In this document: positions 1 to 64,000 of the stretch, in pieces | How positions within the stretch are numbered: the first letter of the stretch is position 1 | How the letters are laid out: each line of letters begins with the position of its first letter | Assembly (NCBI GenBank): GCA_964650545.1 | Contig: CAZYTZ010000001.1 | Span: 23,686 to 87,685 of the forward strand | Direction of reading: 5' to 3' | Source of the DNA: Candidatus Micrarchaeota archaeon | Lineage (GTDB): Archaea; Micrarchaeota; Micrarchaeia; Anstonellales; Anstonellaceae | DNA: 64,000 nt | Position numbers and translations under genes: made by a program | The notes under the pieces: generated by a model | The model's input: only the letters and a program-made list of their open reading frames with translations | Told to the model about the DNA's origin: nothing | Database searches by the model: none

Positions 1-789
1 CCCATTGTGGTGGACGACGGCAACCCGCAAACCGACCAGCTTGCAGAAATGTACGACATGCTCAAAGGCATCATGTTCGAGTCTGACAATGAAGGTGCGA
101 TTGTAAAGGCAGATACTTTGGGGTCTCTTGAGGCGCTGCGCAAGCTTCTCTCCGACCAGGGCGTGGACATAAAGCGCGCCTCAATCGGCAAAATCACCAA
201 AAAGGACGTGGTGGATGCCTCGGCAGTGTCAGACAGGCACAAAGGCGTGGTGCTTTCCTTCAATGTGGATGTGCCTGACGATGCAGCCGACGAGGCTGTC
301 AAGAGGAATGTCAAGATGTTCTCCTCGCGCGTCATCTATTCTCTTTGCGACGATTATATTGCCTGGGTGGCGGATGAGAAAAAGAAGGCAGCAGGCAGCG
401 CTGTTGAGCGATTGCCCCTGCCTGCCAAGCTGCGCGTTTTGCCAGGATGCACTTTCCGCGCCTCAAAGCCAGCCATAGTGGGAATCGAGATACTTGAGGG
501 CAGGCTGAAAAAGGGCGTGCGATTGATGGACAGGAAGGGCGAAATCATAGGTGAGGTGCGCGAAATCCAGAAGGACGGCAAGCCGGTCAAGGAGACGCAC
601 GCAGGGGAGCAGCTTGCCATCTCGATTGAGGGTGCGGTGTGCGGCAAGAACGTGTGCGAAGGGAGCGACTATTTCGTATACATCATGCGCGACGAGGGCA
701 AGGATCTCATCACCACTGCAGTTCTCCCGCCTGCCGAGCTTGCGCTCCTGGACGAAATACTTGCGATAACTGACGCGAAAAGGATTTGA
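1..789 (+). CDS. infB: Translation initiation factor aIF5B (IF-2 homologue), C-terminal part. The gene continues upstream of the window.
   Basis: The open frame runs from nt 1 (PIVVDDG...). It contains the conserved VKADTLGSLEAL IF2/aIF5B motif and a C-terminal beta-barrel domain (GIEILEGRLKKG...). Confidence 0.7.
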   Translation, partial: PIVVDDGNPQTDQLAEMYDMLKGIMFESDNEGAIVKADTLGSLEALRKLLSDQGVDIKRASIGKITKKDVVDASAVSDRHKGVVLSFNVDVPDDAADEAVKRNVKMFSSRVIYSLCDDYIAWVADEKKKAAGSAVERLPLPAKLRVLPGCTFRASKPAIVGIEILEGRLKKGVRLMDRKGEIIGEVREIQKDGKPVKETHAGEQLAISIEGAVCGKNVCEGSDYFVYIMRDEGKDLITTAVLPPAELALLDEILAITDAKRI

Positions 790-791
790 TT

Positions 792-1496
792 CTACTGCGG
801 CGGCAGGCACTTGGTTATCAATGCCTTGCCAATCTGCTTCTTAGTTATCTGCTGCCCGTTGATGTATTCAATGTACTCAAAGCCAAAGCTCGGCAAAATG
901 GCGGTGCCTGGTGCGGCGGTGGAGTTTGCGCACACCGAAGTCGCGCCCCCTATCGCATGGCTGCTTGAGCTCGTAGTTCTAATTATCATCTCCCTGTCGC
1001 AGGGAACAGTAAAGGGAGCGCTCCACGCCACATATTCCTCCTGTCCAGACGCAAGGTAGAACAGGTCGCTTATGTTGTTCAGCGTGCCGCTTCCCAAACC
1101 GCAGCCGTAAGCTATGAATTGCGTGGCTTTCAATCCGTCGCCGCCCACAAAGCCGGTTATCCTTATGGGGTACGCGCCGTTGTTCTTCACCCTGAGGTAT
1201 GCGTAGGTGTTTGCATTTGGCACATATGCAATCGCGCCCCACTCAGTTATCGCAACCGGCTGCGCACTTTTCCAGTAAGCCTGCGACTGCGTTATCTGCG
1301 CGTCACTTGCCATCCCCGGGAAGAAGCCGAGCAGCGCGACCGAGACAAGCGCCACAATGAGCACAACTGCAAGAAGGACCAAATATTCAGTGGCGCCTTG
1401 CCCGGGCAAGGCGCCAGCAGTCGTCAAGCGAAGCGAAGACGACTCAATGACGTCCTGTCCAAGGAAACGCGGGCGTATTGTTCCCTGTGCGCGCAT
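792..1496 (-). CDS. Hypothetical protein with a hydrophobic N-terminal segment resembling an archaeal class III (type IV pilin-like) signal peptide.
   Basis: ...PGQGATEYLVLLAVVLIVALVSVALL is followed by a Ser/Thr/Gly-rich domain. The start is uncertain: GTG at 1502, ATG at 1496, or an internal TTG. Its start overlaps the dcd stop codon. Confidence 0.4.
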   Translation of the reverse strand: MRAQGTIRPRFLGQDVIESSSLRLTTAGALPGQGATEYLVLLAVVLIVALVSVALLGFFPGMASDAQITQSQAYWKSAQPVAITEWGAIAYVPNANTYAYLRVKNNGAYPIRITGFVGGDGLKATQFIAYGCGLGSGTLNNISDLFYLASGQEEYVAWSAPFTVPCDREMIIRTTSSSSHAIGGATSVCANSTAAPGTAILPSFGFEYIEYINGQQITKKQIGKALITKCLPPQ

Positions 1497-1498
1497 TT

Positions 1499-2023
1499 TC
1501 ACTGTTTCACCGCCACTTTGCCGAATTTCGCGTATGGCTTGCTCGTTGCCGAGTCAAGCCTTTCGAAAATGATTTGCGATATCCTCATGCCTTCCTTGAT
1601 GGTGACTGGGAAGGGCGCGAAATTCACGATTTCAAGCACCTGGTGGTTTTGCGAGCCTGGCATGACAAGCGCGGACGTCACGTGCACGGCGAGGCCCATG
1701 CGCGCATACCTGCTTCTTCCCTCCAGCGTCCCGATAAGCGTGGCAGGCATGTAGATTTTCTCGCGCGTAATGCCTAAGCACATGCCGCCTGGCGGCAGCG
1801 TGATTGATTTCTCCTTGTGCGCCTCAGTTGCTTCCTTGAAGCCCACGCGCGCCAAGTCCAATGCCTTTTTCGAATTAGCATACTTTTTCTTGAAAACCCA
1901 AAACTTGCCTGCAAGCGTGAGGTCAACAGACGCAGAGCCTATCTGGCCATCTGATAGCTTTGGTTCAAAGCGAAGCTTTCGCGAGCGTATGGCTGCGCGG
2001 ATGTCGTTGTCTGAAAGCACCAT
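1499..2023 (-). CDS. dcd: dCTP deaminase.
   Basis: The internal ATG at 2021-2023 gives MVLSDNDIRAAI..., the canonical dCTP deaminase N-terminus (about 174 aa). The ORF-track N-terminal extension to 2302 is rejected. An AT-rich TATA-like element (aataaaaag, 2043-2051) sits about 25 nt upstream on the minus strand. Confidence 0.85.
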   Translation of the reverse strand: MVLSDNDIRAAIRSRKLRFEPKLSDGQIGSASVDLTLAGKFWVFKKKYANSKKALDLARVGFKEATEAHKEKSITLPPGGMCLGITREKIYMPATLIGTLEGRSRYARMGLAVHVTSALVMPGSQNHQVLEIVNFAPFPVTIKEGMRISQIIFERLDSATSKPYAKFGKVAVKQ

Positions 2024-2162
2024 GGCAATTGCAAACCAGTCAAAGAATAAAAAGATGCGCAAACCACGGATTCGCCAAAAGACGTACACAACTTCGATAG
2101 ATTTAAAAGGGTATTTTGCCGAACTAATGTTCGTCGAAAGACAAAGTTTTGAGGTTCTATTA

Positions 2163-2846
2163 ATGGAGAAACTGAGGAACGAAATCGCAGGCGAAATCAC
2201 GCTTTCAGCAACGCCTGGCTCCACCATGAAGAAGTGGCGCGAGATATTCGCAATCACCCAAGTCGAGCTTTCTGAAGCGCTCCAAATCTCACCCTCCACC
2301 ATCTCGGACTATGAGGGCAACCGCCGCAAGTCGCCCGGAAGCGGCGTGATAAAGCGCTTTGTGAACTCATTGCTGCAAATCGACGTGGAGCGCGGCTCGC
2401 CCATGCTCTCCAAGCTGCAGCAGGGCGCTGAGAAAAGCGAGGAGTATTTTGAGCTGCACGAGTTTGCGACTTCGATTTCGGCAATAGACTTCCAGAAAAT
2501 GCTCAATGCCACTGTGGTGGCAAACGAGGAGCTCATGAAAAGCAAGAAGCTTTACGGCTACACGCTGATGGAAAGCTTGAAAATCATCCTTGAAATGCCC
2601 TACTCGCACTTCCCCAAGCTTTACGGGACAATGAGCGAGCGCGCATTCATCTTCACCCAGGTCTCAACAGGAAGATCACCCATGGTGGTGATAAGGGTGA
2701 CTCCCATGAAGCCTTCCCTCGTGGTTCTCCACGGGCTGAAAGAAGTGGATCCGCTGGCAATAAAAATTGCCGAGCGGGAAAAAATTCCGGTAATTGCCAC
2801 GAATATGGACTTGGCAAAGATAAAGGACGTTCTGAACAAAATCTAG
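2163..2846 (+). CDS. Putative HTH (XRE-like) transcriptional regulator with a C-terminal DRTGG/CBS-associated-like domain.
   Basis: It has a helix-turn-helix (ITQVELSEALQISPSTISDYEGNRR). The ORF-track start at 1770 overlaps dcd on the opposite strand, so the start is placed at the ATG at 2163 (alternative 2127), downstream of a TTTAAAA element at 2102-2108. Confidence 0.5.
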   Translation: MEKLRNEIAGEITLSATPGSTMKKWREIFAITQVELSEALQISPSTISDYEGNRRKSPGSGVIKRFVNSLLQIDVERGSPMLSKLQQGAEKSEEYFELHEFATSISAIDFQKMLNATVVANEELMKSKKLYGYTLMESLKIILEMPYSHFPKLYGTMSERAFIFTQVSTGRSPMVVIRVTPMKPSLVVLHGLKEVDPLAIKIAEREKIPVIATNMDLAKIKDVLNKI

Positions 2847-2867
2847 CCTTATTTGCGAGGTAATAGC

Positions 2868-3935
2868 ATGGCTCAACCAGTAGGAATTGTCGGATATGGC
2901 ACCTGCGTGCCAAAGTACCGCATAAAGTCAGGAGAAATAGCGCGCGTATGGGGCGAGGAGCCTGAGCGCATTTCCAAGGGCTTGGGCATTTTGGAGAAAA
3001 GCGTGCCTGACGTTGACGAGGACGCAGCCACGCTGGCAGTGGAGTCATCAAGAAACGCGCTTCTCATGGCGGGAATTGACCCGCAGGCAATAGGCGCAGT
3101 CTACGTGGGCTCAGAGTCTCACCCTTATGCAGTCAAGCCGACTGCTACCATTGTGGCAGAGGCGCTTGGCGCCACGCCAGAGCTCACTGCCGCTGACCTG
3201 GAATTTGCCTGCAAGGCAGGCACAGCAGGCATGCAGATATGCATGGGCATGGTGGCATCCAACATGGTGCGCTACGGGCTTGCAGTGGGCACTGACACTT
3301 CGCAGGGAAAGCCTGGCGATGCACTTGAGTATTCTGCCAGCGCTGGCGCTGCAGCCTTTCTCATAGGCAGGGAAAAGGGAGAATTCGTTGCAGAGCTGGA
3401 AGCAACCTACTCATTCACCACAGACACGCCTGACTTTTGGCGTCGCGAGCACGCGCTCTTCCCATCACACGGAGGCCGCTTTACAGGCGCGCCAGCCTAC
3501 TTCCGCCACGTCATGGGCGCAACCCAGGGCTTGTTTGAAAAGACAGGCACAAAAGCTGCGGAATACGACTACTTTGTCTTCCACCAGCCAAACGGCAAGT
3601 TCCCGCTTGAAGTGGCAAGGAAAATGGGCATTGACATAGAAAAGGTAAAGCCAGGCCTGTTCACGCCCGTGATTGGCAACACCTACTCAGCCTCCTCGCC
3701 AATAGGCTTGGTAGGCGTTCTGGACATTGCCAAACCAGGCCAGAGGATACTTCTCACGTCATTCGGGTCAGGCGCAGGCTCAGACTCGTTTGCCATCCGC
3801 GTGACTGACGGGATTGTTGCAAAGCGCGAGGCATACAAGAAGCTTGGCTGGTCCCTTGCAGATTACATAGCCCACAAGGAGTACATAGACTATGGGGTTT
3901 ACGTGAAGCACAGGCGCAAGCTGAAAAGCCTGTAA
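2868..3935 (+). CDS. Hydroxymethylglutaryl-CoA synthase (archaeal type).
   Basis: [20 protein letters not shown]... has a thiolase-fold condensing-enzyme signature. It is the first gene of an HMGCS-thiolase-DUF35 cluster. Confidence 0.9.
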
Positions 3936-3947
3936 ATGGTGATTTTC

Positions 3948-5111
3948 ATGAGAAAAGTTGCAATTGTTGGAGTCGGAATGAGCAAGTTTGGCGAGGAGTG
4001 GACCCGCGGCTTTCGCGACATGCTGATTGACGCTGGTGGCAAGGCTGTTGAGGATGCCAAGCTCTCAGGAAGCGAGATTGATGCCATGTATGTTGGTACC
4101 ATGGCCCCCGGCTCGCTTGTGGGCCAGGAGCACATTGGCGCTTTAGTGGCTGACTACATGGGCCTCACGCCAGTGCCTTCCACGCGCGTGGAGGCTGCCT
4201 GCGCATCAGGTGGCGTGGCGCTGCGCCAGGGTTACATGGCAATTGCATCTGGCATACACGACTGCGTTGTTGTGGGCGGCGTGGAGAAGATGACTGACAC
4301 GCCGGGCAATGAAGTCGCCTCAGCGCTGGGCGGCGCAGGCGACCAGGAGTGGGAGCTTTTCATGGGTGCCACTTTTCCAGCAATCTACGCGTTCATGGCA
4401 AGGAGGCACATGAAGGAGTATGGCACCACTGAAGAGCAGATGGCGTCAGTGGCCGTGAAGAACCATGCCAATGCCGCGAAAAACAAGTATGCGCACTTCC
4501 AAAAAGAAATAACGATTGAAACCGTGCTGAAAAGCAAGCAAGTGGCATCCCCTCTCAAGCTTTTCGACTGCGCGCCCATCACTGATGGCGCCGCAGTGGT
4601 TGTTCTCATGCCTCTGGACAGGGCGAAAAAGCACTGCGAAAAACCCATTGAAATAACCGCATCAGCGCAGGCATCAGACTACCTGGCACTCCACTCTCGC
4701 GCCTCCATGACCGAGCTTAATGCCACCAAGGTGGCTGTGAAAAAGGCATATGGGCAGGCAAACGTGTCTGTAAAGGACATTGACGTAGTGGAGGTTCACG
4801 ACTGCTTCACCATTGCCGAGATAATGGCAATTGAGGACCTTGGTTTTTTCCCCAAGGGAAAAGGCGGCCAAGCTTCACTTGAGGGCAAGACTGCGCTTAA
4901 CTCAGAAATATCAGTGAACACTTCAGGCGGCTTGAAAGGCTGCGGCCACCCAGTGGGTGCCACAGGAATAAAGCAGGCTGTTGAAGTGGTGTGGCAGCTT
5001 CGCGGCGAGGCAGGAGCGCGTCAAGTGAAAGACGCCAAGGTGGGGATGACTCACAACGTGGGCGGCTCAGGCGCAACTGCCGTCGTGCACATAATGAAAA
5101 AATCAGAATGA
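3948..5111 (+). CDS. Acetyl-CoA C-acetyltransferase (thiolase).
   Basis: MRKVAIVGVGMSKFGE... has the thiolase active-site Cys region and a C-terminal GHPVGATG motif. It follows the HMGCS stop codon directly. Confidence 0.9.
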   Translation: MRKVAIVGVGMSKFGEEWTRGFRDMLIDAGGKAVEDAKLSGSEIDAMYVGTMAPGSLVGQEHIGALVADYMGLTPVPSTRVEAACASGGVALRQGYMAIASGIHDCVVVGGVEKMTDTPGNEVASALGGAGDQEWELFMGATFPAIYAFMARRHMKEYGTTEEQMASVAVKNHANAAKNKYAHFQKEITIETVLKSKQVASPLKLFDCAPITDGAAVVVLMPLDRAKKHCEKPIEITASAQASDYLALHSRASMTELNATKVAVKKAYGQANVSVKDIDVVEVHDCFTIAEIMAIEDLGFFPKGKGGQASLEGKTALNSEISVNTSGGLKGCGHPVGATGIKQAVEVVWQLRGEAGARQVKDAKVGMTHNVGGSGATAVVHIMKKSE

Positions 5112-5181
5112 TTTTTTCAGCTGTCGAACTCGCTTTGGCGAGTTCAACATAATGAAAAATGACGTTTAGAGGTAGATACCT

Positions 5182-5589
5182 ATGCCATCTGAAAACCTTG
5201 CAATAACATGGAGGCGCATACCAGAGCGCTACAGGCTGTCTGGAAGCGCGTGCGAGACTTGCAAAACCAACTATTTCCCCACGCGCAAGCTCTGCCCAAA
5301 ATGCCGTCGCAAGGGAAAAATCGTGATGAAGCAGTTTTCAGGCAAGGGCAAAGTCTACTCATTCACCGGGGTGACCTCCGGGCCGCCTGGCTTTGAGCTG
5401 GAAGCGCCATACGTGCTTGCCATAATTGAGCTTGAGGAAGGGCCGCGCCTCACCGCGCAGGTGGTGGGCGTGAAGGGACAGGACGTAAGCATAGGCGCGC
5501 ATGTTGAGATGATTTTCCGCAAGATACTGGAGGATTCGCCAGAAGGGCTCCTCCACTATGGCTACAAGTTCAGGCTCCTTAAGAAATGA
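5182..5589 (+). CDS. DUF35 OB-fold/zinc-ribbon protein, the scaffold partner of the HMGCS/thiolase complex.
   Basis: It has a C-x2-C...C-x2-C zinc ribbon (CETCKTNYFPTRKLCPKCRRKG) and an OB-fold-like C-terminus. An SD-like agaggtag precedes the start, and its position after the thiolase gene is conserved. Confidence 0.85.
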   Translation: MPSENLAITWRRIPERYRLSGSACETCKTNYFPTRKLCPKCRRKGKIVMKQFSGKGKVYSFTGVTSGPPGFELEAPYVLAIIELEEGPRLTAQVVGVKGQDVSIGAHVEMIFRKILEDSPEGLLHYGYKFRLLKK

Positions 5590-5646
5590 GCAAACACTGA
5601 CTGGGCGTCCGAAAGCTTTATATCTTTATTTCAAAATAATAGCTTC

Positions 5647-6177
5647 ATGTTCAAAAAATTGAATTTGTTTTCAAGAACAGAAATGAAAGTGCTATCGTTC
5701 ATCTCGAGGAAAGATGGCGAGCTTTACGAGCGGCAAATTGCAGATGGCGCAAAGGTGAGCGTTGGGTCGGCGAATTCAATACTCCGGGAATTCGCTGCAA
5801 TAGGGCTGATTTTGCAGGAAAGGAAGGGAAAAATGCTTTTTTACCAGAGGAACGACAGCAACCCGCTCCTGCGGCAATTCAAGGTCTTCTCAACAGTGAA
5901 TGAGCTAATGCCCTTTGTCGGCACCATCATGCCCCTTTGCAGCCGCATTGTCCTTTTTGGCAGCTGCGCGGAAGGCAGGAACGGGGAAGGAAGTGACATT
6001 GACCTTCTTATACTGGCACAGGAAAAGGAAAAGGTCAGGCGGCTGTCAGCGGAAAACCCACACATCCAGGCAATACTTCTAAGCCCTGCTGAGTATTCTC
6101 AGCTGGAAAGGAAGGACAAGCCCCTTTTCAGCCGGATAAGGACTGGGATAGAGATTTATGGTGGTGACAATGGATAG
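5647..6177 (+). CDS. Minimal nucleotidyltransferase (MNT) domain protein with an N-terminal winged helix.
   Basis: It carries the GS-x9-SDIDLLIL nucleotidyltransferase motif (LFGSCAEGRNGEGSDIDLLIL). It overlaps the downstream HEPN gene by 20 nt. Confidence 0.7.
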   Translation: MFKKLNLFSRTEMKVLSFISRKDGELYERQIADGAKVSVGSANSILREFAAIGLILQERKGKMLFYQRNDSNPLLRQFKVFSTVNELMPFVGTIMPLCSRIVLFGSCAEGRNGEGSDIDLLILAQEKEKVRRLSAENPHIQAILLSPAEYSQLERKDKPLFSRIRTGIEIYGGDNG

Positions 6178-6598
6178 CCGGTTTAGCCGTTGCCTGAAGG
6201 AAGGGAAGCTTGTGAAGATTGGCGTGCAGCCAGACTTGGCCAAAAAGGAGGCTGACGCGGCGGCATACGACCTTCAAAGCGCCGAGAAGTCGCTTGAGGA
6301 AGGCAACCCGAAATGGGCAACTGTCCAGGCATACTATTCCATGTTCCACACTGCAAAGGCGCTTGCCTTCCATAAGGGATACCGTGAAAAAAGCCACGCC
6401 TGCCTCTCAATAGCCCTAAAAGCCCTTTTTGTGGATGCCAACGAAATGGAAGCAGGGCAATTCGAGCATTTCAGGGACTGCATGGCGCTGCGCAAAGACG
6501 CGGACTACGGGCTTATCTATTCGGACAAGTCAGCCGAGGAAGTAGTCAGGTGGGCGCGCGAATTTTTGGCTGCTGCGGGCAAAATCCTGCCCAAATAG
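6158..6598 (+). CDS. HEPN domain protein, partner of the upstream MNT.
   Basis: The helical HEPN fold pattern (AKKEADAAAYDLQSAEKSLEEGNPKWATVQAYYSMFHTAKALAFHKGYREKSH) and overlap with the MNT gene fit a classical HEPN-MNT toxin-antitoxin arrangement. Confidence 0.7.
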   Translation: MVVTMDSRFSRCLKEGKLVKIGVQPDLAKKEADAAAYDLQSAEKSLEEGNPKWATVQAYYSMFHTAKALAFHKGYREKSHACLSIALKALFVDANEMEAGQFEHFRDCMALRKDADYGLIYSDKSAEEVVRWAREFLAAAGKILPK

Positions 6599-6605
6599 CC
6601 TGTCT

Positions 6606-6935
6606 TCAGATGAATTTCACGCCGCAGGCAGGGCAGGACACCATGTAGTAGTTCGCCACATAGCCGCACATCGGGCAGCGGTACTGCTGCTGGCTGGGCG
6701 GCGCGCGCTGCTCCACCAGGGAATGGCCGCAGTTCGAGCACTTTTCCGCTTTCAAGTCGTTTGCAGTATCGCATTTCGGGCACTTAATCCTGAACATGGA
6801 CTCAACATGCGTGCCGCACGACGGGCAGCGCTCCATGCCAAGCACCAAGTCAGCCTTGCATTTGGGGCACTTTGCCTTCATCTTCGCGTGCGGCTTGGGG
6901 CGAAGCGCATCTGATATCAAGTCGAGCATTCCCAT
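6606..6935 (-). CDS. Multi-zinc-ribbon protein with five CxxC pairs.
   Basis: It has CPKCKADL, CPSCG, CPKCD, CSNCG, CPMCG and CPACG repeats. The start is placed at ATG 6933-6935, which is 27 nt downstream of a minus-strand TTTTTATAG element, suggesting a leaderless mRNA. The ORF-track GTG at 6956 would leave no room for a promoter. Confidence 0.5.
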   Translation of the reverse strand: MGMLDLISDALRPKPHAKMKAKCPKCKADLVLGMERCPSCGTHVESMFRIKCPKCDTANDLKAEKCSNCGHSLVEQRAPPSQQQYRCPMCGYVANYYMVSCPACGVKFI

Positions 6936-6957
6936 AAGAAAAGTTCCGATGCGCACC

Positions 6958-6966
6958 TATAAAAAG
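6958..6966. promoter_or_regulatory. AT-rich TATA-like element (ctataaaaag). It could serve the minus-strand zinc-ribbon gene and possibly the plus-strand tRNA-Ala transcript.
   Basis: This is the only AT-rich octamer in the 6936-7067 intergenic region. It lies about 27 nt from the zinc-ribbon ATG and about 100 nt upstream of tRNA-Ala, with two hairpins (7017-7038 and 7044-7059) in between. Confidence 0.3.
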
Positions 6967-7067
6967 CCTTCACGTCTGAATGGGGAAGGCAAAATCCTCT
7001 GGGATTTTGCCATCTTCGTCGTGCCCGCAGGCACGACGTCTACCGAAAACCTGCGGGTTTTCGCTAT

Positions 7068-7259
7068 GGGCCCGTGGCGCAGTGGTAGCGCGCCTGCTTT
7101 GCAGAACCCTTTTGCTCGCTCCAGATGGGGACGCTCGCAAAAGCGTTCACGGAAAACGCAAATGGGTTTCAAAAAAGCAGGAGGCCGGGGGTTCGAAGGA
7201 CCTTTTTCGGGATGCCTAAAAAGCTCCGCCAAAAAGGGCTGAAATTCCCCCCGGGTCCA
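7068..7259 (+). tRNA. tRNA-Ala (anticodon UGC) with two introns: one in the anticodon loop (about 7104-7175, after position 37) and one in the T-loop (about 7198-7245, between positions 59 and 60).
   Basis: Manual fold. The acceptor GGGCCCG pairs with CGGGTCC, giving the G3:U70 alanine identity pair, and the discriminator is A73. The D-arm is GCGC-AGTGGTA-GCGC. The anticodon stem is CCTGC/GCAGG with loop TTTGCA...A. The T-arm is GGGGG-TTCGAA[intron]T-CCCCC. CCA is not encoded, and a T-run follows. Confidence 0.65.
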
Positions 7260-7273
7260 TTTTTTCTTTTTGC

Positions 7274-10200
7274 TTAGAAGTTCAAGCCAAATTTCAGGTA
7301 GAAGAGGAAGTCATTCTTGTCCCTGAAGCCTTCGTATCTGAAGCCCGCTCCCCCATAGCCGGTCGTGCCCATAAAGCGCCCCGTTTTCATGTACTCCAGC
7401 TCAATGTTCTTCTTGATTATGTCCTTATAGAACTGGGTGCCAAGGCCAAGGGCTATGCGGTTGGAGCCGAAATATCCCACTCCCTTCATCCCCACGTTTG
7501 TGAAGCCGTCGGAAAAGTCCCTGATGGAGCCCACGCGCGTCAGGTTGACGATGTATGTGACTTTTTTGCCAGCATGGGTGAACTGGAGCTTGTAAAAATC
7601 ATCAAGTGTGCTTGCCGAAGCCTCTATGACGTTGTTCTTTATTCCGATGCCGGCCTCAACGATGTACTTGTCCCGGCGCAAAGGCTCTTTCGTTTCCTGG
7701 GCAATGGCTGTTGGGTAATCCGGGATGGTCTTAAGAACGTCCTTCTCGGGCATGCCCCTGTCCAGCATTTCCTGCGCCGCAGCATCCTTTGATATGCGGG
7801 TGGCGATGATGACTGCCTTGAAGTTTGCGTTTTTGCTTTTGTACACGCCGCCCAATGTCTGGATTTTGCCTGGCGATTCCGCGCTGGTCATGGCGACTAT
7901 GCCCCACCTATTGTTGAAATCAAGGAAAGTGGAGACCATGGGGCCGGGAACGCCCATCTGCTTGCCGCTTGTAATGCTCACCACGCCGCCAAACGTCTTG
8001 TAGGTCCCGTCATCCTGCGGTGTCTGTCGCGTGAAGGTCAGCGATATGTCTGAAATGTCGGTTCCATAGCGCTTGAATATCGAGCTGTAGTCTGCACTGT
8101 TGAAGAGATTATTCATCGTCTTGCACATTCTGTCGCTCGCAGCATTCAGCTCCTGCTCCGTATGGTATGGGTTGTCCAGCACAGCCTGGTATTCCTCATA
8201 TGCTGAGCTGAGCACGGATATGTCCGTGTAAAGATACCCCCCCAAAAGCTCCTTGTCCTCGTTCGTCGGAGGGTTGTACCAGTTCATGGAAAGGTTAAAG
8301 CCGTATTCCACGCCCTTTTTGCTTTCGCCCTCAATCTTAATCGCGCCCTTGTATGATGTCCTGGTGCTGTTCGGGTAGTCATTGTACTGGAGCACATATT
8401 TCATGGGTATGCTCTGGAACTCGCCTTCAGTTCCGACCGTGGCGGAATTTATGGAGGTTTTTTTGGAGCCGTCAGGAAGTTCCTCGTCAGCCCAGCTGAA
8501 ATAGCCATAGTTCCTCAAAAGCGAGCCCGTGCCCTTCCCGTCCTTCGAATAGCTTTTGGACTGGTATGCCGTCCTGCCGCCTGCAAATCCACGGTCAGAG
8601 CCGGCGAACGAAAGGTTGAAGAGCGCTCCATCAAAGCTTTCGTGGCTATAGCCAACCGCGCCCACTCTCCCCAAGCTCTCAATTTTCCTGTAGCTGTCAA
8701 GCCTTGCCTGGCCATAATTGCTTCCAATGTAAAAGCCAGACGATGTCGGAAGGTCCTGTATTGTTCTTGCATCAAGCTCGTAGTAGCTTGCCCAGAAGGT
8801 GTGCTTGTGGTAGCCTTCCGGCTTGCCATCATACCCATCTCCGCGGGCAATGATGCCTGCAGCCGATTCCTTGTCAACCGTCATGCCCCCGACAGCTGCC
8901 ATGTCTAGCCTCTTGCCAAGCTCTTCGCTTCCCATGCCTATGAAAAATCCGACGTCGGTCGCCTGGCGCTCCTTCTGGTTGAGCACCCGCGCCTGCACAT
9001 AGCCAATGCCCTGCGCCTCCTTGTAGCCTATCACTCCTGCCCCCGCGCAATAATTCTGGACAAACTCGGAATTCCTGATGCCTTCCAGCTGCTGCCCAAG
9101 GTACTTTGTGATGTCGTTGCGGTATTCGTCGTTGAAATAAAATTCGACCCAGTTGCTGCCAGCAATTCTGTAGTAGACATGCGCCTCGTCGTAATACCAT
9201 TCGTTTTTGGACTGCGTCCCTGTGGCCTGGTGCACCTCAAGGGAGTAGTGCGGCTTTTGATTGGCATCCAAAACGGTCTTTTTTGACACCACATATATCT
9301 TCCCGTCAATTTCCTGCGAGCCAATGACGCCATCCTGCTTGTCCTTATTGCTGCTCAGAGTATCTGAGGTTATCTGAAGCTGCGAGGCAAGGCTGCTGTA
9401 ATTGGAATCTGAAATGCCGTTTTCGTCAAAGGTGAACAGCAGGGTGCTTGAGGACTCAGAGATGTTGTCTGCGCTGAAATAATGGCGGTTGAAGCGCGCA
9501 AGGAGCCGCGAGTTCTCGCCTGAAGCATTAAGCGTCTGGCTTATGTCCTGGGAAACAGTCTTTGTCTTATGCCCGAAAACAAGGTCAGGTTCAACATCTT
9601 TTCTGACGTAAGCCGACCCGTACGCGTCATCAATTATCATCCTGTCAAGGAACCCATCCTTTACCAGCTTGAAGTTTTTTGCCTGGTCGAGGAAGCTGAA
9701 CGTGTCTGACTGAGTGGTGTCTGTAATTTCCCTGTAATAAACGCCTCTTGCGTCAAGCAGCCCGCCCCTGTCTGTTTTCCCCAAAGCGCCCCCTCCACCG
9801 CCGGAGGTGGTGCTCCTCTCGGTCATCCCTCCTGCCGCAGCCAAGTACCCTGTCCCGCTCCTGTCAAAAAGTGCGGGGGATGTGCCTTGCGAGATGATTC
9901 TCCTGAATATCCTGTCAAGCTCAGCAGAGGCGCTGACTATGTCGAGGGAATATTCCGTAGATGCGCCCCTAAGGAAAATGTCCCTCAGGTACACCCCTGC
10001 CCAGCTCTTTTTCATGAAAACAGCCGATTGGGACTTCAGAACCTGCGCTTGCGACGGAATGTAGCTGTCGTTCCAAAGGTCATAGGGGCTTCTTGGGACC
10101 TCAATCGGCGTCCATTGGCCAAACCTGTGCTGCGGCAGCTGGTCGGTAAGGAGCCTGGTGGCATCGGTAAGGACCGACCTTTCGTATTCGCCGGTTATCA

Positions 10201-12139
10201 GGGCCGGGCTTACCCTGATGTACCCGTTTTTTACAGTAAACATCTGGTTGGTGAAATTGGCAAGCAGGTTGTCAGACCACAGGCGGCTTGTTGCGACGTT
10301 TGTTGTGAATTCCACCAGCTTTCCTATCCTGTTCTGGCTTTGGAATGCCGAGTATATCTGGTATGAATCCGAGAGCGCAAGCTGGAGGAGCTTTGACTTT
10401 GAGTTTATGTCTATCAGGTCGTACTCGTTCTTGTATATGTTGATGAACATCTCGGGCTTGCTGAGAAGCCAGAAAGACATGCCTACTGGGGCTCCATCCA
10501 GGCTCACGAAAATGTCCTTTGGCCTGTTCAGGCCGTTGGCCATGACTCCTGCCTCGGTGACTGTCAGGTCGAATTGGGAGCACTCAAGCATGAAACTGTC
10601 TCTCTCGGTTTTCAAAACATCCGGGTCCGTTGCAATTTCCCAAGCCCCTTCTGCGCCCAGGCCAGTAAGAGTTGTGAGGAAGCCGTCTATCTTGCCCTTA
10701 ACTGTGGCAAGCTGGCTGTTGGCGGCGAATTTCTGCGAAACCGAAGTGATGTCTGACGTGATTTTCTGGAACTCTGCTATGAAATCATCATGTTCAATCT
10801 CATGCGGATCTGCCAAGGCTTTTGCCATTATGCCCTTGAAGCTGTTCCAGGCATTGGCAAGCAGGATGACTGATGCCTGATACTCGTTGATTGTCTGCCC
10901 CCCTGCCATTCCAAGCCCCATTGGGGTTGAAAAAGCCTCGTTCGACCTTATCAGGTCAAGCCCTGCCACTGTGGAAAACATGTTGAATGCCGAGCGGTTT
11001 GACTGCCCCTTCTTGATCCCTTTTGGCAGAAGGACGGTCTTGTCCTTTGCCTCGAAAAGGTATTGTGCAGCATCCGGGTTGATGGCCTGGGCATCGCTGA
11101 AAAGCCTGTTCAGCTTATCCACGTTGTTTGCAAGTATGTTTGCAATGAATGCATAGCCAAGCGTAAGGGCGGAATTGCCGTCTTTTCCCTGGCGCGGGAA
11201 CCCGGCCGGGCTTGTGCCAAGCGCATTTGACAGCACATCATTCATCTTCCCAAGGTGCGTCGAGTCCCCGAATATCGCCCTTATTGCATAGTCCTTTGCC
11301 CTACCGTCGATGTTTTCCCCCTCAAAATCTTCTATTGCTGCAACTGCGGCCTCGGTGCTTCCTGCGCCAACATAGGCGGCTTTCAAAAGGTTGTCAATCC
11401 TGTTGAAGTGGTTGATGCAGCTTGCCACGCCGAATGCGAAATCCCCTACTGCGCGCTGGCTTGCGGATTCCACCTCCAGCTTGCCATCCTTGCCTTCGCC
11501 TATTTTAAGCCCGCCTTTAACCACGATGCCAGCGCCTTCAAGCCCTGCAAAGACGGTCTCTATTTGCCTAATGTAGGGCTTCCTATCTTCCTCTGGAATG
11601 AAGGCAAGGATGTAAAGGTTGCTGCTTATTGCAGCTATGCCGTCATCTATATCCTTTCCAATCGAAACGTAGTATTCCAAGTCGTTCCAGTTGGCGTAAA
11701 GGTTGAATTCATCGGTTTTCCTGCCTATCGTGTTCAATGCCTCTGAAATCGCCTGGGTGCTCTCGTTTATTATGGAAGCATCCTTGTCGGCAGCCCCTGC
11801 AACGGGCTGGTAGAAGGGATTGTCAACTTTTGCGATTTCGCCCTTCGCCCTGCTCAGTATCGCAGCTTCAGACAGGCCCTTCTTCATGCCGTTGTTTATG
11901 ATGTCAACAGAATTCAAGTAGATTGTCACTGCATAGTCCAAAAGCTTCTTGTTGCTGTCGCTGCTGTCTTTGGCATACAAATCATTTGCACAGAGGTGGA
12001 GGTTTTCCAACCCGGTCTTCAGGTCTCTGAGGCTTGTGGCGTTTTTTATGCCGTCAAGTATCCTTTTGATGGCTGGATTGCTGGAAACCTCAACATCTCC
12101 CAAGTCCAGGTTCTTTATCTGCCTAGCTCTAAACACCAT
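7274..12139 (-). CDS. Giant hypothetical protein (1621 aa) with no recognisable domain. Its C-terminus looks like a beta-strand-rich region ending ...FLFYLKFGLNF.
   Basis: It is an uninterrupted 4.9-kb ORF with an ATG start and is the last gene of a four-gene co-directional cluster. The C-terminal alternating hydrophobic pattern ends in a terminal Phe. Confidence 0.65.
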   Translation of the reverse strand: MVFRARQIKNLDLGDVEVSSNPAIKRILDGIKNATSLRDLKTGLENLHLCANDLYAKDSSDSNKKLLDYAVTIYLNSVDIINNGMKKGLSEAAILSRAKGEIAKVDNPFYQPVAGAADKDASIINESTQAISEALNTIGRKTDEFNLYANWNDLEYYVSIGKDIDDGIAAISSNLYILAFIPEEDRKPYIRQIETVFAGLEGAGIVVKGGLKIGEGKDGKLEVESASQRAVGDFAFGVASCINHFNRIDNLLKAAYVGAGSTEAAVAAIEDFEGENIDGRAKDYAIRAIFGDSTHLGKMNDVLSNALGTSPAGFPRQGKDGNSALTLGYAFIANILANNVDKLNRLFSDAQAINPDAAQYLFEAKDKTVLLPKGIKKGQSNRSAFNMFSTVAGLDLIRSNEAFSTPMGLGMAGGQTINEYQASVILLANAWNSFKGIMAKALADPHEIEHDDFIAEFQKITSDITSVSQKFAANSQLATVKGKIDGFLTTLTGLGAEGAWEIATDPDVLKTERDSFMLECSQFDLTVTEAGVMANGLNRPKDIFVSLDGAPVGMSFWLLSKPEMFINIYKNEYDLIDINSKSKLLQLALSDSYQIYSAFQSQNRIGKLVEFTTNVATSRLWSDNLLANFTNQMFTVKNGYIRVSPALITGEYERSVLTDATRLLTDQLPQHRFGQWTPIEVPRSPYDLWNDSYIPSQAQVLKSQSAVFMKKSWAGVYLRDIFLRGASTEYSLDIVSASAELDRIFRRIISQGTSPALFDRSGTGYLAAAGGMTERSTTSGGGGGALGKTDRGGLLDARGVYYREITDTTQSDTFSFLDQAKNFKLVKDGFLDRMIIDDAYGSAYVRKDVEPDLVFGHKTKTVSQDISQTLNASGENSRLLARFNRHYFSADNISESSSTLLFTFDENGISDSNYSSLASQLQITSDTLSSNKDKQDGVIGSQEIDGKIYVVSKKTVLDANQKPHYSLEVHQATGTQSKNEWYYDEAHVYYRIAGSNWVEFYFNDEYRNDITKYLGQQLEGIRNSEFVQNYCAGAGVIGYKEAQGIGYVQARVLNQKERQATDVGFFIGMGSEELGKRLDMAAVGGMTVDKESAAGIIARGDGYDGKPEGYHKHTFWASYYELDARTIQDLPTSSGFYIGSNYGQARLDSYRKIESLGRVGAVGYSHESFDGALFNLSFAGSDRGFAGGRTAYQSKSYSKDGKGTGSLLRNYGYFSWADEELPDGSKKTSINSATVGTEGEFQSIPMKYVLQYNDYPNSTRTSYKGAIKIEGESKKGVEYGFNLSMNWYNPPTNEDKELLGGYLYTDISVLSSAYEEYQAVLDNPYHTEQELNAASDRMCKTMNNLFNSADYSSIFKRYGTDISDISLTFTRQTPQDDGTYKTFGGVVSITSGKQMGVPGPMVSTFLDFNNRWGIVAMTSAESPGKIQTLGGVYKSKNANFKAVIIATRISKDAAAQEMLDRGMPEKDVLKTIPDYPTAIAQETKEPLRRDKYIVEAGIGIKNNVIEASASTLDDFYKLQFTHAGKKVTYIVNLTRVGSIRDFSDGFTNVGMKGVGYFGSNRIALGLGTQFYKDIIKKNIELEYMKTGRFMGTTGYGGAGFRYEGFRDKNDFLFYLKFGLNF

Positions 12140-12147
12140 TCGCCCAC

Positions 12148-14571
12148 CTACAATTGGCTTATCTCATAATGATTAATGGCCTTATTCGCAAGGTCGCCTA
12201 CTTCGGAAATACCCGCGAGGATCTCGATTATTCTAGAGTCTGTTGTCGTGCTTGCCCAATTCACAAACTCCCTCATTATTGCGTCTGTAGCGGCTTGGTC
12301 TATCTGCGTATCCCCTAGCTTTCCCTTTAGCAGCGCAGCATTGATTTCCTGCCTGTTTTTCGTGATGAATCCACTCAGGCGGGACATGCTCACTGGAAGC
12401 GCAGATTCGCCCCATCCCGCCTGCTCGCTTTCCTTCAGCCCCGCAATCCCGGCCGCCAGCTGCGCGGCGCCAAGCCTGCCCTTGGCCAATTTATCATCCA
12501 ATACCAGCCCCTCAAGATGGGAAGTGAGCCTTTCAGCCCCCACCCCCTCCAGCGCGGCTCGCACTGCCGTTTCATTCCCCAATGTCACAAGCCATTGCGG
12601 CAGGGCGACTGCTCGCGTCAGGTCAACGTCTCCAAATGCCGTGGCTGTTACCGCAACATCCTCAGTTATAGTGGTTTCCAGCTGGCTGGCGGTTTTCTCT
12701 TGCTGGCCCGTTGCCGCATTGTAGCCATTTATCGCAGATAGCACTTTTTGCCTGTCAAGGTTTAAGGTGCCATCCTCGCTTCTCAGGCCCGCCCTGTAGC
12801 TGCCATCCTCTTCCTTGAGGCTCGCCACGAGGCCGTCGAACAGCGAGTTTTCAGCCTCGGTGTCTATCTTTCCGTTCTTGTCAGTGTCGCACTTGGCAAG
12901 GATTGCCTGGTAAATGCCGGATGCCGCCCAGCCGCCTTCTGCCACCGCAGGGTCAAGCGCAATGAGCGCTGCAACGCTGTCAAGCTTTGGAACCCTGGCG
13001 GGCTTGGCATTCTCGCCTGCAATGAATGCAAACAAGTCTGCTGCCTGCCCGAGCTTTTCCTTCCCATTGAAGTAATTCAGCATTGCCTCGTTATTCTGCT
13101 CGTTTTCGAATATGATTGTTGCCCGCTTGCCCTTGGCCTCTGAGATTGCGCCAAGCTTCAAAAGGTCGGCTTTGAGCTCATGCATGATAAGCCTCTGCAC
13201 CCCCTCGTCATCCAGCACGCCCTCCTGCCCCTTCCCAAGCGCCGCCACGATTGCTTTGCGGTCAAAGTGGAGGTTTGACACACCTGCCTTGTCTGCAATC
13301 CCCTTGTCCAGAGCGTAAAAGCTGCTGCCTATCTTCTTCACAGTCCCGGTCTCGCCGCCGTTTTCCTTCACTTTCTTCCTGGCATCCCTCTCCACCACAA
13401 TGCCGAGCTCCGCCAGCCTGCCAAGCGCGCTCTTGTCAGTGATGCTCCCAACAAGCTTGCCATCATCATCCAGCGTGCCCGTGATTTTCGTTATCCTGCT
13501 GCAAATGGCCAAGGTTTCCCGGCTAACAGGCACTTTAACGGTCGATTCCCCGGCTTCCTTGACGAAAGCACCCTCTGCCTCCTGCACCGAGTACAGGCCC
13601 TCATCGTTCTTTTCCAAAGCCATTGCGCTGCCATCAAGAACCAGCTTCACGCGCCAGTCCTGCTGGTACACATTCACATCAGTGTAAGCGTCAAGCGCGC
13701 CCGGAGTCTCGGCCACATCCTCTGGCAATTCCACCTCGCCAGGCCTTTTCATTGCCTCCTCGTCCTCAACTTGTGCTTTGTCCCCAACTATTTTCTGGAA
13801 GTTTCTTTGCCAGAAGCTGTCTTTCCTCATGCTGTCAAGCGCAAGCAGGGCATTTTTCACAGCCACTTTCCTGTCCTGCCCATCCTCTGCTTTTGGCAGC
13901 TTGTTGAAGTCCTTGTTGGTCTCCTTGCTGTTCCTGCCGCACAGCATGGTGAAGTATGCGTCAAACAGCTTGCGCTCGTTTGCGCTCATCTCAGTCGCCT
14001 TCCAGTCAAACTCCTGCTCCAGCCAGCCGCGCCTTACCATGTAATCAACAGTGGCTGATACGTTCTTGTCTATCCTCTCCTTTGTAAGCGTTAGGAAGGC
14101 GAACTTGCTGTTTATCTCATCAGCCATGCCATACGCATGACCAAGGAGCTTGTTCTCTGCAGCGGAGGCCTCAGGGACAGGAGCATTCTTGACGCCTGGC
14201 TCTGCGCCGTATTTCAGATAAGAGGAAATCGCATCTATGGCATCAGCGCAATCCTTAGCGTCATTCTCTTTTCCGAGCTCAGCATAGAGCTTTTTTGCAG
14301 CCAAATAGTTCCGGTATGCCAGCTGGTAATTCCCGCCTTCTTCCTTGTCATAGTGGTTTATTGTCAGGTTCCAATGCGCGTCCGCCATTATCACTTTGGC
14401 GTCATCTCTCTGGAGGGTGGTCGCATTCGGCGCCCTCAGGGCTTCATTGCATTTTGATATGGCAAGCCTGTACTCTTCCACAGTGGCGTCTGGCTTGTTT
14501 TTTAGACCTTCTGCGTCGGCCAACAGGCCTGCAACATCAACAGCCTGTGTCGTCTGGGTGACCATTGCCAT
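12148..14571 (-). CDS. Large hypothetical protein (807 aa), predicted mostly alpha-helical, containing an EF-hand-like loop (DTDKNGKIDTEAE).
   Basis: It has an ATG start and sits 8 nt upstream of the 1621-aa gene. No catalytic motifs were recognised. Confidence 0.65.
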   Translation of the reverse strand: MAMVTQTTQAVDVAGLLADAEGLKNKPDATVEEYRLAISKCNEALRAPNATTLQRDDAKVIMADAHWNLTINHYDKEEGGNYQLAYRNYLAAKKLYAELGKENDAKDCADAIDAISSYLKYGAEPGVKNAPVPEASAAENKLLGHAYGMADEINSKFAFLTLTKERIDKNVSATVDYMVRRGWLEQEFDWKATEMSANERKLFDAYFTMLCGRNSKETNKDFNKLPKAEDGQDRKVAVKNALLALDSMRKDSFWQRNFQKIVGDKAQVEDEEAMKRPGEVELPEDVAETPGALDAYTDVNVYQQDWRVKLVLDGSAMALEKNDEGLYSVQEAEGAFVKEAGESTVKVPVSRETLAICSRITKITGTLDDDGKLVGSITDKSALGRLAELGIVVERDARKKVKENGGETGTVKKIGSSFYALDKGIADKAGVSNLHFDRKAIVAALGKGQEGVLDDEGVQRLIMHELKADLLKLGAISEAKGKRATIIFENEQNNEAMLNYFNGKEKLGQAADLFAFIAGENAKPARVPKLDSVAALIALDPAVAEGGWAASGIYQAILAKCDTDKNGKIDTEAENSLFDGLVASLKEEDGSYRAGLRSEDGTLNLDRQKVLSAINGYNAATGQQEKTASQLETTITEDVAVTATAFGDVDLTRAVALPQWLVTLGNETAVRAALEGVGAERLTSHLEGLVLDDKLAKGRLGAAQLAAGIAGLKESEQAGWGESALPVSMSRLSGFITKNRQEINAALLKGKLGDTQIDQAATDAIMREFVNWASTTTDSRIIEILAGISEVGDLANKAINHYEISQL

Positions 14572-14584
14572 CTCCTCCTCAAAA

Positions 14585-17500
14585 TCACTTCAGCTTCAGG
14601 TTCTTCTTGGCTTTCGAAGTACCCGCCTTGGTCTCTTGCACTTCTGGCGCTGCGTTCACAACAGTGTTCGTGTCGCTTGCATTAAGTTCTACTGGCGGAA
14701 CAACAGGCTTTATTGTAGTGTCTGGCGTCTGTCCCTGCGCAAACTTCTCAAGCATTATTGTCCGCTCATCCGCAGGCGTATTCACAATCCCCTGCAGGTA
14801 ATCTCGCATGATTTTAGGCATCTGCGAGCTGTCAGGGGCAGTAAGCGTGACGGCATTCACAAAGCTGGAAAAGCTTTCCGGCTTGCTTGCTATCTCGTTG
14901 AATATGTCTCGCTGTTCATTGGTGAAAGTCATGTCAGCCCTTGCCATGATTTCCCGCATTGCTATCTTGTTGGCTGATTCCTGCTCCCCTGCCTGTGTTG
15001 GGGATGCCTGCACGAACTGCACTCCTGTGATTCCCCTGTTCGCGTAGAGCACGCCATTGTCAACAGTGAAGTTGCCAAGCAGCACCTTGTCTTTCGAGAG
15101 CACCTGGTAAGTTGTGCCTTCAGCAGGGGAAAACACCTTCCCGTCCCCTGCCAAGAGCCTGCCATTCGCGTCAGTTGTGCATGCGATTTCTTTCTTGTCA
15201 TCCCCTACAAGCACAAGGTTCCGGCTGGCAAGCCGCGCGCTGTTGGGCGCGTAGAGCACGACTGCGCCGTTCTCAAGGTCAAAATACGGCGGTTTCACAT
15301 CCACGATCAGCAGCGTCTTCCTGTCAAAGTCCTTCTGCGCGCTGATTTCAATCCTGTGCCTGCCAAAGCCAAGATCGCTCAGGAAGATCCCCTCCCTATT
15401 GCTCTCCCTCTTCGCATCCCTCAGCTCCCCATCAACCAGTCCGATTCTCTGCACCTCGTTGCCATCCGTCCGATAATATATCTTCCCATCATTCTTGCCC
15501 AAAAAGGTGGGGAGGTACTTGAGGTCCAGGCTCGCGATGCCCTCTCCCGGAAGAATGGTTGCTGATTTTACTGTGGTCTTCAGCTTCTTGTCGTATGCTT
15601 CTTCGGTTGCCACCACTCCTGCGTGCGTGAGCCTTCCGGTAAGCGCAGTCACAGGGACATACTGCGCCTTGCTCCAGACCATCTTGCCCAATTTGCCCAG
15701 GCCAACTCCGATGCCAACCCCTCCATCTTTCACAAGGGCGCCTATCATTCCTGGCGCAGCAGGTCCAGTCCAGCTTGCCCACCCAGTGCCTTGCAGGAAC
15801 CGGCCCACAAGCCCCTTTCCATAGTATAGGGACTCCAAGTTGTCCGCAGTTGCCCCAGTATACATGTCTTTTGCCACGGCCGATGTCCACCAGGTAATTT
15901 TCTTAGCTGATTCCTTCAGGGCATTTGCGGCACCTGCCTGGACTGCCTCTTCCACAAGATTGCGGCTGGCGCGAATACCTTCAATTTCAGTCCCTTCAAA
16001 GCCAGCTTTCCGAAGTGCATTTGGCAGGCTTTCCCAAATTTTGCCAGTCAGTGCCTTCCCGTCCTTTGCCGCCTTCTCCAGGGCGTCCTTGGAAACTCCT
16101 TTGAGGAGGTCGCTTGCAACCCCTTCCAGCACCACCTGCCTCATCTGCTTTGCCATCTCGTCCTTCATCTTTGGAAGCACAATTCCAATCTCTTCCTTCA
16201 CGATGGCTGCCAGCTCGGCATCCGCCATCAAAATCTTACCGTTTACCGTAACCTTTCCCTTGACTCTGTTCACAACCCCGCCGACCCAGTTTTCTAATTT
16301 GGTTTCCATCCCGGCCCTTTTCCATACTTCCTGTGGCACGTCCTTGAATGCATCTACAAAGCTCTTTCGCAGCCTGTCTTGTAAGGCAGGAACGAATTCA
16401 TCAAGCTCGCGCAGCGTCTTTTTCCCAATCTTCTTCCCAACCAATGCCGTGGTGGTCGTGATTCCTTTTAACGTTTCCCTTATCCATTCCTCGCTGCCGA
16501 CCTTCTTGGCGGCATCCTCAAGGCTTTTCTTCATCGGGGTAATCAAGAGGTTTTTCTTGACAAACCTCACGGCATTGACCTCAGCATCCAGCACTGCTCC
16601 GCTCAGCCCGACTGAGATGTTGCGGCTCATGCCCTTCACCATCTTTTCACCGAGTTTCTTCTCCACAATCTCTCGCACAGCCGCCTCGCTGAGCTCGCGA
16701 TTGCCAACATCTTTCATTATCTCCTTCAATGTCTTGCCAAAAAGATCGCCTGTTTCTTTGGACACAACTGCCCTTATCTGGTCTTTCGTCAGGCGCTTAC
16801 CCATATTCGTCCAGATGTCGTCTACCAGCATGTTTTCAAAATCGCGCATGGCTTCTTTGGCAAAGAGGCGAGATTTCTCCATGCCTCCTGGCACAACCCT
16901 CACTTCCTTTGCCAAAGCATTTGCTGTCTCCCTGAAGGCTATGAGATTATTCCGTACGATTTCCCTGATTCCCTTCGTAGTGAACTCCTTTGCCAGCAAT
17001 TTTTCCGCCTTTGCCCTGAGGACCGCCTCGCTGCCTGGGATTAGCCTGCCGAACGTGAGGCTCTTGGTGAAAGACCCGTCAATCACGGCTCCCTTCCAAA
17101 GCTTTACCGAGCCTTTCCCAAGGCTTTTGAGAAGCTTAGCTCCGATGAATACATCTGATATCACGCCTATGGTTGCAAGGCTGGCAGTAGTAAAACCTTC
17201 CTGATACAAATATCCGTCCTTGTTGCGGTTTCCCCGCTTCATCTTTTCAATGCCATCTAGGAGGTCTGGGACGCTTATGACCCACCTCAGGGCTTTCCCC
17301 AAAAATGTCCTCTTCTTGACGCCTATTATTTCTACCTCTGCAAGCTGCCAGTTGACCGCGTTCACAGGTATACTCCTAACATCGTCGTATATCTTCTCGC
17401 AAAATTTCTTAGCCTGCTCAACGCTATTTGCCCCTGAAAGCCCCTCTTTCAGGTCTTCCCTGGCTGCTCCCAGAAAAACATCTGCATACGTGGCCCAGCC

Positions 17501-17962
17501 GGTTCCGCCAACGGCTTCCTGGCTGCCTGCCCATATGTCTTTTGCACCCTTCAAATCATTGCTTGCCAGGCATTTTTCAATGGAAGCAAGCCTGTTGTAG
17601 GCCGCGAGCTTGAGTTCGACGTAGGATGCAAAGCTGTCCAGTGCAACGAATGCACGCGCCGCTGTTCCCATATCAGTGATAGCTGTTAGGGCACCTACGA
17701 AACCATTCATCTGCGCCAGCGCAGCTTGCAGGCTCGGGTCTTTTTTGAGAAATTGGGAGTCCTTGACCAAGTCATTTAACCCAGCAATAGCTTTTTTGAG
17801 GTCATCAAAACTGTTTACATTCCCCCCCAAAATGCCATTTACCATCCCGCGCACATTTCCCATGCCGCGTGCCATGGCTGACCATTCCTTATCCATCTTG
17901 GCATAATTTGGGCCAAGCGCGTTTGCTGGGGTCTCCTTGGTTGCTAATTGGAATACAAACAT
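14585..17962 (-). CDS. Large hypothetical protein (about 1125 aa) with a long Lys/Glu/Ala-rich helical N-terminal half and a Gly/beta-rich C-terminal half.
   Basis: The start is placed at ATG 17960-17962 (MFVFQLATKETPANA...), 11 nt downstream of the preceding gene's stop. The ORF-track GTG at 18061 would overlap the upstream gene by 88 nt. Confidence 0.6.
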   Translation of the reverse strand: MFVFQLATKETPANALGPNYAKMDKEWSAMARGMGNVRGMVNGILGGNVNSFDDLKKAIAGLNDLVKDSQFLKKDPSLQAALAQMNGFVGALTAITDMGTAARAFVALDSFASYVELKLAAYNRLASIEKCLASNDLKGAKDIWAGSQEAVGGTGWATYADVFLGAAREDLKEGLSGANSVEQAKKFCEKIYDDVRSIPVNAVNWQLAEVEIIGVKKRTFLGKALRWVISVPDLLDGIEKMKRGNRNKDGYLYQEGFTTASLATIGVISDVFIGAKLLKSLGKGSVKLWKGAVIDGSFTKSLTFGRLIPGSEAVLRAKAEKLLAKEFTTKGIREIVRNNLIAFRETANALAKEVRVVPGGMEKSRLFAKEAMRDFENMLVDDIWTNMGKRLTKDQIRAVVSKETGDLFGKTLKEIMKDVGNRELSEAAVREIVEKKLGEKMVKGMSRNISVGLSGAVLDAEVNAVRFVKKNLLITPMKKSLEDAAKKVGSEEWIRETLKGITTTTALVGKKIGKKTLRELDEFVPALQDRLRKSFVDAFKDVPQEVWKRAGMETKLENWVGGVVNRVKGKVTVNGKILMADAELAAIVKEEIGIVLPKMKDEMAKQMRQVVLEGVASDLLKGVSKDALEKAAKDGKALTGKIWESLPNALRKAGFEGTEIEGIRASRNLVEEAVQAGAANALKESAKKITWWTSAVAKDMYTGATADNLESLYYGKGLVGRFLQGTGWASWTGPAAPGMIGALVKDGGVGIGVGLGKLGKMVWSKAQYVPVTALTGRLTHAGVVATEEAYDKKLKTTVKSATILPGEGIASLDLKYLPTFLGKNDGKIYYRTDGNEVQRIGLVDGELRDAKRESNREGIFLSDLGFGRHRIEISAQKDFDRKTLLIVDVKPPYFDLENGAVVLYAPNSARLASRNLVLVGDDKKEIACTTDANGRLLAGDGKVFSPAEGTTYQVLSKDKVLLGNFTVDNGVLYANRGITGVQFVQASPTQAGEQESANKIAMREIMARADMTFTNEQRDIFNEIASKPESFSSFVNAVTLTAPDSSQMPKIMRDYLQGIVNTPADERTIMLEKFAQGQTPDTTIKPVVPPVELNASDTNTVVNAAPEVQETKAGTSKAKKNLKLK

Positions 17963-17973
17963 CTCAAACACCC

Positions 17974-18369
17974 CTAAGAGCCCTCCGAGGGCGCTTCGTT
18001 TGCCAGCACGTATCTCATGCTGTAATCTATGAACTCCTTCCCGCCGTTCTCGTCCAGCCACGCCTTCACTGCCTTGAAATTCCTTGAAAGCTCGACATCA
18101 GAGTTAATCTGCCCTTTGAAATCTGGTCTGCTTGGATAAGCATAGTAGACCAACATAGCATAAATTTGCAGGACTTTTTCAGCCTCACCGTGTATCGAAA
18201 CTCTCGCCTGCGCGTTCTTTGTTGAATTATATTTCTCAAACAGCGTGGCAACATACTCCTTTGCCAGGCGGTTGGTGAACCACAGCTTGTAGTCGCTGTT
18301 CGCCACCGCGTCCTCAATCGTCTTGTAAAAGTCGGGCGCGCCTTCCACGAATTCGTTTTTTCCTTTCAT
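17974..18369 (-). CDS. Hypothetical protein (131 aa), first gene of the giant-protein cluster.
   Basis: The start is placed at ATG 18367-18369 (MKGKNEFVEGAPDFYK...), preceded by a GGGGTGG SD-like motif. A TTTAAATA-like element lies further upstream on the minus strand (plus strand about 18491-18500). Confidence 0.45.
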   Translation of the reverse strand: MKGKNEFVEGAPDFYKTIEDAVANSDYKLWFTNRLAKEYVATLFEKYNSTKNAQARVSIHGEAEKVLQIYAMLVYYAYPSRPDFKGQINSDVELSRNFKAVKAWLDENGGKEFIDYSMRYVLANEAPSEGS

Positions 18370-18528
18370 TTCGCCACCCCTACCAGAGAGGAATTTGCCT
18401 CTTTTGGCGCGCAGCTTGCACTCTCCAAAAAGCCACAATCTTGCACTAAATGCATCACACGCGCCTCTTCATGTTTATGCGACGTTCTGTATTTAAACCT
18501 TCCCGGCAAATATAAAAACGCGACCAGC

Positions 18529-19095
18529 ATGGAAATGATTGAGCAGGCTCCAGCCCACAGCAGGGCATCCCAAATCCAGCTTGAGCGCGAGCCGCAGTCA
18601 GTGCGCAAGCCCCGCTTCCCGCGCACGCCGCTTGAGCGCGAGGACGCGTTCATCGACCCTCTGCGCGAGGCAAAGCTCCTTCTCCCTGAGCAGACGGTTG
18701 CTTCTTCCACTATAATGCTTGAGAACGCGGTTGCCACTGTAACACGCCAGCCAAGCTCGCAAAAACAGGGCGCGTTTGCCTCCATTTACGATTATCTGCT
18801 TTCCCTTTTCACTTCCGTGAAAAAGCGCCTGAGGGGCAGCGCGCGCTACAAGGCGCGCTTAACGCAGCGCGGCGAGGAAGCATTGGAACAGCTGCGCTAT
18901 CTTTCGCTTCTTTGCGATGCAACAGACTGCCGCACGCCTGAGGAGGTATTGGCTGCAGAAGGTGCATTCGGCGAGGCATACCATGAGATACTGAGCTTAT
19001 CTTCCAACCTTGAGAGGATGGCTGAAAAAGAGGCAGACCACCATCTTCACCACTACAAGAAGCATTTCTCATCTGTCCTGAGGAGCACTGACTGA
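18529..19095 (+). CDS. Hypothetical protein (188 aa) with a low-complexity N-terminus.
   Basis: It is an ATG-initiated ORF divergent from the giant-protein cluster. It has no recognisable motifs, and the true start may be further downstream. Confidence 0.3.
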   Translation: MEMIEQAPAHSRASQIQLEREPQSVRKPRFPRTPLEREDAFIDPLREAKLLLPEQTVASSTIMLENAVATVTRQPSSQKQGAFASIYDYLLSLFTSVKKRLRGSARYKARLTQRGEEALEQLRYLSLLCDATDCRTPEEVLAAEGAFGEAYHEILSLSSNLERMAEKEADHHLHHYKKHFSSVLRSTD

Positions 19096-19106
19096 CGGGC
19101 GATGCC

Positions 19107-19547
19107 ATGAACTGGCGTGCGCATCTTTTCATAGGAATCTCCTGCGGGGCAATTGCCTCCTTCTTCCTCAACCTTTCCTTCACTGAGACTGCGCTTTTCA
19201 CCGCAATATCAGCTGCTTCCTCATTGCTGCCAGACTTGGACATAAGAAGCAGCAAGGCGTCCAGGGCCGCATACGCAGTGGCATTTCTTGCGGTTCTTGC
19301 AGCAGCCTATTTCCTGTCATTCGCAAAAGGAGGAGGCGTGGGCGATTTCCTCTCTTCGTTTGCCATAATCGCCGCAGCTTTGCTTGCAATTGACTTTCTC
19401 CTCAGGCCGCGCCACAGGGGCGCATTGCACGGCGCGCCATTTGCGCTTGCGGCTGCCGCGCTTTGCTACTTCATTTTCGGCGCGCTTCCTGCAGGGGCAT
19501 TTCTCATAGGCTATTGCTCGCACCTTGCTGCCGACAGGCTTTCCTGA
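19107..19547 (+). CDS. Membrane-bound metal-dependent hydrolase-like protein (DUF457/YdjM-like).
   Basis: It has four predicted TM helices and is His-containing (RPRHRGALHGAPF, GYCSHLAADRLS). The 3' end of the gene is partially duplicated downstream (see findings). Confidence 0.45.
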   Translation: MNWRAHLFIGISCGAIASFFLNLSFTETALFTAISAASSLLPDLDIRSSKASRAAYAVAFLAVLAAAYFLSFAKGGGVGDFLSSFAIIAAALLAIDFLLRPRHRGALHGAPFALAAAALCYFIFGALPAGAFLIGYCSHLAADRLS

Positions 19548-19616
19548 GGGCCGGTGCAGGCTGGCGCCTGTCTGCGCGCTTACCGCCTTCCTCATAGGCT
19601 ACCCACTTTTTGCAGA

Positions 19617-19638
19617 GCAAAAAGGGGCCCCTTTTTGC
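19617..19638. repeat. Perfect 22-nt palindrome GCAAAAAGGGGCCCCTTTTTGC, embedded between two diverged copies of the 3' end of the upstream gene.
   Basis: The palindrome is read directly from the sequence. The flanking segments ctcataggcta and gctcgcaccttg each occur twice (19503-19526 and 19591-19669). Confidence 0.6.
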
Positions 19639-19733
19639 CAGCGGGCAAAAAGAGGGCTGCTCGCACCTTGTGGCGGACAGATTCCCCTGAAAGGGCAAAC
19701 AGATTAATTACTTGCCCTCGAAACCATGCCATG

Positions 19734-20204
19734 GCACTTCCAATAGGCTTTTCAGACCTCATCCCGCCGCTCTTGCTTGTAAAGGCGCTTCTGGCATGGC
19801 TTGCTTTTTTCATTTTCATCTACTACTGGCACTACTGGCAAAAGGCAAAAGGAAAGCTCCCAGTGCATTTCTTTTTCACCAAATGGCGCGCGGTGAGGCA
19901 CGCGCTGTTCCTCGGGCTTGCCTCGCTGGGATTTGCCATAGGTTTTTCCATAGAGCTTTTCAGCGCACAGCTTGGCATGGCTGCAGACACCGCCAGGATA
20001 ACGTCCAGCATTTTTGAGACAGCCTCGCTTTTTGGCATGCTCTACGTTTTTTTCTCCCTTGCGCTTGAGGACGTGCCCCACTTCCAAAGGATTTCCGACT
20101 CGTCTGCGCAGAAAGTTGCGCCGCATTCGGAAAAGCCGGCGCACAAGCCTACTAACAAGCCTATTAAAAAGAGGGCAAGGAAAAAGAGAAAGGGGAGAAA
20201 GTGA
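19734..20204 (+). CDS. Small membrane protein with a Lys/Arg-rich C-terminal tail.
   Basis: The start is placed at ATG 19734 (MALPIGFSDLIPPLLLVKALLAWLAFFIFIYYW...). It has 3-4 TM segments and a KKRARKKRKGRK tail. The ORF-track upstream extension (GTG at 19554) overlaps the palindrome region. Confidence 0.4.
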   Translation, partial: ALPIGFSDLIPPLLLVKALLAWLAFFIFIYYWHYWQKAKGKLPVHFFFTKWRAVRHALFLGLASLGFAIGFSIELFSAQLGMAADTARITSSIFETASLFGMLYVFFSLALEDVPHFQRISDSSAQKVAPHSEKPAHKPTNKPIKKRARKKRKGRK

Positions 20205-20232
20205 CCCCTTGCAACAATGGAGGATTGAGCTT

Positions 20233-20643
20233 ATGGGTATCCTTGATGGCCTGATGGGAAAGAAGGAGGCGCCTGCGCGCGCAGGGCTGCCGTTCAACGT
20301 GTCAACAGCACTGAGGCCAGTGCGCTTGAACGCGCGGAAGGACAACTGCCTTGAGCTATTGGTGACTGTTGCAAACGCGTCTGATTCACCAATGATGCTT
20401 TCCGTGAACCTTGAGATGCCAAAGTCCCTTGGATTTGAGAACCTTGGGATTACGAAGATAAAGGAAATCCGCATTGGCGAGCTTCCTGCGCAAAAATCAA
20501 AGACTGTCAGTTTCTCAGTGTGCGCAAACTCCCTGACCCCTGCTGGCACCTACTCGGCGCTTCTTACAGTGAGCCAACACTACCGCGACTATTTGCACGT
20601 GCAAAACTACGCCAAGAAAAGCGTGGAAGTGCGCGTGGTGTGA
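20233..20643 (+). CDS. Hypothetical protein (about 137 aa) that looks beta-rich.
   Basis: The start is placed at ATG 20233 (MGILDGLMGKK...). Its stop lies just before cysS. Confidence 0.35.
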   Translation: MGILDGLMGKKEAPARAGLPFNVSTALRPVRLNARKDNCLELLVTVANASDSPMMLSVNLEMPKSLGFENLGITKIKEIRIGELPAQKSKTVSFSVCANSLTPAGTYSALLTVSQHYRDYLHVQNYAKKSVEVRVV

Positions 20644-20646
20644 ACG

Positions 20647-22107
20647 GTGCGCAACTTGAAAATACAAAACACGCTTTCAGGCAAGAAGGAAGAATTCACG
20701 CCGCTCAAAGGGAACAAGGTGCAAATGTACGTATGCGGCGTCACGCCGTATGACGCCAGCCACCTGGGGCATGCGCGCACGTTCGTCTCTTTTGACAATA
20801 TCCGCCGCTACCTGATTTTCAAGGGCTTTGACGTCAAGTTCGTGCAGAACGTCACCGACATAGACGACAAGATAATCAACCGCGCGCGCGAGCGCAAGGT
20901 GGAGCCCACTGCGCTTGCTGACAAGTACGCCAAGCAGTACGAGAAGGAGTGCGCTCTGCTTGGTGTGATGGCACCAGACACGTCTCCGCGCGTGAGCGGC
21001 TTTATCCCGCAGATAATCTCGCTCATAGAACAACTTGAGAAAAAGGGCGTTGCCTACAAGACTTCATCAGGCGTTTACTTCGAAGTTGGCAAATTCCCTC
21101 AATACGGCAAGCTCTCGCACCAGTCATCAGAGGCGCTGAAAGCCGGTGCCAGGGTGGAAGTGGACGAGGAGAAGAAAAACCCCCAGGACTTTGCTCTTTG
21201 GAAGCTTGGCGAGGAGCCTGGCGCCACGTTCGGCTCGCCATGGGGCAACGGAAGGCCTGGCTGGCACATAGAGTGCTCTGCAATGGCAACCTCGCTTTTG
21301 GGCGACACAATTGACATACACGGAGGCGCGCGCGACCTGATTTTCCCGCACCATGAAAACGAAATCGCGCAGTCAGAGGCTGCAACCGGCAAGCCGTTTG
21401 TGCGCTACTTCGTGCACACAGGCTTTCTCACAGTGAACGGTGAGAAGATGGCAAAGTCGCTTGGCAACTTCATCACCATTTCGGATGGCTTGAAAAAATA
21501 CGGCGCGCAGCCCCTGCGCATGCTTTTTTCACTTTCACACTACTCCAGCCCAATAGACTTTACCGAAGAGTCAGTGAAGGCAGCAGGAAGCGCGCTTTCA
21601 TCTCTTCACGCAGCACTCTCATCAGCGCGCACCTATTCCCCACAAGCATCTGCCAGTGGTGCGCTTGCCGCTGCCGTAGCAGAAGCAGAGGAAAATTTCA
21701 TCTCAGCAATGGACGATGATTTTGATGCTCCATCCGCAATGGCCGCGCTTTTCGCGCTTGCGAAAAAAATAAGCGGCGCCTGTTCAGAGGCAAGCGCAAG
21801 CGAGCAGGAAGTGAAGGCGGCGGCAGCCTTGCTTGAGAAGCTTCTTGGCATCTTTGGTCTTCTCCCGTCTGCAGAGGAAAAGGGCGAGGACGCGTCAGCA
21901 GCCGTGGCAAAAGTTTGCAAGCACTTCAAACTCGCGCACTCAGGCACGCTTGAGGAAATGATAGGCGCGCTCATTGAGGCGCGCAACGAAGCGCGCAAGA
22001 AGAAGGATTTCGCAGCATCTGATTCCATCAGAAGCGAGCTTGCAAAGGCAGGAATCGCGCTTGAGGACAGGAAGGACGGGACAACAGGGTATCGGCTTGC
22101 CAAATAA
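20647..22107 (+). CDS. cysS: Cysteinyl-tRNA synthetase (class I).
   Basis: It has the HIGH motif (SHLGHARTFVSFD) and the KMSKS motif (KMAKSLGN), with canonical CysRS zinc-binding context. It starts with GTG. Confidence 0.9.
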   Translation: MRNLKIQNTLSGKKEEFTPLKGNKVQMYVCGVTPYDASHLGHARTFVSFDNIRRYLIFKGFDVKFVQNVTDIDDKIINRARERKVEPTALADKYAKQYEKECALLGVMAPDTSPRVSGFIPQIISLIEQLEKKGVAYKTSSGVYFEVGKFPQYGKLSHQSSEALKAGARVEVDEEKKNPQDFALWKLGEEPGATFGSPWGNGRPGWHIECSAMATSLLGDTIDIHGGARDLIFPHHENEIAQSEAATGKPFVRYFVHTGFLTVNGEKMAKSLGNFITISDGLKKYGAQPLRMLFSLSHYSSPIDFTEESVKAAGSALSSLHAALSSARTYSPQASASGALAAAVAEAEENFISAMDDDFDAPSAMAALFALAKKISGACSEASASEQEVKAAAALLEKLLGIFGLLPSAEEKGEDASAAVAKVCKHFKLAHSGTLEEMIGALIEARNEARKKKDFAASDSIRSELAKAGIALEDRKDGTTGYRLAK

Positions 22108-22191
22108 TACGGATCCGGCAGGTTTTTCTCGTTTTACACACATATGCATTTAAAAGAACTTCTGGGGCATTTCCCACGGAGAGGTGTTTGA

Positions 22192-22857
22192 GTGTTGCTT
22201 TTCAATGTCGTTTCTGCCGGACCTGCAGCGGCTGTTCAAAAGGAGGCTGCGCCCCCGGCCCAAGTTGCGGAAAAGAAACAGAATAAAGTTTCCCTGTTCT
22301 TCAGAAAGATGTTTTCCACGCAAGAAGTCCAATACAAGCGCCCAACAAAAGAGCCGGCAAGGTTTTTTTCGTTTCTTAAGCAGCACAATGAATCCTTGCG
22401 CATATATTCCATCAATTATAACGCCCTTAAATCTCCCATGCCTGCTATGGGGCAGGCATGCGCCATTGAGGCGGTTAATGTATCTGACCAGAGCATGGCA
22501 TATTCGGTGTCACAGTTGTCTTCTTACAGCAAGGGCAAGGACATAGCCAAAACAATCAAGGTCCACCAGGCAAAAATCAGGACGATGATTTCTGTTGCCG
22601 GGGGGCTGTTAATGGCTGCTGGTGGCTATCTCGCATTCAACTACGGGCAGCTTACCACCCTGTCTTCCACCGTGTTCGCCCTTCCCCAGAACGTCTCTGA
22701 TTGGATCCCGGGCGCAGCCATCGCTTTGATCGGCGCGCTGGTCATCCTGTGGGGCGTGACTTACAAGGTCCAAAAGAAACTCATCTTCGAAAGCAAGAAG
22801 CTGCTTGCCGAGCTTGGAATATCGCTCAACGGCAAGGGCGAAAAGAAGGACGTCTAG
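22192..22857 (+). CDS. Hypothetical membrane protein (221 aa).
   Basis: It has a GTG start with ggagaggtg 7 nt upstream and a TTTAAAAG element at 22150-22158. Two C-terminal TM helices are predicted. Confidence 0.4.
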   Translation: MLLFNVVSAGPAAAVQKEAAPPAQVAEKKQNKVSLFFRKMFSTQEVQYKRPTKEPARFFSFLKQHNESLRIYSINYNALKSPMPAMGQACAIEAVNVSDQSMAYSVSQLSSYSKGKDIAKTIKVHQAKIRTMISVAGGLLMAAGGYLAFNYGQLTTLSSTVFALPQNVSDWIPGAAIALIGALVILWGVTYKVQKKLIFESKKLLAELGISLNGKGEKKDV

Positions 22858-23142
22858 CGGGAAAACCATCACGAGGAGCCAAACAGCCTCTGTTTTTTCT
22901 TTCTCCTAATTTCTGAACAGGTAGTATGCCAGCACAAGCGCAATGCCGCCTGAGACGAGGTTGAAAATAGGGCTTGGCGTGGAGACTGACACATTAACCC
23001 CGATGAAGGGCAGCAGCACCTGTATGCCATAGAGGAAAAGTATCCCAGCGAGAAAGCTTCTCAGTTCCATATGCGCACCAACCATTATCTGTTCACTTCG
23101 GTTTAAAAACTTTGATTGCCAACTTGCAATTGAGGTGCGATT

Positions 23143-23685
23143 ATGAAAATTGATGTTCGCGTAGGCCAATGCATGACCGTCGGGGTATTCACGCTCACTG
23201 CAGACAAGACAGTGTATGACGCCTCTCGCCTCTTGCGCAAGACTAGCATAGGCTCAATCATTGTCATGCAGAAAGGCAAGGCAAAAGGCATAATCACTGA
23301 GCGTGACATAGTCTACAAGGTGATTGCAAACGGCAAGAACCCGAAAACTACCAAGTTAGGCTCGGTAATGAGCCGACCGCTGAAAGTGATAAAGGCATCC
23401 GACCGCGTGGAGTCCGCAGCATCTGCGCTGCGCGCAAACAAGATAAAGCGCCTGCCGGTTGTTGACAGGAAGGGCAAGCTCGTCGGCATTGTGACCGAGG
23501 GCGACCTTCTTCGCGTCTACCCTGGCATGATGGATGTGGTTTCCGAAATGCAGGAAATCCGCAAGAGCAAGCCAAACGAAATCTACACCGGGGTTTGCGA
23601 CGTGTGCGGCTGTTTCACAGAGGAGCTCAAGCGCGACGAGGGCAAGCTCAAGTGCGAGGAATGCATAGAGGAAGACGAGGTTTAG
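23143..23685 (+). CDS. CBS-pair domain protein with a C-terminal CxxC...CxxC zinc ribbon.
   Basis: It has two CBS motifs (TVGVFTLTADKTVYDASRLL... and RLPVVDRKGKLVGIVTEGDLLRV) and a CDVCGC...CEEC tail. A gaggtg SD lies 6 nt upstream of the ATG. Confidence 0.7.
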   Translation: MKIDVRVGQCMTVGVFTLTADKTVYDASRLLRKTSIGSIIVMQKGKAKGIITERDIVYKVIANGKNPKTTKLGSVMSRPLKVIKASDRVESAASALRANKIKRLPVVDRKGKLVGIVTEGDLLRVYPGMMDVVSEMQEIRKSKPNEIYTGVCDVCGCFTEELKRDEGKLKCEECIEEDEV

Positions 23686-23781
23686 CTTTCCCTTCTTATT
23701 CTTTTTCTTCTCTTACCCTACAGGTATCGCCATATCATTCGAGCCTGCTGGCTTGAATACTAAAAATTCCTGGGAATTTTC

Positions 23782-24168
23782 ATGGCATTCGGCACTTACA
23801 AAAAAGGCGCGCGCGCAGAGCGCGAGCTCATCCATTTCTTTTCAGGAAACGGGTTTGAGGTGATACGCGCAGCCGGCTCAGGGGTGAATTCCCTTTCGCC
23901 GGACCTGCTGGCATTCAAGCAGGGCAGGCAATACGCAATCGAGTGCAAGGCATGGGACTCAGGCTCACTGTCATTTCCCAAGGAAAAAGTCGCAGGGATG
24001 CTGAAATGGGAGGAAGTGACTGGCATTACCTATCTGATTGGCTGGCGCGTTTCGCGCGAAGGCTGGCTGCTGTTCCCAGTCCATCTTCTTGCCGAGCAGA
24101 AAAAAACGTTTACCATCACGCTTGCGCGAGCACGGCTTGCTGGCAGGAAGCCTGAAGACTTAATATAA
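23782..24168 (+). CDS. hjc: Holliday junction resolvase Hjc.
   Basis: It has the typical archaeal Hjc size (128 aa) and motifs (KGARAERELIHFFSGNGFEVIRAAGSG...PDLLA...AIECK). Confidence 0.75.
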   Translation: MAFGTYKKGARAERELIHFFSGNGFEVIRAAGSGVNSLSPDLLAFKQGRQYAIECKAWDSGSLSFPKEKVAGMLKWEEVTGITYLIGWRVSREGWLLFPVHLLAEQKKTFTITLARARLAGRKPEDLI

Positions 24169-24230
24169 ACTCCCGCGCAAATCATGGCGGCAGATGATGA
24201 GCATTACGACTCTGACTTGTGATGACGTGA

Positions 24231-24245
24231 CTTGACTCTGATGCC
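24231..24245 (+). repeat. Copy 1 of the exact 15-mer CTTGACTCTGATGCC, which is also found at 29217 and 32488.
   Basis: It is an exact sequence match. A gactctga half-copy lies 26 nt upstream. Confidence 0.6.
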
Positions 24246-24581
24246 CCTATCTAACACTAACTACAACCAATTAGAAATAACCATTAATCATCGAAGAATC
24301 GCCCCGGAAGACGATTGATGCGCACATTATTCACAGGAGATTAATAATACAGCCCAAGGCTAACTCAAAGGAGCAAACTCAGGCGGGCTATAATTTCTTG
24401 TGCCATATCTTGTCGTCCGTCGTCTGTGGCTTATTGACGCCGCCTTCCTTGTCCGTAAGCAAGTCATCGTAGATTTTTGTTTCAGGCTTGCCGTCGCTGT
24501 CTGCGATGGTGCGAAGGCGATAACAAGGACTGAGGTGCCGGAGACGGTGGCGGGGATGTTTGGATAACGGACGGTCTGAAG

Positions 24582-25337
24582 TTATATTGGCTTACTCGCC
24601 CCCCAAAATTCCTCAAAATAAGCTTTGAAAGAATCCGCAATCTGCTGGTTGGTTATCTCTATTGTGACCGGCGCATCCGACTGCAAGCCGATCACCACAA
24701 CATCCTTGTAGCCCATTATCCATGCTGGCGCGCTCAAGCCCGATGGCATGTAGCGTGCGTCACAGCCTGCAAAGCTGTTCCTGTTCTTCAGTATTTTCGC
24801 ATCCGTGTCTTTCTGGAAAAGCAGCCTGCACTTTATGCCTGCCTTCACCCTCCTTGCGTGGTCGCGCTTCCAGTAAGAGTGGAAATGCTCTTCCTGCTCT
24901 GTGGGGATTCCAAGGAAATAGTATTCTTCCCCTGATTTCAGTTTCCCATACATGTTCTCATGAGCAGATACCATTCCACGGAAGCCAATGTATAGGCGCG
25001 CCTCGGGCACCTTTGCCGCTTTCTGCATTGCCATGAGCTTGGGAATCATTTCCTCTATTTTCCTGCTGCTTTCCTCAAGCCTCTTTTTCCTCTCAGCCAT
25101 GTAATCCAGTATGCTTGAAGGGGAGGCTGCCTGGAAGTGCTTTGTCTTCTCCTTTACAACATAGGTGACAAGCCCCTTTTGCGCCAGCCTCTCGAGTAGT
25201 TGGTAGACTATGCAGCGCGCAACCCCCGACTTCTCTACAATGGGGCCGGTGGTCGCGCTTCCCAGCTCAAGGAGGGCAATATACACCTTTGCCTCGCCCT
25301 CGGTCAGCCCTGCTTCGCGAAGTATCGAGATGTCCAT
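24582..25337 (-). CDS. TrmB-family transcriptional regulator.
   Basis: It has the N-terminal TrmB wHTH (LTEGEAKVYIALLELGSATTGPIVEKSGVARCIVYQLLERLAQKGLV). Confidence 0.7.
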   Translation of the reverse strand: MDISILREAGLTEGEAKVYIALLELGSATTGPIVEKSGVARCIVYQLLERLAQKGLVTYVVKEKTKHFQAASPSSILDYMAERKKRLEESSRKIEEMIPKLMAMQKAAKVPEARLYIGFRGMVSAHENMYGKLKSGEEYYFLGIPTEQEEHFHSYWKRDHARRVKAGIKCRLLFQKDTDAKILKNRNSFAGCDARYMPSGLSAPAWIMGYKDVVVIGLQSDAPVTIEITNQQIADSFKAYFEEFWGASKPI

Positions 25338-25483
25338 GCCTACCTTATGCGCGCCAGAGCTTATAATTGTGCCTATTTGCTCTACTAGTCATAGTAGGCA
25401 AACCTATTTATTCCCCTACCACCACAAAACACAACACAGGACAACAGAAAGGGAGGAACAAAAAACAAAACGAGGTGGTTGGG

Positions 25484-27457
25484 ATGATAAAGGGCATTCG
25501 CGGAGAAGCAGCAATCAAGGTCGATAGAAAGAATCCGATGAAATATGCAAAATTCATGATTGTGAAGGTTGAAAATGATGAATTCTATACCAAAGACATT
25601 CTTATCGCCAGGCCACAATCAACACACCCAGTTCACAGAGATATCCTTGCCATGGCTGAGCGGGTCTTTCAGCGTGGCGGAAAAAAGGTAGTCGGGAACG
25701 GCAAAGGCGGCTTCCTGAGGCTCGATAAGGGAACAAAGACTATCGAGATATCTGGAAGCAGCGAACAGTTCGGCATGGCGGACGCCACGCTTGTTGAGGG
25801 AATATTAAAAAGAAACTTTCCTGACTATAGGATAGGGGCCATTGCCAAAGAAGAGGAGGCTGCACCTGCAAAAAAGCAAATCCTGACTCCCGTGCAACTT
25901 TTCAAGATTGTCGTGTCGCATCCTGTCGAGGAGGAGCGGGGCAAAGCCGCGGTAAAATTGGTTGAAGACGCCTATAGAGAACAGGAAACATATAGTGGTT
26001 ATGGCGGGTCTTTGAAAGGCGGAATTGCAAAGAACGACCTGAGCGAGATTAAGCGGCTCATCTTCTATACATCATACGAGAGAGTTGCCCTTCTGGACCG
26101 AATCGCCAAATGCAAGGAATTCCCAGCAGAGGCAAGGGAGCTTGCGGGGATGAGATTGGTCGAAAAGGCCGATTTCGACGGCATAATGTATATCGTCAAT
26201 AATGCGAAGTTTCCTGCAACCGTGAGGGCTGCTGCAAAGCAAAAAACCTGTACTGCTGCACTGGACGATGTTATAGAGACAGCTAGGTATGGCAGGTATG
26301 ATGGTCTAATGGCAATTGCCAGAAACGAACAGCATTACGCTCGGCCAATAGAAGCAAGAGAGGAGGCAGGCATAAAATTAGTAAACGCCACAGCAAGCGC
26401 AACAGGACAAATAATCGAAATAGAGAGGCTAGAACGTTATGCAGGTTTTTGCCCGCGGGAAAATTTAACTAGGTTGAAGGAGATCGGCAATGACCAAAAA
26501 ATGCCGAAAAAGGTTAGGGCTGCTGCTTTGGATGCCATAGTGCCCATGGGCTTAAATTGGGTCAGATATTTTGTGAAACATGAAAATTGCAATGGCCTAA
26601 CCGAGCTGTCAAATAACGCAGAGTTTCCCGAGATTGTCCGTAAAGCAGCGGAAAACGGAGTCGAGGCAGCCAAAATCAAGCATGCCGAATCGCGCGTTAA
26701 AGGCATTAGGAGATGTAGGTTCGCGTCTCATGCCACCGGGGAGCTTATGGAAATCGCGAACGACCTAGGCTTGCCGGAACAAACAAGGGACATGGCAGAG
26801 AAAACAATCGGGCCAACTGCCAGATATTACATCGACCGTGCCACTGGTGAGGGGGACTACGGTATACTCCTAGACGTTCTGGATTGTGCAAAACTGCCAC
26901 AGGCAATCCGGGAGCTTGCAAAGGAGAATCTGGACACTGCAATCAAAAACTACTACGAAGACAAAGACAAAACAGGGCGTATGTGTGATGTTAAAAACGG
27001 TCTCGACACCGTAGATCCAAGAGTAATCGAAACTCTTGGAAATCTGTACGTTGATTATCTGGCCGGATGTCAGCAGTGGGAGGTTGTTGGAGACCTCCTA
27101 AAAATCGCTAACAACGCCAATATGCCAGAAAGCGTCAGAACAGCGGCCCATAATGCGGCGGACAAGGTTGCCGGGCGTGCCTTTGATGGCAGATGCGGCC
27201 GCATAGAAGATTTAGAAAAGCAAAGAGACATTGCCAATGGAGCCGGTTCATTCGAAATACCGCAAAAGTTCATCGAGACTGCCAAAAAGAACCTTGAGCC
27301 AGCAGCGTCAGACCTTATCGAGAGATATGTCAATGAGGGCGACTATGGGCGCTTGGGATGGCTAACTGGTGATAATTGGCCGGGGGAGATTAGGCTAGCG
27401 GCTAAGAAGGGCATGGAAAGATGCGCAATTAATCTGGCAAGCCAACAAAACGATTGA
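25484..27457 (+). CDS. HEAT/PBS-lyase-like repeat protein (about 657 aa) with an unknown N-terminal domain.
   Basis: It has repeated ...N(N/D)A(K/E/N)(F/M/L)P..VR.AA... units (NNAKFPATVRAAA, NNAEFPEIVRKAA, DCAKLPQAIRELA, NNANMPESVRTAA, DNWPGEIRLAA). The start is placed at ATG 25484 with a gaggtgg SD. Confidence 0.55.
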   Translation: MIKGIRGEAAIKVDRKNPMKYAKFMIVKVENDEFYTKDILIARPQSTHPVHRDILAMAERVFQRGGKKVVGNGKGGFLRLDKGTKTIEISGSSEQFGMADATLVEGILKRNFPDYRIGAIAKEEEAAPAKKQILTPVQLFKIVVSHPVEEERGKAAVKLVEDAYREQETYSGYGGSLKGGIAKNDLSEIKRLIFYTSYERVALLDRIAKCKEFPAEARELAGMRLVEKADFDGIMYIVNNAKFPATVRAAAKQKTCTAALDDVIETARYGRYDGLMAIARNEQHYARPIEAREEAGIKLVNATASATGQIIEIERLERYAGFCPRENLTRLKEIGNDQKMPKKVRAAALDAIVPMGLNWVRYFVKHENCNGLTELSNNAEFPEIVRKAAENGVEAAKIKHAESRVKGIRRCRFASHATGELMEIANDLGLPEQTRDMAEKTIGPTARYYIDRATGEGDYGILLDVLDCAKLPQAIRELAKENLDTAIKNYYEDKDKTGRMCDVKNGLDTVDPRVIETLGNLYVDYLAGCQQWEVVGDLLKIANNANMPESVRTAAHNAADKVAGRAFDGRCGRIEDLEKQRDIANGAGSFEIPQKFIETAKKNLEPAASDLIERYVNEGDYGRLGWLTGDNWPGEIRLAAKKGMERCAINLASQQND

Positions 27458-27687
27458 GCTTTCAATTGCAGATAGGCGTTGCGTGACAGCGCTTATGGAG
27501 CCAGTGTCTTGCGAAAATTGCGCGCGTTTAGCGCTCTGAAAAACCATCGTTTTTCGGGCATTCTTTTTAGTGGCTTATGCAGACATATATTTTTTGGGAC
27601 ATTCCCGCCTGTCTTTCCTGATACTTCTTTCTGTGATTCCTTTTTCATTTGAATTAATTCATATTAAATCATATTTCATTTAATACT

Positions 27688-29070
27688 TTAACCTTTCCTG
27701 TCCTTGACATATCTCGACGACCGGTAGCTTCCCAGCCTCTTCAATATCCCCTGCGCCACCAAATCATTAAGGTAACGGATTGCAGTCGGGTGCGAGTAGC
27801 CAATCAATTTGGCATATGCTGGGGCTGTTAGCGTTTCGTGCTTTTCCAGATAAGCCAATGCCTTCTGCTGCATCTCGCTAATCTGGCCATAGGGCTTTGA
27901 TACGCGGTCGGAAAGCGAGCCATAGAGGACAACCCGGAAGAATCCGCCCAAATCATCGAAAACCGGATCTGGGAGGCCGTTCTGGCGCATGATGCGGTAT
28001 ATCGCCCGCACGCCCAAATTCAGCCCTTCGCCCCAGCCAGCATCGTTGAGAATGCGGTGCAGGACCGGATTGCGGTGGCGGCGGATGTCAGCGAAGTTCT
28101 TGAGGGTCTGTCCTGGGAGCAGTGTACCTGGGCTGGTGATTTGGATGCGGTCGTCGAATATCTCGACTAGGATTCCGTTCGGGTCGAAATAGTCGCGGTG
28201 GCCGACTGCGTTTGTGAGGGATTCACGCAGCGCCATGTCCGGGACCATTGGCATCTCGACCCGTTTCCCATCCACCACGCGAGCCGAAAAGCCGGCCTTC
28301 TCCCGGATGGCCTTGAATGCCTTCTCCAGAAGCTCCGGGGCGGTGTCGCTGAACCGCTGGTCGGATTCACGGGCCTCCAGCGTGGCAGTCCGACCCTTGT
28401 ATTTGACTACGCGGATTTCGGTGTTTGAAAAGAAGCGCGAAATGTCCTTGGCGAACGCAAGCACCCCAACATTCTTGACGTAGAACTCCCCTACGCTATT
28501 GGCGACCCCCAAGCTCTGCAAAAGGGTATCGGTGGGCACCCCGTCCATATCTGCAGGCTTTCCAGTCCGCTGGGCAACGTGCTTGCTGACCTTCTGCATA
28601 TCAAGATCCAAAAGTCTGGCCTGGGAGCGGTTTTCCTCGAATGAGATGATGCCGCGTGCCCGGAGGAAGCCCACCAGCTCGTGCTTGCGGATTTCCACGT
28701 TGACCGAGCCTTGGCGGACATAAACCCCTTTCTCGAAGAAGCAAACCTGGTCTATGGGCAGGGCGGTGACGTTGGCTATCAGGACATGTTTGCCCTCGAC
28801 AGTGTGTTCCTCATAGGTGACTGTCGGCTTTGGCTCAAGCAGCGGCAGGATGGCGGCCATTTTCTGGTATGCCTCGTCCTTGGCAACGCCCGCCACGGCT
28901 GTTTTGCTGTCTGTCCTTTCCACTCCAAGGACCAAAAGCCCGCCGCCTGAATTGGCGAAAGCGCAGACTGACCGGCCAACGCTCTCGTTGAAATGGGCGG
29001 ATTTCTTGAACTCCAGCCTGGAGCCTTCCTCTTGGGAGAGGAGGGCGGTTACGTCGCCTTTGGAAAGCAT
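27688..29070 (-). CDS. Putative ATP-dependent DNA-binding regulator of the AlbA_2 (Schlafen, AAA_4) + HATPase-like + C-terminal HTH family.
   Basis: It has the N-terminal AAA_4/AlbA_2 motif (EGSRLEFKKSA...VCAFANSGGGLLVLGV) and a C-terminal wHTH (AIRYLNDLVAQGILKRLG). Confidence 0.55.
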   Translation of the reverse strand: MLSKGDVTALLSQEEGSRLEFKKSAHFNESVGRSVCAFANSGGGLLVLGVERTDSKTAVAGVAKDEAYQKMAAILPLLEPKPTVTYEEHTVEGKHVLIANVTALPIDQVCFFEKGVYVRQGSVNVEIRKHELVGFLRARGIISFEENRSQARLLDLDMQKVSKHVAQRTGKPADMDGVPTDTLLQSLGVANSVGEFYVKNVGVLAFAKDISRFFSNTEIRVVKYKGRTATLEARESDQRFSDTAPELLEKAFKAIREKAGFSARVVDGKRVEMPMVPDMALRESLTNAVGHRDYFDPNGILVEIFDDRIQITSPGTLLPGQTLKNFADIRRHRNPVLHRILNDAGWGEGLNLGVRAIYRIMRQNGLPDPVFDDLGGFFRVVLYGSLSDRVSKPYGQISEMQQKALAYLEKHETLTAPAYAKLIGYSHPTAIRYLNDLVAQGILKRLGSYRSSRYVKDRKG

Positions 29071-29216
29071 GTTAAAATATTAAGACAAAAGGTATTTAAT
29101 TCTATTTAATGTAAACAATAACGGGCAGAGCGCCCTTCAGGGTCAAGAGTGGCTGCTCGACGATAAGGCAAAAAAGCCACGTCGATGTGTCTGATGCCAT
29201 AGTTTGTATAGCATAG

Positions 29217-29231
29217 CTTGACTCTGATGCC
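29217..29231 (+). repeat. Copy 2 of the 15-mer CTTGACTCTGATGCC.
   Basis: It is an exact match. A further ctgatgcc lies at 29191-29198, and an inverted ggcatcaga lies at 29243-29251. Confidence 0.6.
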
Positions 29232-29309
29232 TCATATATAGTGGCATCAGATGCGCATTTTGGCTGTTTTTGCCGCATAATCGGAGGGAAAAAGAAAAGG
29301 CAGGGCGGC

Positions 29310-32300
29310 TTACATCCTTCCTGACAGCTCGTGCTGCGCCGCTGCGATGATGGCAAGGGGCACGCGCATGGGCGTTCCGCTCACGGAATCCAGTCCGCCA
29401 TGGTAAAGGTAGCGGGCTATGGATTCGGGATCCACGCCCTGCTCGCCGCAGATGCCGATTTCAAGCGAGGGGTTGACAGCGCGTCCGCGCTCCACTGTGA
29501 GCTTGACTAGCTCTGCGATTTGCGGGTGCAGGGTCCTGAACGGATCGGACTCCAGCAGCCCGTCGCTTATGAGCCTTGCGATGTAAGCCGCGGTGTCGTC
29601 CCTGCTCAGCCCCAGTCCCGTCTGCGTCAGGTCGTTTGTGCCGAACGAGAAGAAATCCGCGTGCCTTGCTATTTCCCCTGCAGACTGGCAGGCGCTTGGG
29701 ATTTCTATCATGGTGCCAACCTTGTATTTGAGCGATGAGCCGCGCGTCTCAAGCTCATCATGCGCCACCTTGTCAATCCTTTTGCGCGCCCATTCGAAAA
29801 GCTTGGGGTTCTCCACCACGGGCACCATTATCTTTACGACGGGCTCTGCGCCCGCCTCTGCCGCGTCAAGCGCGCCGTTGATGATTGCCTTGACCTGCAT
29901 GTCAAGCATCTCGGGGCACAGGTAAAGCAGCCTCACCCCGCGAACTCCGAGCATGGGGTTCTCCTCATGGAGCGAGCGCACGCGCTCAAGCAACGAGTCC
30001 TGCGCAGGGTCAAGCCGTTCTAGCGTCTTCCTTGTTTCCTCAAGTTCGATAATGACTTTTTTGTATTCTTCCGGGGAAAACAGCGACTTTGCCAGCTCGT
30101 AGCTCATTGAATCGCCAATTTTCATGCCGCCAAACATCTTTTTGGCAAGGAACGCCAGCACTGCCCTTTCTGCCTGTTCGCGCTCCATTTTCACCAGGTC
30201 AGGCAGGAATTCGTGCATGGGCGGGTCAAGAAGTCGTATTGTCACCGGCTTTCTGCTCATCGCCTCGAATATGCTCTTGAAGTCCTCGCGCTGCATGGGA
30301 AGGAGCTGGTCAATGAGCTTTTGCCTCTCTTCAAGCGTTTTGGCAAGGAACATGTCCTGCACTATGCCTATGCGCGACTTGTCGTTGAACATGTGCTCCG
30401 TCCTGCAAAGCCCTATCCCCTTTGCGCCAAGCTCAAGAGCCTGCCTTGCCTGCCCGGGCGTGTCGGCATTTGCCATTATGGGAAGCTGCGAAATGGAATT
30501 CGCCCAGCCAACCACGCGCTTGAAGTGCTCCGTTATCTCCGGGTCGATGAGCTTAAGTTTGCGCGCAAACACCTCGCCGCTGGCGCCGTCAATAGTAATC
30601 CAGTCCCCTCCCTTTACTTCATTGCCGTTGATGAACGCGCGCCCGTTTTCAAGGTCCAGCCTGAGAGCGCCGCATCCCACCACCGCAGGTATGCCGTTGC
30701 CGCCGCACACCACTGCCGCGTGGCTGGTGGCGCCGCCCTCCACCGTGAGGACCCCGCCTCCGCTCCTGCCCGCGGCAATCATGCCATGGTAGTCCTCGGG
30801 TTTGGTCATGTTGCTAAGAAGAATCATGCGCGACTGCTCCTTCTCTTTCTTGCCAGCCAGTTTTTCCTCCTCTGCAATCTTTGCAATTTTCGAGGCGCTG
30901 AAATAAACCTGGCCGCAGGCTGCGCCTGCTGACGCTGGCGCGCCTTTTGCACCCGCGAAAACCCCCCTCTTCGCATCAGGGTCTATCTGCGGCAGGAGCA
31001 CGGACAGCACATTGTCAAAAGTGATGCGCTTCACCGCCTCCTCCTTTGTTATCATTCCTTCATCCACAAGGTCGCACGCAATCTTGAACGCCGCCTTGCC
31101 CGAGCGCTTGCCGGTGCGCACCTGCAGGAAAAACAGCTCCCCGTTTTGCACGGTATACTCTATGTCCAGCATGTCGCGGTAGTGATCTTCAAGCCGCTTT
31201 GCGGTTTCAAAAAGCTCCTTGCCAAGCTTTCCCGGAAGCGGGCATTTTCCGTCGCTTGTGAATGCGATTGGCGTGCGCGAGCCTGACACCACCTCTTCGC
31301 CCTGTGCGTTTGCAAGGTAGTCAGAGCACGCGTGCGGGTCGCCGGTATTCTTGTGGCGCGTGAAAAGCACGCCGCTGCCTGAGTTTTCGTTGCGATTTCC
31401 ATAAGCCATTGATTGCATGTTAACTGCAGTGGGCATCTCAAGGGGCAAGCTGTTTTTCTCCTTGTAAACCATCGCCTTGTCGTTGTAGGATGAGCGGAAC
31501 ACCGCCTTCACTGCGGACATCACCTGCTCGAACGGGTCCTGAGGAATTTCGCCCCCTGCGCGGTAAATAATATCCTTGAACGTGCCGACAAGCCCGGCAA
31601 GCGCCTCTGCGGGAAGCTGGGAATCCGTTTTCACTCCATATTTTTCCCTTGCGCTTGCAAGCGCGTTTTCATAGAGGCTTATTGTCTTGTCGCCTTCCTT
31701 GACAATGCCAACCTCTTCAACTACGCTCCCGTAATACTGCAGGAAACGGCGCTGGAGGTCGTAGACAAAGCGCGGATCCTCGCCGTTTGCCAAAAGCTGC
31801 TCCACGCGCGCGTCGTTCAGCCCAACATTGAGCACGGTCTCCATCATGCCGGGCATGGAAATCTTCGCGCCCGAGCGGACCGAGAAAAGCAGGAGGTCGT
31901 TGCCGCCGTCGTAATCAAAAAAGTCCTTACCTGTTCTTGCCTCGAGCTCGAGCAGGGCTGCGCGCACGTGCGCACGCAGGCTTTCGTCCATTTTTTTCCC
32001 TGCGTTATAGTATGCTTCGCATTCCGTGGTGGGAATGATTGCGGCTGGCGGGACGTTCAGGCCGAGATTTATCATGTCGCAAAGCCCGGTGCCCTTGCCG
32101 CCAAGTGCTTCCTTTGCTTGCGTTTGCGTGCCTATGAAGTCGCCCTGCGATGGCACATATGCGCGCACGCCTTCATATGCCGGCTTGCCGTTCTGGAAGG
32201 AGTCTGTTTTTGTATGAAACTTGATGCGATTTTTCTGCTCTTGAGAAATAGTTGCTTTTCTTTCAGTTATCGGCTTTTTGCCTGAAAATTCCGTTCCCAT

Positions 32301-32336
32301 GGGAATCCCTCCACGGTTTGTGCTTTGTGATAACAT
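29310..32336 (-). CDS. ppdK: Pyruvate phosphate dikinase.
   Basis: It has the PPDK N-terminal ATP-grasp motifs (LGGKGTGLCDMINLGLNVPP, SVRSGAKISMPGMMETVLNVGLND), the central phospho-His domain (GGATSHAAVV) and a C-terminal PEP-utilising domain. The start is M1 (32336) or M13 (32300). Confidence 0.85.
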   Translation of the reverse strand: MLSQSTNRGGIPMGTEFSGKKPITERKATISQEQKNRIKFHTKTDSFQNGKPAYEGVRAYVPSQGDFIGTQTQAKEALGGKGTGLCDMINLGLNVPPAAIIPTTECEAYYNAGKKMDESLRAHVRAALLELEARTGKDFFDYDGGNDLLLFSVRSGAKISMPGMMETVLNVGLNDARVEQLLANGEDPRFVYDLQRRFLQYYGSVVEEVGIVKEGDKTISLYENALASAREKYGVKTDSQLPAEALAGLVGTFKDIIYRAGGEIPQDPFEQVMSAVKAVFRSSYNDKAMVYKEKNSLPLEMPTAVNMQSMAYGNRNENSGSGVLFTRHKNTGDPHACSDYLANAQGEEVVSGSRTPIAFTSDGKCPLPGKLGKELFETAKRLEDHYRDMLDIEYTVQNGELFFLQVRTGKRSGKAAFKIACDLVDEGMITKEEAVKRITFDNVLSVLLPQIDPDAKRGVFAGAKGAPASAGAACGQVYFSASKIAKIAEEEKLAGKKEKEQSRMILLSNMTKPEDYHGMIAAGRSGGGVLTVEGGATSHAAVVCGGNGIPAVVGCGALRLDLENGRAFINGNEVKGGDWITIDGASGEVFARKLKLIDPEITEHFKRVVGWANSISQLPIMANADTPGQARQALELGAKGIGLCRTEHMFNDKSRIGIVQDMFLAKTLEERQKLIDQLLPMQREDFKSIFEAMSRKPVTIRLLDPPMHEFLPDLVKMEREQAERAVLAFLAKKMFGGMKIGDSMSYELAKSLFSPEEYKKVIIELEETRKTLERLDPAQDSLLERVRSLHEENPMLGVRGVRLLYLCPEMLDMQVKAIINGALDAAEAGAEPVVKIMVPVVENPKLFEWARKRIDKVAHDELETRGSSLKYKVGTMIEIPSACQSAGEIARHADFFSFGTNDLTQTGLGLSRDDTAAYIARLISDGLLESDPFRTLHPQIAELVKLTVERGRAVNPSLEIGICGEQGVDPESIARYLYHGGLDSVSGTPMRVPLAIIAAAQHELSGRM

Positions 32337-32487
32337 GGGTTTTTAAGGGGTGTGGGGCAGGAATTGCCCGCCCTTCCCAAACCCATCTATCTTTTCCCTG
32401 TAATCTGACGGGGGCATACAACCTGATGGCATCAGCCGGCCTGATGCCAATGTTCCACGACGCTCACGCCATCAAACCATGCTGGCC

Positions 32488-32502
32488 CTTGACTCTGATG
32501 CC
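32488..32502 (+). repeat. Copy 3 of the 15-mer CTTGACTCTGATGCC.
   Basis: It is an exact match. The palindrome ctgatggcatcag lies at 32423-32435, and ctgatgcc lies at 32441-32448. Confidence 0.6.
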
Positions 32503-32680
32503 AAAAACAGAATTGGCGGCGCTGCCGCACAGATTCCATCAGCTCTTCTTCTTTCCCTTTGACTTTGCCTTCGCTTTCTTCTTTGCCATTGTATCGCCGC
32601 TCGGCCATTCCCGCCGTGCATTTATAACACCAATGCAAATCCATTTAAACTCTTATTATAACATTTCACCCGGTGTTGGC

Positions 32681-33058
32681 ATGATGAAGCAAACAAGGGC
32701 AGTTCCTCCTGTTGGAAAAGGCCAATTCCCGCAGCGCGCGCCGCTTTCAGTATCTCCTGGGGTAAAAGAGGCAATCTCGCTGTTCATCCGGGCGGAAAAC
32801 TCATTCAACAGCGGCTCCTGCCAGGACGCAACCGGCTATTCGGACGCCGTCCTTCTCTGCAAGGAAATAATCGCAAAATACGCCAGCGCCCTGTCCGACG
32901 GGCATTCAAACACCCTTGTCGACACCAAGCTGCTGCTTGCCAAGTCGCTGTGGCACCTTGGGCGCGACGAGGAGGCGCTTGCCGTGCTGACCGAGGCAAG
33001 CAAGGCAGCTGCGCATCCGGAGCTTTCAGAATGGATTGGCATATGCCAGAAAAAGTGA
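32681..33058 (+). CDS. Small hypothetical protein (125 aa) with possibly TPR-like helices.
   Basis: It starts at an internal ATG of a longer ORF-track frame. Only the C-terminal part looks protein-like. Confidence 0.25.
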   Translation: MMKQTRAVPPVGKGQFPQRAPLSVSPGVKEAISLFIRAENSFNSGSCQDATGYSDAVLLCKEIIAKYASALSDGHSNTLVDTKLLLAKSLWHLGRDEEALAVLTEASKAAAHPELSEWIGICQKK

Positions 33059-33462
33059 GCGCTTCCGCTGCCCAATTCTTTTTTCCGAAGAAAAATAGCC
33101 GCTTAAGCCATTCCCATGTAGGAGAGGAGCTCGACTTTCTCCTTCTTGGAAAGCGAGCCATGGTTGACCACGCCCTCCTTGAAAGTGCGCCTGTAGTCCT
33201 CGTCCTGAGCAGTGCTGCCCTCGTTCTTCTTGTAGCGCCTTTCCCTGTTATTAAGGTAGCTGCGCCACGCAGAGATTATTTCATTTTTCGTTTCAGCTGT
33301 CATTTTCCCACTCCCACCCAGTACTCGCCCTATGCGGCAAATTCATTCGCTTAGAACAAATCCGCTGGCAGATTAAACCTGCAAAAGGCGTAAGTCTTCT
33401 TATGTCTGCTCCAATTTATATAGCTTGCTACATGTTTGGCGAATTTTGCACACTCATATCGC

Positions 33463-34587
33463 CTAATCCATTGCTGCCAGCCGCACGCACCAGGCAGCAA
33501 AGCCTATTTCCGTAAGCGCAACAAGCAGGAATATCGGGGCAAAGCCAAACGCCTCTGCTGCAATGCCTGACACGGCTGTCGCTGCAATCGTCACAAGAAG
33601 GCATGGCATGATGAGCATGGAAAGGTCGGTTGCGCGCTTCTTGCTCTCCTTTGCGCCAATGTAGTTCATCTGCTCCCAAAGGACCGCAAGTCCAGCATCG
33701 CCAAACGCCATGAAAAGGAAGAAGAAAGGAGCAAGGGCGGGCGGGGCAAATGCCACTCCCACCAGCCCCGCGCAGAAAATCGCAGCGCCTGCAACCGCAG
33801 CCTTCGGGGTCTCCACCCTGCGGTGCGTTATGACGTGCAAGGTGCCCCCCAATATGAGGAAATAGCCAGCATAGATAATGCCTATCTCGCCAAGCGTGAA
33901 GCCAAGCACGCTGAAGTAAATCGGCAGCAGCACGTAGAATGCAGCGTGGTAAAGCACGCCGCCAAGCGTGAACACGCCGGCAATCTCGTAGAACTTGCGG
34001 CTCCTGCCAAACGGGTTGAAATCTGACAAGCGTACACGCGACGAGGCCTTGTGAATGTTCTTCAGCCTCAACGATGAGAAGACAAGGTATGCGGAAAGCA
34101 CTACCAGGCAAAGCAGGGGCAGGTCATACCCTCCGAACGCGAAAAGCGCACCCACCGCCAGGCTGCCGGCCGCATTGTACACCAGCCTGCCTGAGAGCAT
34201 GTCTGTAAGCACAAAGTGCTTTTTTTCAGGCGAGGCGGCCATGAGGCTTGGCCTTACTGCCGACCATATGGCAGACTCCCTCGCGCCGTCCAGCAGCTTG
34301 CCTGCCGCAAACCCCGTCGCAGTGGTTGAGAAAAGGTAGGCAATTGAAAGAAGGAAGTCTGCTGCCGAGGAGAAGATGTAAATTACCCTGTCACCAAGCG
34401 AGTCAACGATTGCCGCACCTGCCAGCCTCACCACTGCCTTTGCCAACGGCGCGGCTGCAAACACAATGCCTATTGTCGCCAGGTCTATGCCGCGCTCAAG
34501 CATGAGGAGCGGCACAATCACCGTGGTGGCCCCGGCTATGAATGCATCTATGAAGTTTATCGTGTACAGTCGGCGGAGCATATCCAT
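33463..34587 (-). CDS. MFS-type transporter.
   Basis: About 12 TM helices are predicted, with the MFS loop motif (AGAAIVDSLGDRV). The start is placed at ATG 34585-34587 (MDMLRR...), because the ORF-track TTG at 34650 precedes a better ATG with an aaggg SD. Confidence 0.7.
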   Translation of the reverse strand: MDMLRRLYTINFIDAFIAGATTVIVPLLMLERGIDLATIGIVFAAAPLAKAVVRLAGAAIVDSLGDRVIYIFSSAADFLLSIAYLFSTTATGFAAGKLLDGARESAIWSAVRPSLMAASPEKKHFVLTDMLSGRLVYNAAGSLAVGALFAFGGYDLPLLCLVVLSAYLVFSSLRLKNIHKASSRVRLSDFNPFGRSRKFYEIAGVFTLGGVLYHAAFYVLLPIYFSVLGFTLGEIGIIYAGYFLILGGTLHVITHRRVETPKAAVAGAAIFCAGLVGVAFAPPALAPFFFLFMAFGDAGLAVLWEQMNYIGAKESKKRATDLSMLIMPCLLVTIAATAVSGIAAEAFGFAPIFLLVALTEIGFAAWCVRLAAMD

Positions 34588-34662
34588 CCCTTTAAGCCAT
34601 TCTTTTTTATATCCATGTTGTGCTGGCGCACAACATCTATAAAAAAGCAAACAAAGGTTGCT

Positions 34663-34670
34663 TTTTTATA
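34663..34670 (+). promoter_or_regulatory. TATA box (TTTTTATA) for tRNA-His.
   Basis: It is centred about 27-30 nt upstream of the tRNA 5' end, the classical archaeal spacing. Confidence 0.5.
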
Positions 34671-34696
34671 GGCATGCTTTCAAATTCATTTTCAGT

Positions 34697-34770
34697 GGCC
34701 AAGGTGATGTAGCCTGGTAGCATGGGAGCTTGTGGAGCTCTTCGCCCGAGTTCAAATCTCGGCTTTGGCC
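34697..34770 (+). tRNA. tRNA-His (anticodon GUG), without introns and with a genome-encoded G-1.
   Basis: Manual fold. G-1 precedes the acceptor GCCAAGG, which pairs with CTTTGGC, and the discriminator is C73. The D-arm is ATGT-AGCCTGGTA-GCAT. The anticodon stem is GGAGC/GCTCT with loop TTGTGGA. The T-arm is CCGAG-TTCAAAT-CTCGG. Confidence 0.8.
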
Positions 34771-34827
34771 CTATTATTTTCCTTCCGCGCAGATACTCTC
34801 TTAAATTTCACCCGCGAATTATTCCAC

Positions 34828-35424
34828 ATGAAGACTTCCGTGCTCCTGGTGCTTTTGGCAGTGGTGGCGGTGATTGCCATCTACATGGTGTTCTCCAAGC
34901 CAAGCTATCCCATGAGCGAGGAGGACGCAAAGGCGTTCTTTCTGGAGGACCTCAAGGACAAGTATCCTGGTGCTGACGTGCACGAGATCGTGGAGATACT
35001 GCCAGCAACCGCATCTGACGGCTCATTATACTACCAGCTAAAAGCGCGCGTGACTGACGGGCTTTATACCCCCTGCCCGGAACGCATGCACGTGTTCTAC
35101 GACTACCCGCCAAAGAACTTTGTGGCCCAGCCGCCCGAGTACATCACAAAGGGCTGCAGGGTGTGCATTGGCGTTGACAGCTGCATACTTGCTTTTCCCG
35201 AGGAGGCAGTGATTGCATCGCACACCTATGATGGAACTGAGGAAGTGGCGGCATTTGTGAATGGCAACTCTGATGCCAAGGCAGACGCAATATTCCTGGA
35301 AAGCGTCGAAGGCGAGGCTGGCACGTGGAAAGTCACCTGGCGCTCAGCCACAAACCCATCCTATTACGAGGTCTTGCTCTCAAAGCCTCAAAACTCGGTG
35401 CTTTCGGTAAGCAAGCTCTCCTAA
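34828..35424 (+). CDS. Hypothetical secreted or membrane-anchored protein (198 aa).
   Basis: The start is placed at ATG 34828, downstream of tRNA-His. The N-terminus has a TM/signal segment (MKTSVLLVLLAVVAVIAIYMVF). Confidence 0.45.
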   Translation: MKTSVLLVLLAVVAVIAIYMVFSKPSYPMSEEDAKAFFLEDLKDKYPGADVHEIVEILPATASDGSLYYQLKARVTDGLYTPCPERMHVFYDYPPKNFVAQPPEYITKGCRVCIGVDSCILAFPEEAVIASHTYDGTEEVAAFVNGNSDAKADAIFLESVEGEAGTWKVTWRSATNPSYYEVLLSKPQNSVLSVSKLS

Positions 35425-35819
35425 GAAGCAGCTATTTTTGCAGCCATCCTTCCAGTCAGGCAATTCATTTTCCAAAGCGAGAAGAGCTGCGCGATCATGC
35501 TTGCGGCCACGACATAAACCCCGTATTGCACGAAGAAATGCATGGCGGCAATTGGCAGCACAAGCGAAAAGATGCCAATGCCCACTGTCCCGCACGCAGC
35601 GGCGCCGCATGCTGAAAGCGCAACCAGCCCCATTGCCGATGCCAGCACCGAAAGCGTGCCTGTGCCTTTTGCAAGCCTTGCGTTCTCCTTGGCGACATAG
35701 GCAATGCACGCCATTGTGTAGGCAAACACAATGATGAATTCAAATGAAAGCGCCGCATATTGCGCAAAAACCTGGTGCGGGACTATGAAATATGCAAGGA
35801 TAAGGGAAAGAAGGAACAC
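35421..35819 (-). CDS. Small hydrophobic membrane protein (132 aa).
   Basis: Four TM-like segments are predicted, with no homology signal. Confidence 0.3.
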   Translation of the reverse strand: MFLLSLILAYFIVPHQVFAQYAALSFEFIIVFAYTMACIAYVAKENARLAKGTGTLSVLASAMGLVALSACGAAACGTVGIGIFSLVLPIAAMHFFVQYGVYVVAASMIAQLFSLWKMNCLTGRMAAKIAAS

Positions 35820-35855
35820 CAGCCTGCAAACAAGCCCCTGCTGTTTTTTGCCATC

Positions 35856-37625
35856 CTAGCCCTCGTAATAGTAATGCTCGCCAGCCTCTGTCTGCTCCCT
35901 GTCAAGCGCGCTTCCAGGCTTGTTTATCCTGGGGCGGCGGCTTTCCTTGTCGCGCCTCAGCGTGATTCCTGCTGCTTTCAAAAACGCGTTCATGCCCTCG
36001 CGCTTGCCTGAAGGCGCTGTCGCATGCCCCTCTTTGCTTGGCGTGCCAAGAAACATCATCATCCTCGAGGAAACCGCGTCAAGGAGCACCAGGTCGTGGT
36101 CGATTACAAACGCGCACTTCTTGCTGCCTGCTATGAGCGACTGCAGCAGGTCGGCAAAACCCAGCCTCTGCTCAACATCCAGGAAAGCAGAAGGCTCGTC
36201 AAACAGGTAAATGTCTGCCTCGCGGCAAAGCGCAAGGGCGCAGGACACGCGCTGCAGCTCGCCCCCCGACAACTCAGTGAGCTTTTTCTCCATGAGCGAG
36301 GAAAGCGACAGCTTCCTTTTCGCAGTTTCGAAAAACGCGGCATCCACTTTGCCTGAAATGAAAAGCTCGCGCACTTCCAATCCTTCCTCGGCTTTTATGT
36401 ACTGGGGCTTGTAGGAGACGCGGCTGCCTGAAAGCGGCTCGCAGTTGTCCGGCTTTTCAATGCCGGCAATCATTTTCACGAACAAGGACTTTCCAATCGC
36501 ATTCTCGCCCAAAATGCCTATCACTTCGCCCTCCTTCAAGCTTCCCTCTTCCGAGGAGAATTTGAACAGGTCGAATTTCTTTTCGAGCGCGGGATAAGTG
36601 AACTTTGCTGACCTGCTTCCTGCCTCGGTGGCAGAGGTTATCGAGAAAGTGATGGAGTGGTCCCTGAAGCGCGTGTTCTCATCAGTCAGGAAGCCGTCCA
36701 AGTACTCGTTTATCCCGCTTCGCGCAGCCTTGACCCCCGACACAACGCCATAGGCATTCTCAGTGCCGTAAAAGACATGCACATAGTCGGACAGGTAATC
36801 AAATATCGCCAAGTCATGCTCAATCACAATCACGCTTTTCTTCTCGGACAGCGATTTGAGCGCGCGCGCCATGGACAGCCTCTGCTTGATGTCAAGGTAG
36901 GCTGCAGGCTCGTCAAAGTAGTAAAGGTCCGCATCCTTGCAATAGGCAGCCGCAATTGCCACCCTCTGAAGCTCGCCGCCCGACAGCACAGACACCCTCT
37001 TTTCCAATATCTCCTCAAGCGCAAAATGCCCCACTGCCTCATCCAGCACCTTCCTCTCGTCGTTTTTCTGCAGCAATTCCCTTGCAGTTCCCCTGAAAAA
37101 GTCAAGTATTTTGTAGACGCTTTGCGGCTTGAGCGCCACCTTCACCGTTTTGTCGTGTATTGACCTGAAATAATTCTGCAGCTCAGGCGCGAGCCGCGCA
37201 AGCACTTCCTCAGGCGTGTGCTTCACCTCAAACTCCGCAAAGTTCGGCTGGATGTGGCCTGCCAAAAGCTGTATGGCAGTTGTCTTGCCAATCCCGTTCT
37301 TGCCAATCAGGCCGGTCACTCCCTTTTGCGGCAAGGGCATCCCGTAAAGCCTGAAGGTGTTCTCGTCATACTGGTAAATGGGCTTGCCAGTCTCGCTTAG
37401 GAGGTTGATGATGGTGATGCAGTCCATTGGGCATTTTTTCGGGCAGATGCCGCAGCCAGTGCAAAGTATCTCGGAGATTACCGGGAAGCCCTCCGGGTCC
37501 ACAGTTACAGTGTCATCGCCCATCCTCACGCCAGGGCATACTTTAAGGCACTGGTAGCCGCACTTGTCGCGCGTGCAGCGCTCGCGGTCAATTATCGCGA
37601 TTCTCACCTTCCCCTTCTTTTCCAT
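35856..37625 (-). CDS. ABCE1 / RNase L inhibitor-type ribosome recycling ATPase.
   Basis: It has the N-terminal 2x[4Fe-4S] domain (CTRDKCGYQCLKVCP...CTGCGICPKKCP) and two ABC cassettes (LSGGELQRV appears twice). Confidence 0.9.
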   Translation of the reverse strand: MEKKGKVRIAIIDRERCTRDKCGYQCLKVCPGVRMGDDTVTVDPEGFPVISEILCTGCGICPKKCPMDCITIINLLSETGKPIYQYDENTFRLYGMPLPQKGVTGLIGKNGIGKTTAIQLLAGHIQPNFAEFEVKHTPEEVLARLAPELQNYFRSIHDKTVKVALKPQSVYKILDFFRGTARELLQKNDERKVLDEAVGHFALEEILEKRVSVLSGGELQRVAIAAAYCKDADLYYFDEPAAYLDIKQRLSMARALKSLSEKKSVIVIEHDLAIFDYLSDYVHVFYGTENAYGVVSGVKAARSGINEYLDGFLTDENTRFRDHSITFSITSATEAGSRSAKFTYPALEKKFDLFKFSSEEGSLKEGEVIGILGENAIGKSLFVKMIAGIEKPDNCEPLSGSRVSYKPQYIKAEEGLEVRELFISGKVDAAFFETAKRKLSLSSLMEKKLTELSGGELQRVSCALALCREADIYLFDEPSAFLDVEQRLGFADLLQSLIAGSKKCAFVIDHDLVLLDAVSSRMMMFLGTPSKEGHATAPSGKREGMNAFLKAAGITLRRDKESRRPRINKPGSALDREQTEAGEHYYYEG

Positions 37626-37807
37626 CTTAATCGACTCCGTCGATTTCAGGAAAAAATGCGTTCATTTTTTCCATCCAACTCTCCTCGCTTGCTTATTCTT
37701 CCCGCTAGCTTTTATTACGCTTCCCTCTCGGTGCGTGTTGCCTAAAATGTAAAGATAGGTTTAAATAGCCTTGCCACCACAATTTACACATACAGACGAC
37801 AAGAAGG

Positions 37808-38644
37808 GTGGGGAACATGATGGTTGTTAAACAAAAGGTTTCCAAGAAAAAAACACCTCCAATATCAGAAGACCGCGTGACAAAGGAAGCATGGCTGCTT
37901 TGCGACATAAATTCCACCGTCAGGTCCAAAAAGTATGCAGCCGACACGGTGAACACAAGGATAGAAAAACGGATAGAGTCTGCAAGCGAAAGAAGCGGCA
38001 AAGAAAAGCAGGAAAATGGCCACGAAACGACAAAGGCAAAAGAACTCCAGGAAAAAGTCGACTTTCTAACAGAGCTTTACGATTTTGTGCAGATGCAGGT
38101 AAATGCCTTTATCAGCATAAACAACTCCTTCAACGACAAGAAAAAGCACCTGCGGACGTCTCTTGAGAACAAGCTCAAGGCTCCACCACTGGTCAAGTTC
38201 ATGGAAAAGGCGTTTCCCTGGCTCTTTGCCGGGGGCGTGGGTGCTGGAATTGGCCTTACCATATGGTCTGTTGTCACTTCATGGCTCGAAAGCAAGTTCC
38301 CGAGCGCATATCCTGGCATTGTCAAGGACATAACAAACTTCGTAGGCCTCATTTTTGTCGGAGTTGCTGGTTACTTGCTTAACAGGATCCCCGCCTGGAA
38401 CCAGTCCAGGCTCGAGAAAAAATACGACCGAAAAATACGCACGATAAACGAGGAGGAAGGAGAAATCAGGACAAGGATAACCGACTTGGTGCAGGTCGAA
38501 TACCAACGGCTTGCCGAAAAGTACGTCTATGATGTTCCTGATAGCAACGAGCAAGACAAGAAAAACGCCATCAAAATAATAGAAGAAGTGAAGAACAATT
38601 ACGGTTTCACCCTCCCATACCCCCCGTTTGATGGTGTAGTGTAG
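37808..38644 (+). CDS. Hypothetical membrane protein (278 aa).
   Basis: It has a charged N-terminal region and two TM helices (FPWLFAGGVGAGIGLTIWSVV, FVGLIFVGVAGYLL). Confidence 0.45.
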   Translation: MGNMMVVKQKVSKKKTPPISEDRVTKEAWLLCDINSTVRSKKYAADTVNTRIEKRIESASERSGKEKQENGHETTKAKELQEKVDFLTELYDFVQMQVNAFISINNSFNDKKKHLRTSLENKLKAPPLVKFMEKAFPWLFAGGVGAGIGLTIWSVVTSWLESKFPSAYPGIVKDITNFVGLIFVGVAGYLLNRIPAWNQSRLEKKYDRKIRTINEEEGEIRTRITDLVQVEYQRLAEKYVYDVPDSNEQDKKNAIKIIEEVKNNYGFTLPYPPFDGVV

Positions 38645-38676
38645 GCTTTTTATCTTCTTTTCCCCTTCTTTCACCC

Positions 38677-39717
38677 ATGAAACTAGGCAAGCAGGACCCG
38701 AAAGTCGGGGAAATACGGCTCACCCCTGAGAACACAGAGGACTTGTGGCACATTGAGCGGCTGCTTGGCGCAGGCGACACGGTGATTGCGCGCACGTGGC
38801 GCCGCTACAAGGCGGTGGAGGGCGATGCCGGCGAGAAAAAGGCAGTCACGATGAGGCTTGCCGTGGAAAAGGTGGAGTTCTCGCCGCATGCGAACCGCTT
38901 GCGCGTGACAGGCAAAATCATAGAGGGCACGCCGGTTGAATTCGTGCAGACAGGCTCATACCACACGATTGACATCGAGGAGCACTTCCCGGTCTCCATC
39001 ATAAAGGAGAAATGGATGGCGCACCACATGACGCGCATAAAGCAGGCGATTGCCGAGACAAAGCGCCCACGGCTTGGCATGCTGGTGCTGGACGAGAGCA
39101 AGGCAATATACGCAACGTTCCGAGGCTCAGGCGTTGCCTACGAGCTTGAGCTGGAAAACAGCGCAAGAAAGCGCGACGACAAGTTCGACGAGAAGACGCA
39201 GTCATTTTTCGGCGAAATCCTCAAGAAGCTGCAATCCTCCCAAGTGGGCAGGATAATAGTCGCAGGGCCAGGGTTTGGCAAGGAAAACCTAATGAAGTTC
39301 ATAAAGCAGAAAGACGGCAAGCTTGCTTCGCGCATTGTGCTTGAGCACTGCTCATACGCCGAGAGGAGCGGCATAAATGAATTGCTCAAGCGCGGCGTGG
39401 TGGGCAAAGTCGCGGCTGAAGAGCGCGCGGAAAACGAGCTTGTGCTCATGGACCGCTTCTCAACAGAGCTGAAGAAAGACAGCGGGCTTGTGGCATATGG
39501 CAAAAAGGAAATGGCAGCGGCAGTCACCGCATCCGCAGTGGAAACCATTCTTGTGCTTGACGAGTTATTGCGCACTGACAAGGAAGTGGAGCGCATCGTG
39601 GAGCAGGGCGAGGAAAGGAAAGTGAGGCTCGTCATCTTCTCGCACGAGTCAGACGGCGGGCGCGAGCTAGACGGATACGGGGGGTTTGCCGCGCTTCTTC
39701 GCTTCAGGATGCGCTAA
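38677..39717 (+). CDS. pelA: Pelota (Dom34) mRNA surveillance protein.
   Basis: It is about 346 aa and has the N-terminal EDLWHIERLLGAGDTV motif, a central domain, and an eRF1-like C-terminal domain. Confidence 0.8.
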   Translation: MKLGKQDPKVGEIRLTPENTEDLWHIERLLGAGDTVIARTWRRYKAVEGDAGEKKAVTMRLAVEKVEFSPHANRLRVTGKIIEGTPVEFVQTGSYHTIDIEEHFPVSIIKEKWMAHHMTRIKQAIAETKRPRLGMLVLDESKAIYATFRGSGVAYELELENSARKRDDKFDEKTQSFFGEILKKLQSSQVGRIIVAGPGFGKENLMKFIKQKDGKLASRIVLEHCSYAERSGINELLKRGVVGKVAAEERAENELVLMDRFSTELKKDSGLVAYGKKEMAAAVTASAVETILVLDELLRTDKEVERIVEQGEERKVRLVIFSHESDGGRELDGYGGFAALLRFRMR

Positions 39718-39778
39718 AACGCTCTAAAAAGTTGTCAGACGTTGACTGTTTGTGCTAGGTAATAGAAATTAAAACCTA

Positions 39779-40408
39779 GTGAAAACAAGGCTTTTTATGC
39801 TTTGCCCCGCCAATAGCTTCATGGAAAGCGTTTTCGAGCGAAAATTCGGGCTGGCAAAGGCGATTCTTTCCGATGTAGCAGATTGCGTAGACTGCCAGTT
39901 GATACTGGTTGGCGGCACCGCCCTCACGCTTTTCTACCTTCAGCACAGGGTGAGTGTGGACCTGGATTTTGTCCCTCTGTCAGGTGACGATGTTTCCGAG
40001 GCAAAACAGGCGCTCAAAGGATGCATGAGCAAAAAAGGCTACACAACGCAGCGCGCAAGGTGGCACAACCAGTTCGTCGTATGGTCAGAAACCACAAGCA
40101 TCAAGGTGGAGGTTTTTACGCCAGATGAAAAAGTTGCAAAAACGGAAAAGCGCGTTTATGGCGGCAAGGAAATGCTCGTGGCATCGCTTGATGATTTGCT
40201 GAAAATGAAAACACTGGCATTTTCACAGCGGGGCAAGGCGCGCGACCTGTTCGACGTGGTGGCAATTCTCATGAAGACGGGCAAAAGCCTCTCTTTTGCA
40301 GAAGAACTGGTGAAAAAGTGCGGCATTCCGCAAGACACGGAAGAACTTGAGCAGATGGCTCCGGACAAGACTGTGCTTGATGCATTCTATAAGGTGATTA
40401 GAAAATGA
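39779..40408 (+). CDS. AbiEii/DUF1814-like nucleotidyltransferase (toxin-like).
   Basis: It has LILVGGTALTLFYLQHRVSVDLDF, which matches the GGTAL...R.S.DLDF nucleotidyltransferase signature. It starts with GTG, with an alternative ATG at 39797. Confidence 0.5.
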   Translation: MKTRLFMLCPANSFMESVFERKFGLAKAILSDVADCVDCQLILVGGTALTLFYLQHRVSVDLDFVPLSGDDVSEAKQALKGCMSKKGYTTQRARWHNQFVVWSETTSIKVEVFTPDEKVAKTEKRVYGGKEMLVASLDDLLKMKTLAFSQRGKARDLFDVVAILMKTGKSLSFAEELVKKCGIPQDTEELEQMAPDKTVLDAFYKVIRK

Positions 40409-41055
40409 AACCTATTACGGGACAGGCAATAAGCTTTGCACAGCTTCGCAAGGAAGGTAACAGCCGCAAGGCAATTCGCGACATGCTGGCAAGGCTGCTG
40501 ATTTTCCCAACCCCTTTCAAGGGCATCTATTACATTCCCACGCAGGACGAGCGCGGCGGTTGGCTTCTCAAAAGGCCAGAGCTTGCCCTCAAGCAGGCAA
40601 TCGCCATCTACCTTGGCACGGACAACTTCTACTATTCCTGCAAAACCGCGGAAGAGCATTTCGGGATAGACTGGCATCGCTATGGGCAGGTGCACGTTGT
40701 GAACCCCGTGCGCTCAGGAAGGATAAACCTGAAAGAGCGAATTGAGCGCAACAGGAAGAAGAAAACATGGAGGGCAAAGCAGGTCGCGCGCATACTGGAG
40801 TTCTACGGCAATGAAATTGTTTTCCACCGCGCGGACGAAGAGAGCATAAAGAAAGCAAAGCTGAAACGCACGCCCTTCGGCGATTACGCGCTTCCCTCGC
40901 AGATAAAAAAGGACAGGAAGCGCTTCAGAGAGAAAACAAACGACGCTTCCAATGGAATAGCCCTCTCCATCGAAAAAGCAGGTAAGGCGCACATCGAAAA
41001 GCACGGCTTCAGGAAGATGTCCCTTCGTGAACTGGACAGGCTTACAAAAAAGTGA
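40405..41055 (+). CDS. AbiEi-like wHTH protein (antitoxin-like) that overlaps the upstream nucleotidyltransferase gene by 4 nt.
   Basis: It has the RLL...KGIYYIP pattern typical of AbiEi N-terminal domains and a basic C-terminal tail. An aaggtga SD lies upstream. Confidence 0.4.
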   Translation: MKPITGQAISFAQLRKEGNSRKAIRDMLARLLIFPTPFKGIYYIPTQDERGGWLLKRPELALKQAIAIYLGTDNFYYSCKTAEEHFGIDWHRYGQVHVVNPVRSGRINLKERIERNRKKKTWRAKQVARILEFYGNEIVFHRADEESIKKAKLKRTPFGDYALPSQIKKDRKRFREKTNDASNGIALSIEKAGKAHIEKHGFRKMSLRELDRLTKK

Positions 41056-41061
41056 TGGGCA

Positions 41062-42630
41062 CTAGCCTTTCCTCGTTTTTGCACACGATAGTGAAAATAT
41101 GCCCCTCTCCAGCCTTCCCTTCTTCTCAAGCTCACCTGCCACGTAATCAAGCAGCATTCTTTTCACGCGCATGTACTCCTCCCTGCTTACCGACTGGTTG
41201 AGGACAGCGTACCTTGCGCCTTTCAGGTTGAAGCACAGTATTCCTTCCTCCACATTCTCGCAGTTGTGGCAGAAGTAGCAGTTGCGGCACTTGAAAGAGC
41301 TGTCAGTCTCAAGGCACTTGTTGCACTGCGTTGGATTGTAGCAGTTTATCAAAAACTCGCAGTTGAGCGTGCGATAGTAGCCCCCGAAAATGTACTTTGA
41401 CTCAGTCACCAGCGTGGAATAGCCGGAAAGCATGGAGTAGAACGAATACCAAAGCCTGTGCACGCTTGTGGAGTCTGCAGCAGCAGGCGTCTCTGAAATC
41501 TCCAGATTCCTCCCATCGCGCTTTTCGCAGGTGAAAACCGCAATCTTGCCCGCGCGCTCAGCAATCTCATCAAGCGAGGGCGTTTCTCCTTCCTTGAGCG
41601 CTATTTTCATCTTTATCGCAGAGGCAAGTGCCTCATCAAAGGAGGCAAGCCTGGCTGCAGGCACCTTGCCAATGGTTGGAAGTTCTGTGCTGTAGGTTGG
41701 CGAGCCGAACATTCCCTTGATTTTCTTTATTTTCATGGTTTTCTCAGTGAGCCAGCCCTCGCATTTCTCAGGAGAGCCAACCTCTTTTCCAATAACCACC
41801 CTACAGCATGAGGCAAATGCTTTTTCCACGCCTTTGGGGGGCTTTGCGATGATCTGCTCCCCGTTTTCCTCCTTGCTTGCGCCAACAAGGTCCACAATGG
41901 AAAACAGCCTCTTGTCTTTCTTCAGCTTTTCAGCCATTTCGGCCACAAGCTTTTCCTTAAGCGCCAAGTATCTCTCCTTTGTGAGCTGCAGGTTGCCAAT
42001 GCAGTGGTTTTTGCCAAGCAGGTTGAAGCTGAACATGATATCATTGGAGCCGCTGCAGTTGTACGCATAGTAAGCGCCGGAAATTCCCGTGCTTGCGTAA
42101 GTCTCAAAGCAGCGCGCAGCGCCATGGTTGTTCGGCCCTGCGCACCAGGCACAGCGAATCGAGTTGTTCACGCCCCTAAAGCCGCTCACTCCGTAAATGC
42201 TTTCCGAGTACCTGCCAATGGAGCAATAAGCCACGTACTTTGAGCTGTAGACATCGTACGAATCATGCACTTCCACGCAGTCTGCTATATTGTCGCCGCT
42301 GCCCAAGCCAATGTTCTTGCCAAAAGTCTTGTTGCCGCAATAAACCGCGCGCTCTGACGCTGCGGAAAAAAGCGAGTCAATGTCCTTTATGTCATTGATG
42401 TTCATTGGCGCGAATTTGACCTCTGCAATCTCCTCCTGCGAGGCATATTTCGCTCCCTTGGGGTAGTATGGGCCTGACAAGCAAACCTGCTTGCCAGACA
42501 CACACGAGCGCTCCACTGAGTAAGGAAAGAGCATTTCGGAAAGATAAGGCGCGAATTCTTTCAGCTCGCCTACCTCAGAGCCGAACAGAAGCCTGCAGGT
42601 CTTCTTGAAATCAGCGTTAATTTTTCCCAT
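41062..42630 (-). CDS. Cys-rich hypothetical protein, paralog 1 (522 aa), internally duplicated.
   Basis: It is a paralog of 44658-46241 and 46242-47813. It has the conserved N-terminus (KKTCRLLFGSEVGEL) and a C-terminal module (CNKCLETDSSFKCRNCYFCHNCENVEEGILCFNLKGARYAV). Confidence 0.7.
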   Translation of the reverse strand: MGKINADFKKTCRLLFGSEVGELKEFAPYLSEMLFPYSVERSCVSGKQVCLSGPYYPKGAKYASQEEIAEVKFAPMNINDIKDIDSLFSAASERAVYCGNKTFGKNIGLGSGDNIADCVEVHDSYDVYSSKYVAYCSIGRYSESIYGVSGFRGVNNSIRCAWCAGPNNHGAARCFETYASTGISGAYYAYNCSGSNDIMFSFNLLGKNHCIGNLQLTKERYLALKEKLVAEMAEKLKKDKRLFSIVDLVGASKEENGEQIIAKPPKGVEKAFASCCRVVIGKEVGSPEKCEGWLTEKTMKIKKIKGMFGSPTYSTELPTIGKVPAARLASFDEALASAIKMKIALKEGETPSLDEIAERAGKIAVFTCEKRDGRNLEISETPAAADSTSVHRLWYSFYSMLSGYSTLVTESKYIFGGYYRTLNCEFLINCYNPTQCNKCLETDSSFKCRNCYFCHNCENVEEGILCFNLKGARYAVLNQSVSREEYMRVKRMLLDYVAGELEKKGRLERGIFSLSCAKTRKG

Positions 42631-42657
42631 AGATAAGCCTCCGTTTTCGCTGATGCG

Positions 42658-43455
42658 CTATCTTCCCCGCGGCAGTGTCCAGAACACCTTGGCATCAAAT
42701 GTTGGCTTTTTGCCGGGCTTCATTCCAAGCCTTACGTCTGGCATGCCCCACTTTTTGGTAGGAAACTGGAAGCCAAGCCTGATATCTGAAATTTTTCCAC
42801 CACTAACACTCGCCCCGATATTGACCCTGGCACCTTTGCCATTCCGAAGCGCGCTGCCAACGCTTCCGCCATATTCAGTGATTTTTCCATCTGAGAGGAC
42901 AGCGTAGCCGCCAATGCCAGCCACCTTGCCTCCAAATGACCTGCGCGCCTCAAATGCTGTCCTGGCAGAAGCCTTGCCAAAAACATTGTCAACCTGCTCT
43001 CCAATGGAAACCAGCATTTTGTCAGTGTGGATTATGTTTGCCTGCGCGGCAAAGCCTGCCTGCCCCAGTGGTCTGTCCGTCGAAAGCGTAGCGCCAACAG
43101 CTGCTTTTCCGCCAAAAATCTTTTTCGAAGCGTACAAAGTTGCGTTTCCTTTGCCATCAAACGGCTGATTGTAAACAAGGTCCACGCAAAAGCCTCCTGG
43201 CAGCTGCTGGTTCACCTGCAGCACTCCTGTGCAAGTTTTGCCCTTCATGGTAAATGCGAGCGCCTGCCAATCGCCTGTGTAAAGGAACCATGTCGGCATG
43301 ACGAAAACTCCCTTGAATGACAAGTTGGGATACATCGCAATCTTTTCTTTCTTGGCGGGCAGCGTGTCCTGCTGCTGTGCGTTTGCCTCCTCAGAAACAA
43401 AGGGCGACGCGATAATTACAAAAGCGCTGATGAAATTTGCAACGTTTCTTACCAT
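42658..43455 (-). CDS. Secreted beta-rich Gly-rich protein (265 aa) with an N-terminal signal peptide.
   Basis: MVRNVANFISAFVIIASPFVSEEANAQQ is followed by alternating-hydrophobic beta-strand-like repeats (GGKVAGIGGYAVLSDGKITEYGGSVGSAL...). Confidence 0.5.
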   Translation of the reverse strand: MVRNVANFISAFVIIASPFVSEEANAQQQDTLPAKKEKIAMYPNLSFKGVFVMPTWFLYTGDWQALAFTMKGKTCTGVLQVNQQLPGGFCVDLVYNQPFDGKGNATLYASKKIFGGKAAVGATLSTDRPLGQAGFAAQANIIHTDKMLVSIGEQVDNVFGKASARTAFEARRSFGGKVAGIGGYAVLSDGKITEYGGSVGSALRNGKGARVNIGASVSGGKISDIRLGFQFPTKKWGMPDVRLGMKPGKKPTFDAKVFWTLPRGR

Positions 43456-43535
43456 ATTTCCACCACTTATAACTTCTTTCTGATGCCCATTGTATATATA
43501 AATTTGTGGTAAGTTAAAACACCACAGATGGGCTT

Positions 43536-44654
43536 ATGGTGGGCGAAACTGAGGCGCTGCAGGGGCTTGGCTTGACGGCAAACGAGGCCAAGCTCTACCT
43601 TCTTCTCCTTAAAGGCGGAAAGGCAAAGGCGACTGACTTGGCGGCCAAAAGCGGCATGCACAGGCGCGTGGTCTACGACACGCTTGCGCAGCTTGAGAAA
43701 AAGGGCATGGTTGGGCAGGCGTCGGTCGGGGGCGTGCTCACTTTCACTCCCTCGCCCCCTTCCTCTCTCCTGTCTTTCCTTGACGAGAAGCGCGACTCAA
43801 TGGAAAAGGTACTGCCTGAGCTTAGCCGCGCCTTTGAGTCGGAAAAATCAGCGTCAGCGTCAGTAATGCACGGCAGGCAAGGCGTGAAGACAATACTTGA
43901 AGACATTTTAGCGCTTCGCGCGAACTACTGCGTCTACTACGGGCAGATGCAGATCTACGACCTGCTCCCCAAGTTCATGCCAATCTTCAATGAAAAGAGA
44001 AAGCGGCTTGGCATCAAGGGAAGACACATATTGCTTGACACGCCGCTGGTGCGCGAGCGGGCGGCAAAAATCCCCTTCACAGAGTCAAAATTCATTGACC
44101 CATCCTCACCATCGCCTGGCGTGTGGTGGACTTATGCTGACAGACTGGTGCTTATTTTATGGCACGACGAGCCCACAGTCATTCTCATAAAAAGCGATCC
44201 GCTTGCCAAGACATTCAGGAGCACCTTTGACGCGGAATTCAGCTCGAAAACCGCGGTCTTCCGAGGCGACGAGGGCATGAAGGCGATTTTTGAGCAGACT
44301 CTTGACTACAAGGAAACGCTTTTCATTGGCGCAGGAGGGCAGGCGTCAGAGCGCTACAATGACTATTACGTGAAAAGCTTCATACCTCGCGCGAAAAAGA
44401 CAGGCCACAAGTGGTATCTGCTTTCGCACCCGCGCATACTTTCCAGGCCTGCCTCAAAGTACCCGATGAGCATAGTCCGTCTGCTCCCGCGCGACTGGGA
44501 GTACTCGCCGAATGTGGTCTGGATTTACGGCAACTTCGTGGCAAACGTGGTGTGGCTTGACGAGCCTGTCGCGTTCGTGGTGGAGGACAAGCACGTGGCT
44601 GACGCCTACCGCGAGTACTTCTGGCTGCTTTGGAAATTGGCAAAGAAAAAATAG
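43536..44654 (+). CDS. TrmB-family transcriptional regulator (372 aa, full-length type with a C-terminal effector domain).
   Basis: It has the N-terminal wHTH (LGLTANEAKLYLLLLKGGKAKATDLAAKSGMHRRVVYDTLAQLEKKGMV). Confidence 0.65.
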   Translation: MVGETEALQGLGLTANEAKLYLLLLKGGKAKATDLAAKSGMHRRVVYDTLAQLEKKGMVGQASVGGVLTFTPSPPSSLLSFLDEKRDSMEKVLPELSRAFESEKSASASVMHGRQGVKTILEDILALRANYCVYYGQMQIYDLLPKFMPIFNEKRKRLGIKGRHILLDTPLVRERAAKIPFTESKFIDPSSPSPGVWWTYADRLVLILWHDEPTVILIKSDPLAKTFRSTFDAEFSSKTAVFRGDEGMKAIFEQTLDYKETLFIGAGGQASERYNDYYVKSFIPRAKKTGHKWYLLSHPRILSRPASKYPMSIVRLLPRDWEYSPNVVWIYGNFVANVVWLDEPVAFVVEDKHVADAYREYFWLLWKLAKKK

Positions 44655-44657
44655 CCA

Positions 44658-46241
44658 TCACGCTTTCTTCGCCCGCGCAATGCCATAAATGCCAATTGGG
44701 CAATCATGCTTCTTCCCAAGCGAGGACAGGATTTCCGAAAGAACGAGCTTTTTCACGCGCGCAAATTCCTCCTTTCCAACTTCTGAGTTGCCAATCGCGT
44801 ACCTCAGGTTCTTCACGTTGAAGCAGAACATGGAATCATGCACGTTCTCGCAGTTGTGGATGAAGTAGCAGCCCGTGCAGTTCTGGGAAGTGTCAGCCTC
44901 GAAGCAGCGCGAAAGCTTGTAGGAGTTGTAGCAGTGGATGCAGAAGCTCGAGTTCCTCGTGGCGTCAATGCCGAACATGTGGTCGCAGTCGCGCGGCCAG
45001 CAGGAATACGCGCAGTCCTTTGCATGGTACGCCCTGCTGCAGCAAAGCACGTTGTTGCCAAAGTGCACGGTGGAGCACTCTGCGGCATTGGTGGTGAGTA
45101 CAAATTCCTCTGTGGAGAAAACGGCAACCGGCGAAATCAGCTCGCCGATGCCTGATAGCGATATTCTACCTGCCGATAGGCTCTCAGGCACTTGCCTGGT
45201 CTGGCAAATCCCATGAAGCTCCCAAAGCTTCACCACCCTGCCCTTTGCCGCCAAATCATGGTCAATCGCATAGCCCCCAAGATAGACTGCCTCGCCGCTT
45301 GCCGCAGACTTCACGCTGCTGATGTTCCGAGTGTACTTCGTGAGATAGCCCTTGAAATCCCTCACGCTGCCAAGCTTCCTGCCAAGCACCACATTGCACG
45401 CCTCGTCAAACGCCGTTTGCACCTTGCTTTCGTCAAACGCTGGCGCAGGGCTTTTCCTGGCAAGCTTCGGAAGGCGCGGGGCCTGCTTTGGCAGCAGCTC
45501 AAGGATTGATGGCGCGCGCCCCTTTGCCTCAAGCTCATCCGCAATGTCTGAGAGCAGCTTCTTCTTCACGCGCGCGTACTCGCTTTCGCTTAGCTGTGCG
45601 TTTCCCACCATGCGCCTCTTTCCCATCAGGCCAAAACAGAACATGCACTCAGTGCAGCCGTCAAGGTAGTAGGAATAGGCAATGTCGCTTGACTCATAGA
45701 CTCTTTGGCAGCACAGGCACCTGGCAGTCCTCCACGTGTTGTGTCCCCTGATGTTGTGTATTGACTCGCCAATCACCGAGCTTCCGAACGAGGACTTGAC
45801 CTCCCTGCCGATGGTGCAGTAAGCCAAATCCTGTGAAGTGTGGAAGGTATGGCAGCCAAGCACATAGTGGCAGTCCTCCATGCCCGTGCTCTCCTCCGCG
45901 TGCGAGGAATTGCCAAGTATCGCATTGCCGCAGAAAACCGCGCGCTCGCCAAGCGCAGACTGGATGGAGTCAATATCCTTCATTTCATTGAGGGAGAGCG
46001 GCTCAAATTTGCGCGAGTAGTCCACCTCGTCAAAGCTGATGAACGGCGCGCCTTGCGGGTAGGGGCCCACTGCCACCACCTCCTTGCCCGAGCGCGCTGA
46101 CTTCCTTTTCTCAAACGGCTCCAGCGATTCGCAGAGCCATCCCTTGTAGCGCGCAAGCTCGCCGATTTCGCGCCCGAAAAAGAGCCTGCATGTGGACTGC
46201 CACTTGCCGTTCAGCCTGCTGTAAAGTTCAGTGTCACCCAT
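44658..46241 (-). CDS. Cys-rich hypothetical protein, paralog 2 (527 aa).
   Basis: It has the paralogous N-terminus (WQSTCRLFFGREIGEL) and C-terminal module (CIHCYNSYKLSRCFEADTSQNCTGCYFIHNCENVHDSMFCFNVKNLRYAIGN). Confidence 0.7.
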   Translation of the reverse strand: MGDTELYSRLNGKWQSTCRLFFGREIGELARYKGWLCESLEPFEKRKSARSGKEVVAVGPYPQGAPFISFDEVDYSRKFEPLSLNEMKDIDSIQSALGERAVFCGNAILGNSSHAEESTGMEDCHYVLGCHTFHTSQDLAYCTIGREVKSSFGSSVIGESIHNIRGHNTWRTARCLCCQRVYESSDIAYSYYLDGCTECMFCFGLMGKRRMVGNAQLSESEYARVKKKLLSDIADELEAKGRAPSILELLPKQAPRLPKLARKSPAPAFDESKVQTAFDEACNVVLGRKLGSVRDFKGYLTKYTRNISSVKSAASGEAVYLGGYAIDHDLAAKGRVVKLWELHGICQTRQVPESLSAGRISLSGIGELISPVAVFSTEEFVLTTNAAECSTVHFGNNVLCCSRAYHAKDCAYSCWPRDCDHMFGIDATRNSSFCIHCYNSYKLSRCFEADTSQNCTGCYFIHNCENVHDSMFCFNVKNLRYAIGNSEVGKEEFARVKKLVLSEILSSLGKKHDCPIGIYGIARAKKA

Positions 46242-47813
46242 TCAATTCCCCTTCCCAGTGATGTTGTAAATGCTCCTTTTATAGTCGTGCGTTTTTTCAA
46301 GCGATGAGGTTATCTCCGCCAGCAGCAGCCTCTTGGCTTTCTCGAATGCCTCCTTGCCCACTTCAGAGTTCCCGATTGCATACCTGAGGTTTTTCACATT
46401 GAAGCAGAACATGGAATCGTGCACATTCTCGCAGTTGTGGCAGAAATATGAGTCGGCGCATTTGCTGCAGAAGTCCAATTCAAAGCAGCGGTTCAGGCTG
46501 TCTGAATCATAGCAATTGATGCAGAATTGGGAGTTTGAGAGCCTGCCGCCGCCGAATGCGTACTTGGAAGTAACAAGGTACAAGTTGTATGCGCCGTATT
46601 CTGACTTGTATGCTGATGCCTTGTAAAGGAAAGAGGAATCCACTGCTGCCAACGTTTCTATGGCGCCGTGGCATGTGCCTTCGAACATTTCATCTGTGAA
46701 GTACCCAATTTTGCCGAGTGAATTTCTGATGGATGCTAATCCAACAATTTCACTCTCATCAAGATGCAGGCCTTCCAAAAATGGGGATTCTTCGCTTGAA
46801 ACAACCCTTTTGTCAGGCATCAGCGAATAAACCGGGTAGCATTTGCCTGGAAGGGCATACGCCTTGTTTCCAAATGGAGTGGTAAATTCCCGCAGCGAAC
46901 CAACATGCTTTGAAAGCCATTTTTCATACTGCCGTATGTCTCCAGGTTCCTTCTTGAAAAGAATCCTGAATGCGGACGCAAACGATTTGTTGATTATTCC
47001 AATGTCTCCTTGCGCTTCCTTGATTTTCATTGCTGGGGCAGTTGGCAATGCAGTTTCCTTGTTTGGCACAAGTTCAAAGATGGAAGGGAATTTCTTCTTC
47101 CTCTTTAGCTCATCCCTTGATTCCCCGACGATTTTCTCCTTCAGGGCTTTGTATTTGTCCTTTGGCAGCTGAAGGTTTCCAATCCTGTAGCTCTTGTTCC
47201 TCTGATTAAAACAGAAGAGCAGGTCATGGGAGTTCATGCAGGTGGCGCAAAAATAGAGGTCGCTGCAGCTTATGGAAAGCCTGGTTTCAAAACAGCGCCT
47301 GAAGTCAGAGCATCTTACGCACCTTATTGCGAATTCGCCGTTGTCCGAGCGGAGGCTGCCGAATATGCTGCGGCTGTTCGTGGTTATGATGGATGACGCA
47401 TAAACATAAGACGAGCCCTGGATGGTTGTCGAGCCTGACACATATGCCGAGTCCACAACAGCATCAGATGACTCCACAAAGCGGGAGTTGTCCAGAATCT
47501 TGTTTCCGCAATATTCCCACTTTTCTGATATTGCCTCCATTATCGAGTCAATATCCTTGACTTCATTGATTGAAAGCGTGGCAGCCTTGCCTCCTGTCTC
47601 TTCCAATGAAACGAACTTTGCGCTTTTTGGGTAATCTGCGCAGGCAAGCACCACTTCCTTGCCGGAAACGCTGGATTTTTCCCTTGCAGTGGCAGCCATG
47701 TACTCTTCCAGCCAAGCCCTGTAATCTTCCAATTTGCCTATCTCTTCTCCAAGAAGTAGCCTGCACGTGCTTTTCCACTGCCTGTCAAGACGGCTGTACG
47801 TCTCGGAAGGCAT
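46242..47813 (-). CDS. Cys-rich hypothetical protein, paralog 3 (523 aa).
   Basis: Its start is 1 nt after the stop of paralog 2. The C-terminal module is CINCYDSDSLNRCFELDFCSKCADSYFCHNCENVHDSMFCFNVKNLRYAIGN. Confidence 0.7.
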   Translation of the reverse strand: MPSETYSRLDRQWKSTCRLLLGEEIGKLEDYRAWLEEYMAATAREKSSVSGKEVVLACADYPKSAKFVSLEETGGKAATLSINEVKDIDSIMEAISEKWEYCGNKILDNSRFVESSDAVVDSAYVSGSTTIQGSSYVYASSIITTNSRSIFGSLRSDNGEFAIRCVRCSDFRRCFETRLSISCSDLYFCATCMNSHDLLFCFNQRNKSYRIGNLQLPKDKYKALKEKIVGESRDELKRKKKFPSIFELVPNKETALPTAPAMKIKEAQGDIGIINKSFASAFRILFKKEPGDIRQYEKWLSKHVGSLREFTTPFGNKAYALPGKCYPVYSLMPDKRVVSSEESPFLEGLHLDESEIVGLASIRNSLGKIGYFTDEMFEGTCHGAIETLAAVDSSFLYKASAYKSEYGAYNLYLVTSKYAFGGGRLSNSQFCINCYDSDSLNRCFELDFCSKCADSYFCHNCENVHDSMFCFNVKNLRYAIGNSEVGKEAFEKAKRLLLAEITSSLEKTHDYKRSIYNITGKGN

Positions 47814-47817
47814 GGAA

Positions 47818-48774
47818 TCACTTCACCATCAATAACTGCGCGAGCAATGCCTCAATCTGCAGCGTTTCGTTCGCGCCTTCCACGAGGCGGAAGTTGTACT
47901 CGCCAATCTTGTCCACAATCATGACTTTCTGGCGCTCGTCGACCGAGAGTTGGTCAACTGTTCTATACATCTGCAGAAGAACATCCTCGCCGCTCATTCC
48001 GTATTCCACCATGAGCTTGTGAAGCTTTTTCCTCGCGTCAATGAACTTGCGCGCGAGTGCCAGCTCCATCATCTCCTTAATCTCAGCAGGCTCTGCGCGC
48101 GACGCACTTTTGTATACCATCTCAGAAGTTATCTTTTTGCCGTGCATGGATGCGCCCTGAAGTGCGTTTATTGCGCGGCGCATGTCGCCTTCTGAAATGT
48201 AAAGGAGCGCCTCCACTGCCTTTTCGTCAACAGTGAGGCTCTCCTCCTTTGCCACCCTGGAAAGCATGTGCTTCACTTCGTCTTCCTGAAGGGGCCTGAA
48301 GCGAAAAACTGAGCAGCGCGACTGTATTGGCTCGATGATTTTGGAAGAGTAGTTTGCAGACAGTATGAAGCGCGTCACTTTCACGTACACTTCCATGGTA
48401 CGCCTAAGCGCGTTTTGCGCGTCATTGGTAAGCGAGTCTGCCTCATCCAGGAAGATGATTTTGAAGGGAACGGACTCCAGGGACACAGTTCTTGCAAAGT
48501 CCTTTATCTTGCCGCGTACCACGTCAATGCCGCGCTCGTCCGATGCATTGAGCTCAAGTATGCAGTCGCGGTAATTCTCACCGTACAAGTCGCGCGCAAG
48601 CGCAATGGCGGCCGTTGTCTTGCCAATGCCTGGCGGGCCTGCGAAAAGAAGGTTGGGCATGTTCTTTTCCTTCACGTATGCTGCAAGCAGTTTCACTATG
48701 TCTTTTTGCCCCACAATGTCAGGAAGCGTGCGCGGGCGGTACTTCTCAGTCCAGGGTATGTAGTCTGCCATCAT
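47818..48774 (-). CDS. rfcS: Replication factor C small subunit.
   Basis: It has Walker A (GPPGIGKTT), the DEAD-like motif (IFLDEADSLT), SRC and the C-terminal domain, with no intein. Confidence 0.9.
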   Translation of the reverse strand: MMADYIPWTEKYRPRTLPDIVGQKDIVKLLAAYVKEKNMPNLLFAGPPGIGKTTAAIALARDLYGENYRDCILELNASDERGIDVVRGKIKDFARTVSLESVPFKIIFLDEADSLTNDAQNALRRTMEVYVKVTRFILSANYSSKIIEPIQSRCSVFRFRPLQEDEVKHMLSRVAKEESLTVDEKAVEALLYISEGDMRRAINALQGASMHGKKITSEMVYKSASRAEPAEIKEMMELALARKFIDARKKLHKLMVEYGMSGEDVLLQMYRTVDQLSVDERQKVMIVDKIGEYNFRLVEGANETLQIEALLAQLLMVK

Positions 48775-48841
48775 CCTTCCTCCCGCCCTTCTTTGCCCGC
48801 AAATGCCTTAAAAGCTTGCGCTCTCGTATTAAACCGATTAT

Positions 48842-49159
48842 ATGGACGAATTCACCATGCAGCTTGCGGTATGCTTGGCAGTAGCCGCACTTTTCGCGCT
48901 AACAGGCACGGCCTCGCCGCTTTTCGCGGTTTCGCTTTTCGCGCTTTCGCAGGCAGGCTACTTTGCCCTGCTCCAGCTGCAAAAAGGCGGGATAAAGCAA
49001 CCATGGCCTGCGGCCCTTCTCGTGCTTGCCACCTTTGCCTGCTTTTTCATCGCAGCCCTGCTTTTCAACGCGATCAACTCGCTTCCCGCTCTGGTAGTCA
49101 TCCCTGCAATGTTCATTCTTCCATCCATAGTGGTGGCTGCGCGGGAGATCGTCGGGTGA
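48842..49159 (+). CDS. Small membrane protein (105 aa).
   Basis: Three hydrophobic helices are predicted. It lies immediately upstream of ileS. Confidence 0.3.
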   Translation: MDEFTMQLAVCLAVAALFALTGTASPLFAVSLFALSQAGYFALLQLQKGGIKQPWPAALLVLATFACFFIAALLFNAINSLPALVVIPAMFILPSIVVAAREIVG

Positions 49160-52100
49160 TTGTGCTTGCATGACCAGATAAAACTCGAGCAGGAAATCCT
49201 GGCATTCTGGGAAAAGGAAAAAGTCTACGAAGAGGTAAAGCAGTCCCTCTCAGCCGGCACGCCATACTACTTCTGCGATGGCCCCCCATACGCAACCGGC
49301 CAGATACACCCTGGCACTGCATGGAACAAGGCGATAAAGGACGCGGTGTGCCGCTACAAGCGCGCACGCGGCTTTTCTGTGCGCGCTCAGCCAGGCTATG
49401 ACACGCACGGACTTCCAATAGAGGTAAAGGTTGAGCAGGCGCTCAAATTCAACGACAAGCGCCAGATAGAGAAGTATGGCGTGGAGAAGTTCGTGGAAAA
49501 ATGCAAGGCATTTGCCACGCAGTACATCGGCGTCATTTCCGGCCAGTTCAAGCGCACAGGCGTGTGGATGGACTGGGACAACCCGTACGTTACCTACAAG
49601 GACAGTTACATAGAGTCCTCATGGAAGACCATAAAAACCGCTCACGAAAAGGGGCTGCTGCACGAGGGCGTGTACGTTGTCCCATACTGCAGCCGCTGCG
49701 AGACCACGCTTGCAAACTACGAGCTGGAATACGGCGAGCAGGCAGACCCTTCCATTTACGTCAAATTCAAGTCGCTTTCCGTGCCCAACGAATACTTCAT
49801 CATCTGGACCACCACGCCCTGGACACTTGTTTCCAACATGGCAATCATGGCACACCCCATCTACACTTACGTCAAGGCAAAGGTGGGCGACGAGACTTGG
49901 ATAGTGGCAAAGGAGCGCCTTGACCACGTGCTGTCCCTCACAGGCCAGTCTGCAACAGTGGTGGGCGAGCTTTCAGGCAAGAAGCTCGAAAAGCAGAAGT
50001 ACGAGCATCCGCTTCAAGGCCAAATAGGCAAGAAATGCGAGCGGCTCGTGGTGCTGTCAAACGAATTCGTCACGCTTGAGGACGGGACAGGGCTTGTGCA
50101 CTGCGCCCCTGGCCACGGCCCTGAGGACTTCATAATAGGCAAGCGCTTTGGCCTTGAGATCTTCTCGCCAATAGACTCCACAGGCAAATTCACTGCACAG
50201 GCAGGGGCCTACTCAGGCATGCCTGCGCGCGAGGCATCTGCGCATGTGATTGAGGACCTGAAAGCTTCAGGCTCGCTCATACATGAGGCCAAGGTGGCGC
50301 ACCGCTACCCGCACTGCTGGCGCTGCAAGACGCCGCTCATCTTCATAGCCACCAACCAGTGGTTTATCTCGATTTCCAAGCTCAAGGAAAGGATGATGTC
50401 CGAGATTGGCAGCTGCGAGTGGCAGCCGCCGTTTGCCAAGACGCGGTTCTCGGATTTCGTATCCACTGCGCCTGACTGGTGCATTTCACGCCAGCGCTAC
50501 TGGGGCATACCCCTTCCCATCTGGAAATGCGGAAGCTGCCACCACCTCAAGGTGGCAGGCTCGCGCGACGAGCTTCCAAAAGTTGAGGGGCTGCACCGCC
50601 CGCACATAGACAAGGTAAAGCTCAAGTGTGAAAAGTGTGGCTCGTCCGCGCACAGGGTGCCGGACATTCTGGATGTTTGGTTTGACTCGGGCAACGCAGT
50701 CTGGGCATCGCTTGAGCCGGAAGAGCGCGCCAAATTCCCCAAGACCGATTTCATCGTGGAGGGCAAGGACCAGACGCGCGGCTGGTTCTACTCGCTTTTG
50801 GGCTCAGGAGTGGTGCTCAACAACGAAATCCCCTACAAAACGCTTCTCATGCACGGCTTTTTCGTGGACGAAAAAGGCGAGAAAATGAGCAAGTCAGTGG
50901 GCAACTTCGTGCCCCTTGAGGAAGTGCTTGACAAGTACGGCGCAGACGCTTTCCGCCTCTGGGCGCTGTCAAACACCGTGTGGGACGACCTGCGCTTCAA
51001 CTGGGACGAGATAAAGGAGGCGCACCGCGCAATAGGCACGATTTACAACCTTGGGATATTCCTTTCGCGCTTCTGCGCTTCTGACACAAAGCCGCCGCTG
51101 CCCGACGACTCGCTTTTACTCCCAGAGGACAAGTGGCTGCTCTCAAGGCTTTCAGCCACGACAGAGGCTTGCACAGAGACCCTTGACACCTACAGGCCGC
51201 ACATCGCAGCAAAGGCGGTGCGCGCTTTTCTGATAGAGGATGTGAGCCGCGTGTACATGAAGCTTGCAAAAAGAAGGATTGACGATGAAGGGCCGTCCTC
51301 GCCAGCAGCAGGCGTGCTCTACCATTCCATATTCGACGCGCTTTGCATGCTCTCGCCATTCTCCCCTTTCATCTCCGAGCACATCTACCGCTCGTTCTTC
51401 ATGCGCCACGAGGGAAAGAATTCAATCTCGCTTTTCTCTTGGCCTGAAGCGGACAAAAAGCACCACGACGCGCTTCTTGAGAGGCGCTTTGAGGTGGCAA
51501 TGGAAATCTCCGCCGCGTGCGCAAACGCGCGCCAGAAGGCAGACATCAAGCTGCGATGGCCCCTGGAAGAAGCGCGCATAGTGTCAGAGTCAACAGAGGT
51601 GCTATCCACAGTCGAGCACTTGTCCGGGCTTATCGAGCTTCTCACAAACGTCCGCTCCGCAAAGCATGCCCGCCAGCCCAAGGCATCCCTTGAGGTCGTG
51701 GTGAACAAGCCCAAGGTGGGCGCGGCATTCAAGCGCGACTCGCCCTCAGCGCTTGCGGCAATCGAAAAAGTGACGGCGCAGGACATTGAGAAATGGCTGT
51801 CAGGCGAGGAGAAAACGCTTATGGCAGGCACTTTTGAGATAACGCGCGAAATGGTGGAGCTTCGCGAAAGCGCAAAAGGATTTGCAATCGCAGCCTTTGA
51901 GGGTGGCAAGGTCTACCTAAAGACCCAGATGAAAAAGGAGCTCTACGAGGTGGCAATGGTGCGCGAAGTCGCGCGCCGCGTGCAGCTCATGAGAAAGGAG
52001 AAAAAGCTCGTGGAGTCTGACGGCATAGCGCTGCACCTGCATACGGATGACAAGGAGCTTACCTCAATAATCAAGAGGCACTCAGACGAAATCGCGCGCC

Positions 52101-52204
52101 AGGTGAATGCCTCGTCCGTAGGCACGACAATCCCTTCGCGCGGCGCCAAGAAGGAGTGGGAGATTGACGAGGCAAAGCTCACAATCGCGATAGAGAAGAA
52201 GTAG
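49160..52204 (+). CDS. ileS: Isoleucyl-tRNA synthetase.
   Basis: It has the HIGH-region context (PPYATGQIHPGTAWNKAIKD), KMSKS and a C-terminal zinc-binding region. It appears to initiate at TTG (49160 or 49166), with no in-frame ATG near the conserved N-terminus. Confidence 0.9.
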   Translation: MCLHDQIKLEQEILAFWEKEKVYEEVKQSLSAGTPYYFCDGPPYATGQIHPGTAWNKAIKDAVCRYKRARGFSVRAQPGYDTHGLPIEVKVEQALKFNDKRQIEKYGVEKFVEKCKAFATQYIGVISGQFKRTGVWMDWDNPYVTYKDSYIESSWKTIKTAHEKGLLHEGVYVVPYCSRCETTLANYELEYGEQADPSIYVKFKSLSVPNEYFIIWTTTPWTLVSNMAIMAHPIYTYVKAKVGDETWIVAKERLDHVLSLTGQSATVVGELSGKKLEKQKYEHPLQGQIGKKCERLVVLSNEFVTLEDGTGLVHCAPGHGPEDFIIGKRFGLEIFSPIDSTGKFTAQAGAYSGMPAREASAHVIEDLKASGSLIHEAKVAHRYPHCWRCKTPLIFIATNQWFISISKLKERMMSEIGSCEWQPPFAKTRFSDFVSTAPDWCISRQRYWGIPLPIWKCGSCHHLKVAGSRDELPKVEGLHRPHIDKVKLKCEKCGSSAHRVPDILDVWFDSGNAVWASLEPEERAKFPKTDFIVEGKDQTRGWFYSLLGSGVVLNNEIPYKTLLMHGFFVDEKGEKMSKSVGNFVPLEEVLDKYGADAFRLWALSNTVWDDLRFNWDEIKEAHRAIGTIYNLGIFLSRFCASDTKPPLPDDSLLLPEDKWLLSRLSATTEACTETLDTYRPHIAAKAVRAFLIEDVSRVYMKLAKRRIDDEGPSSPAAGVLYHSIFDALCMLSPFSPFISEHIYRSFFMRHEGKNSISLFSWPEADKKHHDALLERRFEVAMEISAACANARQKADIKLRWPLEEARIVSESTEVLSTVEHLSGLIELLTNVRSAKHARQPKASLEVVVNKPKVGAAFKRDSPSALAAIEKVTAQDIEKWLSGEEKTLMAGTFEITREMVELRESAKGFAIAAFEGGKVYLKTQMKKELYEVAMVREVARRVQLMRKEKKLVESDGIALHLHTDDKELTSIIKRHSDEIARQVNASSVGTTIPSRGAKKEWEIDEAKLTIAIEKK

Positions 52205-52259
52205 GGTATATATTCTTTTTGCCTTATATCGAGAAAAACAGAGGAACAGTGGTGATGGT

Positions 52260-52439
52260 TTGATTTGCGAAAGATGCAGTTCACAGGAATACATGCTCGA
52301 GAAGTGCAACTCATGCGGCAAAATGGTCTGCGAGTCTTGCGAAAAGTCGGCAAAGCGTGTAAAGAAGGTTTCGCGCGTCGTGATTTGCAAGGACTGCTGG
52401 AGCGACATGAAGAAGCGCTCCAAGTTCAAGGCGCTTTGA
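52260..52439 (+). CDS. Small 4xCxxC zinc-ribbon protein (about 59 aa). It is not in the ORF track because it is under 60 aa.
   Basis: TTG start with a ggtgatgg SD. The sequence ICERCSSQEYMLEKCNSCGKMVCESCEKSAKRVKKVSRVVICKDCWSDMKKRSKFKAL has four regularly spaced CxxC pairs, which is more protein-like than the alternative 84-aa ORF in the other frame. Confidence 0.35.
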   Translation: MICERCSSQEYMLEKCNSCGKMVCESCEKSAKRVKKVSRVVICKDCWSDMKKRSKFKAL

Positions 52440-52558
52440 GCGTCCTCACCATTTTTTATCTTAGTGGAATTCGCTCTGATCTTCCACTTCTAAAAAAGCA
52501 CTTGCGAATGCTTTTTTAACTATGCCTTCTTTTCTCTTTCGGTGTTCATACGGGCTCG

Positions 52559-53809
52559 ATAAAGCGTATTTTTGCAAGGCAGATACTGGACTCCAGAGGC
52601 AACCCCACGGTGCAGGCAGACGTTTCCACTGCGCGCGGGTTTGGCAGGGCGTCCGCGCCCTCAGGCGCATCCACCGGCATCCACGAGGCACTTGAGCTTC
52701 GCGATGGCGGCAGGAAGTGGGGCGGCAAGGGAGTGTCAAAGGCAGTTGCGAACGTGAATGGCAAGATTGCTCGCGCGCTGCGCGGGCACGAAGTGTCAAG
52801 CCAACAAGGCATTGACGCGCTCATTTGCAGGCTTGACGGCACACCCAACAAATCGCGCCTCGGCGCAAACGCCACCACCGCAGTTTCGCTCGCATGCGCG
52901 CAGTGCGCGGCAGACGAGAAAGGCGTGGGGCTTTACAGGCTGCTTGGCGGAAAAAAGCTTCCAGCGCCCATGATGAATGTGCTCAATGGCGGCAAGCACG
53001 CGATGACCGGCCTGTCCATTCAGGAGTTCATGGTGTTCCCCCTCCAATTCCCTTCGTTTTCCGAAGCGCTTCGCGCAGGCACCGAAATTTACCAAACACT
53101 TCGCGGCATTATTGCGAAAAAATACGGCGGCGCTGCAACAGGGCTTGGCGACGAGGGCGGCTTTGCCCCGCCGTGCAAGGACGCGCACGAGGCGCTCTCA
53201 CTGCTTGAGAAAGCAATAGGCGATTGCGGCTATCAAAAGCGCGTGAAAATTGCAATTGACGCGGCAGCCTCATCATTTTACCAGGAGAAAGCCGGCAACT
53301 ACCTGGTGGACAGGAAAAAGATGTCATCAGGGCAGCTGACAGACTTCTATGCCTTGCTTGCCAAAAGCTATCCCATAATAAGCATCGAAGACCCGTTTCA
53401 CGAGGAGGCTTTTGGCGACTTTGCCGCCCTTCGCAGGAAGCTATCTGGAAAGGCGCAGCTTGTGGGCGATGACTTGGTGGTCACCAGCGTGCCCCGCCTG
53501 CTACAGGCAATGAAGCAGCGCTCCATATCCTCCCTTCTCCTAAAAGTCAACCAGGTGGGCACGCTTTCAGAGGCAATCGACGCGGCCATGCTCTGCCGAA
53601 GGAACAAGCTTGGCGTGGTGGTGTCGCACCGCTCAGGCGAGACTGAGGATGCCACGATTGCGGACATTGCAGTTGGGCTGAACTGCGGGCAGATAAAAAC
53701 AGGCGCGAGCGCGCGCGGCGAGCGCACTGCCAAGTACAACAGGCTGCTCCAGATAGAGGAAGAATTGCCCTCAGGAAGCTTTGCGCGAGCCTCAGGCATC
53801 GTATTATAG
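52559..53809 (+). CDS. eno: Enolase.
   Basis: The conserved enolase N-terminus (I)KRIFARQILDSRGNPTVQADV... is encoded in frame directly after a TAA at 52517-52519. ATA sits at 52559-52561 where the start codon is expected, and the first canonical start (GTG 52610) would delete the conserved ILDSRGNPTV block. Downstream motifs include SAPSGASTGIHEA. Confidence 0.8.
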   Translation: MKRIFARQILDSRGNPTVQADVSTARGFGRASAPSGASTGIHEALELRDGGRKWGGKGVSKAVANVNGKIARALRGHEVSSQQGIDALICRLDGTPNKSRLGANATTAVSLACAQCAADEKGVGLYRLLGGKKLPAPMMNVLNGGKHAMTGLSIQEFMVFPLQFPSFSEALRAGTEIYQTLRGIIAKKYGGAATGLGDEGGFAPPCKDAHEALSLLEKAIGDCGYQKRVKIAIDAAASSFYQEKAGNYLVDRKKMSSGQLTDFYALLAKSYPIISIEDPFHEEAFGDFAALRRKLSGKAQLVGDDLVVTSVPRLLQAMKQRSISSLLLKVNQVGTLSEAIDAAMLCRRNKLGVVVSHRSGETEDATIADIAVGLNCGQIKTGASARGERTAKYNRLLQIEEELPSGSFARASGIVL

Positions 53810-53831
53810 GTTTTTTGCGAGAGGTAAATCC

Positions 53832-54242
53832 ATGCTGTTGTGGACAAACGAAAAGGAACAGTTTTCTCACATTTCGCTCATGTTCACGTTTTCCTTCTCC
53901 ATACTTCTCATTCTTGGCGTTCTTTGCATGGTGTTTGCCAACTTCAACCTGGGTCTGGTGCTCTTCTCGCTTGGCGTGGTGCTTGTGGCAGGCAACGAAT
54001 ACCTGGTCTTTCGGAGGCTGCGCACGCGCGAGCACATCGCGACGCTTCGCATGCCATCCAAGGCGATTGAGGACATGCTGAATTTTGCAATACTTGCCTA
54101 CATACTGCCCTCAACCGCAGCGATTTTCCTTTACTTTTTCGCAGACATGAGCATGCAGGTGCTTATCGTCGTGTTTGCAGGCTTTTTGCTTACCAGCATA
54201 AAGATAGTTTCCCGCTCAATGCAGTTTTACTTCTCAAAGTAA
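53832..54242 (+). CDS. Hypothetical membrane protein (137 aa).
   Basis: ATG start with a gaggt SD. Four TM helices are predicted. Confidence 0.45.
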   Translation: MLLWTNEKEQFSHISLMFTFSFSILLILGVLCMVFANFNLGLVLFSLGVVLVAGNEYLVFRRLRTREHIATLRMPSKAIEDMLNFAILAYILPSTAAIFLYFFADMSMQVLIVVFAGFLLTSIKIVSRSMQFYFSK

Positions 54243-54272
54243 GGGTATGGAAAAATAAAAGGAAAAATGGGC

Positions 54273-54593
54273 TTACTTCCTGTACTTTTTCTTCACGCCG
54301 TATTCGGGATGGTCTGAAACGTCTTTCAGCTGGCCTGCAAGGAACTCTGCCATCTTGTCGCTGTCCTCAGAGCCAACAAGCACGTTGGAGCGCCAGCTCC
54401 ACTGCGCTGCAAGAGTTGCCTTGTCCCCCTCGCTTTTGACAACATAGCCGGTGGTGACTGCAAGCAGGTAGGGCCTGCCAACCATCTCCTTTCGAAGCTC
54501 AACGTCAAGCTTTTCCACAAGTGCCCCAAGCTTTTTCTCATCCACAAACTCAAGCTTGGCCTCTTCCTTCTCTTCCTTTTTTTTGTCCGCCAT
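54273..54593 (-). CDS. Small charged hypothetical protein (106 aa).
   Basis: ATG start. It has a Lys/Glu-rich N-terminus and a KKKYRK C-terminus, with no family recognised. Confidence 0.45.
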   Translation of the reverse strand: MADKKKEEKEEAKLEFVDEKKLGALVEKLDVELRKEMVGRPYLLAVTTGYVVKSEGDKATLAAQWSWRSNVLVGSEDSDKMAEFLAGQLKDVSDHPEYGVKKKYRK

Positions 54594-54604
54594 ACAAACA
54601 CCAG

Positions 54605-54731
54605 CGCCTCGGACAGGACTTGAACCTGTGACCTATGGATCGCTGCCGCGCACGTGCGCGATAACAGTCCATCGCTCTACCTTTCAGTCTCACGAGGACC
54701 GTCCCTCATGAAAAGACTGAGCTACCGAGGC
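54605..54731 (-). tRNA. tRNA-Asn (anticodon GUU) with two introns: about 34 nt in the D-loop (plus-strand 54682-54715) and about 21 nt in the anticodon loop (plus-strand 54642-54662).
   Basis: Manual fold of the reverse complement. The acceptor is GCCTCGG/CCGAGGC with discriminator G73. The D-stem is GCTC/GAGC with loop AGT[intron]GGTA. The anticodon stem is ATGGA/TCCAT with loop CTGTTA[intron]. The T-arm is ACAGG-TTCAAGT-CCTGT. Both introns contain self-complementary segments (AGTCT...AGACT, CGCGCAC/GTGCGCG). Confidence 0.65.
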
Positions 54732-54759
54732 AAATTTTCGCCAAATGCTGCGCATTTGA

Positions 54760-55110
54760 CGATCTTCGTTGGGCGTTGCCCAACGTCTCGCAGTTTTCGC
54801 TTCGCGAAAACTACGATGCCACTGGCCAGCAAACAACCCGAAGTTCAATTCATTTTTCCCTTCGGGGTTCGTGCCATAACGTTTCCAGACCACTTTTGAC
54901 CTATACTGTCTTTTATCTGAAACCATGCCTGTGGCTTCCCCCTTTTGCTGCGATGGTTATTAAAAACTGCGGTTTTCGCCCTGGCAGGTTATTTTGTTGA
55001 AAAATGGCACGGAGCCGTACTTTCCTGCTGCACGAAGATTCCTATTGCAGCTTCACGCAACTTAACTTAGATTAAGCAAATCCCGATTCTGCTTAATCAG
55101 GCTGCAACGC
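54760..55110. ncRNA. Candidate structured noncoding RNA or long tRNA-Asn leader; identity unknown.
   Basis: It spans about 350 nt without a credible ORF. It contains several perfect hairpins (CGTTGGGC-GTT-GCCCAACG, TTTTCGC-TTC-GCGAAAA, CCC-TTCG-GGG, GATTAAGCA...TGCTTAATC) and a long-range complement (CGTGCCAT / ATGGCACG). Confidence 0.2.
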
Positions 55111-55155
55111 AACCATTATAAATTATACATATCAAAAGTATCGTTAAGCGATACT

Positions 55156-55968
55156 ATGAAGATACAGAAATCGATGCGTTTCGGCGAGCAGGAGGTAAAA
55201 CTGCTCTTCGCGCTTGAACAGGGAAAGAGCCCCGTTTTCACGATAGCGCAAGCGCGCAAGGCGCTTGGGACGACTGACGCCTCGGTCAAGAACGTCCTTT
55301 CACGCCTGAAGAGGAAGAAGCGCGTCATTCCTTTGCAGCGTGGGGTTTACCTGTTTGCGCCCCTCAAAAGCGGGCAGGAAGGGCAATGGACTGAAAATGC
55401 TTTTTCTGTTGTGCCTTACCTCGCTGGAACTGGCAAATATTATATCGGATTTGCCGCTGCGATGAACTATTGGGGCATGACAGAGCAGCTGCCCCTGACA
55501 GTGGGCATTGCGATGGAGAGGCAAAAAAAGCCCGTAAGCGCAGTACAGTCGAAATTTGTATTCGTGGCAAAAAAGCGCCTCGGGGATTATGAAAAAATCT
55601 CCATAGCGGGCACGAATGTCAACATCTCTTCGGTTGAGCAGACTGTGCTTGATGCGCTGGCTTTCCCCGAATACTGCAACGGGATTGAGGGGGCGGCCAA
55701 GGCGGTTTGGAGCGCAAGAAATAGCATTGACTGGAAGAAGCTCTCTTTGCTTGCGAAGGCAGGGAAAGGCGCGGTGCGGCAAAGGCTGGGCTATCTGCTC
55801 GAATTGCTGGGGCTGGAAAAGCGCGCAAAAGCAATTGAGGGCAAGTTTGCCGGCTTTTCCTGGCTTGCCCCCAATGCCCAAAAAGCGGAATTCCAATACT
55901 CGAAGAGGTGGGGCTTAAAGATTAACCTGAAAAAAGAGGATGTGCTTGAATTCCAGAGGGGATACTGA
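55156..55968 (+). CDS. AbiEi-family antitoxin-like wHTH protein.
   Basis: The N-terminal pattern LSRLKRKKRVIPLQRGVYLFAP matches the AbiEi N-domain. It lies immediately upstream of the AbiEii gene and overlaps its start. Confidence 0.55.
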   Translation: MKIQKSMRFGEQEVKLLFALEQGKSPVFTIAQARKALGTTDASVKNVLSRLKRKKRVIPLQRGVYLFAPLKSGQEGQWTENAFSVVPYLAGTGKYYIGFAAAMNYWGMTEQLPLTVGIAMERQKKPVSAVQSKFVFVAKKRLGDYEKISIAGTNVNISSVEQTVLDALAFPEYCNGIEGAAKAVWSARNSIDWKKLSLLAKAGKGAVRQRLGYLLELLGLEKRAKAIEGKFAGFSWLAPNAQKAEFQYSKRWGLKINLKKEDVLEFQRGY

Positions 55969-56726
55969 TGGATTTGACTGAATTGAGGAAAAGGGCGATG
56001 AAGGAAGGCATACCTCTGGCAATAATGGAGAAGGATTACGCGCTTTCCGTTGTGCTTCTTGAATTGTCAAAGACTGCCCTGAAGGGCAATTCCTTGTTCA
56101 AGGGTGGCACGGCAATAAAGAAAGTCTATTTTCCAAATGCAAGGTTTTCCGAAGATTTGGATTTCACTGCGCCGAATATGAAACAGGATGAAATAACGCA
56201 CGCGCTGAAAACCATGCTTGAAAACAAGGAGATTCTTGGCATCCGGTTTGGCACCCTTGAGCACGAGAAGACGGGCGCAGGGCTTCGGCTGTCAGTCAAA
56301 TTCTCAGGGTTCCTTGAGCAGCCACAGAGGATACGCTTTGACTTCAGCTTCAGGGAAAATGCAGTCTTGCCGCCTGTTGAAAAAGAAGTGATTGACAGCT
56401 ATTCGCTTGGCAAGGCAGGCATACGGACCTTGCAGGTGGAAGAATTGCTTGCCGAGAAAATCCAGGCGGCATTTTCGCGCACGGTTGCAAGGGACCTGTA
56501 CGACATTTGGTTCCTGCTGAACAACGGCGTCAAATTGGATGTCGCGCTTATCCGCAGGAAATTCGCGTATTACAACGAAAAATACGAACCGGAAAAGCTG
56601 GAAGGCAGGCTCAATGGCTTCAAGCTGAAATGGAATCAGGATTTGGGGCAGTTCCTGAAAGAGGTGCCTGCATTCGAAATGGTCGGAGCGGACGTGCTGA
56701 AGCAACTTTTAGGGCAAAGAGGATGA
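55968..56726 (+). CDS. AbiEii/AbiGii-family nucleotidyltransferase toxin (DUF1814).
   Basis: It has LFKGGTAIKKVYFPNARFSEDLDF, the canonical GGTAL...RFSEDLDF motif. Confidence 0.65.
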   Translation: MDLTELRKRAMKEGIPLAIMEKDYALSVVLLELSKTALKGNSLFKGGTAIKKVYFPNARFSEDLDFTAPNMKQDEITHALKTMLENKEILGIRFGTLEHEKTGAGLRLSVKFSGFLEQPQRIRFDFSFRENAVLPPVEKEVIDSYSLGKAGIRTLQVEELLAEKIQAAFSRTVARDLYDIWFLLNNGVKLDVALIRRKFAYYNEKYEPEKLEGRLNGFKLKWNQDLGQFLKEVPAFEMVGADVLKQLLGQRG

Positions 56727-56730
56727 GAAT

Positions 56731-57231
56731 TTGAACGGAACTTCGCTGAAACTGACGATAGAACTCGTGCCGTCCACCTCCTGGTGGAAAAGCCTCAGGG
56801 CAAAGATGCCAAAGGATGAATGGGATGCGATTAGAAAAAGCGCATACGCAAGGTTTGGATACCGGTGCGCGATCTGCAATTCAAAGGGCAGGATGCACTG
56901 CCACGGGGTTTGGGAATTCGATGATGCAAGGCACGTCCAGAAATTGAAGGATTTCATTGCGCTCTGCGAGATGTGCCATTATGTCAAGCACATCGGCCTT
57001 GCAAGTGTCAAGGCGTCGGAAGGGGAGTTGGATTACAACGAGGTTGTAAAGCACTTTTTGAAGGTGAATGGCTGCGACATGCGGGCTTTTGAAAAGCACA
57101 AGGATGCTGCATTTTCCAGATGGCAGGAGCGCTCCAGTCATGAATGGAGAGTGGATGCGAGTGTGTATGAAAAGCTGCGAAGCGCGATGCTTGATAAAAA
57201 GCAGCACAGGCTGTTTGAGGAGAGCTTATGA
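56731..57231 (+). CDS. Cys/His-rich HNH-like nuclease-fold protein (166 aa).
   Basis: It has CAICNSKGRMHCHGVWEFDD...CEMCHYVKH, a CxxC...HxH...CxxCH pattern. It starts with TTG, and its stop overlaps the next gene's ATG. Confidence 0.4.
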   Translation: MNGTSLKLTIELVPSTSWWKSLRAKMPKDEWDAIRKSAYARFGYRCAICNSKGRMHCHGVWEFDDARHVQKLKDFIALCEMCHYVKHIGLASVKASEGELDYNEVVKHFLKVNGCDMRAFEKHKDAAFSRWQERSSHEWRVDASVYEKLRSAMLDKKQHRLFEESL

Positions 57232-58217
57232 AGAAGCTGGAGGGGATGACGCGCGAGGATGTGCGAAAGCTTGTCGACTACAAGATATTCGAGCGCGGAG
57301 TCGAGTACTTTGCAGAAGGGCATGTGATTGAGCCATCTGTTTCCGGCAATAAAATCATGGCTGAGGTTGAGGGTTCGTCATACCAGAATTACAGGACTTC
57401 TGTTGAACTCGCCAATGGGCAACTGGAATGCAAATGCGACTGCCCGTATGATTGGGGAACCTGCAAGCACGTGATTGCGCTGCTTCTTCATTGGGTAAAG
57501 GAAAAGGATGATTTTGAAGACCTTGGCCACGTTGCCGAGAAGATGGAAAAGATGCCGCGCGAGGATTTGCTGAAGATTCTGAGGCGCTTTGCCAAGGATG
57601 AGCCGCAAAGATTCGTCGAAATTGTTGATTTGGCGCTGGTGGGCGAAATAGCTGACGAAACAAAGGCACTGGACTTCGTCACGAAGGCTAAGAATATCCT
57701 TAGAAATGGCGATGACCGCAGAATTTCCGATGTTGTGAGGAGAGTGATCATCATTCATGAGCAAGCCCTTGGTCGCTTTAAGAGCGATGGAGCGAACTAT
57801 GCTGCTGGCCAGCTGTTCAGAATCGCTTGCGCCTTTCTTGACGCACCTTGGGTTTGCGAGGATTCGAAAGGCGAGGGCATCGGGCTGGTTTCGGAATTGC
57901 TTGACGATGTGCGGTTGATATGGATGAACCACAAAATTTCTAAGAAGGTGAAGAAGGAAATCCTGGATGAGACCTGGAAAATAATAAATGCCGACACAAC
58001 GCTCTTGACCGATTCTTTTGACGACTTTTTCGAAAGCACATGCAAGGGCGAATGGGAACGGAAAATCATGCGAAAGCCAATAATCCAGCGATTGGTTCGG
58101 CTAGAAGAACTTGAAAATAGGGGGCGGCAGTACAAGTCGTATAGGTATGAGCAAACGCTTCACTTTGCACGGAAGTTCGGTTACATCAGCCAAAAGGGAG
58201 TTTACATCCAAGATTAA
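57228..58217 (+). CDS. SWIM zinc-finger domain protein (329 aa).
   Basis: It has the CxCx(n)CxH SWIM signature (CKCDCPYDWGTCKHVIALLL). Confidence 0.55.
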   Translation: MKKLEGMTREDVRKLVDYKIFERGVEYFAEGHVIEPSVSGNKIMAEVEGSSYQNYRTSVELANGQLECKCDCPYDWGTCKHVIALLLHWVKEKDDFEDLGHVAEKMEKMPREDLLKILRRFAKDEPQRFVEIVDLALVGEIADETKALDFVTKAKNILRNGDDRRISDVVRRVIIIHEQALGRFKSDGANYAAGQLFRIACAFLDAPWVCEDSKGEGIGLVSELLDDVRLIWMNHKISKKVKKEILDETWKIINADTTLLTDSFDDFFESTCKGEWERKIMRKPIIQRLVRLEELENRGRQYKSYRYEQTLHFARKFGYISQKGVYIQD

Positions 58218-58301
58218 TGCCTCAAGCCCCTCTGAAATCCATCATGTGTGCTTTTTATCGCCTTTCATTTCTTAATGTGGTATTAAATGTATACTCGTGA
58301 A

Positions 58302-58376
58302 TGCCACTGGCCGGATTTGAACCAGCAACACATCGGTCTTCAGCCGATTGCTCTCCCAGGTTGAGCTACAGTGGCG
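58302..58376 (-). tRNA. tRNA-Phe (anticodon GAA), without introns.
   Basis: Manual fold of the reverse complement. The acceptor is GCCACTG/CAGTGGC with discriminator A73. The D-arm is GCTC-AACCTGGGA-GAGC. The anticodon stem is ATCGG/CCGAT with loop CTGAAGA. The T-arm is GCTGG-TTCAAAT-CCGGC. Confidence 0.85.
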
Positions 58377-58402
58377 CGTAGTCGGACATTTGCTCAAAAA
58401 AG

Positions 58403-58411
58403 TTAAAAAGG
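58403..58411 (-). promoter_or_regulatory. TATA-like element (minus-strand CCTTTTTAA) for tRNA-Phe.
   Basis: It lies about 27 nt upstream of the tRNA 5' end on the minus strand. Confidence 0.4.
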
Positions 58412-58416
58412 CACTA

Positions 58417-59519
58417 TCAGGCGTGCTTGCTAGAAAGCAGAGCGAGGGCCTTTTCATGCGGCGCGTCCGTCCTCAACGCTGTCGGGCAAAAGTGCGTGCG
58501 CGAGGCACAAAAGCCTGCCTTGCGCAATTTTTCCACAGCATCCTCAATGGGCAGTATCTTGCAGCCCCTCTTTTTCGCAACCTCGTGCAAGTCATAGTAG
58601 CCAATGGACTTCACGCCAGCTTCGTCGCTTACAGTGCGCAGCAGCTTTTCAATCTCTTTTGCTTTTGAGTATTTCCTCTCTGCATTGAGCGACAGCATTC
58701 TTTCAACAAGCACAGCATCCCAAAGCTCGCCTAGGTAAAGCTGGCCGCCGATCATAAGCTGCGCGCCGCAGTGCGGGCACTCTTTTTGAAGCGGCAGCCG
58801 CTTCCCATCGCGCCACTGGCAGGAGGGGCAGTAGGAAACATAGCCTATTTTTTTCATCGCCTCAACTGCTTTCACTGCGCCTTCCTCAACTTTGAAAAGC
58901 ACCTTCACATAGTGGCGATGCGACAGGGTGAAAATCGGCGTTGCAGCCAAATTCAGGGGCGCAAATTCCCTTACCACTGCAGCCGACAGTATCCTGCACG
59001 CATTCTCATGGCAAAACTCGTTGTTCAGAGGGGCTGCGGCATAATTCTTCAGGCAGGCTGCGTGGTGCGCGCCGCAAAGCACTGCGACGTCAGTGGCAGT
59101 TGCGGATAGATAGCCTCCCCTGTTGGCGGCAAGGCAGCGCGCGGCATCATGCAGGAACGGCTGCGGCGAGCCAAACGGGTCCAGCTCCACAAACCCGGAT
59201 GCATTCTCCCGCAAAAACTCGTTTGCATCAGAACAGGCAACGTTGCACTTCACCTTGTTTTTCACAGCATTTTTCTTCGCGCACGCGGCTGCTTGCCTGC
59301 TGGCATCCACAAGCGCCAGTTTGCCAACATTCCTGTTCTCAAGCTTGTAGCGCAAGCCACGCACGCCGGACGCGCACATGGCATCCACAACATCAACTTT
59401 CCCGCCAATCGCGCCTACTGAAAGCGAGAAAAGCGAGCGGCAAAGTTCCATCTGCGGGTTGTAGAACACGCCTGATGCCAGCGCGATTTTCACCTTCCCC
59501 TCCGCAATGGTGGCTGCCA
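58417..59519 (-). CDS. trm1: tRNA (guanine26-N2)-dimethyltransferase Trm1.
   Basis: The internal ATG gives MAATIAEGKVKIALASGVFYNPQMELCRS..., the canonical Trm1 N-terminus. It has the SAM-binding region and a C-terminal CPSC...CPHCG zinc ribbon. The ORF-track GTG extension to 60006 overlaps aroA and is rejected. The start coordinate is within ±1 nt. Confidence 0.8.
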
Positions 59520-59611
59520 TGTGGGCTAATAGCAAACAAAGCAATAAAAAAGCGCCATGATGCGCTTTTTTAGATTTGGAATTGCCAGTTCCAAAGTAAT
59601 AAAAAATACCC

Positions 59612-60865
59612 ATGCGTCTCACTAGCATGCAAGCAGAGATACGCCGCTCTATCATCTCAGGCTCAGCCCAAGCGCCGCCAAGCGCGCCTCTTTCCCACCG
59701 TGCCATTGTGCTTGCCACTCTCTCGCCCGGGCAGACGCAAATATCAGGCATCCCCTCCCTGCCGGGCATGCAGGCAACAATTTCTGCCTGCCGCGCCTTG
59801 GGCGCGGACATCGTCCAGTCAGGAGCCATTGTGGACGTCTTTGGGCCTGAGGGGCTTGCGCAGCCTTCCGAAGTGGGCTGCGCAGACAGCAACACCACTC
59901 TCAAGTTCATGCTGCCGCTTTGCGCCTCGCTTGGCTCTGAGATGAACATCACGGCATCCAGCAGGCTTTCAGGCGCAGACCTGTCGCCATTCCTTGACTT
60001 TCTCACCGAAGCGGGCGCGCAGGCATCTCAAAGCGTGTCATTCCCCGCCCGGGTGAAAGGGCCCATTTCACTGGAGGAAAAGCTCTATCTCGGGGGGTTG
60101 GGCTCGCAATTCCTGTCAGGCCTGCTTCTCTGCGCGCCGCTGCTTCCAGGCGGCTCGTCAATCGGAATTGAGGGTGGGGTGCCTGGCTGGCAATATGTGA
60201 GGGAGACAATGATAATGATGAAGGAATATGGCATTGAGTTCTACTCTGACACACATGACTTTCTCTCCTTGCCAGGCGGCCAGGTCTATTTGCCGCCTGA
60301 GAACATACGTGTGCCTGCCAGCTCCTATCTTTCCTCCTTCCTTCTCCTCGCAGGCGCGCTTTCAGGCAAGGCAACCCTAAAGGGAAGCTGCGACTGGCAG
60401 TCGCACGACCACATTTTCCGCGCATTTGGCGCAGGCGTAACCATCCGCAAGCACGAAATCTCGGTTTCCGCAGGCTCGCTTTCAGGAATTGAGCTTGAGG
60501 CAGAGGAAGCGGGATTGCTGCTTCCTCACGCAATAGTCCTTGCATGCGCATCATCCGGCGAAACAAGTATAAGCGGCCTCGCGTCAGTGCCGCGCCGCCT
60601 TCAGGCGCGCGTATCCAAGCTCTGCCGCGAGCTTGGCAGGATGGGCGCAAAAATCACAGAGGAAAAAGGTGGTCTGTCAATAACAGGGGGAAAATTGGCC
60701 GGCGCCAAGGTGACTCCTGACGGTGATGCAGCGGTGGCAATGGCTGTTGCGGCAGCTGCAGTGTGCGCGTCCGGGCCCACCGCAATAGATGGCGCGGAGT
60801 GCGTGGAGCGCACCTACCCGAACTTCTTCCGCGACCTTGTTTCGCTTGGCGCGATTGTAAGGTAG
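59612..60865 (+). CDS. aroA: 3-phosphoshikimate 1-carboxyvinyltransferase (EPSP synthase).
   Basis: It has the N-terminal LSHRAIVLATLSPGQTQISG motif and is 417 aa with the two-domain inside-out alpha/beta fold pattern. Confidence 0.85.
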   Translation: MRLTSMQAEIRRSIISGSAQAPPSAPLSHRAIVLATLSPGQTQISGIPSLPGMQATISACRALGADIVQSGAIVDVFGPEGLAQPSEVGCADSNTTLKFMLPLCASLGSEMNITASSRLSGADLSPFLDFLTEAGAQASQSVSFPARVKGPISLEEKLYLGGLGSQFLSGLLLCAPLLPGGSSIGIEGGVPGWQYVRETMIMMKEYGIEFYSDTHDFLSLPGGQVYLPPENIRVPASSYLSSFLLLAGALSGKATLKGSCDWQSHDHIFRAFGAGVTIRKHEISVSAGSLSGIELEAEEAGLLLPHAIVLACASSGETSISGLASVPRRLQARVSKLCRELGRMGAKITEEKGGLSITGGKLAGAKVTPDGDAAVAMAVAAAAVCASGPTAIDGAECVERTYPNFFRDLVSLGAIVR

Positions 60866-61126
60866 AACGAAACTAGCGCTTGCGCTATATGGGCAATTTT
60901 TTCAGGCAGGCACAGCCGAGCTTACAGCTCGCCGACCCTGCGCTTCATCTTGCGCTTAAGGCGCTTGCGCCTCTTTTTCAGCCATTTCCAGCGCATTCTC
61001 CCCTTCTTTTTGTGGGCTTGAAGGGCGAGCCTTCAGGCTTTCCACTTTCGGGGACGCGAACCCATGTCATATCACCTGATTTTAGCATAATTTGCTGCCT
61101 TCTTATTTTCCCATGCCTATAAAAAG

Positions 61127-61372
61127 CTATTCTTTGCGCCACTTCTTCCGGTAGGCGTCAATCAAGCCATGCGCGTAGTTTATGCAGCCAAAAGCTGTGA
61201 CGTAGTCGCGCTTCTTCAGGAAGTATTTTGTGTCCTCGCAGTAGCGCTGAGCAAGCCCGATGACATCGCGCGTCTCGTCGGTTTCTTTCACTTCCCCCAC
61301 GTTTTGGTAGAACTGCCTTATGTCCGACTCAATGCGTGCCTTGTCGGTTGCCATCCTCTTTTTCGCAGCCAT
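61127..61372 (-). CDS. Small conserved-looking hypothetical protein (81 aa).
   Basis: ATG start. It is helical and charged (MAAKKRMATDKARIESDIRQFYQ...). Confidence 0.4.
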   Translation of the reverse strand: MAAKKRMATDKARIESDIRQFYQNVGEVKETDETRDVIGLAQRYCEDTKYFLKKRDYVTAFGCINYAHGLIDAYRKKWRKE

Positions 61373-61375
61373 ATT

Positions 61376-61951
61376 CTAACCCCGCTCCATGTACCTTGCG
61401 CGCTTCTCTATTTCGCGGCTCATCCTCACAACGGACGGCTTGCCGCCTGTGCGCGCGTAGGCTGCCACAAACGCCTCTCCGCGCCTTCCCAATGCCTTTT
61501 TCATTGTTACAACATCAGTTCCCTTGTCCTCAGCATCGTGCGAAATGCTCCCAAGGCCAAAGTCAATCACAGCCATGCCATCAGATGTGAGCATGAGATT
61601 CGCCGGCGTGAAGTCGCCATGCACAACATCAACCGAGTGCAGCGCGGAAAGTATTTTCGCAGCAGAGGCAATTTCGCGCGCTTTTATTGGCCTGCTGGCA
61701 AGCGCATGGTAAAGCATCACCCCATCCAGGAACTTCATGAGGATGGCAAAGTCAGACACTTCATAAACTACCGGGCAAATCACGTCTGCCTGCTTTGCGC
61801 GCGACAGCAGCCTTGCCTCGCGCCGCGTGCGCTCGCGCCTTATCTTTTCATCAAGCGCAGGCGCCCTGTAGCGCTTCTGACAGCGGAATTTCTCCACTGC
61901 TGGCAAGGACAGCACGCGCGTTTTTTTCAGAATTGCTTCAGCGCCTTTCAT
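61376..61951 (-). CDS. Bud32/Kae1-associated small protein kinase (KEOPS subunit).
   Basis: The start is placed at the internal ATG (MKGAEAILKKTRV...). It has the kinase catalytic loop VVHGDFTPANLML and IDFGLG in a protein of about 191 aa. Confidence 0.65.
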   Translation of the reverse strand: MKGAEAILKKTRVLSLPAVEKFRCQKRYRAPALDEKIRRERTRREARLLSRAKQADVICPVVYEVSDFAILMKFLDGVMLYHALASRPIKAREIASAAKILSALHSVDVVHGDFTPANLMLTSDGMAVIDFGLGSISHDAEDKGTDVVTMKKALGRRGEAFVAAYARTGGKPSVVRMSREIEKRARYMERG

Positions 61952-61959
61952 TTTACCCC

Positions 61960-62613
61960 TCAGGCAATGGACGGCAGGCTGACAAGGAAGAAAGAAAGAG
62001 CAACCGCGCCAAGCCAAATTTTCCAGTCCCAGGCAAATATCTTGCTTCCGTCAAGCGGATAGAACGGAATGAGGTTGAAAAGCGCAAGCCAGGCATTCAC
62101 CATGAACCCTATTGAAAATATCCTGGCAAGTTGCAGCGGAAGGTCAAGGAACAGCAAAGGCGCGAGAAACACCACGCACAGCACCCAGTTTGCAGCAGGC
62201 CCAGCAAGCGAGATGAGGCCATTCTCCTTTATTGAAATGGGGCGCATGGCATAGATGTAGACTGCGCCTGGAGCAATGAAGAATATGCCCGCCCCTGGCC
62301 CCCAGATTATTTGGGGCACAACCACCAAGGCAAGCGCAAATGCCAGGCCTGCTGGCCAGGCGACAAAGCGCGCACGCGCGCCGTACTTTATTGCAAAGTA
62401 CTTGTGCGAAAGCTCGTGGAGCACAAAGCCGCTTCCCAGCGTGATTATGGCTGCGGCCATGTAGAAAAGAAAGGTGGAAGGCTCAAGCTTGAGGCCCAGC
62501 TGGTAGAATGTGAACACGAGGGAGATTGCAAGCACGGAGACTATGATGTCAAATGCCTCCTGCTTGCCTATTGCCAACCTGTTGAAGTTAATCATAGAAA
62601 CACCGCACGCCAT
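61960..62613 (-). CDS. Membrane protein with an HExxH motif (HELSH), possibly a short M50/site-2-protease-like metalloprotease.
   Basis: It has 5-6 TM helices, and HELSHKYFAIKYGAR lies within a TM region. Confidence 0.45.
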   Translation of the reverse strand: MACGVSMINFNRLAIGKQEAFDIIVSVLAISLVFTFYQLGLKLEPSTFLFYMAAAIITLGSGFVLHELSHKYFAIKYGARARFVAWPAGLAFALALVVVPQIIWGPGAGIFFIAPGAVYIYAMRPISIKENGLISLAGPAANWVLCVVFLAPLLFLDLPLQLARIFSIGFMVNAWLALFNLIPFYPLDGSKIFAWDWKIWLGAVALSFFLVSLPSIA

Positions 62614-62622
62614 TGCCAGGCG

Positions 62623-64000
62623 TTACCTGTACATGGTGTTTGCCTCTCCTTTGGCAAACTTCTTTATCTTGTCCACGTACGCCTTGGTGATGGAGGGCTT
62701 GACCGTCCCAAGCGACTCCTCAAAGTCCTTCGGCTCAACCTTGTCAACATTCACGCCGCGCCTGATTGCCGCCATGCCTGCCTCGCGGCACACGTTCTCA
62801 ATGTCGGCGCCTGTGTAGCCATCCGTCTTTGTCGCAATTTCCGGCAGGTTCACTGCCTTTGTAATAGGCATTGCCTTTGTGTGTATCTTGAGTATCTCCA
62901 AGCGGGTTTTCTCGTCAGGCGGGGGAATCTCTATTATCCTGTCAAACCTGCCGCCGCGCATGAGCGCCATGTCCATAAGCTCAGGCCTGTTGGTGGCTGC
63001 AATCACCACCACGTTCTTCAGGCCCGTAAGGCCGTCCATTTCGGTGAGCAATGTGTCAACAACCCTCTCAGTCACGCGGTTGCCTTCATCCCCTCCTCCC
63101 CTGTGCGGGGCTATGGAGTCGATTTCGTCAATGAAAATCACGCAGGGAGTTGCCATGCGCGCCTTCCTGAATGTCTCGCGCACTGCCTTTTCCGAGTTGT
63201 GGACAAGAAGATCCCCATTGCCTGCGAGGAACCGCTGGCAGCCTGGCACTCCTATGTCATAAACGTGCTGCCTGTTATAAGGAATTTTAGCCACAGAAAT
63301 TACCTTATCCCAGTGATAGTCGCTTTCCACAAGCTCCCACGCGAGCTTGAAAGTGCGTTGCGGGTCATGCCTTTCAAGCGCCTGGCGCAGCCTGTCAATT
63401 CCAATTGTCGCGCTCTTTGCCCACTCCTCAAACCCGTTCTCCACGAGCCATATTCGCAATCCCAAATCCAGTGGCACCTGGCTGCTGCGCCTCCACGCTT
63501 TTCTGGAGGGATATGCCATAAGGCGCTCCTGCTTTGATTTTTGGCTGAACCCGATTTCGAAGAATTTTTCGAAGTTTGACACTCCGCTGAAGAGGACCTT
63601 GAACTTTTCTTTTCCATTCCTTTTTTCAACACCTCTGTAAAGAGTGGCTACAATGCCGAAATGAAGGAGCATGTGCTGCAAATCGTGTGCGAGTTGCCGG
63701 CTGGACGTTGACGCTTCCACGTATGAGCGGTGGCTGTTGCCGTGCACGCTTCCATCGCCGCTGTAATAGGCGCGCAGGAAAGCCGCCATGTGGAGATTGG
63801 GCGCGGCGAAAAGGAAATCAGGAATCCGTTTGTTGTCCGCATAGGGGGCAAGCGCCAGTGTTTTTTGGAAGAAGAGGGCGAGCAATGGGTGCTCTGCCCT
63901 TATCACTCCGTCATATGCCTTGGCTTCAATTCCAAGGCGGGCGAGGGATGCCGAAAGCTCACATCGGTTTTCCTCATTATGGTTGGAAAAGCGAAGGCAT
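62623..64000 (-). CDS. AAA+ ATPase (CDC48/PAN-like) interrupted by an intein. It is partial, and the gene continues beyond the window edge.
   Basis: The C-extein reads SEKAVRETFRKARMATPCVIFIDEIDS...AATNRPELMDMALMRGGRFDRIIEIPPPD (Walker B, SRH). The upstream frame is open to nt 64000 and encodes intein blocks (LRAYYSGDGSVHGN, a LAGLIDADG-like block, and ...NGDLLVHN, the C-terminal splice junction before Ser). Confidence 0.75.
   Translation of the reverse strand, partial: CLRFSNHNEENRCELSASLARLGIEAKAYDGVIRAEHPLLALFFQKTLALAPYADNKRIPDFLFAAPNLHMAAFLRAYYSGDGSVHGNSHRSYVEASTSSRQLAHDLQHMLLHFGIVATLYRGVEKRNGKEKFKVLFSGVSNFEKFFEIGFSQKSKQERLMAYPSRKAWRRSSQVPLDLGLRIWLVENGFEEWAKSATIGIDRLRQALERHDPQRTFKLAWELVESDYHWDKVISVAKIPYNRQHVYDIGVPGCQRFLAGNGDLLVHNSEKAVRETFRKARMATPCVIFIDEIDSIAPHRGGGDEGNRVTERVVDTLLTEMDGLTGLKNVVVIAATNRPELMDMALMRGGRFDRIIEIPPPDEKTRLEILKIHTKAMPITKAVNLPEIATKTDGYTGADIENVCREAGMAAIRRGVNVDKVEPKDFEESLGTVKPSITKAYVDKIKKFAKGEANTMYR
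63196..64000 (-). mobile_element. Intein with LAGLIDADG-type homing-endonuclease features inside the AAA+ ATPase gene. Only the C-terminal part is in the window.
   Basis: The C-terminal splice junction HN|S lies at 63193-63201. The insertion is between the Walker A region and the (W)xGES|E(K/A)xVRExF block of the AAA domain. Confidence 0.6.

What the first reader, a model, noticed from the sequence alone, without database searches (positions are those of the whole stretch)
7068..7259. tRNA-Ala(UGC) with two introns, one at the canonical 37/38 position and one inside the T-loop (59/60)
The 192-nt locus folds into a canonical tRNA-Ala only if about 72 nt are removed from the anticodon loop and about 48 nt from the T-loop. 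The alanine identity pair G3:U70 and discriminator A73 are present. T-loop introns are rare, and tRNA introns at non-canonical positions are known only from Archaea. This fixes the domain of the contig and is also a useful phylogenetic marker.
Basis: seen in the sequence. Interest (0 to 1): 0.55.

Follow-up and report, generated by a model that had tools for sequence, protein, structure and literature searches.

The report
Two-intron archaeal tRNA-Ala gene
This is a real alanine tRNA gene from a tiny uncultured archaeon (Micrarchaeota), split by two short introns; that layout is normal for the group, but one intron is a copy of a small hairpin repeat that is also found in many other tRNA and rRNA genes and between genes.

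Summary
Window 7068-7259 (+) is tRNA-Ala(UGC), with exons 7068-7103, 7176-7197 and 7246-7259. A 72-nt intron sits at 37/38 and a 48-nt intron at 59/60. The spliced 72-nt product is called tRNA-Ala by ARAGORN, and both junctions can form bulge-helix-bulge motifs.

The contig is from Micrarchaeota (DPANN). Of 48 species with a similar tRNA-Ala exon 1, 15 have both introns and 9 have only the T-loop one. Twenty-one share the exact 59/60 register, and the split T-stem covaries. ARMAN-2 (same phylum) is published to have 56% disrupted tRNA genes, with its epsilon2 endonuclease cleaving a 59/60 intron in vitro. The finding is therefore a new member of a known kind.

One result was unexpected. Intron 1 (7104-7156) is a copy of a discrete 40-70-nt hairpin element, [G/C]AAC-CC-TTTT...AAAA-GC-GTT[C/G]-ACGGAAAA. 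It occurs in at least 120 metagenome contigs: in anticodon, D- and T-loops of many tRNAs, in 16S rRNA, and free-standing between genes. It is absent from Rfam and from the papers I could search. It suggests these introns arise from a mobile hairpin repeat.

A second two-intron tRNA, Asn(GUU), lies at 54731-54605 (-).

The parts
7068..7259 (+). tRNA-Ala(UGC) gene, 192 nt, three exons and two introns; no encoded CCA
   Evidence: Sequence. The spliced product is called tRNA-Ala(tgc) by ARAGORN. The locus is identical in 6 assemblies.
7068..7103 (+). Exon 1: positions 1-37 (position 17 absent). Acceptor 5' strand, D-arm, anticodon stem 5' strand, anticodon TGC at 7100-7102, A37.
7104..7175 (+). 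Intron 1, 72 nt, canonical position 37/38. Bases 7104-7156 are a copy of the dispersed hairpin element. Bases 7157-7175 are the site-specific 3' part that builds the BHB (outer helix GGGTT 7164-7168, central-helix strand CAAA 7170-7173).
   Evidence: BHB geometry. 91-94% identity to the introns of L010/L030/L038 although flanks are 73-79% identical. Element family.
7098..7101 (+). BHB-1 central helix, exon strand (U32-G35), pairing with 7170-7173. The 5' bulge is 7102-7104 and the 3' bulge is 7174-7176.
   Evidence: all four pairs standard; central 1111, exon helix 1111, intron helix 11011
7176..7197 (+). Exon 2: positions 38-59. Anticodon stem 3' strand, variable loop AGGCC, T-stem 5' strand GGGGG, T-loop TTCGAA.
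7198..7245 (+). Intron 2, 48 nt, in the T-loop at 59/60. It has the same stem / C.C mismatch / T-run hairpin architecture as intron 1, with tail GCC-AAAAA. Its inner 23 nt are identical to the T-loop intron of L048. Its 3' end TGAA (7240-7243) pairs with T-loop TTCG (7192-7195).
7246..7259 (+). Exon 3: positions 60-73. T60, T-stem 3' strand CCCCC, acceptor 3' strand CGGGTCC (with U70), discriminator A73.
   Evidence: The T-stem halves covary across 20 distinct sequences.
7260..7271 (+). T-rich run TTTTTTCTTTTT directly after A73; probable archaeal oligo-T terminator (inferred)
   Evidence: T-runs also follow the gene in many relatives.
6958..6965 (+). TATAAAAA box, conserved with its flank (..TATAAAAAGCCTTCA..) in syntenic relatives. 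Probable promoter of the tRNA, possibly shared with the divergent zinc-ribbon gene 6606-6935 (-). Inferred.
   Evidence: In L016, L021, L022, L023, L026, L044, L052 and L054 the box lies 30-37 nt from the tRNA. In the window it lies 102 nt away.
6988..7063 (+). Three consecutive perfect tetraloop hairpins (6988-7011, 7017-7038, 7044-7063) between the TATA box and the tRNA. They are probably a structured 5' leader of about 80 nt, and an insertion relative to the closest relative L021.
   Evidence: Fold z-score -5.96, with 0 of 200 shuffles as stable. No copies elsewhere in the window or loci. Comparison of leaders.

Best explanation
This is the functional tRNA-Ala(UGC) gene of a Micrarchaeota (DPANN) archaeon.

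Inferred pathway:
- It is transcribed from the conserved TATA box at 6958-6965 as a precursor of about 285 nt, carrying a three-hairpin 5' leader.
- The leader is trimmed, normally by RNase P.
- The archaeal tRNA splicing endonuclease (EndA) cuts at four sites: 7103/7104, 7175/7176, 7197/7198 and 7245/7246. Each cut falls after the second nucleotide of a 3-nt bulge that flanks a 4-bp helix.
- An RtcB-type ligase joins the three exons, and CCA is added.
- The result is a canonical 72-nt (+CCA) tRNA with G3:U70 and A73.

Shown here:
- the exon-intron anatomy;
- the BHB-competent pairing at both junctions;
- conservation of the same layout and splice register in relatives;
- covariation between the two T-stem halves that the intron separates.

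Inferred from published Micrarchaeota biochemistry: the enzymes and the order of steps.

The intron bodies are not random filler. Intron 1 is a copy of a discrete, dispersed hairpin element, and intron 2 is a diverged relative. The element also sits in other tRNA loops, in rRNA and between genes. The most likely history is that such an element inserted into the gene and was tolerated, because adjoining sequence gives a BHB that a broad-specificity EndA can cut.
For: - Anatomy and in-silico splicing.
- All cloverleaf and BHB central-helix pairs are standard. With the BHB enforced, the rest of the precursor still folds into intron hairpins (-73.1 kcal/mol, against an MFE of -80.4).
- In the anticodon-arm context, the BHB core with outer helix h' reaches -30.8 kcal/mol, close to the unconstrained -35.7.
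- Lineage: 48 genomes match the exon-1 pattern and are nearly all labelled Micrarchaeota. The flanking thiolase operon and zinc-ribbon gene are 73-79% identical and syntenic with labelled Micrarchaeota/Micrarchaeia/Anstonellaceae MAGs such as L021, L038, L026, L010 and L054.
- Intron tally: 15 species with both introns, 9 with the T-loop intron only, 4 with the anticodon-loop intron only.
- The 59/60 register is identical in 21 sequences.
- Junction alignment A3: T-stem 100% paired, with 4 pair types at 50:64. The BHB central helix is 88.8% paired. Slid controls reach at most 68%. 0 of 500 shuffles reach the observed score.
- Published: ARMAN-2 has 56% disrupted tRNA genes and 59/60 introns, and its epsilon2 EndA cleaves a 59/60 intron in vitro (PMC3239211; PMC5829648).
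- A second two-intron tRNA in the same window, Asn-GUU, shows that this is how the genome treats tRNAs.
- Element nature of intron 1.
Against: - There are no expression data. Splicing, ligation and aminoacylation are all inferred.
- No EndA or RtcB gene was found in the 64-kb window (10 unassigned ORFs scanned; the others were read by eye only). The EndA type of this organism is therefore unknown.
- The BHB at 37/38 is slightly off strict geometry. Either U7169 is unpaired opposite the 5' bulge, or G7104.U7169 pairs and leaves a 2-nt bulge. The 59/60 outer helix has an A.G mismatch at its second pair.
- BHB-like geometry is common by chance.
- By sequence alone the T-loop splice site could be 57/58, 58/59 or 59/60 (TTCG-A-A|...A-A-A-T|T). 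Only the BHB register selects 59/60.
- Whether another, uninterrupted tRNA-Ala(UGC) exists elsewhere in the genome cannot be checked from one window.
Confidence: 0.9

Rival explanations
1. The locus is a decaying tRNA pseudogene whose apparent introns are just insertions. The working tRNA-Ala(UGC) lies elsewhere in the genome.
For: Standard tRNA finders miss it. Both intron bodies look like copies of a dispersed repeat, so they could be disruptive insertions. BHB-like geometry arises often by chance.
Against: The exons reconstitute a flawless cloverleaf with every identity element. Exons are nearly invariant across species while the introns turn over. The T-stem halves split by the intron covary, and the intron's 3' end keeps complementarity to the T-loop in 21 sequences. 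The promoter box and terminator are retained. No other tRNA-Ala is in the window. About half of the Micrarchaeota tRNA-Ala genes sampled are built the same way.
Confidence: 0.04
2. The introns are self-splicing group I or group II introns, or the intron hosts a guide RNA (C/D or H/ACA) that explains its conservation.
For: Micrarchaeota rRNA genes do carry group I introns (PMC6125680). Some archaeal tRNA introns encode C/D box guides (own knowledge). Intron 1 is much better conserved than the flanking genes.
Against: At 72 and 48 nt the introns are several-fold too short for a group I or II catalytic core. An Rfam search of 6850-7350 at E<=10 finds no intron or ribozyme match; the only snoRNA-type match (Afu_513, 11.5 bits, E=4.9) is chance-level. 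Read from the sequence, neither intron contains a C box (RUGAUGA). CUGA occurs once, in intron 2 (7239-7242). The base after the hairpin is ACG, not ACA, and there is no pseudouridylation pocket. A true C/D sRNA elsewhere in the window (24189-24243) shows what one looks like here.
Confidence: 0.02
3. On the origin of intron 1: the shared hairpin sequence is not a mobile element. It is an RNA motif kept by selection for a function in splicing or afterwards, for example as a protein-binding site or as a stable circular intron RNA. It arose or spread at the RNA level only, by reverse splicing into BHB-like sites.
For: The stem covaries while its centre varies, as expected for selection on structure. 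The tail ACGGAAAA is invariant in 7 of the 10 labelled tRNA-Ala introns aligned (GCGGAAAA in L039, ACGAAAAG in L024/L047), none of which was selected for it. In tRNA hosts the element starts at or within 1-2 nt of the 5' splice site. It is absent from viral contigs.
Against: Roughly 60% of copies are outside tRNA and rRNA genes, mostly intergenic, and their flanks show no BHB enrichment (40%, the same as controls, against 68% for tRNA copies). Reverse splicing therefore cannot explain them. Copies occur in tandem and abutting start or stop codons. In the window's own precursor the element's hairpin (S1) is about 12 kcal/mol less stable than the alternative BHB-competent fold. That argues the hairpin is not what the pre-tRNA needs.
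Confidence: 0.25

Closest known systems
Disrupted tRNA genes of Candidatus Micrarchaeum acidiphilum ARMAN-2 and their epsilon2 splicing endonuclease (Fujishima et al. 2011, PMC3239211; Hirata et al. 2012, PMC3488258)
   Same: Same phylum. Multiple introns per tRNA gene. Position 59/60 in the T-loop is a recurrent site (tRNA-Cys GCA; tRNA-Pro GGG with 53/54 plus 59/60). BHB or relaxed hBH junctions. Standard finders miss the genes.
   Different: The host here is tRNA-Ala(UGC), combining 37/38 with 59/60. The organism is a freshwater/groundwater-type Micrarchaeota with about 53% GC, not the acid-mine ARMAN lineage. Its EndA type is unknown. I could not check whether ARMAN-2's own tRNA-Ala has this layout.
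Multiple-intron tRNAs and intron transposition in Thermoproteales (Sugahara et al. 2008; Fujishima et al. 2010, cited in PMC10714607 and PMC3239211)
   Same: Up to three BHB introns per tRNA at non-canonical sites. The same intron sequence is found in different tRNAs and positions, which is interpreted as intron transposition.
   Different: A different superphylum (TACK, with (alpha-beta)2 EndA). As far as the texts I read go, those transposed introns were described within tRNA genes. Here the same discrete element is also abundant outside tRNA and rRNA genes and has a defined covarying hairpin plus a fixed 8-nt tail.
Bacterial REP/BIME elements and archaeal palindrome-associated transposable elements (PATEs) of the IS200/IS605 system (own knowledge; not tested)
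   Same: Short (40-70 nt), mostly intergenic, often tandem, an imperfect hairpin with covarying stem next to a conserved single-stranded motif, and no target-site duplication.
   Different: No associated transposase was looked for or found. No conserved target tetranucleotide is evident upstream. REP and PATE elements are not known to serve as tRNA introns.

Membership tests
Archaeal BHB (endonuclease-spliced) tRNA intron | Removing the intron restores a canonical cloverleaf tRNA | tested here: met
   The 72-nt spliced product is called tRNA-Ala(tgc) by ARAGORN, and its MFE fold is a cloverleaf at -38.8 kcal/mol.
Archaeal BHB (endonuclease-spliced) tRNA intron | Both splice sites lie in 3-nt bulges separated by a 4-bp helix (hBHBh'), or in a relaxed hBH/HBh' version | tested here: met
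   37/38: central helix UUUG:CAAA, exon helix 4/4, intron helix 11011. 59/60: central helix UUCG:UGAA, exon helix 4/4, intron helix 10111. Both are near-strict. The geometry alone is weakly specific.
Archaeal BHB (endonuclease-spliced) tRNA intron | The junction structure is conserved or covaries in homologues | tested here: met
   21 sequences share the 59/60 register. The central helix is 88.8% paired. The partner of position 57 is AU 6, GC 5, GU 1, unpaired 8. The T-stem is 100% paired with covariation. The alignment was built by me in a fixed register, so it leans towards the structure.
Archaeal BHB (endonuclease-spliced) tRNA intron | Cleavage by EndA and ligation by RtcB; a broad-specificity EndA present in the genome | tested here: inconclusive
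   No EndA domain was found in 10 unassigned ORFs of the window. The rest of the genome is not available. Enzymology is not testable with these tools.
tRNA-Ala | G3:U70 wobble pair, discriminator A73, alanine anticodon | tested here: met
   G7070:T7256, A7259, and TGC at 7100-7102.
Group I / group II self-splicing intron | A catalytic core of at least about 200 nt, recognisable by covariance models | tested here: not met
   The introns are 72 and 48 nt. There is no Rfam intron match at E<=10.
Transposed ('mobile') archaeal tRNA introns, as in Thermoproteales | Near-identical intron sequence in different tRNA genes and/or at different positions | tested here: met
   The sub-family with centre CTCCAGRTGGGNACG occurs in anticodon-loop introns whose flanks I read by eye as tRNA-Leu(CAG), Leu(UAA), Gly(UCC), Gln(CUG) and Glu(UUC), and in a D-loop, a T-loop and after a stop codon. 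The L125 copy is 53/53 identical to window 7104-7156.
MITE (miniature inverted-repeat transposable element) | Terminal inverted repeats plus a fixed-length target-site duplication | tested here: not met
   The inverted termini exist as the S1/H1 stem. There is no systematic flanking duplication: repeats of >=10 nt occur in 3 of 109 copies against 1 of 545 controls.
REP / IS200-IS605-derived palindromic element | Hairpin plus conserved adjacent motif, no duplication, intergenic, mobilised by a Y1 (TnpA/RAYT) transposase | tested here: inconclusive
   The first three features are met. The transposase was not searched for.
Intron-encoded C/D box guide RNA | C (RUGAUGA) and D (CUGA) boxes at the two ends, with a guide region | tested here: not met
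   Neither intron has a C box (sequence). The only Rfam snoRNA-type match overlapping the introns (Afu_513, 11.5 bits, E=4.9) is chance-level.

The most novel reading that the evidence does not exclude
Intron 1 of this gene, and in diverged form intron 2, is a copy of a previously undescribed, discrete hairpin repeat of Micrarchaeota-type genomes, 40-70 nt long. The repeat spreads through the genome. Wherever it lands in a tRNA or rRNA gene next to sequence that can form a bulge-helix-bulge, it becomes a spliceable intron. That would be a direct, observable route for the birth of archaeal introns from a mobile element, with free-standing and intronic copies of the same family side by side.
Probability: 0.4. 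Interest if true: 0.72.

Novelty: new member of a known kind. Interest (0 to 1): 0.42.

Why it matters
As a tRNA gene it matters mainly for annotation. Standard tools miss it, and they mis-delimit the tRNA-Asn in the same window. Micrarchaeota genomes will therefore look as if they lack essential tRNAs, and spurious ORFs get called over such loci (one was called over this locus in L005).

The wider interest is the intron body. How archaeal BHB introns are gained is a long-standing open question. Here the same short hairpin element is seen as free intergenic copies and as introns in the D-, anticodon- and T-loops of many tRNAs and in 16S rRNA. It has sharp ends and a covarying stem. That makes the idea that introns start as insertions of a mobile repeat testable, both with population metagenomes (filled versus empty sites) and with splicing assays.

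Tried and rejected
- ARAGORN and Rfam on the raw locus miss the gene or give only a 21-bit partial match.
- Near-identical metagenome contigs L001-L008 carry no comparative signal because they are the same population.
- My first spliced aligner mis-handled L012, L017, L018, L030 and L041; I corrected these by hand.
- A blind BHB scan of 6970-7280 gave 7 hits against 3.3 in shuffles. It is too unspecific to prove anything, and it found no convincing BHB that would remove the hairpin leader.
- I looked for copies of the leader hairpins and of both introns elsewhere in the window and found none beyond chance.
- MAFFT on the full introns put some rows out of register, so I used loop-deleted alignments in a fixed register. 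These are chimeric by construction and lean towards the structure.
- ARAGORN-based host typing of the element copies gives unreliable anticodon names when other introns remain. I used it only for in/out-of-tRNA status and the rough position.
- Target-site duplication was tested twice. It is not systematic.
- A viral-contig scan for the element gave zero hits.
- A Pfam scan of 10 unassigned ORFs for a splicing endonuclease found none.
- A taxonomic link of the element-bearing metagenome contigs to Micrarchaeota was obtained for only 11 of 120 by DNA similarity. The rest are unassigned.
- Rejected for the element: C/D or H/ACA guide (no boxes), group I/II intron (too short), CRISPR repeat (no regular spacing; the tandem copies repeat their spacers).

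Full report
**1. The observation**

- Exon 1 is 7068-7103: GGGCCCG-TG-GCGC-AGTGGTA-GCGC-G-CCTGC-TTTGCA.
- Intron 1 is 7104-7175 (72 nt).
- Exon 2 is 7176-7197: A-GCAGG-AGGCC-GGGGG-TTCGAA.
- Intron 2 is 7198-7245 (48 nt).
- Exon 3 is 7246-7259: T-CCCCC-CGGGTCC-A.

G3:U70 (7070:7256), A73 (7259) and anticodon TGC (7100-7102) are all present. No CCA is encoded. A T-run (7260-7271) follows directly.

ARAGORN finds only tRNA-His and tRNA-Phe in the window. Rfam at gathering threshold finds those two plus a third tRNA, but not this one. At a relaxed threshold the locus gets a partial 21-bit tRNA match. After both introns are removed, ARAGORN calls the 72-nt product tRNA-Ala(tgc). With only intron 2 removed it calls tRNA-Ala with a 72-nt canonical intron. 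With only intron 1 removed, or unspliced, it calls nothing. The unconstrained MFE fold of the 192-nt precursor already keeps the acceptor, D, anticodon and T stems.

**2. The junctions**

A bulge-helix-bulge needs a 4-bp central helix between two 3-nt bulges, with cleavage after the second bulge nucleotide.
- At 37/38 the central helix is U32-G35 (7098-7101) with CAAA (7170-7173).
- At 59/60 it is T-loop TTCG (7192-7195) with TGAA (7240-7243).

All pairs are standard. The outer intron helices each have one imperfection (11011 and 10111). By sequence alone the T-loop cut could be 57/58, 58/59 or 59/60. Only the BHB register selects 59/60.

The geometry is not strong evidence on its own. A blind scan of 6970-7280 gives 7 BHB-like sites against 3.3 in shuffles, and under my filter it recovered the 37/38 junction but not the 59/60 one. 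The weight of the case rests on the exact reconstitution of a tRNA and on comparison with other species.

**3. Whose gene it is**

The neighbours are archaeal:
- an HMG-CoA synthase / thiolase / DUF35 operon, aIF5B and dCTP deaminase;
- Trm1;
- ABCE1, Pelota, RFC and Hjc, recognised by eye;
- a textbook C/D box sRNA.

Eight metagenome contigs carry the identical locus and are one population.

A degenerate exon-1 pattern found 48 genomes in the species-level collection. Nearly all are labelled Candidatus Micrarchaeota, Micrarchaeia or Anstonellaceae. In NCBI taxonomy that is Archaea; Nanobdellati; Microcaldota. The thiolase operon and the zinc-ribbon gene next to the tRNA are syntenic with several of these genomes and 73-79% identical at the DNA level.

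**4. The layout is a lineage trait**

Spliced alignment plus hand correction gives this tally:
- 15 species with both introns;
- 9 with only the T-loop intron;
- 4 with only the anticodon-loop intron (one about 382 nt long);
- 20 with none (5 of them not Micrarchaeota).

In 21 sequences, including the window, the T-loop junction has one register: T-stem, UUCR, AA|intron...NGAA-NN|U60, T-stem. On that junction alignment the T-stem halves are 100% paired, with four pair types at 50:64. The central helix is 88.8% paired. Opposite position 57, C occurs only with G, and U is the commonest partner of A. Registers slid by 1-3 columns drop to 68% paired or less. A split stem that covaries means the gene is under selection as a tRNA.

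Published work fits. ARMAN-2, in the same phylum, has 56% of its tRNA genes disrupted. It has 59/60 introns in tRNA-Cys and tRNA-Pro, and its epsilon2 endonuclease cuts a 59/60 intron in vitro (PMC3239211; PMC5829648).

The window holds a second case. The Rfam "tRNA" at 54606-54697 is mis-delimited. The real gene is tRNA-Asn(GUU) at 54731-54605 (-), with a 31-nt D-loop intron (54713-54683) and a 21-nt 37/38 intron (54661-54641). Both are strict BHBs, and the spliced 75-nt product is called tRNA-Asn.

**5. Mechanism**

Shown: the anatomy, the BHB-competent pairing, and the conservation and covariation.

Inferred:
- transcription from the conserved TATAAAAA box (6958-6965);
- removal of a leader of about 80 nt;
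- four EndA cuts;
- RtcB ligation of three exons;
- CCA addition.

No EndA gene is in the window, so the enzyme type is unknown.

**6. The leader**

In syntenic relatives the TATA box lies 30-37 nt from the tRNA. In the window it lies 102 nt away. The extra sequence is three consecutive perfect hairpins with 4-nt loops (6988-7011, 7017-7038, 7044-7063). Their fold z-score is -5.96. They have no copies elsewhere, and I found no BHB that would excise them. L010, L038 and L051 also have long structured leaders, but with unrelated sequence. The function is unknown. The simplest reading is an inserted, transcribed leader that is removed with the 5' end.

**7. The unexpected part: intron 1 is a copy of a dispersed hairpin element**

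Intron 1 is 91-94% identical to the introns of L010, L030 and L038, although the flanking genes are only 73-79% identical. The closest relative by flanks (L021) carries a different intron at the same site.

Across ten tRNA-Ala introns, the first four intron bases pair with the four bases after an inner hairpin. The pairs seen are GAAC/GTTC, GGAC/GTCC, AAAC/GTTT, GAGC/GCTC, CAAC/GTTG and CGAC/GTCG. This stem is followed by a C.C mismatch, a CTTTT/AAAAG stem and the tail AC-GGAAAA. On a loop-deleted alignment, 98.6% of cells are paired, 5 of 9 pairs change on both sides, 0 of 500 shuffles reach the score, and slid registers are at most 59% paired.

The same pattern gave zero hits in 2.9 million viral contigs.

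The four bases upstream of the pattern were not specified, yet they read [G 66% / C 26%] A 95% A 97% C 91%. They covary with the specified S (G-C 76, C-G 29, other 12). Conservation stops abruptly at both ends.

Hosts, some read by eye and some typed by in-silico splicing, are:
- anticodon-loop introns of many tRNAs;
- D-loop and T-loop introns;
- 16S rRNA (for example ...GGATTAGATA|element...CCCCGTAGTCC);
- directly after tRNA 3' ends;
- tandem copies;
- many intergenic sites.

Of the non-tRNA copies, 49 of 68 lie outside ORFs, although ORFs cover 76% of those contigs. Several abut a stop codon, or a start codon on the other strand. BHB-type flanks are enriched only around tRNA copies (68%, against 40% for both non-tRNA copies and controls). 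There is no systematic target-site duplication.

One sub-family, with the same centre as the window's copy, sits in tRNA-Leu, Gly, Gln and Glu, in a D-loop, in a T-loop and after a stop codon. One of those copies is 53/53 identical to window 7104-7156. The window itself has exactly one strict copy, and none appears in shuffles.

Intron 2 has the same architecture (GGA / C.C / C:G / T5...A5, tail GCC-AAAAA) and shares a 23-nt block with L048's T-loop intron.

In the window's precursor the BHB-competent fold, in which the intron's 5' end pairs with its 3' end, is about 12 kcal/mol better than the element's own hairpin. The RNA should therefore present a spliceable junction.

The element is not in Rfam 15. 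I found no paper describing it, but the library covers open-access papers only.

**8. What the element is**

This is not settled. The best reading, at about 0.4, is a mobile hairpin repeat that becomes an intron when it lands in a structural RNA gene beside BHB-forming sequence.

The main rival, at about 0.25, is an RNA motif kept by selection or spread by reverse splicing. That does not explain the many intergenic copies without BHB flanks.

The element resembles REP/PATE elements: a hairpin plus a fixed tail, no duplication, intergenic, often tandem. That resemblance is a lead only, because no transposase was sought. Most element-bearing metagenome contigs could not be assigned taxonomically.

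**9. Verdict**

The finding is real and correctly interpreted. It is a new member of a known kind, because multi-intron tRNAs with 59/60 introns have been documented in Micrarchaeota since 2011.

Exclusivity to Archaea fails on C. merolae (PMC3728597) and on bacterial group I/II introns (PMC13011429).

The extra value is the element, which deserves a follow-up of its own.

Noticed in passing
window 54605-54731 (-): A second two-intron tRNA: tRNA-Asn(GUU), with a 31-nt D-loop intron (54713-54683) and a 21-nt 37/38 intron (54661-54641), both strict BHB. ARAGORN misses it. Rfam's hit 54606-54697 is mis-delimited because it takes intron sequence for the acceptor stem.
   Followed up: yes
window 6988-7063 (+): Three consecutive perfect tetraloop hairpins (6988-7011, 7017-7038, 7044-7063) lie between the conserved TATA box (6958-6965) and the tRNA. 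Fold z-score is -6. They are an insertion of about 65-70 nt relative to the closest relative, unique in the window, and of unknown function.
   Followed up: partly
L057-L176 (metagenome contigs); window 7104-7156: A dispersed 40-70-nt hairpin element, [G/C]AAC-CC-TTTT..AAAA-GC-GTT[C/G]-ACGGAAAA. It is found in anticodon, D- and T-loop introns of many tRNAs, in 16S rRNA (L150, L156, L159), after tRNA 3' ends (L127, L135), in tandem (L070, L084, L091, L094, L129) and between genes. It is not in Rfam and not on viral contigs.
   Followed up: partly
window 24189-24243 (+): A canonical archaeal C/D box sRNA: C box GATGATGA, D' CTGA, C' TGATGA, D CTGA. It scores below Rfam gathering thresholds (29.6 bits against 45) for several sR families.
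   Followed up: partly
window 5647-6598 (+): The nucleotidyltransferase/HEPN gene pair lies between the DUF35 gene and the zinc-ribbon gene. It is absent at that place in the syntenic relatives L021, L038, L026 and L010, where the alignments run straight across. It therefore looks like a species-specific insertion of a toxin-antitoxin-type module.
   Followed up: partly
L010 (about 30-105 nt upstream of its tRNA-Ala); L130 1468-1600: The first 14 nt of the tRNA (GGGCTCGTGGCGCA in L010; GGGCCCGTAGCTCA in L130) are repeated upstream of the intact gene, with a hairpin element in between. It looks like a partial target duplication left by an insertion or integration event.
   Followed up: no
L018, directly 3' of its intron-less tRNA-Ala: The sequence TTGCCAGCCCAAGGGGGTTGCACCCCCTTAGTCCGGCACCGCCCAAAC follows A73. 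It is homologous to the T-loop introns of L021, L038 and L044. The same element family thus sits outside the gene in one species and inside the T-loop in others.
   Followed up: no
L030 6760-6945 (-): This tRNA-Ala gene has both introns but seems to lack position 43 and the variable loop (AGCAG directly followed by T-stem AGGGG). It may be aberrant, mis-assembled or spliced differently.
   Followed up: no
L012 5188-5650 (+): A tRNA-Ala(UGC) with a single, very A-rich 37/38 intron of about 382 nt, made of degenerate AAAAGAAAGAACAC-type repeats.
   Followed up: no
L093 (10 nt: GCGACTACTA) and L152 (24 nt: CTAGATGGATATTTTCGAATGCTC): Two element copies are flanked by long exact direct repeats of the target, unlike the other 100 or so copies, which have none.
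   Followed up: partly
window 7274-18061 (-): Three consecutive very large ORFs (1621, 807 and 1158 aa) lie right next to the tRNA. The 1621-aa protein has no Pfam match. The other two were not scanned.
   Followed up: no
window 41062-42630, 44658-46241, 46242-47813 (all -): Three paralogous cysteine-rich proteins of about 525 aa of unknown function, two of them adjacent. Recognised by eye from the translations and not searched.
   Followed up: no
window 62623-63906 (-): An AAA-ATPase-like C-terminus is preceded by a stretch with LAGLIDADG-like motifs (..FLRAYYSGDGSV..). This suggests an intein-bearing gene that runs past the listed ORF. Seen by eye only.
   Followed up: no
L015, L033, L035, L047, L050: In these species the tRNA-Ala(UGC), with its T-loop intron, lies just downstream of the 16S rRNA 3' end, in the rRNA operon spacer. 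In the window and its syntenic relatives the gene stands alone next to a zinc-ribbon gene.
   Followed up: no

Follow-up and report, generated by a model that had tools for sequence, protein, structure and literature searches.

DPANN archaea are found attached to host cells, and roughly half of their genes lack annotation. Very large proteins are known from this group: the SPEARE proteins of Nanohaloarchaeum antarcticus, for which a role in contact has reportedly been proposed, are said to contain recognizable protease, adhesion, and nuclease domains. Two membranes were at one time postulated for Micrarchaeota, and the only cultivated Micrarchaeon examined, A_DKE, has an S-layer and not an outer membrane (10.1101/2021.04.28.441871). 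The S-layer protein of Micrarchaeum harzensis, SLP_Mh, carries an N-terminal signal or transmembrane segment and has homology to S-layer domains (10.1101/2021.04.28.441871). Among bacterial proteins, PopA of Bdellovibrio and PorB of Neisseria are precedents for beta-barrels that are delivered into the membrane of a prey or host cell (PMC12228718).

Here we describe an operon for giant proteins in a Candidatus Micrarchaeota (DPANN) archaeon, contained in a 64-kb window (the whole stretch of DNA that was analyzed) with archaeal housekeeping genes and a CysRS that is 78 to 81% identical to those of Micrarchaeota MAGs. The operon resembles the SPEARE genes in that it encodes very large proteins of a host-dependent DPANN archaeon, but its products lack protease, adhesion, and nuclease domains and, unlike SLP_Mh, have no signal peptide, anchor, or S-layer domain.

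RESULTS

Operon structure and domain searches

The operon consists of four co-directional genes on the minus strand, each with an ATG start, which encode proteins of 131, 1125, 807, and 1621 aa. They are located at positions 18369-17974 (gene 1, p131), 17962-14585 (gene 2, p1125), 14571-12148 (gene 3, p807), and 12139-7274 (gene 4, p1621) and are separated by intergenic spacers of 11, 13, and 8 nt, each of which contains a GGTG or GAGGAGG Shine-Dalgarno-like site. The ATG of p131 at 18369 has GGTAGGGGTGGCGAA upstream of it, and p807 is preceded by a strong Shine-Dalgarno sequence, GAGGAGG, 6 nt 5' of its start. A first-pass annotation of this DNA had described four tightly packed minus-strand open reading frames with spacers of 8 to 13 nt, and this arrangement is real; the near-overlap that it also reported appears only when the longest possible open reading frames (154 and 1158 aa) are taken and disappears with the ATG starts used here. 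Identical gene calls were recorded in four independent assemblies of the organism. Hypervariation within the population, whether by a DGR or by phase variation, was rejected, since these assemblies differ by a single SNP in the cluster. Between the operon and the divergent, conserved p188 gene lies an intergenic region (18370-18528) that was read directly; it contains the A/T-rich, TATA-like boxes TTTTTATATTT and TTTAAATA and is a likely candidate for the promoter region.

None of the four proteins gave a significant match in Pfam, NCBIfam, PHROGs, or PADLOC, and PDB sequences gave no match when queried with p1621 or with the A1 and A2 profiles, so the earlier description of a giant-protein operon with no recognizable catalytic domain stands. 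No conserved catalytic motif was found in the cluster proteins, and a search for internal repeats gave nothing convincing. When the proteins were assessed with Kyte-Doolittle 19-residue windows and by direct reading, neither a Sec, Tat, or class III signal peptide nor a clear transmembrane helix was detected in any of the four, which leaves their export unexplained. This result, like the lack of enrichment for N-glycosylation sequons, counts against placing the proteins in the envelope.

A fixed slot with exchanged content

The operon occupies a slot between the CysRS, YdjM, and p188 genes on one side and the tRNA-Ala, Zn-ribbon, and mevalonate genes on the other. The same neighbors were present on both sides in five related sequences (the P0002 and P0004 contigs, L005, L086, and L087), and no empty site was found, giant genes being present in the same slot in all of the syntenic relatives examined. 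When the window was compared with L005, the flanking proteins were 71 to 88% identical and p131, p1125, and p807 were 54%, 29%, and 28% identical, respectively. p1621 was 59% identical to its counterpart in P0002 over the first 118 aa, and the remaining approximately 1600 aa were unrelated: the two gene 4 body types showed no profile similarity with hhalign, and when the last 450 aa of each of the two proteins were compared by Smith-Waterman alignment, the score had a z of -0.2 against shuffles. In L005 and L087, the flanks and the first two genes were 74 to 77% identical at the nucleotide level, and genes 3 and 4 could not be aligned. In L013 versus L017, the flanks were 68 to 90% identical in nucleotide sequence (mostly 72 to 84%), giant gene 1 was 99.4 to 100% identical, and the next gene was 37 to 43% identical. 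Variability increases toward the distal genes of the operon. Taken together, these comparisons demonstrate that operon sequences have been replaced in modules between related species within a fixed genomic slot. The question raised earlier, whether the block is variable or island-like, can be answered by synteny: it is variable, but it is not an island, because its content is exchanged in modules between relatives while the slot itself stays fixed.

At the distal end of the operon, a tRNA-Ala(TGC) gene on the plus strand (7068-7259) is convergent with p1621 and lies 14 nt from its stop codon, not 15 nt as first given. The gene is real and is interrupted twice, by an intron after position 37 and by another in the T-loop (the first-pass annotation had described it as intron-containing); it also has a G3:U70 pair. 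Its unspliced form was missed or under-scored by ARAGORN and Rfam, and versions spliced in silico were called tRNA-Ala(tgc) by ARAGORN. The same tRNA-Ala, with both introns, follows the last giant gene in L086. The idea of integration at this tRNA is not supported, as the same slot and neighbors occur in related Micrarchaeota, L086 included; we therefore regard the tRNA-Ala as a conserved neighbor and not as a scar left by integration. Just downstream, past the tRNA-Ala and the Zn-ribbon gene, lies a HEPN/nucleotidyltransferase pair that neither the P0004 contig nor L086 has at this position.

Neither an integrase nor a repeat of the tRNA 3' end was seen in or beside the cluster, in agreement with the first reading of the sequence. 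The GC content of the cluster equals that of its flanks; its tetranucleotide composition is the most distant of any 11-kb segment in the window (0.178, versus 0.09 to 0.147 in segments that do not overlap it). Scans of IMG/VR with p1621 and A2 yielded no relatives, and searches for viral hallmark proteins gave PHROG matches only at E>0.06 and BFVD fold matches only at a TM-score of about 0.1.

The N-terminal tag and the products of genes 1 to 3

At least 17 giant proteins of these clusters start with M-F-[VIL]-F-[QY] and continue with a polar linker, and many of them have no detectable similarity to one another. In 601 kb read in six frames, this tag was matched 18 times versus 2.2 times expected, and 15 of the 18 matches were at the starts of long open reading frames (243 to 1491 aa) with Shine-Dalgarno sites. 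The codons of the tag vary synonymously. Within the window, p807 and p1621 do not carry the canonical tag, which counts against an envelope role.

p131 is the best conserved member of the operon. Its homologues head the syntenic clusters of L005, L087, L016, and L011, and it is missing from those of L007, L013/L017, and the P0004 contig. It gave no family match in Pfam, NCBIfam, PHROGs, or PADLOC, and it may serve as an adaptor or chaperone.

p1125 begins with the tag, as MFVFQL, and has one marginal hydrophobic segment at residues ~260-278 and a beta-rich region with the conserved motifs FGRHRIE and KPPYFDxENGAVVL. Residues 300-700 consist of 46 to 55% A/E/K/L/R/Q and have a high helical moment; judged by composition only, the K/E/A-rich helical middle proposed earlier for this protein is probably present. 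Homologues were found in L005 (29 to 31% identity over ~1000 aa) and L087, and no PDB or Pfam match was obtained, even by profile. A word-indexed search of 5.8 billion proteins with p1125 returned only the query itself, and metagenome scans recovered one locus, L087, with profile A2 and nothing with profile A3.

p807 is an acidic protein of 807 aa whose family was assembled from eight loci by iterated HMM searches (alignment A4). TPR repeats are present in the N-terminal part of some family members, three of the eight being matched by Pfam TPR models (best E, 2e-21), and the PDB matches of the family profile were TPR proteins only. In p807 itself, the repeats are degenerate and no TPR match was obtained at E<=1. 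The EF-hand claimed for this protein was not upheld: the string is present at residues 562-574, but its score of 12 bits is below the cut-off of 25.4, and it is deleted or different in all seven p807 homologues, so it is probably incidental.

The product of gene 4 and its predicted C-terminal barrel

p1621 comprises the conserved N-terminal ~118 aa, a mixed alpha/beta body (~120-1170), and a C-terminal region of ~450 aa for which a large antiparallel meander resembling a beta-barrel is predicted, with FLFYLKFGLNF as its last residues. The start of the protein, MVFRARQIKNLDLGDVEV, lacks a hydrophobic core, none of the 19-residue windows rises above the Kyte-Doolittle threshold, and no N-terminal Sec signal peptide was found. 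The end of the protein, DFLFYLKFGLNF, shows an alternating hydrophobic pattern with a final F. In bacterial outer membrane proteins (OMPs), a C-terminal alternating hydrophobic pattern with a terminal Phe constitutes the beta-signal. The terminal Phe is kept in five of the six full-length type-A homologues, which are 25 to 36% identical (p1621, P0004, P0005, P0006, and P0008), and it is also found in L087_g4, which has the other body type.

The modeled C-terminal region has ~22 strands, interrupted by two helical inserts. The p1621 model obtained with six sequences was poor overall (mean pLDDT, 45), and a single-sequence AF2 model of residues 960-1621 was unusable (pLDDT, 35). For this low-confidence model, the best structural matches found by Foldseek were exclusively bacterial outer-membrane barrel proteins, with low TM-scores (0.17 query-normalized, 0.34 to 0.37 target-normalized), and the best matches in a viral fold library were autotransporter beta-domains; long beta-meanders tend to match barrels generically. 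The predicted fold of the C-terminal region of p1621 is that of an outer-membrane-type beta-barrel, and its last residue is a conserved Phe; this bears out and extends the earlier observation that this end of the protein is rich in beta-strands and terminates in F. Neither p1621 nor its family profile matched a known OMP or autotransporter family in Pfam, NCBIfam, or PDB sequences, and the scanned proteins of the window included none resembling Omp85. We know of no BAM-like insertase in Archaea, and this too counts against an envelope role.

Seven relatives were recovered when 1.84 billion proteins were scanned exhaustively with HMMER. In a word-indexed search of 5.8 billion proteins, p1621 recovered only itself and P0002, and the eight-sequence profile A1 recovered only the query. 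Walker A and HExxH strings in p1621 were dismissed, as they are not conserved in P0004.

DISCUSSION

Our best reading, which we hold only tentatively, is that this is a lineage-specific (Micrarchaeota) locus for a multi-subunit, non-enzymatic envelope or host-contact apparatus, a function that we infer. The surface or envelope structure suggested by the first-pass annotation therefore remains the preferred interpretation, at the same tentative level. The apparatus most likely faces the host or the environment and most likely builds a structure for the cell envelope or for host contact that is new in kind; a literature search on the tag sequence, giant proteins, or beta-barrels in Micrarchaeota returned no description of the locus. 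The S-layer of A_DKE, found in place of an outer membrane, counts against this reading. In the apparatus as we envisage it, the tag and the N-terminal domain would dock the subunits into one assembly, in which p131 might act as an adaptor or chaperone and p1125 and p807 would form a proximal scaffold. The p1621 barrel would be located in a lipid layer, either the outer layer of the cell itself or the membrane of its host, and its variable body and loops would be exposed, where recombination is proposed to diversify them because the partner that they face (a host surface, viruses, or competitors) keeps changing. We also consider, as a considerably less probable proposal, an archaeal analogue of the bacterial outer-membrane secretion or assembly machines. 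The gene 4 barrel would then provide a pore or anchor, set in an archaeal outer layer or inserted in the host's membrane, and the giant variable subunits would be recruited by their M-F-x-F-Q strand in a donor-strand or usher-type manner, with p131 as the chaperone.

An intracellular role in conflict or defense, in which the giant, rapidly exchanged, sensor-like proteins and a TPR scaffold would recognize viruses or mobile elements, is unlikely. Variable sensor domains perform such recognition in STAND/Avs-type systems. The exchange of modules with recent transfer between species, the TPR repeats of the gene 3 family, the absence of signal peptides, and the nearby HEPN/nucleotidyltransferase pair are consistent with an intracellular role, but they are not accompanied by any effector domain (NTPase, nuclease, protease, or other) or any conserved effector motif, PADLOC gave no match, the pair is absent from two relatives, and a model of this type leaves the predicted barrel and its conserved terminal Phe without a function. 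The probability is lower still that the proteins are polymorphic toxins or effectors whose N-terminal domain or tag directs delivery and whose interchangeable remainder is a payload against competitors or the host. The conserved N-terminus shared by p1621 and P0002 (59%, 118 aa) and fused to unrelated bodies, the tag common to non-homologous proteins, and the cassette-like replacement recall the architecture described for polymorphic toxins (PMC3482391). However, the variable part spans ~1500 aa, where a toxin module would be short and C-terminal; searches detected no toxin domain, none of the genes nearby encodes known secretion machinery, and p1621 is followed by no small immunity gene because the tRNA-Ala comes next.

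We give about the same low probability to a cytoskeleton-like or organelle-like assembly inside the cell, unrelated to the envelope. The lack of signal peptides and clear transmembrane helices, the long helical K/E/A-rich regions, and the absence of enzymes would suit such an assembly, as would the unexplained tubular internal structures of ARMAN cells, reportedly seen by Comolli et al. in 2009. Internal structural proteins are normally conserved, though, whereas at this locus even close species have unrelated sequences in place of one another's subunits, and the outer-membrane-type barrel prediction and the conserved terminal Phe point to a membrane. By far the least probable explanation, and one already largely refuted, is the remnant of a virus or integrated element inserted at tRNA-Ala. 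It draws on the adjoining tRNA gene, the orphan content, the top tetranucleotide distance in the window (0.178), and the near-identical genes common to two different species; it conflicts with the same slot and intact flanks, tRNA-Ala included, in many relatives, with the absence of an integrase, an att-like repeat, a virion protein, IMG/VR relatives, PHROG matches, and viral folds, and with a GC content equal to that of the flanks. The first-pass annotation had reasoned that presence in all relatives and flank-like composition would argue against a mobile origin, and this is largely what was found.

The locus is a concrete and testable candidate for how DPANN archaea recognize, attach to, and exchange material with their hosts. 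Conserved position combined with parts exchanged between species is the pattern expected at an interface with another organism, and the M-F-x-F-Q tag offers a simple means of searching genomes for additional components and of designing pull-down experiments. If the barrel is real, it would represent an outer-membrane-type beta-barrel family in Archaea, and either the question of a second membrane in Micrarchaeota would be reopened or the symbiont would plant a pore in its host. If the analogy with the bacterial machines is true, Archaea would gain in this locus their first family of beta-barrel membrane proteins and their first dedicated N-terminal sorting tag of this kind, with a bearing on whether the Micrarchaeota have a diderm envelope and on the way in which DPANN cells tap their hosts. 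If the barrel prediction fails, the locus still documents the exchange of gene cassettes between archaeal species at a fixed chromosomal site.

Compared with known systems, p1621 is like the outer-membrane barrels with an N-terminal passenger, the type V autotransporters, in having a long body followed by a modeled many-stranded antiparallel barrel, and its barrel region can also be likened to the large barrels of the FimD/PapC ushers, MtrB, and maltoporin. Its C-terminus resembles the bacterial beta-signal in its alternating hydrophobic residues and conserved terminal Phe. It differs from the autotransporters in being archaeal, with no known insertase, no signal peptide, and no sequence similarity to OMPs, and its low-confidence model has ~22 strands and two helical inserts where classical autotransporters have 12 strands. 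Bdellovibrio PopA and Neisseria PorB offer a functional analogy only, that of a small, partner-dwelling cell with a porin-like barrel that could act in the membrane of its partner (PMC12228718), and the analogy is to a host-contact role; they are OMPs of ~300-400 aa from diderm bacteria with no homology to the predicted barrel, which forms the end of an archaeal protein of 1621 aa. Transfer of the p1621 barrel into a partner membrane would be pure extrapolation from this analogy. In its conserved N-terminus and swapped remainder, the locus is like phage tail-fibre and receptor-binding proteins, the SapA S-layer variants of Campylobacter fetus, and the polymorphic toxins. It has no sequence or fold similarity to any of these, and it differs from them in being chromosomal, in a fixed slot, with no invertible or silent cassettes in view; the likeness to such loci is that, at the giant-protein locus, whole genes are exchanged between species.

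A four-gene operon in a fixed chromosomal slot

The giant-gene operon of this window is flanked by archaeal housekeeping genes (including an HMG-CoA synthase/thiolase/OB-fold trio, ABCE1, Trm1, and aminoacyl-tRNA synthetases). The cysteinyl-tRNA synthetase (CysRS) matches its counterparts in Candidatus Micrarchaeota MAGs at 78 to 81% identity, which makes the host a DPANN archaeon of that lineage; the genomes scanned included none from its own species. Four co-directional genes on the minus strand, named by product length in amino acids, make up the operon: p131 (18369-17974), p1125 (17962-14585), p807 (14571-12148), and p1621 (12139-7274). Identical calls for all four are on record in four independent assemblies of the organism and, with these coordinates, bear out the arrangement described in the first-pass annotation. 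The tight packing it reported was also confirmed, with gaps of 11, 13, and 8 nt that each contain a Shine-Dalgarno (SD)-like GGTG or GAGGAGG, and the "near-overlap" appeared only with the longest possible ORFs. As had been noted, the proteins have no recognizable domains: searches of Pfam, NCBIfam, PHROGs, PADLOC, and PDB sequences gave no significant match for any of the four.

A synteny comparison placed the giant genes of relatives in the same slot as in the window. It is bounded on one side by CysRS, two small genes, YdjM, and the divergently transcribed p188, and on the other by tRNA-Ala, a 109-aa zinc-ribbon protein, and mevalonate-pathway genes. The conserved 188-aa p188 (18529-19095, plus strand) has no family match and is 71 to 77% identical in close relatives. 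In all syntenic relatives it is read divergently from the operon, and it may regulate the cluster or serve as its constant partner. Two relatives, L087 (3677-6355, minus) and L007 (6296-9004, plus), have an extra gene of ~900 aa between YdjM and the small genes adjoining CysRS, with no counterpart in the window. A toxin-antitoxin-like module consisting of a nucleotidyltransferase/HEPN pair (5647-6598, plus) separates the mevalonate genes from the zinc-ribbon gene; it is missing at this position in L086 and in the contig of P0004, a p1621 homologue, and so is a small variable insertion beside the cluster. Elsewhere in the window, three paralogues of ~520 aa (41062-42630, 44658-46241, and 46242-47813, all minus) are 33 to 37% identical to one another, share the N-terminal motif STCRLLFG.EIGEL, have no Pfam match, and adjoin an AAA-type gene (47818-48774).

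Mosaic content and a shared N-terminal tag

The content of the slot varied far more than its surroundings. Between the window and L005, flanking proteins were 71 to 88% identical, compared to 54% for p131, 29% for p1125, and 28% for p807. The last gene has two body types, A (p1621 and P0004 to P0009) and B (P0002, L087_g4, and L007_g4), with no similarity at the profile level; p1621 and P0002 are 59% identical over residues 1 to 118 and not similar beyond. At the DNA level, L005 and L087 were 74 to 77% identical in the flanks and genes 1 and 2, and unalignable in genes 3 and 4. In two Anstonellaceae MAGs (L013 and L017, positions 1-9200 of each), the flanks were 68 to 90% identical (mostly 72 to 84%) and the first giant gene (1454 aa) was 99.4 to 100% identical, with identity dropping to 37 to 43%, unalignable, in the third gene, the next but one after it. 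This combination indicates recent transfer between species plus module replacement. Clusters also differ in size, with two to four genes and proteins of about 800 to 1720 aa. Across the four assemblies of the sampled population the cluster contains one SNP, which rules out a local hypermutation device as the source of variation. Separately, the 3' end of the CysRS gene (22008-22057) has 10 clustered SNPs relative to assemblies L001 and L002, with only 1 to 3 differences in the surrounding 20 kb.

The p1125 protein begins MFVFQL, an instance of a tag, M-F-[VIL]-F-[Q/Y] at the initiator Met, that opens at least 17 giant proteins (from the clusters of L005 to L009, L011, L016, and L087, plus P0008) and is followed by a polar T/K/Q/S/P-rich stretch. 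Many of these proteins have no detectable mutual similarity. In a six-frame translation of 601 kb, the motif occurred 18 times versus 2.2 expected, and 15 of the 18 matches start a long ORF (243 to 1491 aa) behind an SD site. Copies of the motif differ by synonymous codons, which places selection at the peptide level. The canonical form is absent from p807 (MAMVTQTTQ) and p1621 (MVFRARQI), the latter having a conserved N-terminal domain of its own in place of the tag. A literature search found no description of the tag.

Relatives, folds, and the neighboring tRNA gene

An exhaustive HMMER scan of 1.84 billion representative proteins with p1621 residues 1 to 1200 returned seven relatives, none with a Pfam domain; those with readable contigs are Micrarchaeota-like and mostly syntenic. 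The gene 3 family, assembled from eight loci, includes three members with strong TPR repeats, and the only PDB matches to the family profile were TPR proteins; p807 itself carries the repeats in degenerate form. The EF-hand-like loop previously seen in p807 is not conserved, nor is any Walker A, HExxH, or similar motif.

AlphaFold2 gave an unusable model from p1621 alone and, from six sequences, one of low confidence overall (mean pLDDT, 45), rising to 75 to 86 over the last ~130 residues. Residues ~1173 to 1621 are predicted to form about 22 long antiparallel strands in successive hairpins with two helical inserts, in keeping with the beta-rich, F-terminated end read from the sequence. Hydrophobic residues alternate at the C terminus (FLFYLKFGLNF), whose final Phe is shared by five of six full-length homologues (25 to 36% identity) and by the type B L087_g4. 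The best 50 Foldseek matches in the PDB were all, or all but a few, beta-barrels of outer membranes or mitochondria (among them OmpU, PorB, TamA, Tom40, ushers, LptD, and BamA), and the best in a viral fold library were "autotransporter beta-domain" proteins. TM-scores were low, and long beta-meanders give generic matches to barrels.

The adjacent tRNA-Ala(TGC) (7068-7259, plus) is real, converges on p1621, whose stop codon is 14 nt away, and has two introns rather than one, of ~72 nt after position 37 and ~45 nt in the T-loop. It has the G3:U70 pair; unspliced, it was missed by ARAGORN and scored only 21 bits with Rfam, and ARAGORN called the spliced versions tRNA-Ala. A third tRNA-like gene (54606-54697, minus, 92 nt), with a threshold Rfam score of 29.7 bits and no ARAGORN call, is probably another intron-containing tRNA.

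Possible function of the locus

That the cluster is a viral or mobile remnant, as once suggested, is scarcely credible. The cluster is no island: giant genes occupy this position in relatives too, and in L086 the last of them is followed by the same double-intron tRNA-Ala (about 6140-6380, minus). The cluster yielded no integrase, repeat of the tRNA 3' end, PHROG match, or virion-like fold, and neither p1621 nor p1125 matched a relative in IMG/VR scans. The GC content of the cluster (0.524) equals that of the rest of the window. Its tetranucleotide distance (0.178) is the largest of any 11-kb segment (0.09 to 0.147 in non-overlapping segments), a mild signal compatible with an unusual protein composition or with exchange among relatives.

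The best-fitting reading, which we hold tentatively, is the surface option of the first-pass annotation: the products may be the subunits of a structural envelope apparatus in contact with a changing partner; in a DPANN archaeon, a host surface would be the most plausible candidate for that partner. We infer this function from the fixed slot, operon, lack of enzymes, common tag, and TPR scaffold taken together, combined with a conserved docking-type N-terminal domain on interchangeable bodies, a tail resembling a membrane barrel, and interspecies exchange. The main weakness of this reading is export: all four proteins lack a signal peptide and a clear transmembrane helix, and archaea are not known to have a barrel insertase. 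An intracellular defense or conflict system is unlikely, and a polymorphic effector system or an internal structural assembly, on a par with each other, somewhat less likely still; the remaining probability lies with something else. As context for the envelope reading rather than direct evidence, two membranes were once postulated for Micrarchaeota, with an S-layer present in cultivated strain A_DKE (10.1101/2021.04.28.441871), barrels such as Bdellovibrio PopA and Neisseria PorB are deliverable into another cell's membrane (PMC12228718), and cryo-tomography of the DPANN archaeon Microcaldus variisymbioticus ARM-1 with its host revealed protein connections between the cells, of unknown components (PMC11329633).

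Compared with known families, the locus shares only generic features, a beta-signal-like C terminus and a conserved N terminus with a variable remainder. DPANN genomes commonly encode giant orphan proteins; the protein families, tag, and organization found here are, as far as our searches reach, undescribed.

Follow-up and report, generated by a model that had tools for sequence, protein, structure and literature searches.

The antifreeze protein (AFP) of Tenebrio molitor (PDB 1EZG) folds into a beta-helix of 12-residue coils with the consensus TCTxSxxCxxAx, and we know of no 12-residue beta-helix so far outside the insect antifreeze proteins. Another described use of the beta-helix is the SufB/SufD Fe-S scaffold, a heterodimer of paralogous beta-helix proteins with a Cys/His site at their interface. 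The Cys-rich protein family presented here bears some likeness to both. As in the beetle protein, coils are 12 residues long and small inward residues (mainly Cys, Ser and Ala) recur at every third position; however, the Thr-x-Thr ice-binding face, secretion, one disulfide per coil and any sequence or fold match are missing. The likeness to SufB/SufD lies in two paralogous modules (helical domain, beta-helix, helical domain) arranged as a heterodimer, with what would be one asymmetric site containing Cys and His, but no family member matched the SUFBD core model (PF01458) or the SufB/SufD structures.

Left-handed beta-helices, as in the hexapeptide-repeat acyltransferases and gamma-carbonic anhydrases, differ from the family in coil length (18 residues against 12), in the spacing of small residues (i+4 against i+3) and in being trimers instead of a pseudo-dimer, and their model PF00132, which detects the hexapeptide [LIV]-[GAED]-x2-[STAV]-x, matched 0 of 39 family members. 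Ferredoxin-type proteins need invariant ligand Cys and carry the cluster motif CxxCxxCxxxC(P), whereas in this family only C470 reaches 0.97 conservation and CxxC pairs are spaced 9 or 18 residues apart. As for zinc-finger CxxC-repeat domains (DnaJ CxxCxGxG, zinc ribbons), the family gave no model match and has no Gly-rich knuckle. When profiles of 3 and 39 sequences were searched against PDB sequences, the head of the C-terminal module (profile positions 260-373) had a borderline match, at an E value of 0.006, to the phycobilisome linker PF00427/3ohw (ApcE REP domain), with which it shares the helix motif type ...(Y/F)xxxFxxxxxxxxxxxxE..L. This assignment was not adopted because the hhalign probability was 42%; the isolated heads had no Pfam match at E≤10.

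Three members of an undescribed Micrarchaeota family

The window, by which we mean the whole 64 kb stretch of DNA that was analysed, carries three intact ORFs on the minus strand: A (41062..42630, 522 aa), B (44658..46241, 527 aa) and C (46242..47813, 523 aa), with a gap of 0 nt between B and C. Their paralogy extends along the entire proteins (33.0-37.2% identity, E 2e-86 to 2e-101). All three have the N-terminal motif W(K/Q)STCRL(L/F)(F/L)G.E(I/V)G.L, and the C-terminal motif ...RCFE...FCHNCENVHDSMFCFNVKNLRYAIGN is closely matched in B and C, with I replacing the C before H in B, and occurs as a variant in A. C scored 755 bits against the family HMM, and its clade is the best conserved one of the family; the ortholog of B at locus L061 is 76% identical, and those of A are 57% (L061) and 62% (L053) identical. 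A preliminary description of this DNA had reported the genes, their paralogy, the motifs and a TrmB-family neighbour, all of which were confirmed. It had placed the duplication in a module of about 150 aa; the duplicated unit is in fact the whole half of the protein (~250-255 aa, 22-29% identity, E 1e-15 to 1e-28). In C, the N-type module covers approximately residues 1-255 and the C-type module approximately residues 270-523.

No fourth family member was found in the 64 kb window by profile search. A 529 aa ORF (58417-60006) was rejected as a fourth paralogue since it is Trm1, and ORFs of ~250-270 aa at 55156-56726 were rejected as half-size members since they are an AbiE pair. The cores of B and C share an identical stretch of 31 aa, encoded by DNA that is 87% identical and differs at 12 of 30 third positions, which argues for purifying selection and rules out gene conversion between the two genes. 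Family proteins have neither a signal peptide nor a TM segment, and their ORFs offer no possible upstream extension. Their pI of 7.7-8.5 rules out a role as DNA mimics.

The family comprises 1972 clusters at 50% identity. Among the best 150 of these clusters and the best 80 of 417 genomic matches, on which the distribution rests, every named or located source is a micrarchaeote. The tandem amplification seen in the window recurs in other genomes, in arrays of up to 9 family genes, and many genomes keep at least 6-12 copies. Paralogue clades are ancient, are kept across the phylum and share less than 40% overall identity with one another. Other genomes have fused genes and also N-type and C-type halves as separate genes; these split halves are always adjacent, in N-then-C order and with overlapping stop and start codons (as at L002, 13143-13916 and 13909-14709), and the fused protein is thus a pseudo-heterodimer. 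Two relatives of greater length, P0050 and P0108, consist of three modules with no foreign domains fused, and a search of viral contigs found no relatives.

Scans of A, B, C and 39 relatives with Pfam, NCBIfam and PADLOC yielded no family assignment, and PDB sequence searches gave no confident match, in agreement with the preliminary description, which could name no known family. Homology to any metalloprotein or enzyme was not detected by the Pfam, NCBIfam and PDB sequence searches, and no Fe-S family of Pfam or NCBIfam appeared at E≤0.1 in 39 members. PADLOC matched one of the 39 members with a single model (E 0.007) and the neighbours in the window only weakly, with HTH-type models. A JGI label on one relative, 'methanogenesis marker protein 9', was dropped for want of statistical support. 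No description of the family was found in the literature searched on Micrarchaeota and DPANN genomes and on hypothetical-protein families. We conclude that A, B and C diverged long ago within a family of soluble, cytoplasmic proteins that is undescribed and, as judged from the best 150 of 1972 clusters, restricted to Micrarchaeota.

Twelve-residue coils and an asymmetric conserved core

Two AF2 models reached pTM values of 0.84 and 0.87 with the same order of elements in both halves, and pLDDT was lowest (64-81) exactly in the solenoid cores. AF2 and coevolution agreed on the course of each module, from a helical head through a solenoid of 12-residue coils to a long helix. In DCA of 385 sequences, 31 of the 64 top couplings within the two solenoid regions had a separation of exactly 12 and 40 a separation of 11-13, while none of the top couplings elsewhere had a separation of 12; further couplings, at separation 6, ran across the coil. 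Profile autocorrelation peaked at lags 6, 12, 18 and 24 (z up to 8.5). On both of these analyses, a reading as a 9-residue repeat gave way to a coil of 12 residues on a lattice of period 3. Head-to-solenoid contacts were equivalent in both modules (12-149/151 and 277-420), and each head also contacted its own helix (23-237 and 302-514). Inter-module contacts were 62-519, 203-343, 91-497, 94-431, 94-445 and 76-471, together with 85-432, which pairs the N-module head with the C-module core.

Each module of ~255 aa would consist of a head (a helical hairpin and a small sheet), an unusually narrow beta-solenoid of 12-residue coils and a long helix returning onto the head. The two modules would be placed head-to-tail, so that each head meets the other module at its terminal helix and solenoid end. 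In the last four to five coils, the Cys would point inward at every third residue, mostly as core rungs; in the first coils Ser and Val fill the same inward registers. It is this 12-residue solenoid lattice that accounts for the regular Cys spacing.

The highest conservation of the family (2.8-3.1 bits) falls on a Cys/His core in the last coils of the C-module solenoid, CxxC...RCFE.D..CxxC.....CHNCE.......CFN.K......GN. In C it occupies positions 46368..46523 of the minus strand (residues 431-482). By alignment, the core of B lies at 44787..44942 on the same strand (approximately residues 434-485), and alignment together with the Cys positions places that of A at 41197..41352, minus strand (approximately residues 427-478), with indels of +3 and -3 residues relative to C and AVLN for AIGN. 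The N-module head of C has the motif ..LSINEVKDIDS.. (47543..47582, minus strand; approximately residues 78-90), which couples to the C-module core and tail helix. Information peaked at 76-90 and 451-480 and was minimal at 301-360 and 376-405. Across 160 full-length relatives, conservation in the core was 0.96 for H459, 0.99 for N460, 0.99 for E462, 0.97 for C470, 0.97 for N472 and 0.98 for K474, and in the head 0.94 for K86, 0.93 for D87, 0.90 for D89 and 0.88 for S90.

The window proteins have 20-28 Cys each and the family median is 21, although one full-length member has only 10. The C-module carries four CxxC pairs, and the full set CCCCCCHCCC is the commonest pattern of its core. Among Cys and His, only C470 and H459 are near-invariant: in the 160 relatives, C431, C434, C443 and C452 are conserved at 0.79-0.87 and C449, C458 and C461 at 0.62-0.76. 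Ser, Ala or Thr stands in for several of the core Cys in 13-38% of relatives, so not all of these can be obligatory ligands, and for most other Cys in 13-60%. In the N-terminal copy, most Cys columns hold Cys in 32-62% of the relatives and column 195 in 79%. H459 and a strongly Cys-preferring core are kept by the C-terminal copy only; the two copies are not equivalent, and the ~16 ordered conserved Cys of the preliminary description were therefore overstated. Cys columns co-occur, at several columns and in many clades: 62 with 520 (phi 0.70; both Cys in 20 clusters, neither in 33, mixed in 4), 17 with 452, and the set 434/443/458/467, figures that shared ancestry may have inflated.

Neighbouring genes and regulators

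Between A and B, a TrmB-family HTH regulator of 372 aa is encoded on the plus strand (43536..44654), with an N-terminal winged helix that matches PF01978 (E 1.4e-13; 50.9 bits, cutoff 25.6). It is not a characterised sugar-sensing TrmB equivalog: NCBIfam TrmB, TrmBL1 and TrmBL2 aligned only to the N-terminal 100 residues and scored 15-39 bits, where the cutoffs are 500-650. The gene is convergent with B and divergent from an operon of A and a 265 aa ORF; it is syntenic in L061 and L053, where its orthologs are 76-77% identical. The divergent region (43456..43535) is a putative promoter, with a TATA-like box TATATATAAA read from the sequence, and an inverted repeat GTGGT-N10-ACCAC (43507-43526) stands just 5' of the TrmB start codon.

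The 265 aa ORF (42658..43455, minus strand) lies upstream of A, which starts 27 nt downstream of it, and its N-terminus resembles a signal peptide when judged by sequence reading. It had been put forward as a secreted partner of the system, yet it is an orphan with only 3 matches in 5.8 billion proteins, has no Pfam or PADLOC match and is missing at other family loci; the gene at its position in L053 encodes a protein 33% identical to it. On the other side of the cluster, the RFC small subunit gene (47818..48774, minus strand) adjoins C, as it also does in L061 and L053. Its stop codon is 4 nt before the ATG of C, so that RFC, C and B probably share one transcript.

Family genes are recurrently found beside HTH regulators, which occur within 1 kb at 40 of 75 loci, and members of deep paralogue clades are often each beside their own transcription factor. 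A single dedicated TrmB regulator, as had been suggested, is not the rule: TrmB is confined to the sublineage of the window, and regulators of double-AsnC or HTH_10 type stand beside the family elsewhere. We infer that adjacent HTH regulators control the family, although adjacency in itself proves no regulation. Arrays also adjoin a CxxCxxCC (PF03692) protein in 4-5 loci. A DUF87/TrwB/TraG-D_C ATPase, matching the PADLOC mad8 and HerA models, is present within 3 kb at 30 loci (within 1 kb at 25), mostly at an array end; in 22 of 26 cases it is encoded on the strand opposite to the family genes, and the 64 kb window has no copy. In the window, AbiE toxin-antitoxin genes adjoin A. Neighbouring genes are 78-93% identical to those of L061, compared with 57% for A, and the gene at the position of C there is a copy only 38% identical.

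Possible function of the composite site

The explanation that we favour, tentatively as a whole, is a covalent pseudo-heterodimer of Cys-rung solenoids with one conserved composite site and one variable specificity site. The composite, near-invariant site would bring the N-module head (K86-D87-x-D89-S90) together with the solenoid end of the C-module (E445, D447, H459-N460-x-E462 and C470-x-N472-x-K474). It is from coevolution, rather than from measured distances, that these residues are judged to lie close together. The site would bind a metal ion or perform Cys/His-based chemistry common to all paralogues, and some of the coupled Cys pairs or sets would fit cross-links (disulfides or a shared metal). 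Its pseudo-symmetric counterpart, formed by the C-module head and the N-module solenoid end, is the most variable part of the protein and probably makes the ligand or partner specific to each paralogue, while paralogues or arrays would be under their own HTH regulators. As for the preliminary interpretation, amplification and regulator adjacency stand, and a metal or redox role may do so, in line with the preference for Cys over Ser or Ala in the last C-module coils, the invariant His and carboxylates, and the Cys co-occurrence; multiple Fe-S sites, a surface association, the secreted partner and the sole TrmB found no support.

On the preliminary reading, the Cys content would point to a redox protein with several Fe-S or zinc centres, the ~16 ordered Cys of both modules being ligands of several metal clusters. 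This would agree with the 20-28 Cys per protein, the common CCCCCCHCCC pattern, the four CxxC pairs of the C-module, the co-occurrence of Cys columns as sets and the CxxCxxCC protein beside arrays. It is nevertheless unlikely, given that near-invariance is limited to C470 and H459, that N-module Cys columns lack a His and are mostly at 32-62%, that a full-length member manages with 10 Cys, that no ferredoxin-type motif was found, that Fer4, radical-SAM and zinc-finger Pfam models matched 0 of 39 members, and that the inward 3-residue lattice of the solenoid explains the Cys order without clusters. Conversely, the Cys might merely be small core residues of a purely structural scaffold or adaptor that performs no chemistry, its paralogues being parts of a larger assembly. 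The interchange of C, S, A and T at most core columns, Ser and Val at the same inward registers of the first coils, and tandem paralogue arrays, which are typical for structural subunits, speak for this, and the conserved polar patch may be where the modules meet instead of an active site. We doubt it all the same: specifically in the last coils, Cys is favoured at ~80% over isosteric Ser; conservation of 94-99% is shared by an exposed His, three carboxylates, two Lys and several Asn, even across clades less than 40% identical overall, beyond the normal need of an interface; and head and helix would cap both solenoid ends in the models, against end-to-end polymerisation.

The ATPase neighbours bring to mind a conflict or host-interaction module, with family members as effectors or sensors that act with a HerA/FtsK/VirB4-like ATPase in defence or in transfer to a host cell. 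The adjoining AbiE genes and the fast or heterogeneous turnover indicated by the L061 comparison would suit such a role. We regard it as improbable, as the ATPase is mostly on the opposite strand and absent from the window, PADLOC gave no convincing match for family members, viral contigs have no copies, the paralogue clades are ancient and retained throughout the phylum, C and B are apparently co-transcribed with RFC, and the proteins carry no secretion signal. A secreted or surface module acting with the 265 aa signal-peptide protein has in its favour the position of that ORF directly before A and the gene at the same place in L053. It is highly improbable, since the family has no signal peptide, TM segment or room for upstream extension, and the 265 aa protein has 3 homologues only and is missing from other family loci.

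Going further than the pseudo-heterodimer with a composite site, the family might constitute a novel type of soluble metalloprotein or thiol enzyme with a fold so far absent from solved structures, a pseudo-heterodimer of beta-solenoids with a 12-residue Cys ladder. One Cys/His/carboxylate centre would be conserved, a second, hypervariable site would set specificity, and the family would have grown to a dozen or more copies, each with its own regulation. This bolder proposal is speculative and, as a package, rather unlikely to hold in full.

Micrarchaeota are tiny DPANN archaea with genomes of only ~1 Mb, yet many of the genomes sampled keep at least 6-12 copies of a 1.6 kb gene. A family so costly is likely central to Micrarchaeota biology, yet databases leave it unannotated, no relative has a solved structure and the literature searched does not mention it. 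With its fold, the 12-residue beta-helix would be represented in archaea and in the cytoplasm, and its split and fused genes would provide a clear natural case of pseudo-heterodimer gene fission/fusion. If the Cys/His centre proves metal-binding or catalytic, the family would represent a new enzyme or metalloprotein class and offer a handle on DPANN physiology. Were the metalloprotein or thiol-enzyme reading true, the family would take up ~1-2% of a ~1 Mb genome and account for a major share of Micrarchaeota physiology that has gone unseen until now, perhaps in the handling of metals or sulfur or in the processing of scavenged substrates.

Family members and their distribution

The three family genes are intact ORFs on the minus strand: A (41062-42630, 522 aa), B (44658-46241, 527 aa) and C (46242-47813, 523 aa; residue and column numbers follow protein C). 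Full-length alignment of their products gives 33.0-37.2% identity (E 2e-86 to 2e-101), and the family is real, beyond chance. Each N-terminal half also matches each C-terminal half; these alignments cover about 236-259 residues, with identities of 22-29% and E values from 1e-15 to 1e-28. The preliminary description was thus right about an internal duplication, although not about its size: whole halves of about 255 aa are duplicated, not a 150-aa module. The proteins have a pI of 7.7-8.5. A family HMM picked out only A, B and C across the 64 kb window; a 529 aa ORF at 58417-60006, considered as a further candidate, proved to be Trm1.

A word-indexed search with C returned 838 relatives, all named "hypothetical" and none with a Pfam domain; the few that carry an organism name are from Micrarchaeota (Anstonella, Bilamarchaeum, Anstonellaceae). 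When 1.84 billion cluster representatives were searched exhaustively with a profile, 1972 clusters matched at E<=1e-3, of which 338 also passed E<=1e-30. Among genomes taken one per GTDB species, 417 stretches matched, and the best 74 loci of these were all from Micrarchaeota or unclassified "archaeon" MAGs, three being labelled "ainarchaeum sp."; no copies were found on viral contigs. We counted about 230 family genes in 75 non-redundant loci, in tandem arrays of up to nine. Genomes carry at least 2-12 copies each, with at least six in 15 of 19 grouped genomes. Grouped at 40% identity, the full-length proteins form at least 12 clades that recur across genomes, and the paralogues are therefore ancient. 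Our search of the literature on Micrarchaeota and DPANN genomes and on hypothetical-protein families found no description of the family.

Genomic neighbourhood and paralogue turnover

The genes lie among archaeal housekeeping genes (ABCE1, Pelota, RFC small subunit, IleRS, enolase, CysRS). The ATG of C is 4 nt after the RFC stop codon and B follows C directly, a spacing from which RFC, C and B are probably a single transcript. The TrmB gene diverges from the pair formed by A and a 265 aa signal-peptide protein. Within the 80-nt region between them are a TATA-like box (TATATATAAA, about 43494-43503) upstream of the TrmB start codon and, between box and start codon, an inverted repeat (GTGGT-N10-ACCAC, 43507-43526), a candidate autoregulatory operator judging by its sequence. 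The 265 aa protein has only three homologues anywhere and is outside the conserved neighbourhood of the family.

Three contexts recur. One consists of an HTH_10 regulator, an array, a convergent DUF87/HerA/TrwB-type ATPase and then a PALP enzyme; another is a single fused gene adjoining a divergent double-AsnC regulator. The third, shared by the window and two loci of other genomes (L061 and L053), runs from RFC through one or two family genes and TrmB to a further family gene. In 40 of 75 loci, a regulator of one of these three types is found no more than 1 kb from a family gene. A small CxxCxxCC protein (PF03692, putative zinc- or iron-chelating domain) adjoins arrays in 4-5 loci, and was seen upstream of them in L013, L028, L029, L043 and L047.

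Compared with L061, the closest relative, housekeeping neighbours are 78-93% identical, B 76% and A 57%; the gene in the position of C is a different paralogue (38% identity). The RFC-Pelota island is thus a site of paralogue turnover. The comparison that marks it as a hot spot covered 41062-47813 in the window, 9200-16680 in L061 and 1760-9504 in L053. In L053 a single family gene stands there together with an additional AsnC2 regulator. Of the three, only the window has the AbiE pair.

The window has two AbiE-type toxin-antitoxin loci. One (39779-41055) adjoins A and includes an AbiEii nucleotidyltransferase (39779-40408), overlapped by a 216 aa ORF with no Pfam match; the other (55156-56726) is a canonical pair of AbiEi (55156-55968) and AbiEii (55968-56726). 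Three successive very large ORFs on the minus strand (1621, 807 and 1158 aa; 7274-18061) have no Pfam match at E<=0.001 and may encode giant lineage-specific proteins. A 696 aa protein (25367-27457) matches Janus/Ocnus (PF05005) and UPF0147, and a 460 aa protein (27688-29070) carries Schlafen AlbA_2, HATPase_c_4 and HTH domains.

Module architecture and fold

Many genomes also have genes of half the length (about 255-265 aa) beside fused ones, always N-type then C-type, with overlapping stop and start codons; Bilamarchaeum has three such pairs consecutively. This makes the fused protein a covalent pseudo-heterodimer, and the alternating half-size genes represent its natural fission and fusion. 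Strict N,C,N,C,N,C alternation with overlapping codons beside fused genes was seen in L002 (13143-17789), L017, L011, L057 and L068. Three-module N-C-C proteins also occur (P0050, P0108).

AlphaFold2 models were confident overall (pTM 0.84 with 39 sequences, 0.87 with 114) and show an identical order of elements in both halves: a helical hairpin, a small sheet with a helix, a Cys/Ser-rich stretch and a 22-residue helix. The Cys/Ser-rich stretches were poorly structured and had the lowest confidence (pLDDT 64-81). Mean-field coevolution analysis (DCA) on 385 sequences served as an independent check. Of the 64 strongest couplings within these two regions, 31 have a separation of exactly 12, 40 one of 11-13 and eight one of 6; none elsewhere in the protein has a separation of 12. 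Profile autocorrelation peaks at lags 6, 12, 18 and 24 (z up to 8.5). These patterns identify both regions as beta-solenoids built of 12-residue coils, in which inward-type residues occupy each third position (V/S/V/S in early coils, C/C/L/C in late ones).

Further couplings place the head (hairpin plus small sheet) of each module. Its helix runs along the module's own solenoid (12-149/151, mirrored by 277-420) and its hairpin packs on the module's own terminal helix (23-237, 21-233, 302-514). Between modules, the head of one touches the other at its solenoid end and helix (62-519, 91-497, 94-431, 94-445, 76-471), with reciprocal couplings at 203-343, 215-350 and 175-348. The C-module head (about 269-369) shows a borderline resemblance to the phycobilisome linker/ApcE REP domain (PF00427; E 0.006 against PDB sequences, hhalign probability 42%).

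Cysteines, the conserved site and possible functions

The preliminary description took about 16 ordered cysteines per protein to suggest multiple metal or Fe-S sites; conservation does not support 16 invariant ligands. Scored over 160 full-length relatives (Neff about 110), only C470 (0.97) and H459 (0.96) are near-invariant among Cys and His. C431, C434, C443 and C452 reach 0.79-0.87 and C449, C458 and C461 0.62-0.76, while N-module columns are mostly at 0.32-0.62, except column 195 (0.79) and C17 (0.82); substitutes are mostly Ser, Ala or Thr. The spacing appeared ordered because every Cys in residues 422-470 sits on one 3-residue lattice, and most cysteines are rungs of a narrow solenoid core. 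Within the Cys core of A (about residues 439-454 of A, against 443-458 in C), three residues are inserted and, further on, three are deleted; both indels keep this inward lattice.

Disulfides or shared metal ligands would produce pairwise coupling of cysteines, and some may be cross-linked. Columns 62 and 520 co-occur (phi 0.70; among 50%-identity clusters, both in 20, neither in 33, mixed in 4), a pair absent from A, B and C. Coupling is likewise seen for columns 17-452 and for the set 434/443/458/467.

Conservation peaks at residues 451-480 (2.9-3.1 bits) and 76-90 (3.0 bits), with minima at 301-360, 376-405 and the inter-module linker. In the C-module, C470 and the polar E445, D447, H459, N460, E462, N472 and K474 are near-invariant; DCA couples this region to residues of the N-module head, where K86, D87, D89 and S90 are near-invariant. 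A core of 31 residues is the same in B and C, yet 12 of 30 third codon positions differ, which reflects selection and not gene conversion. The pseudo-symmetric counterpart, C-module head plus N-module solenoid end, is variable. Pseudo-dimers that keep one working site typically show such asymmetry, the other site being degenerate or devoted to specificity, and we infer the same here.

The first interpretation is thus half right: the family is undescribed, amplified and regulator-linked, but multi-cluster Fe-S binding and surface association are not supported. A multi-metal redox protein would suit the median of 21 Cys per protein; the minimum of 10 in a full-length member and the Ser, Ala and Thr replacements speak against it, and we regard it as unlikely. 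A pure scaffold seems equally improbable: those replacements suit it, but the near-invariant polar residues point elsewhere. By repeat geometry the nearest structural analogue is the 12-residue beetle antifreeze helix, which has the same coil length and inward lattice but shares neither ice-binding face, secretion nor sequence with the family; the likeness to SufB/SufD is organisational only.

A conflict or host-interaction module acting with the ATPase is less probable still. In 25 loci the ATPase comes within 1 kb of family genes, but in 22 of 26 cases the two are on opposite strands; it matches only generic HerA, FtsK, VirB4 and mad8 models, and none was found in the 64 kb window. A surface module, one of the possibilities first raised for this Cys-rich family, is very improbable, as A, B and C have neither signal peptide nor TM segment. 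The best explanation, which we hold tentatively, is a soluble pseudo-heterodimeric 12-residue beta-solenoid; two independent lines of evidence give the structural part good support. Its conserved Cys/His/carboxylate centre would probably bind metal or be catalytic, and the second, variable site would confer specificity.
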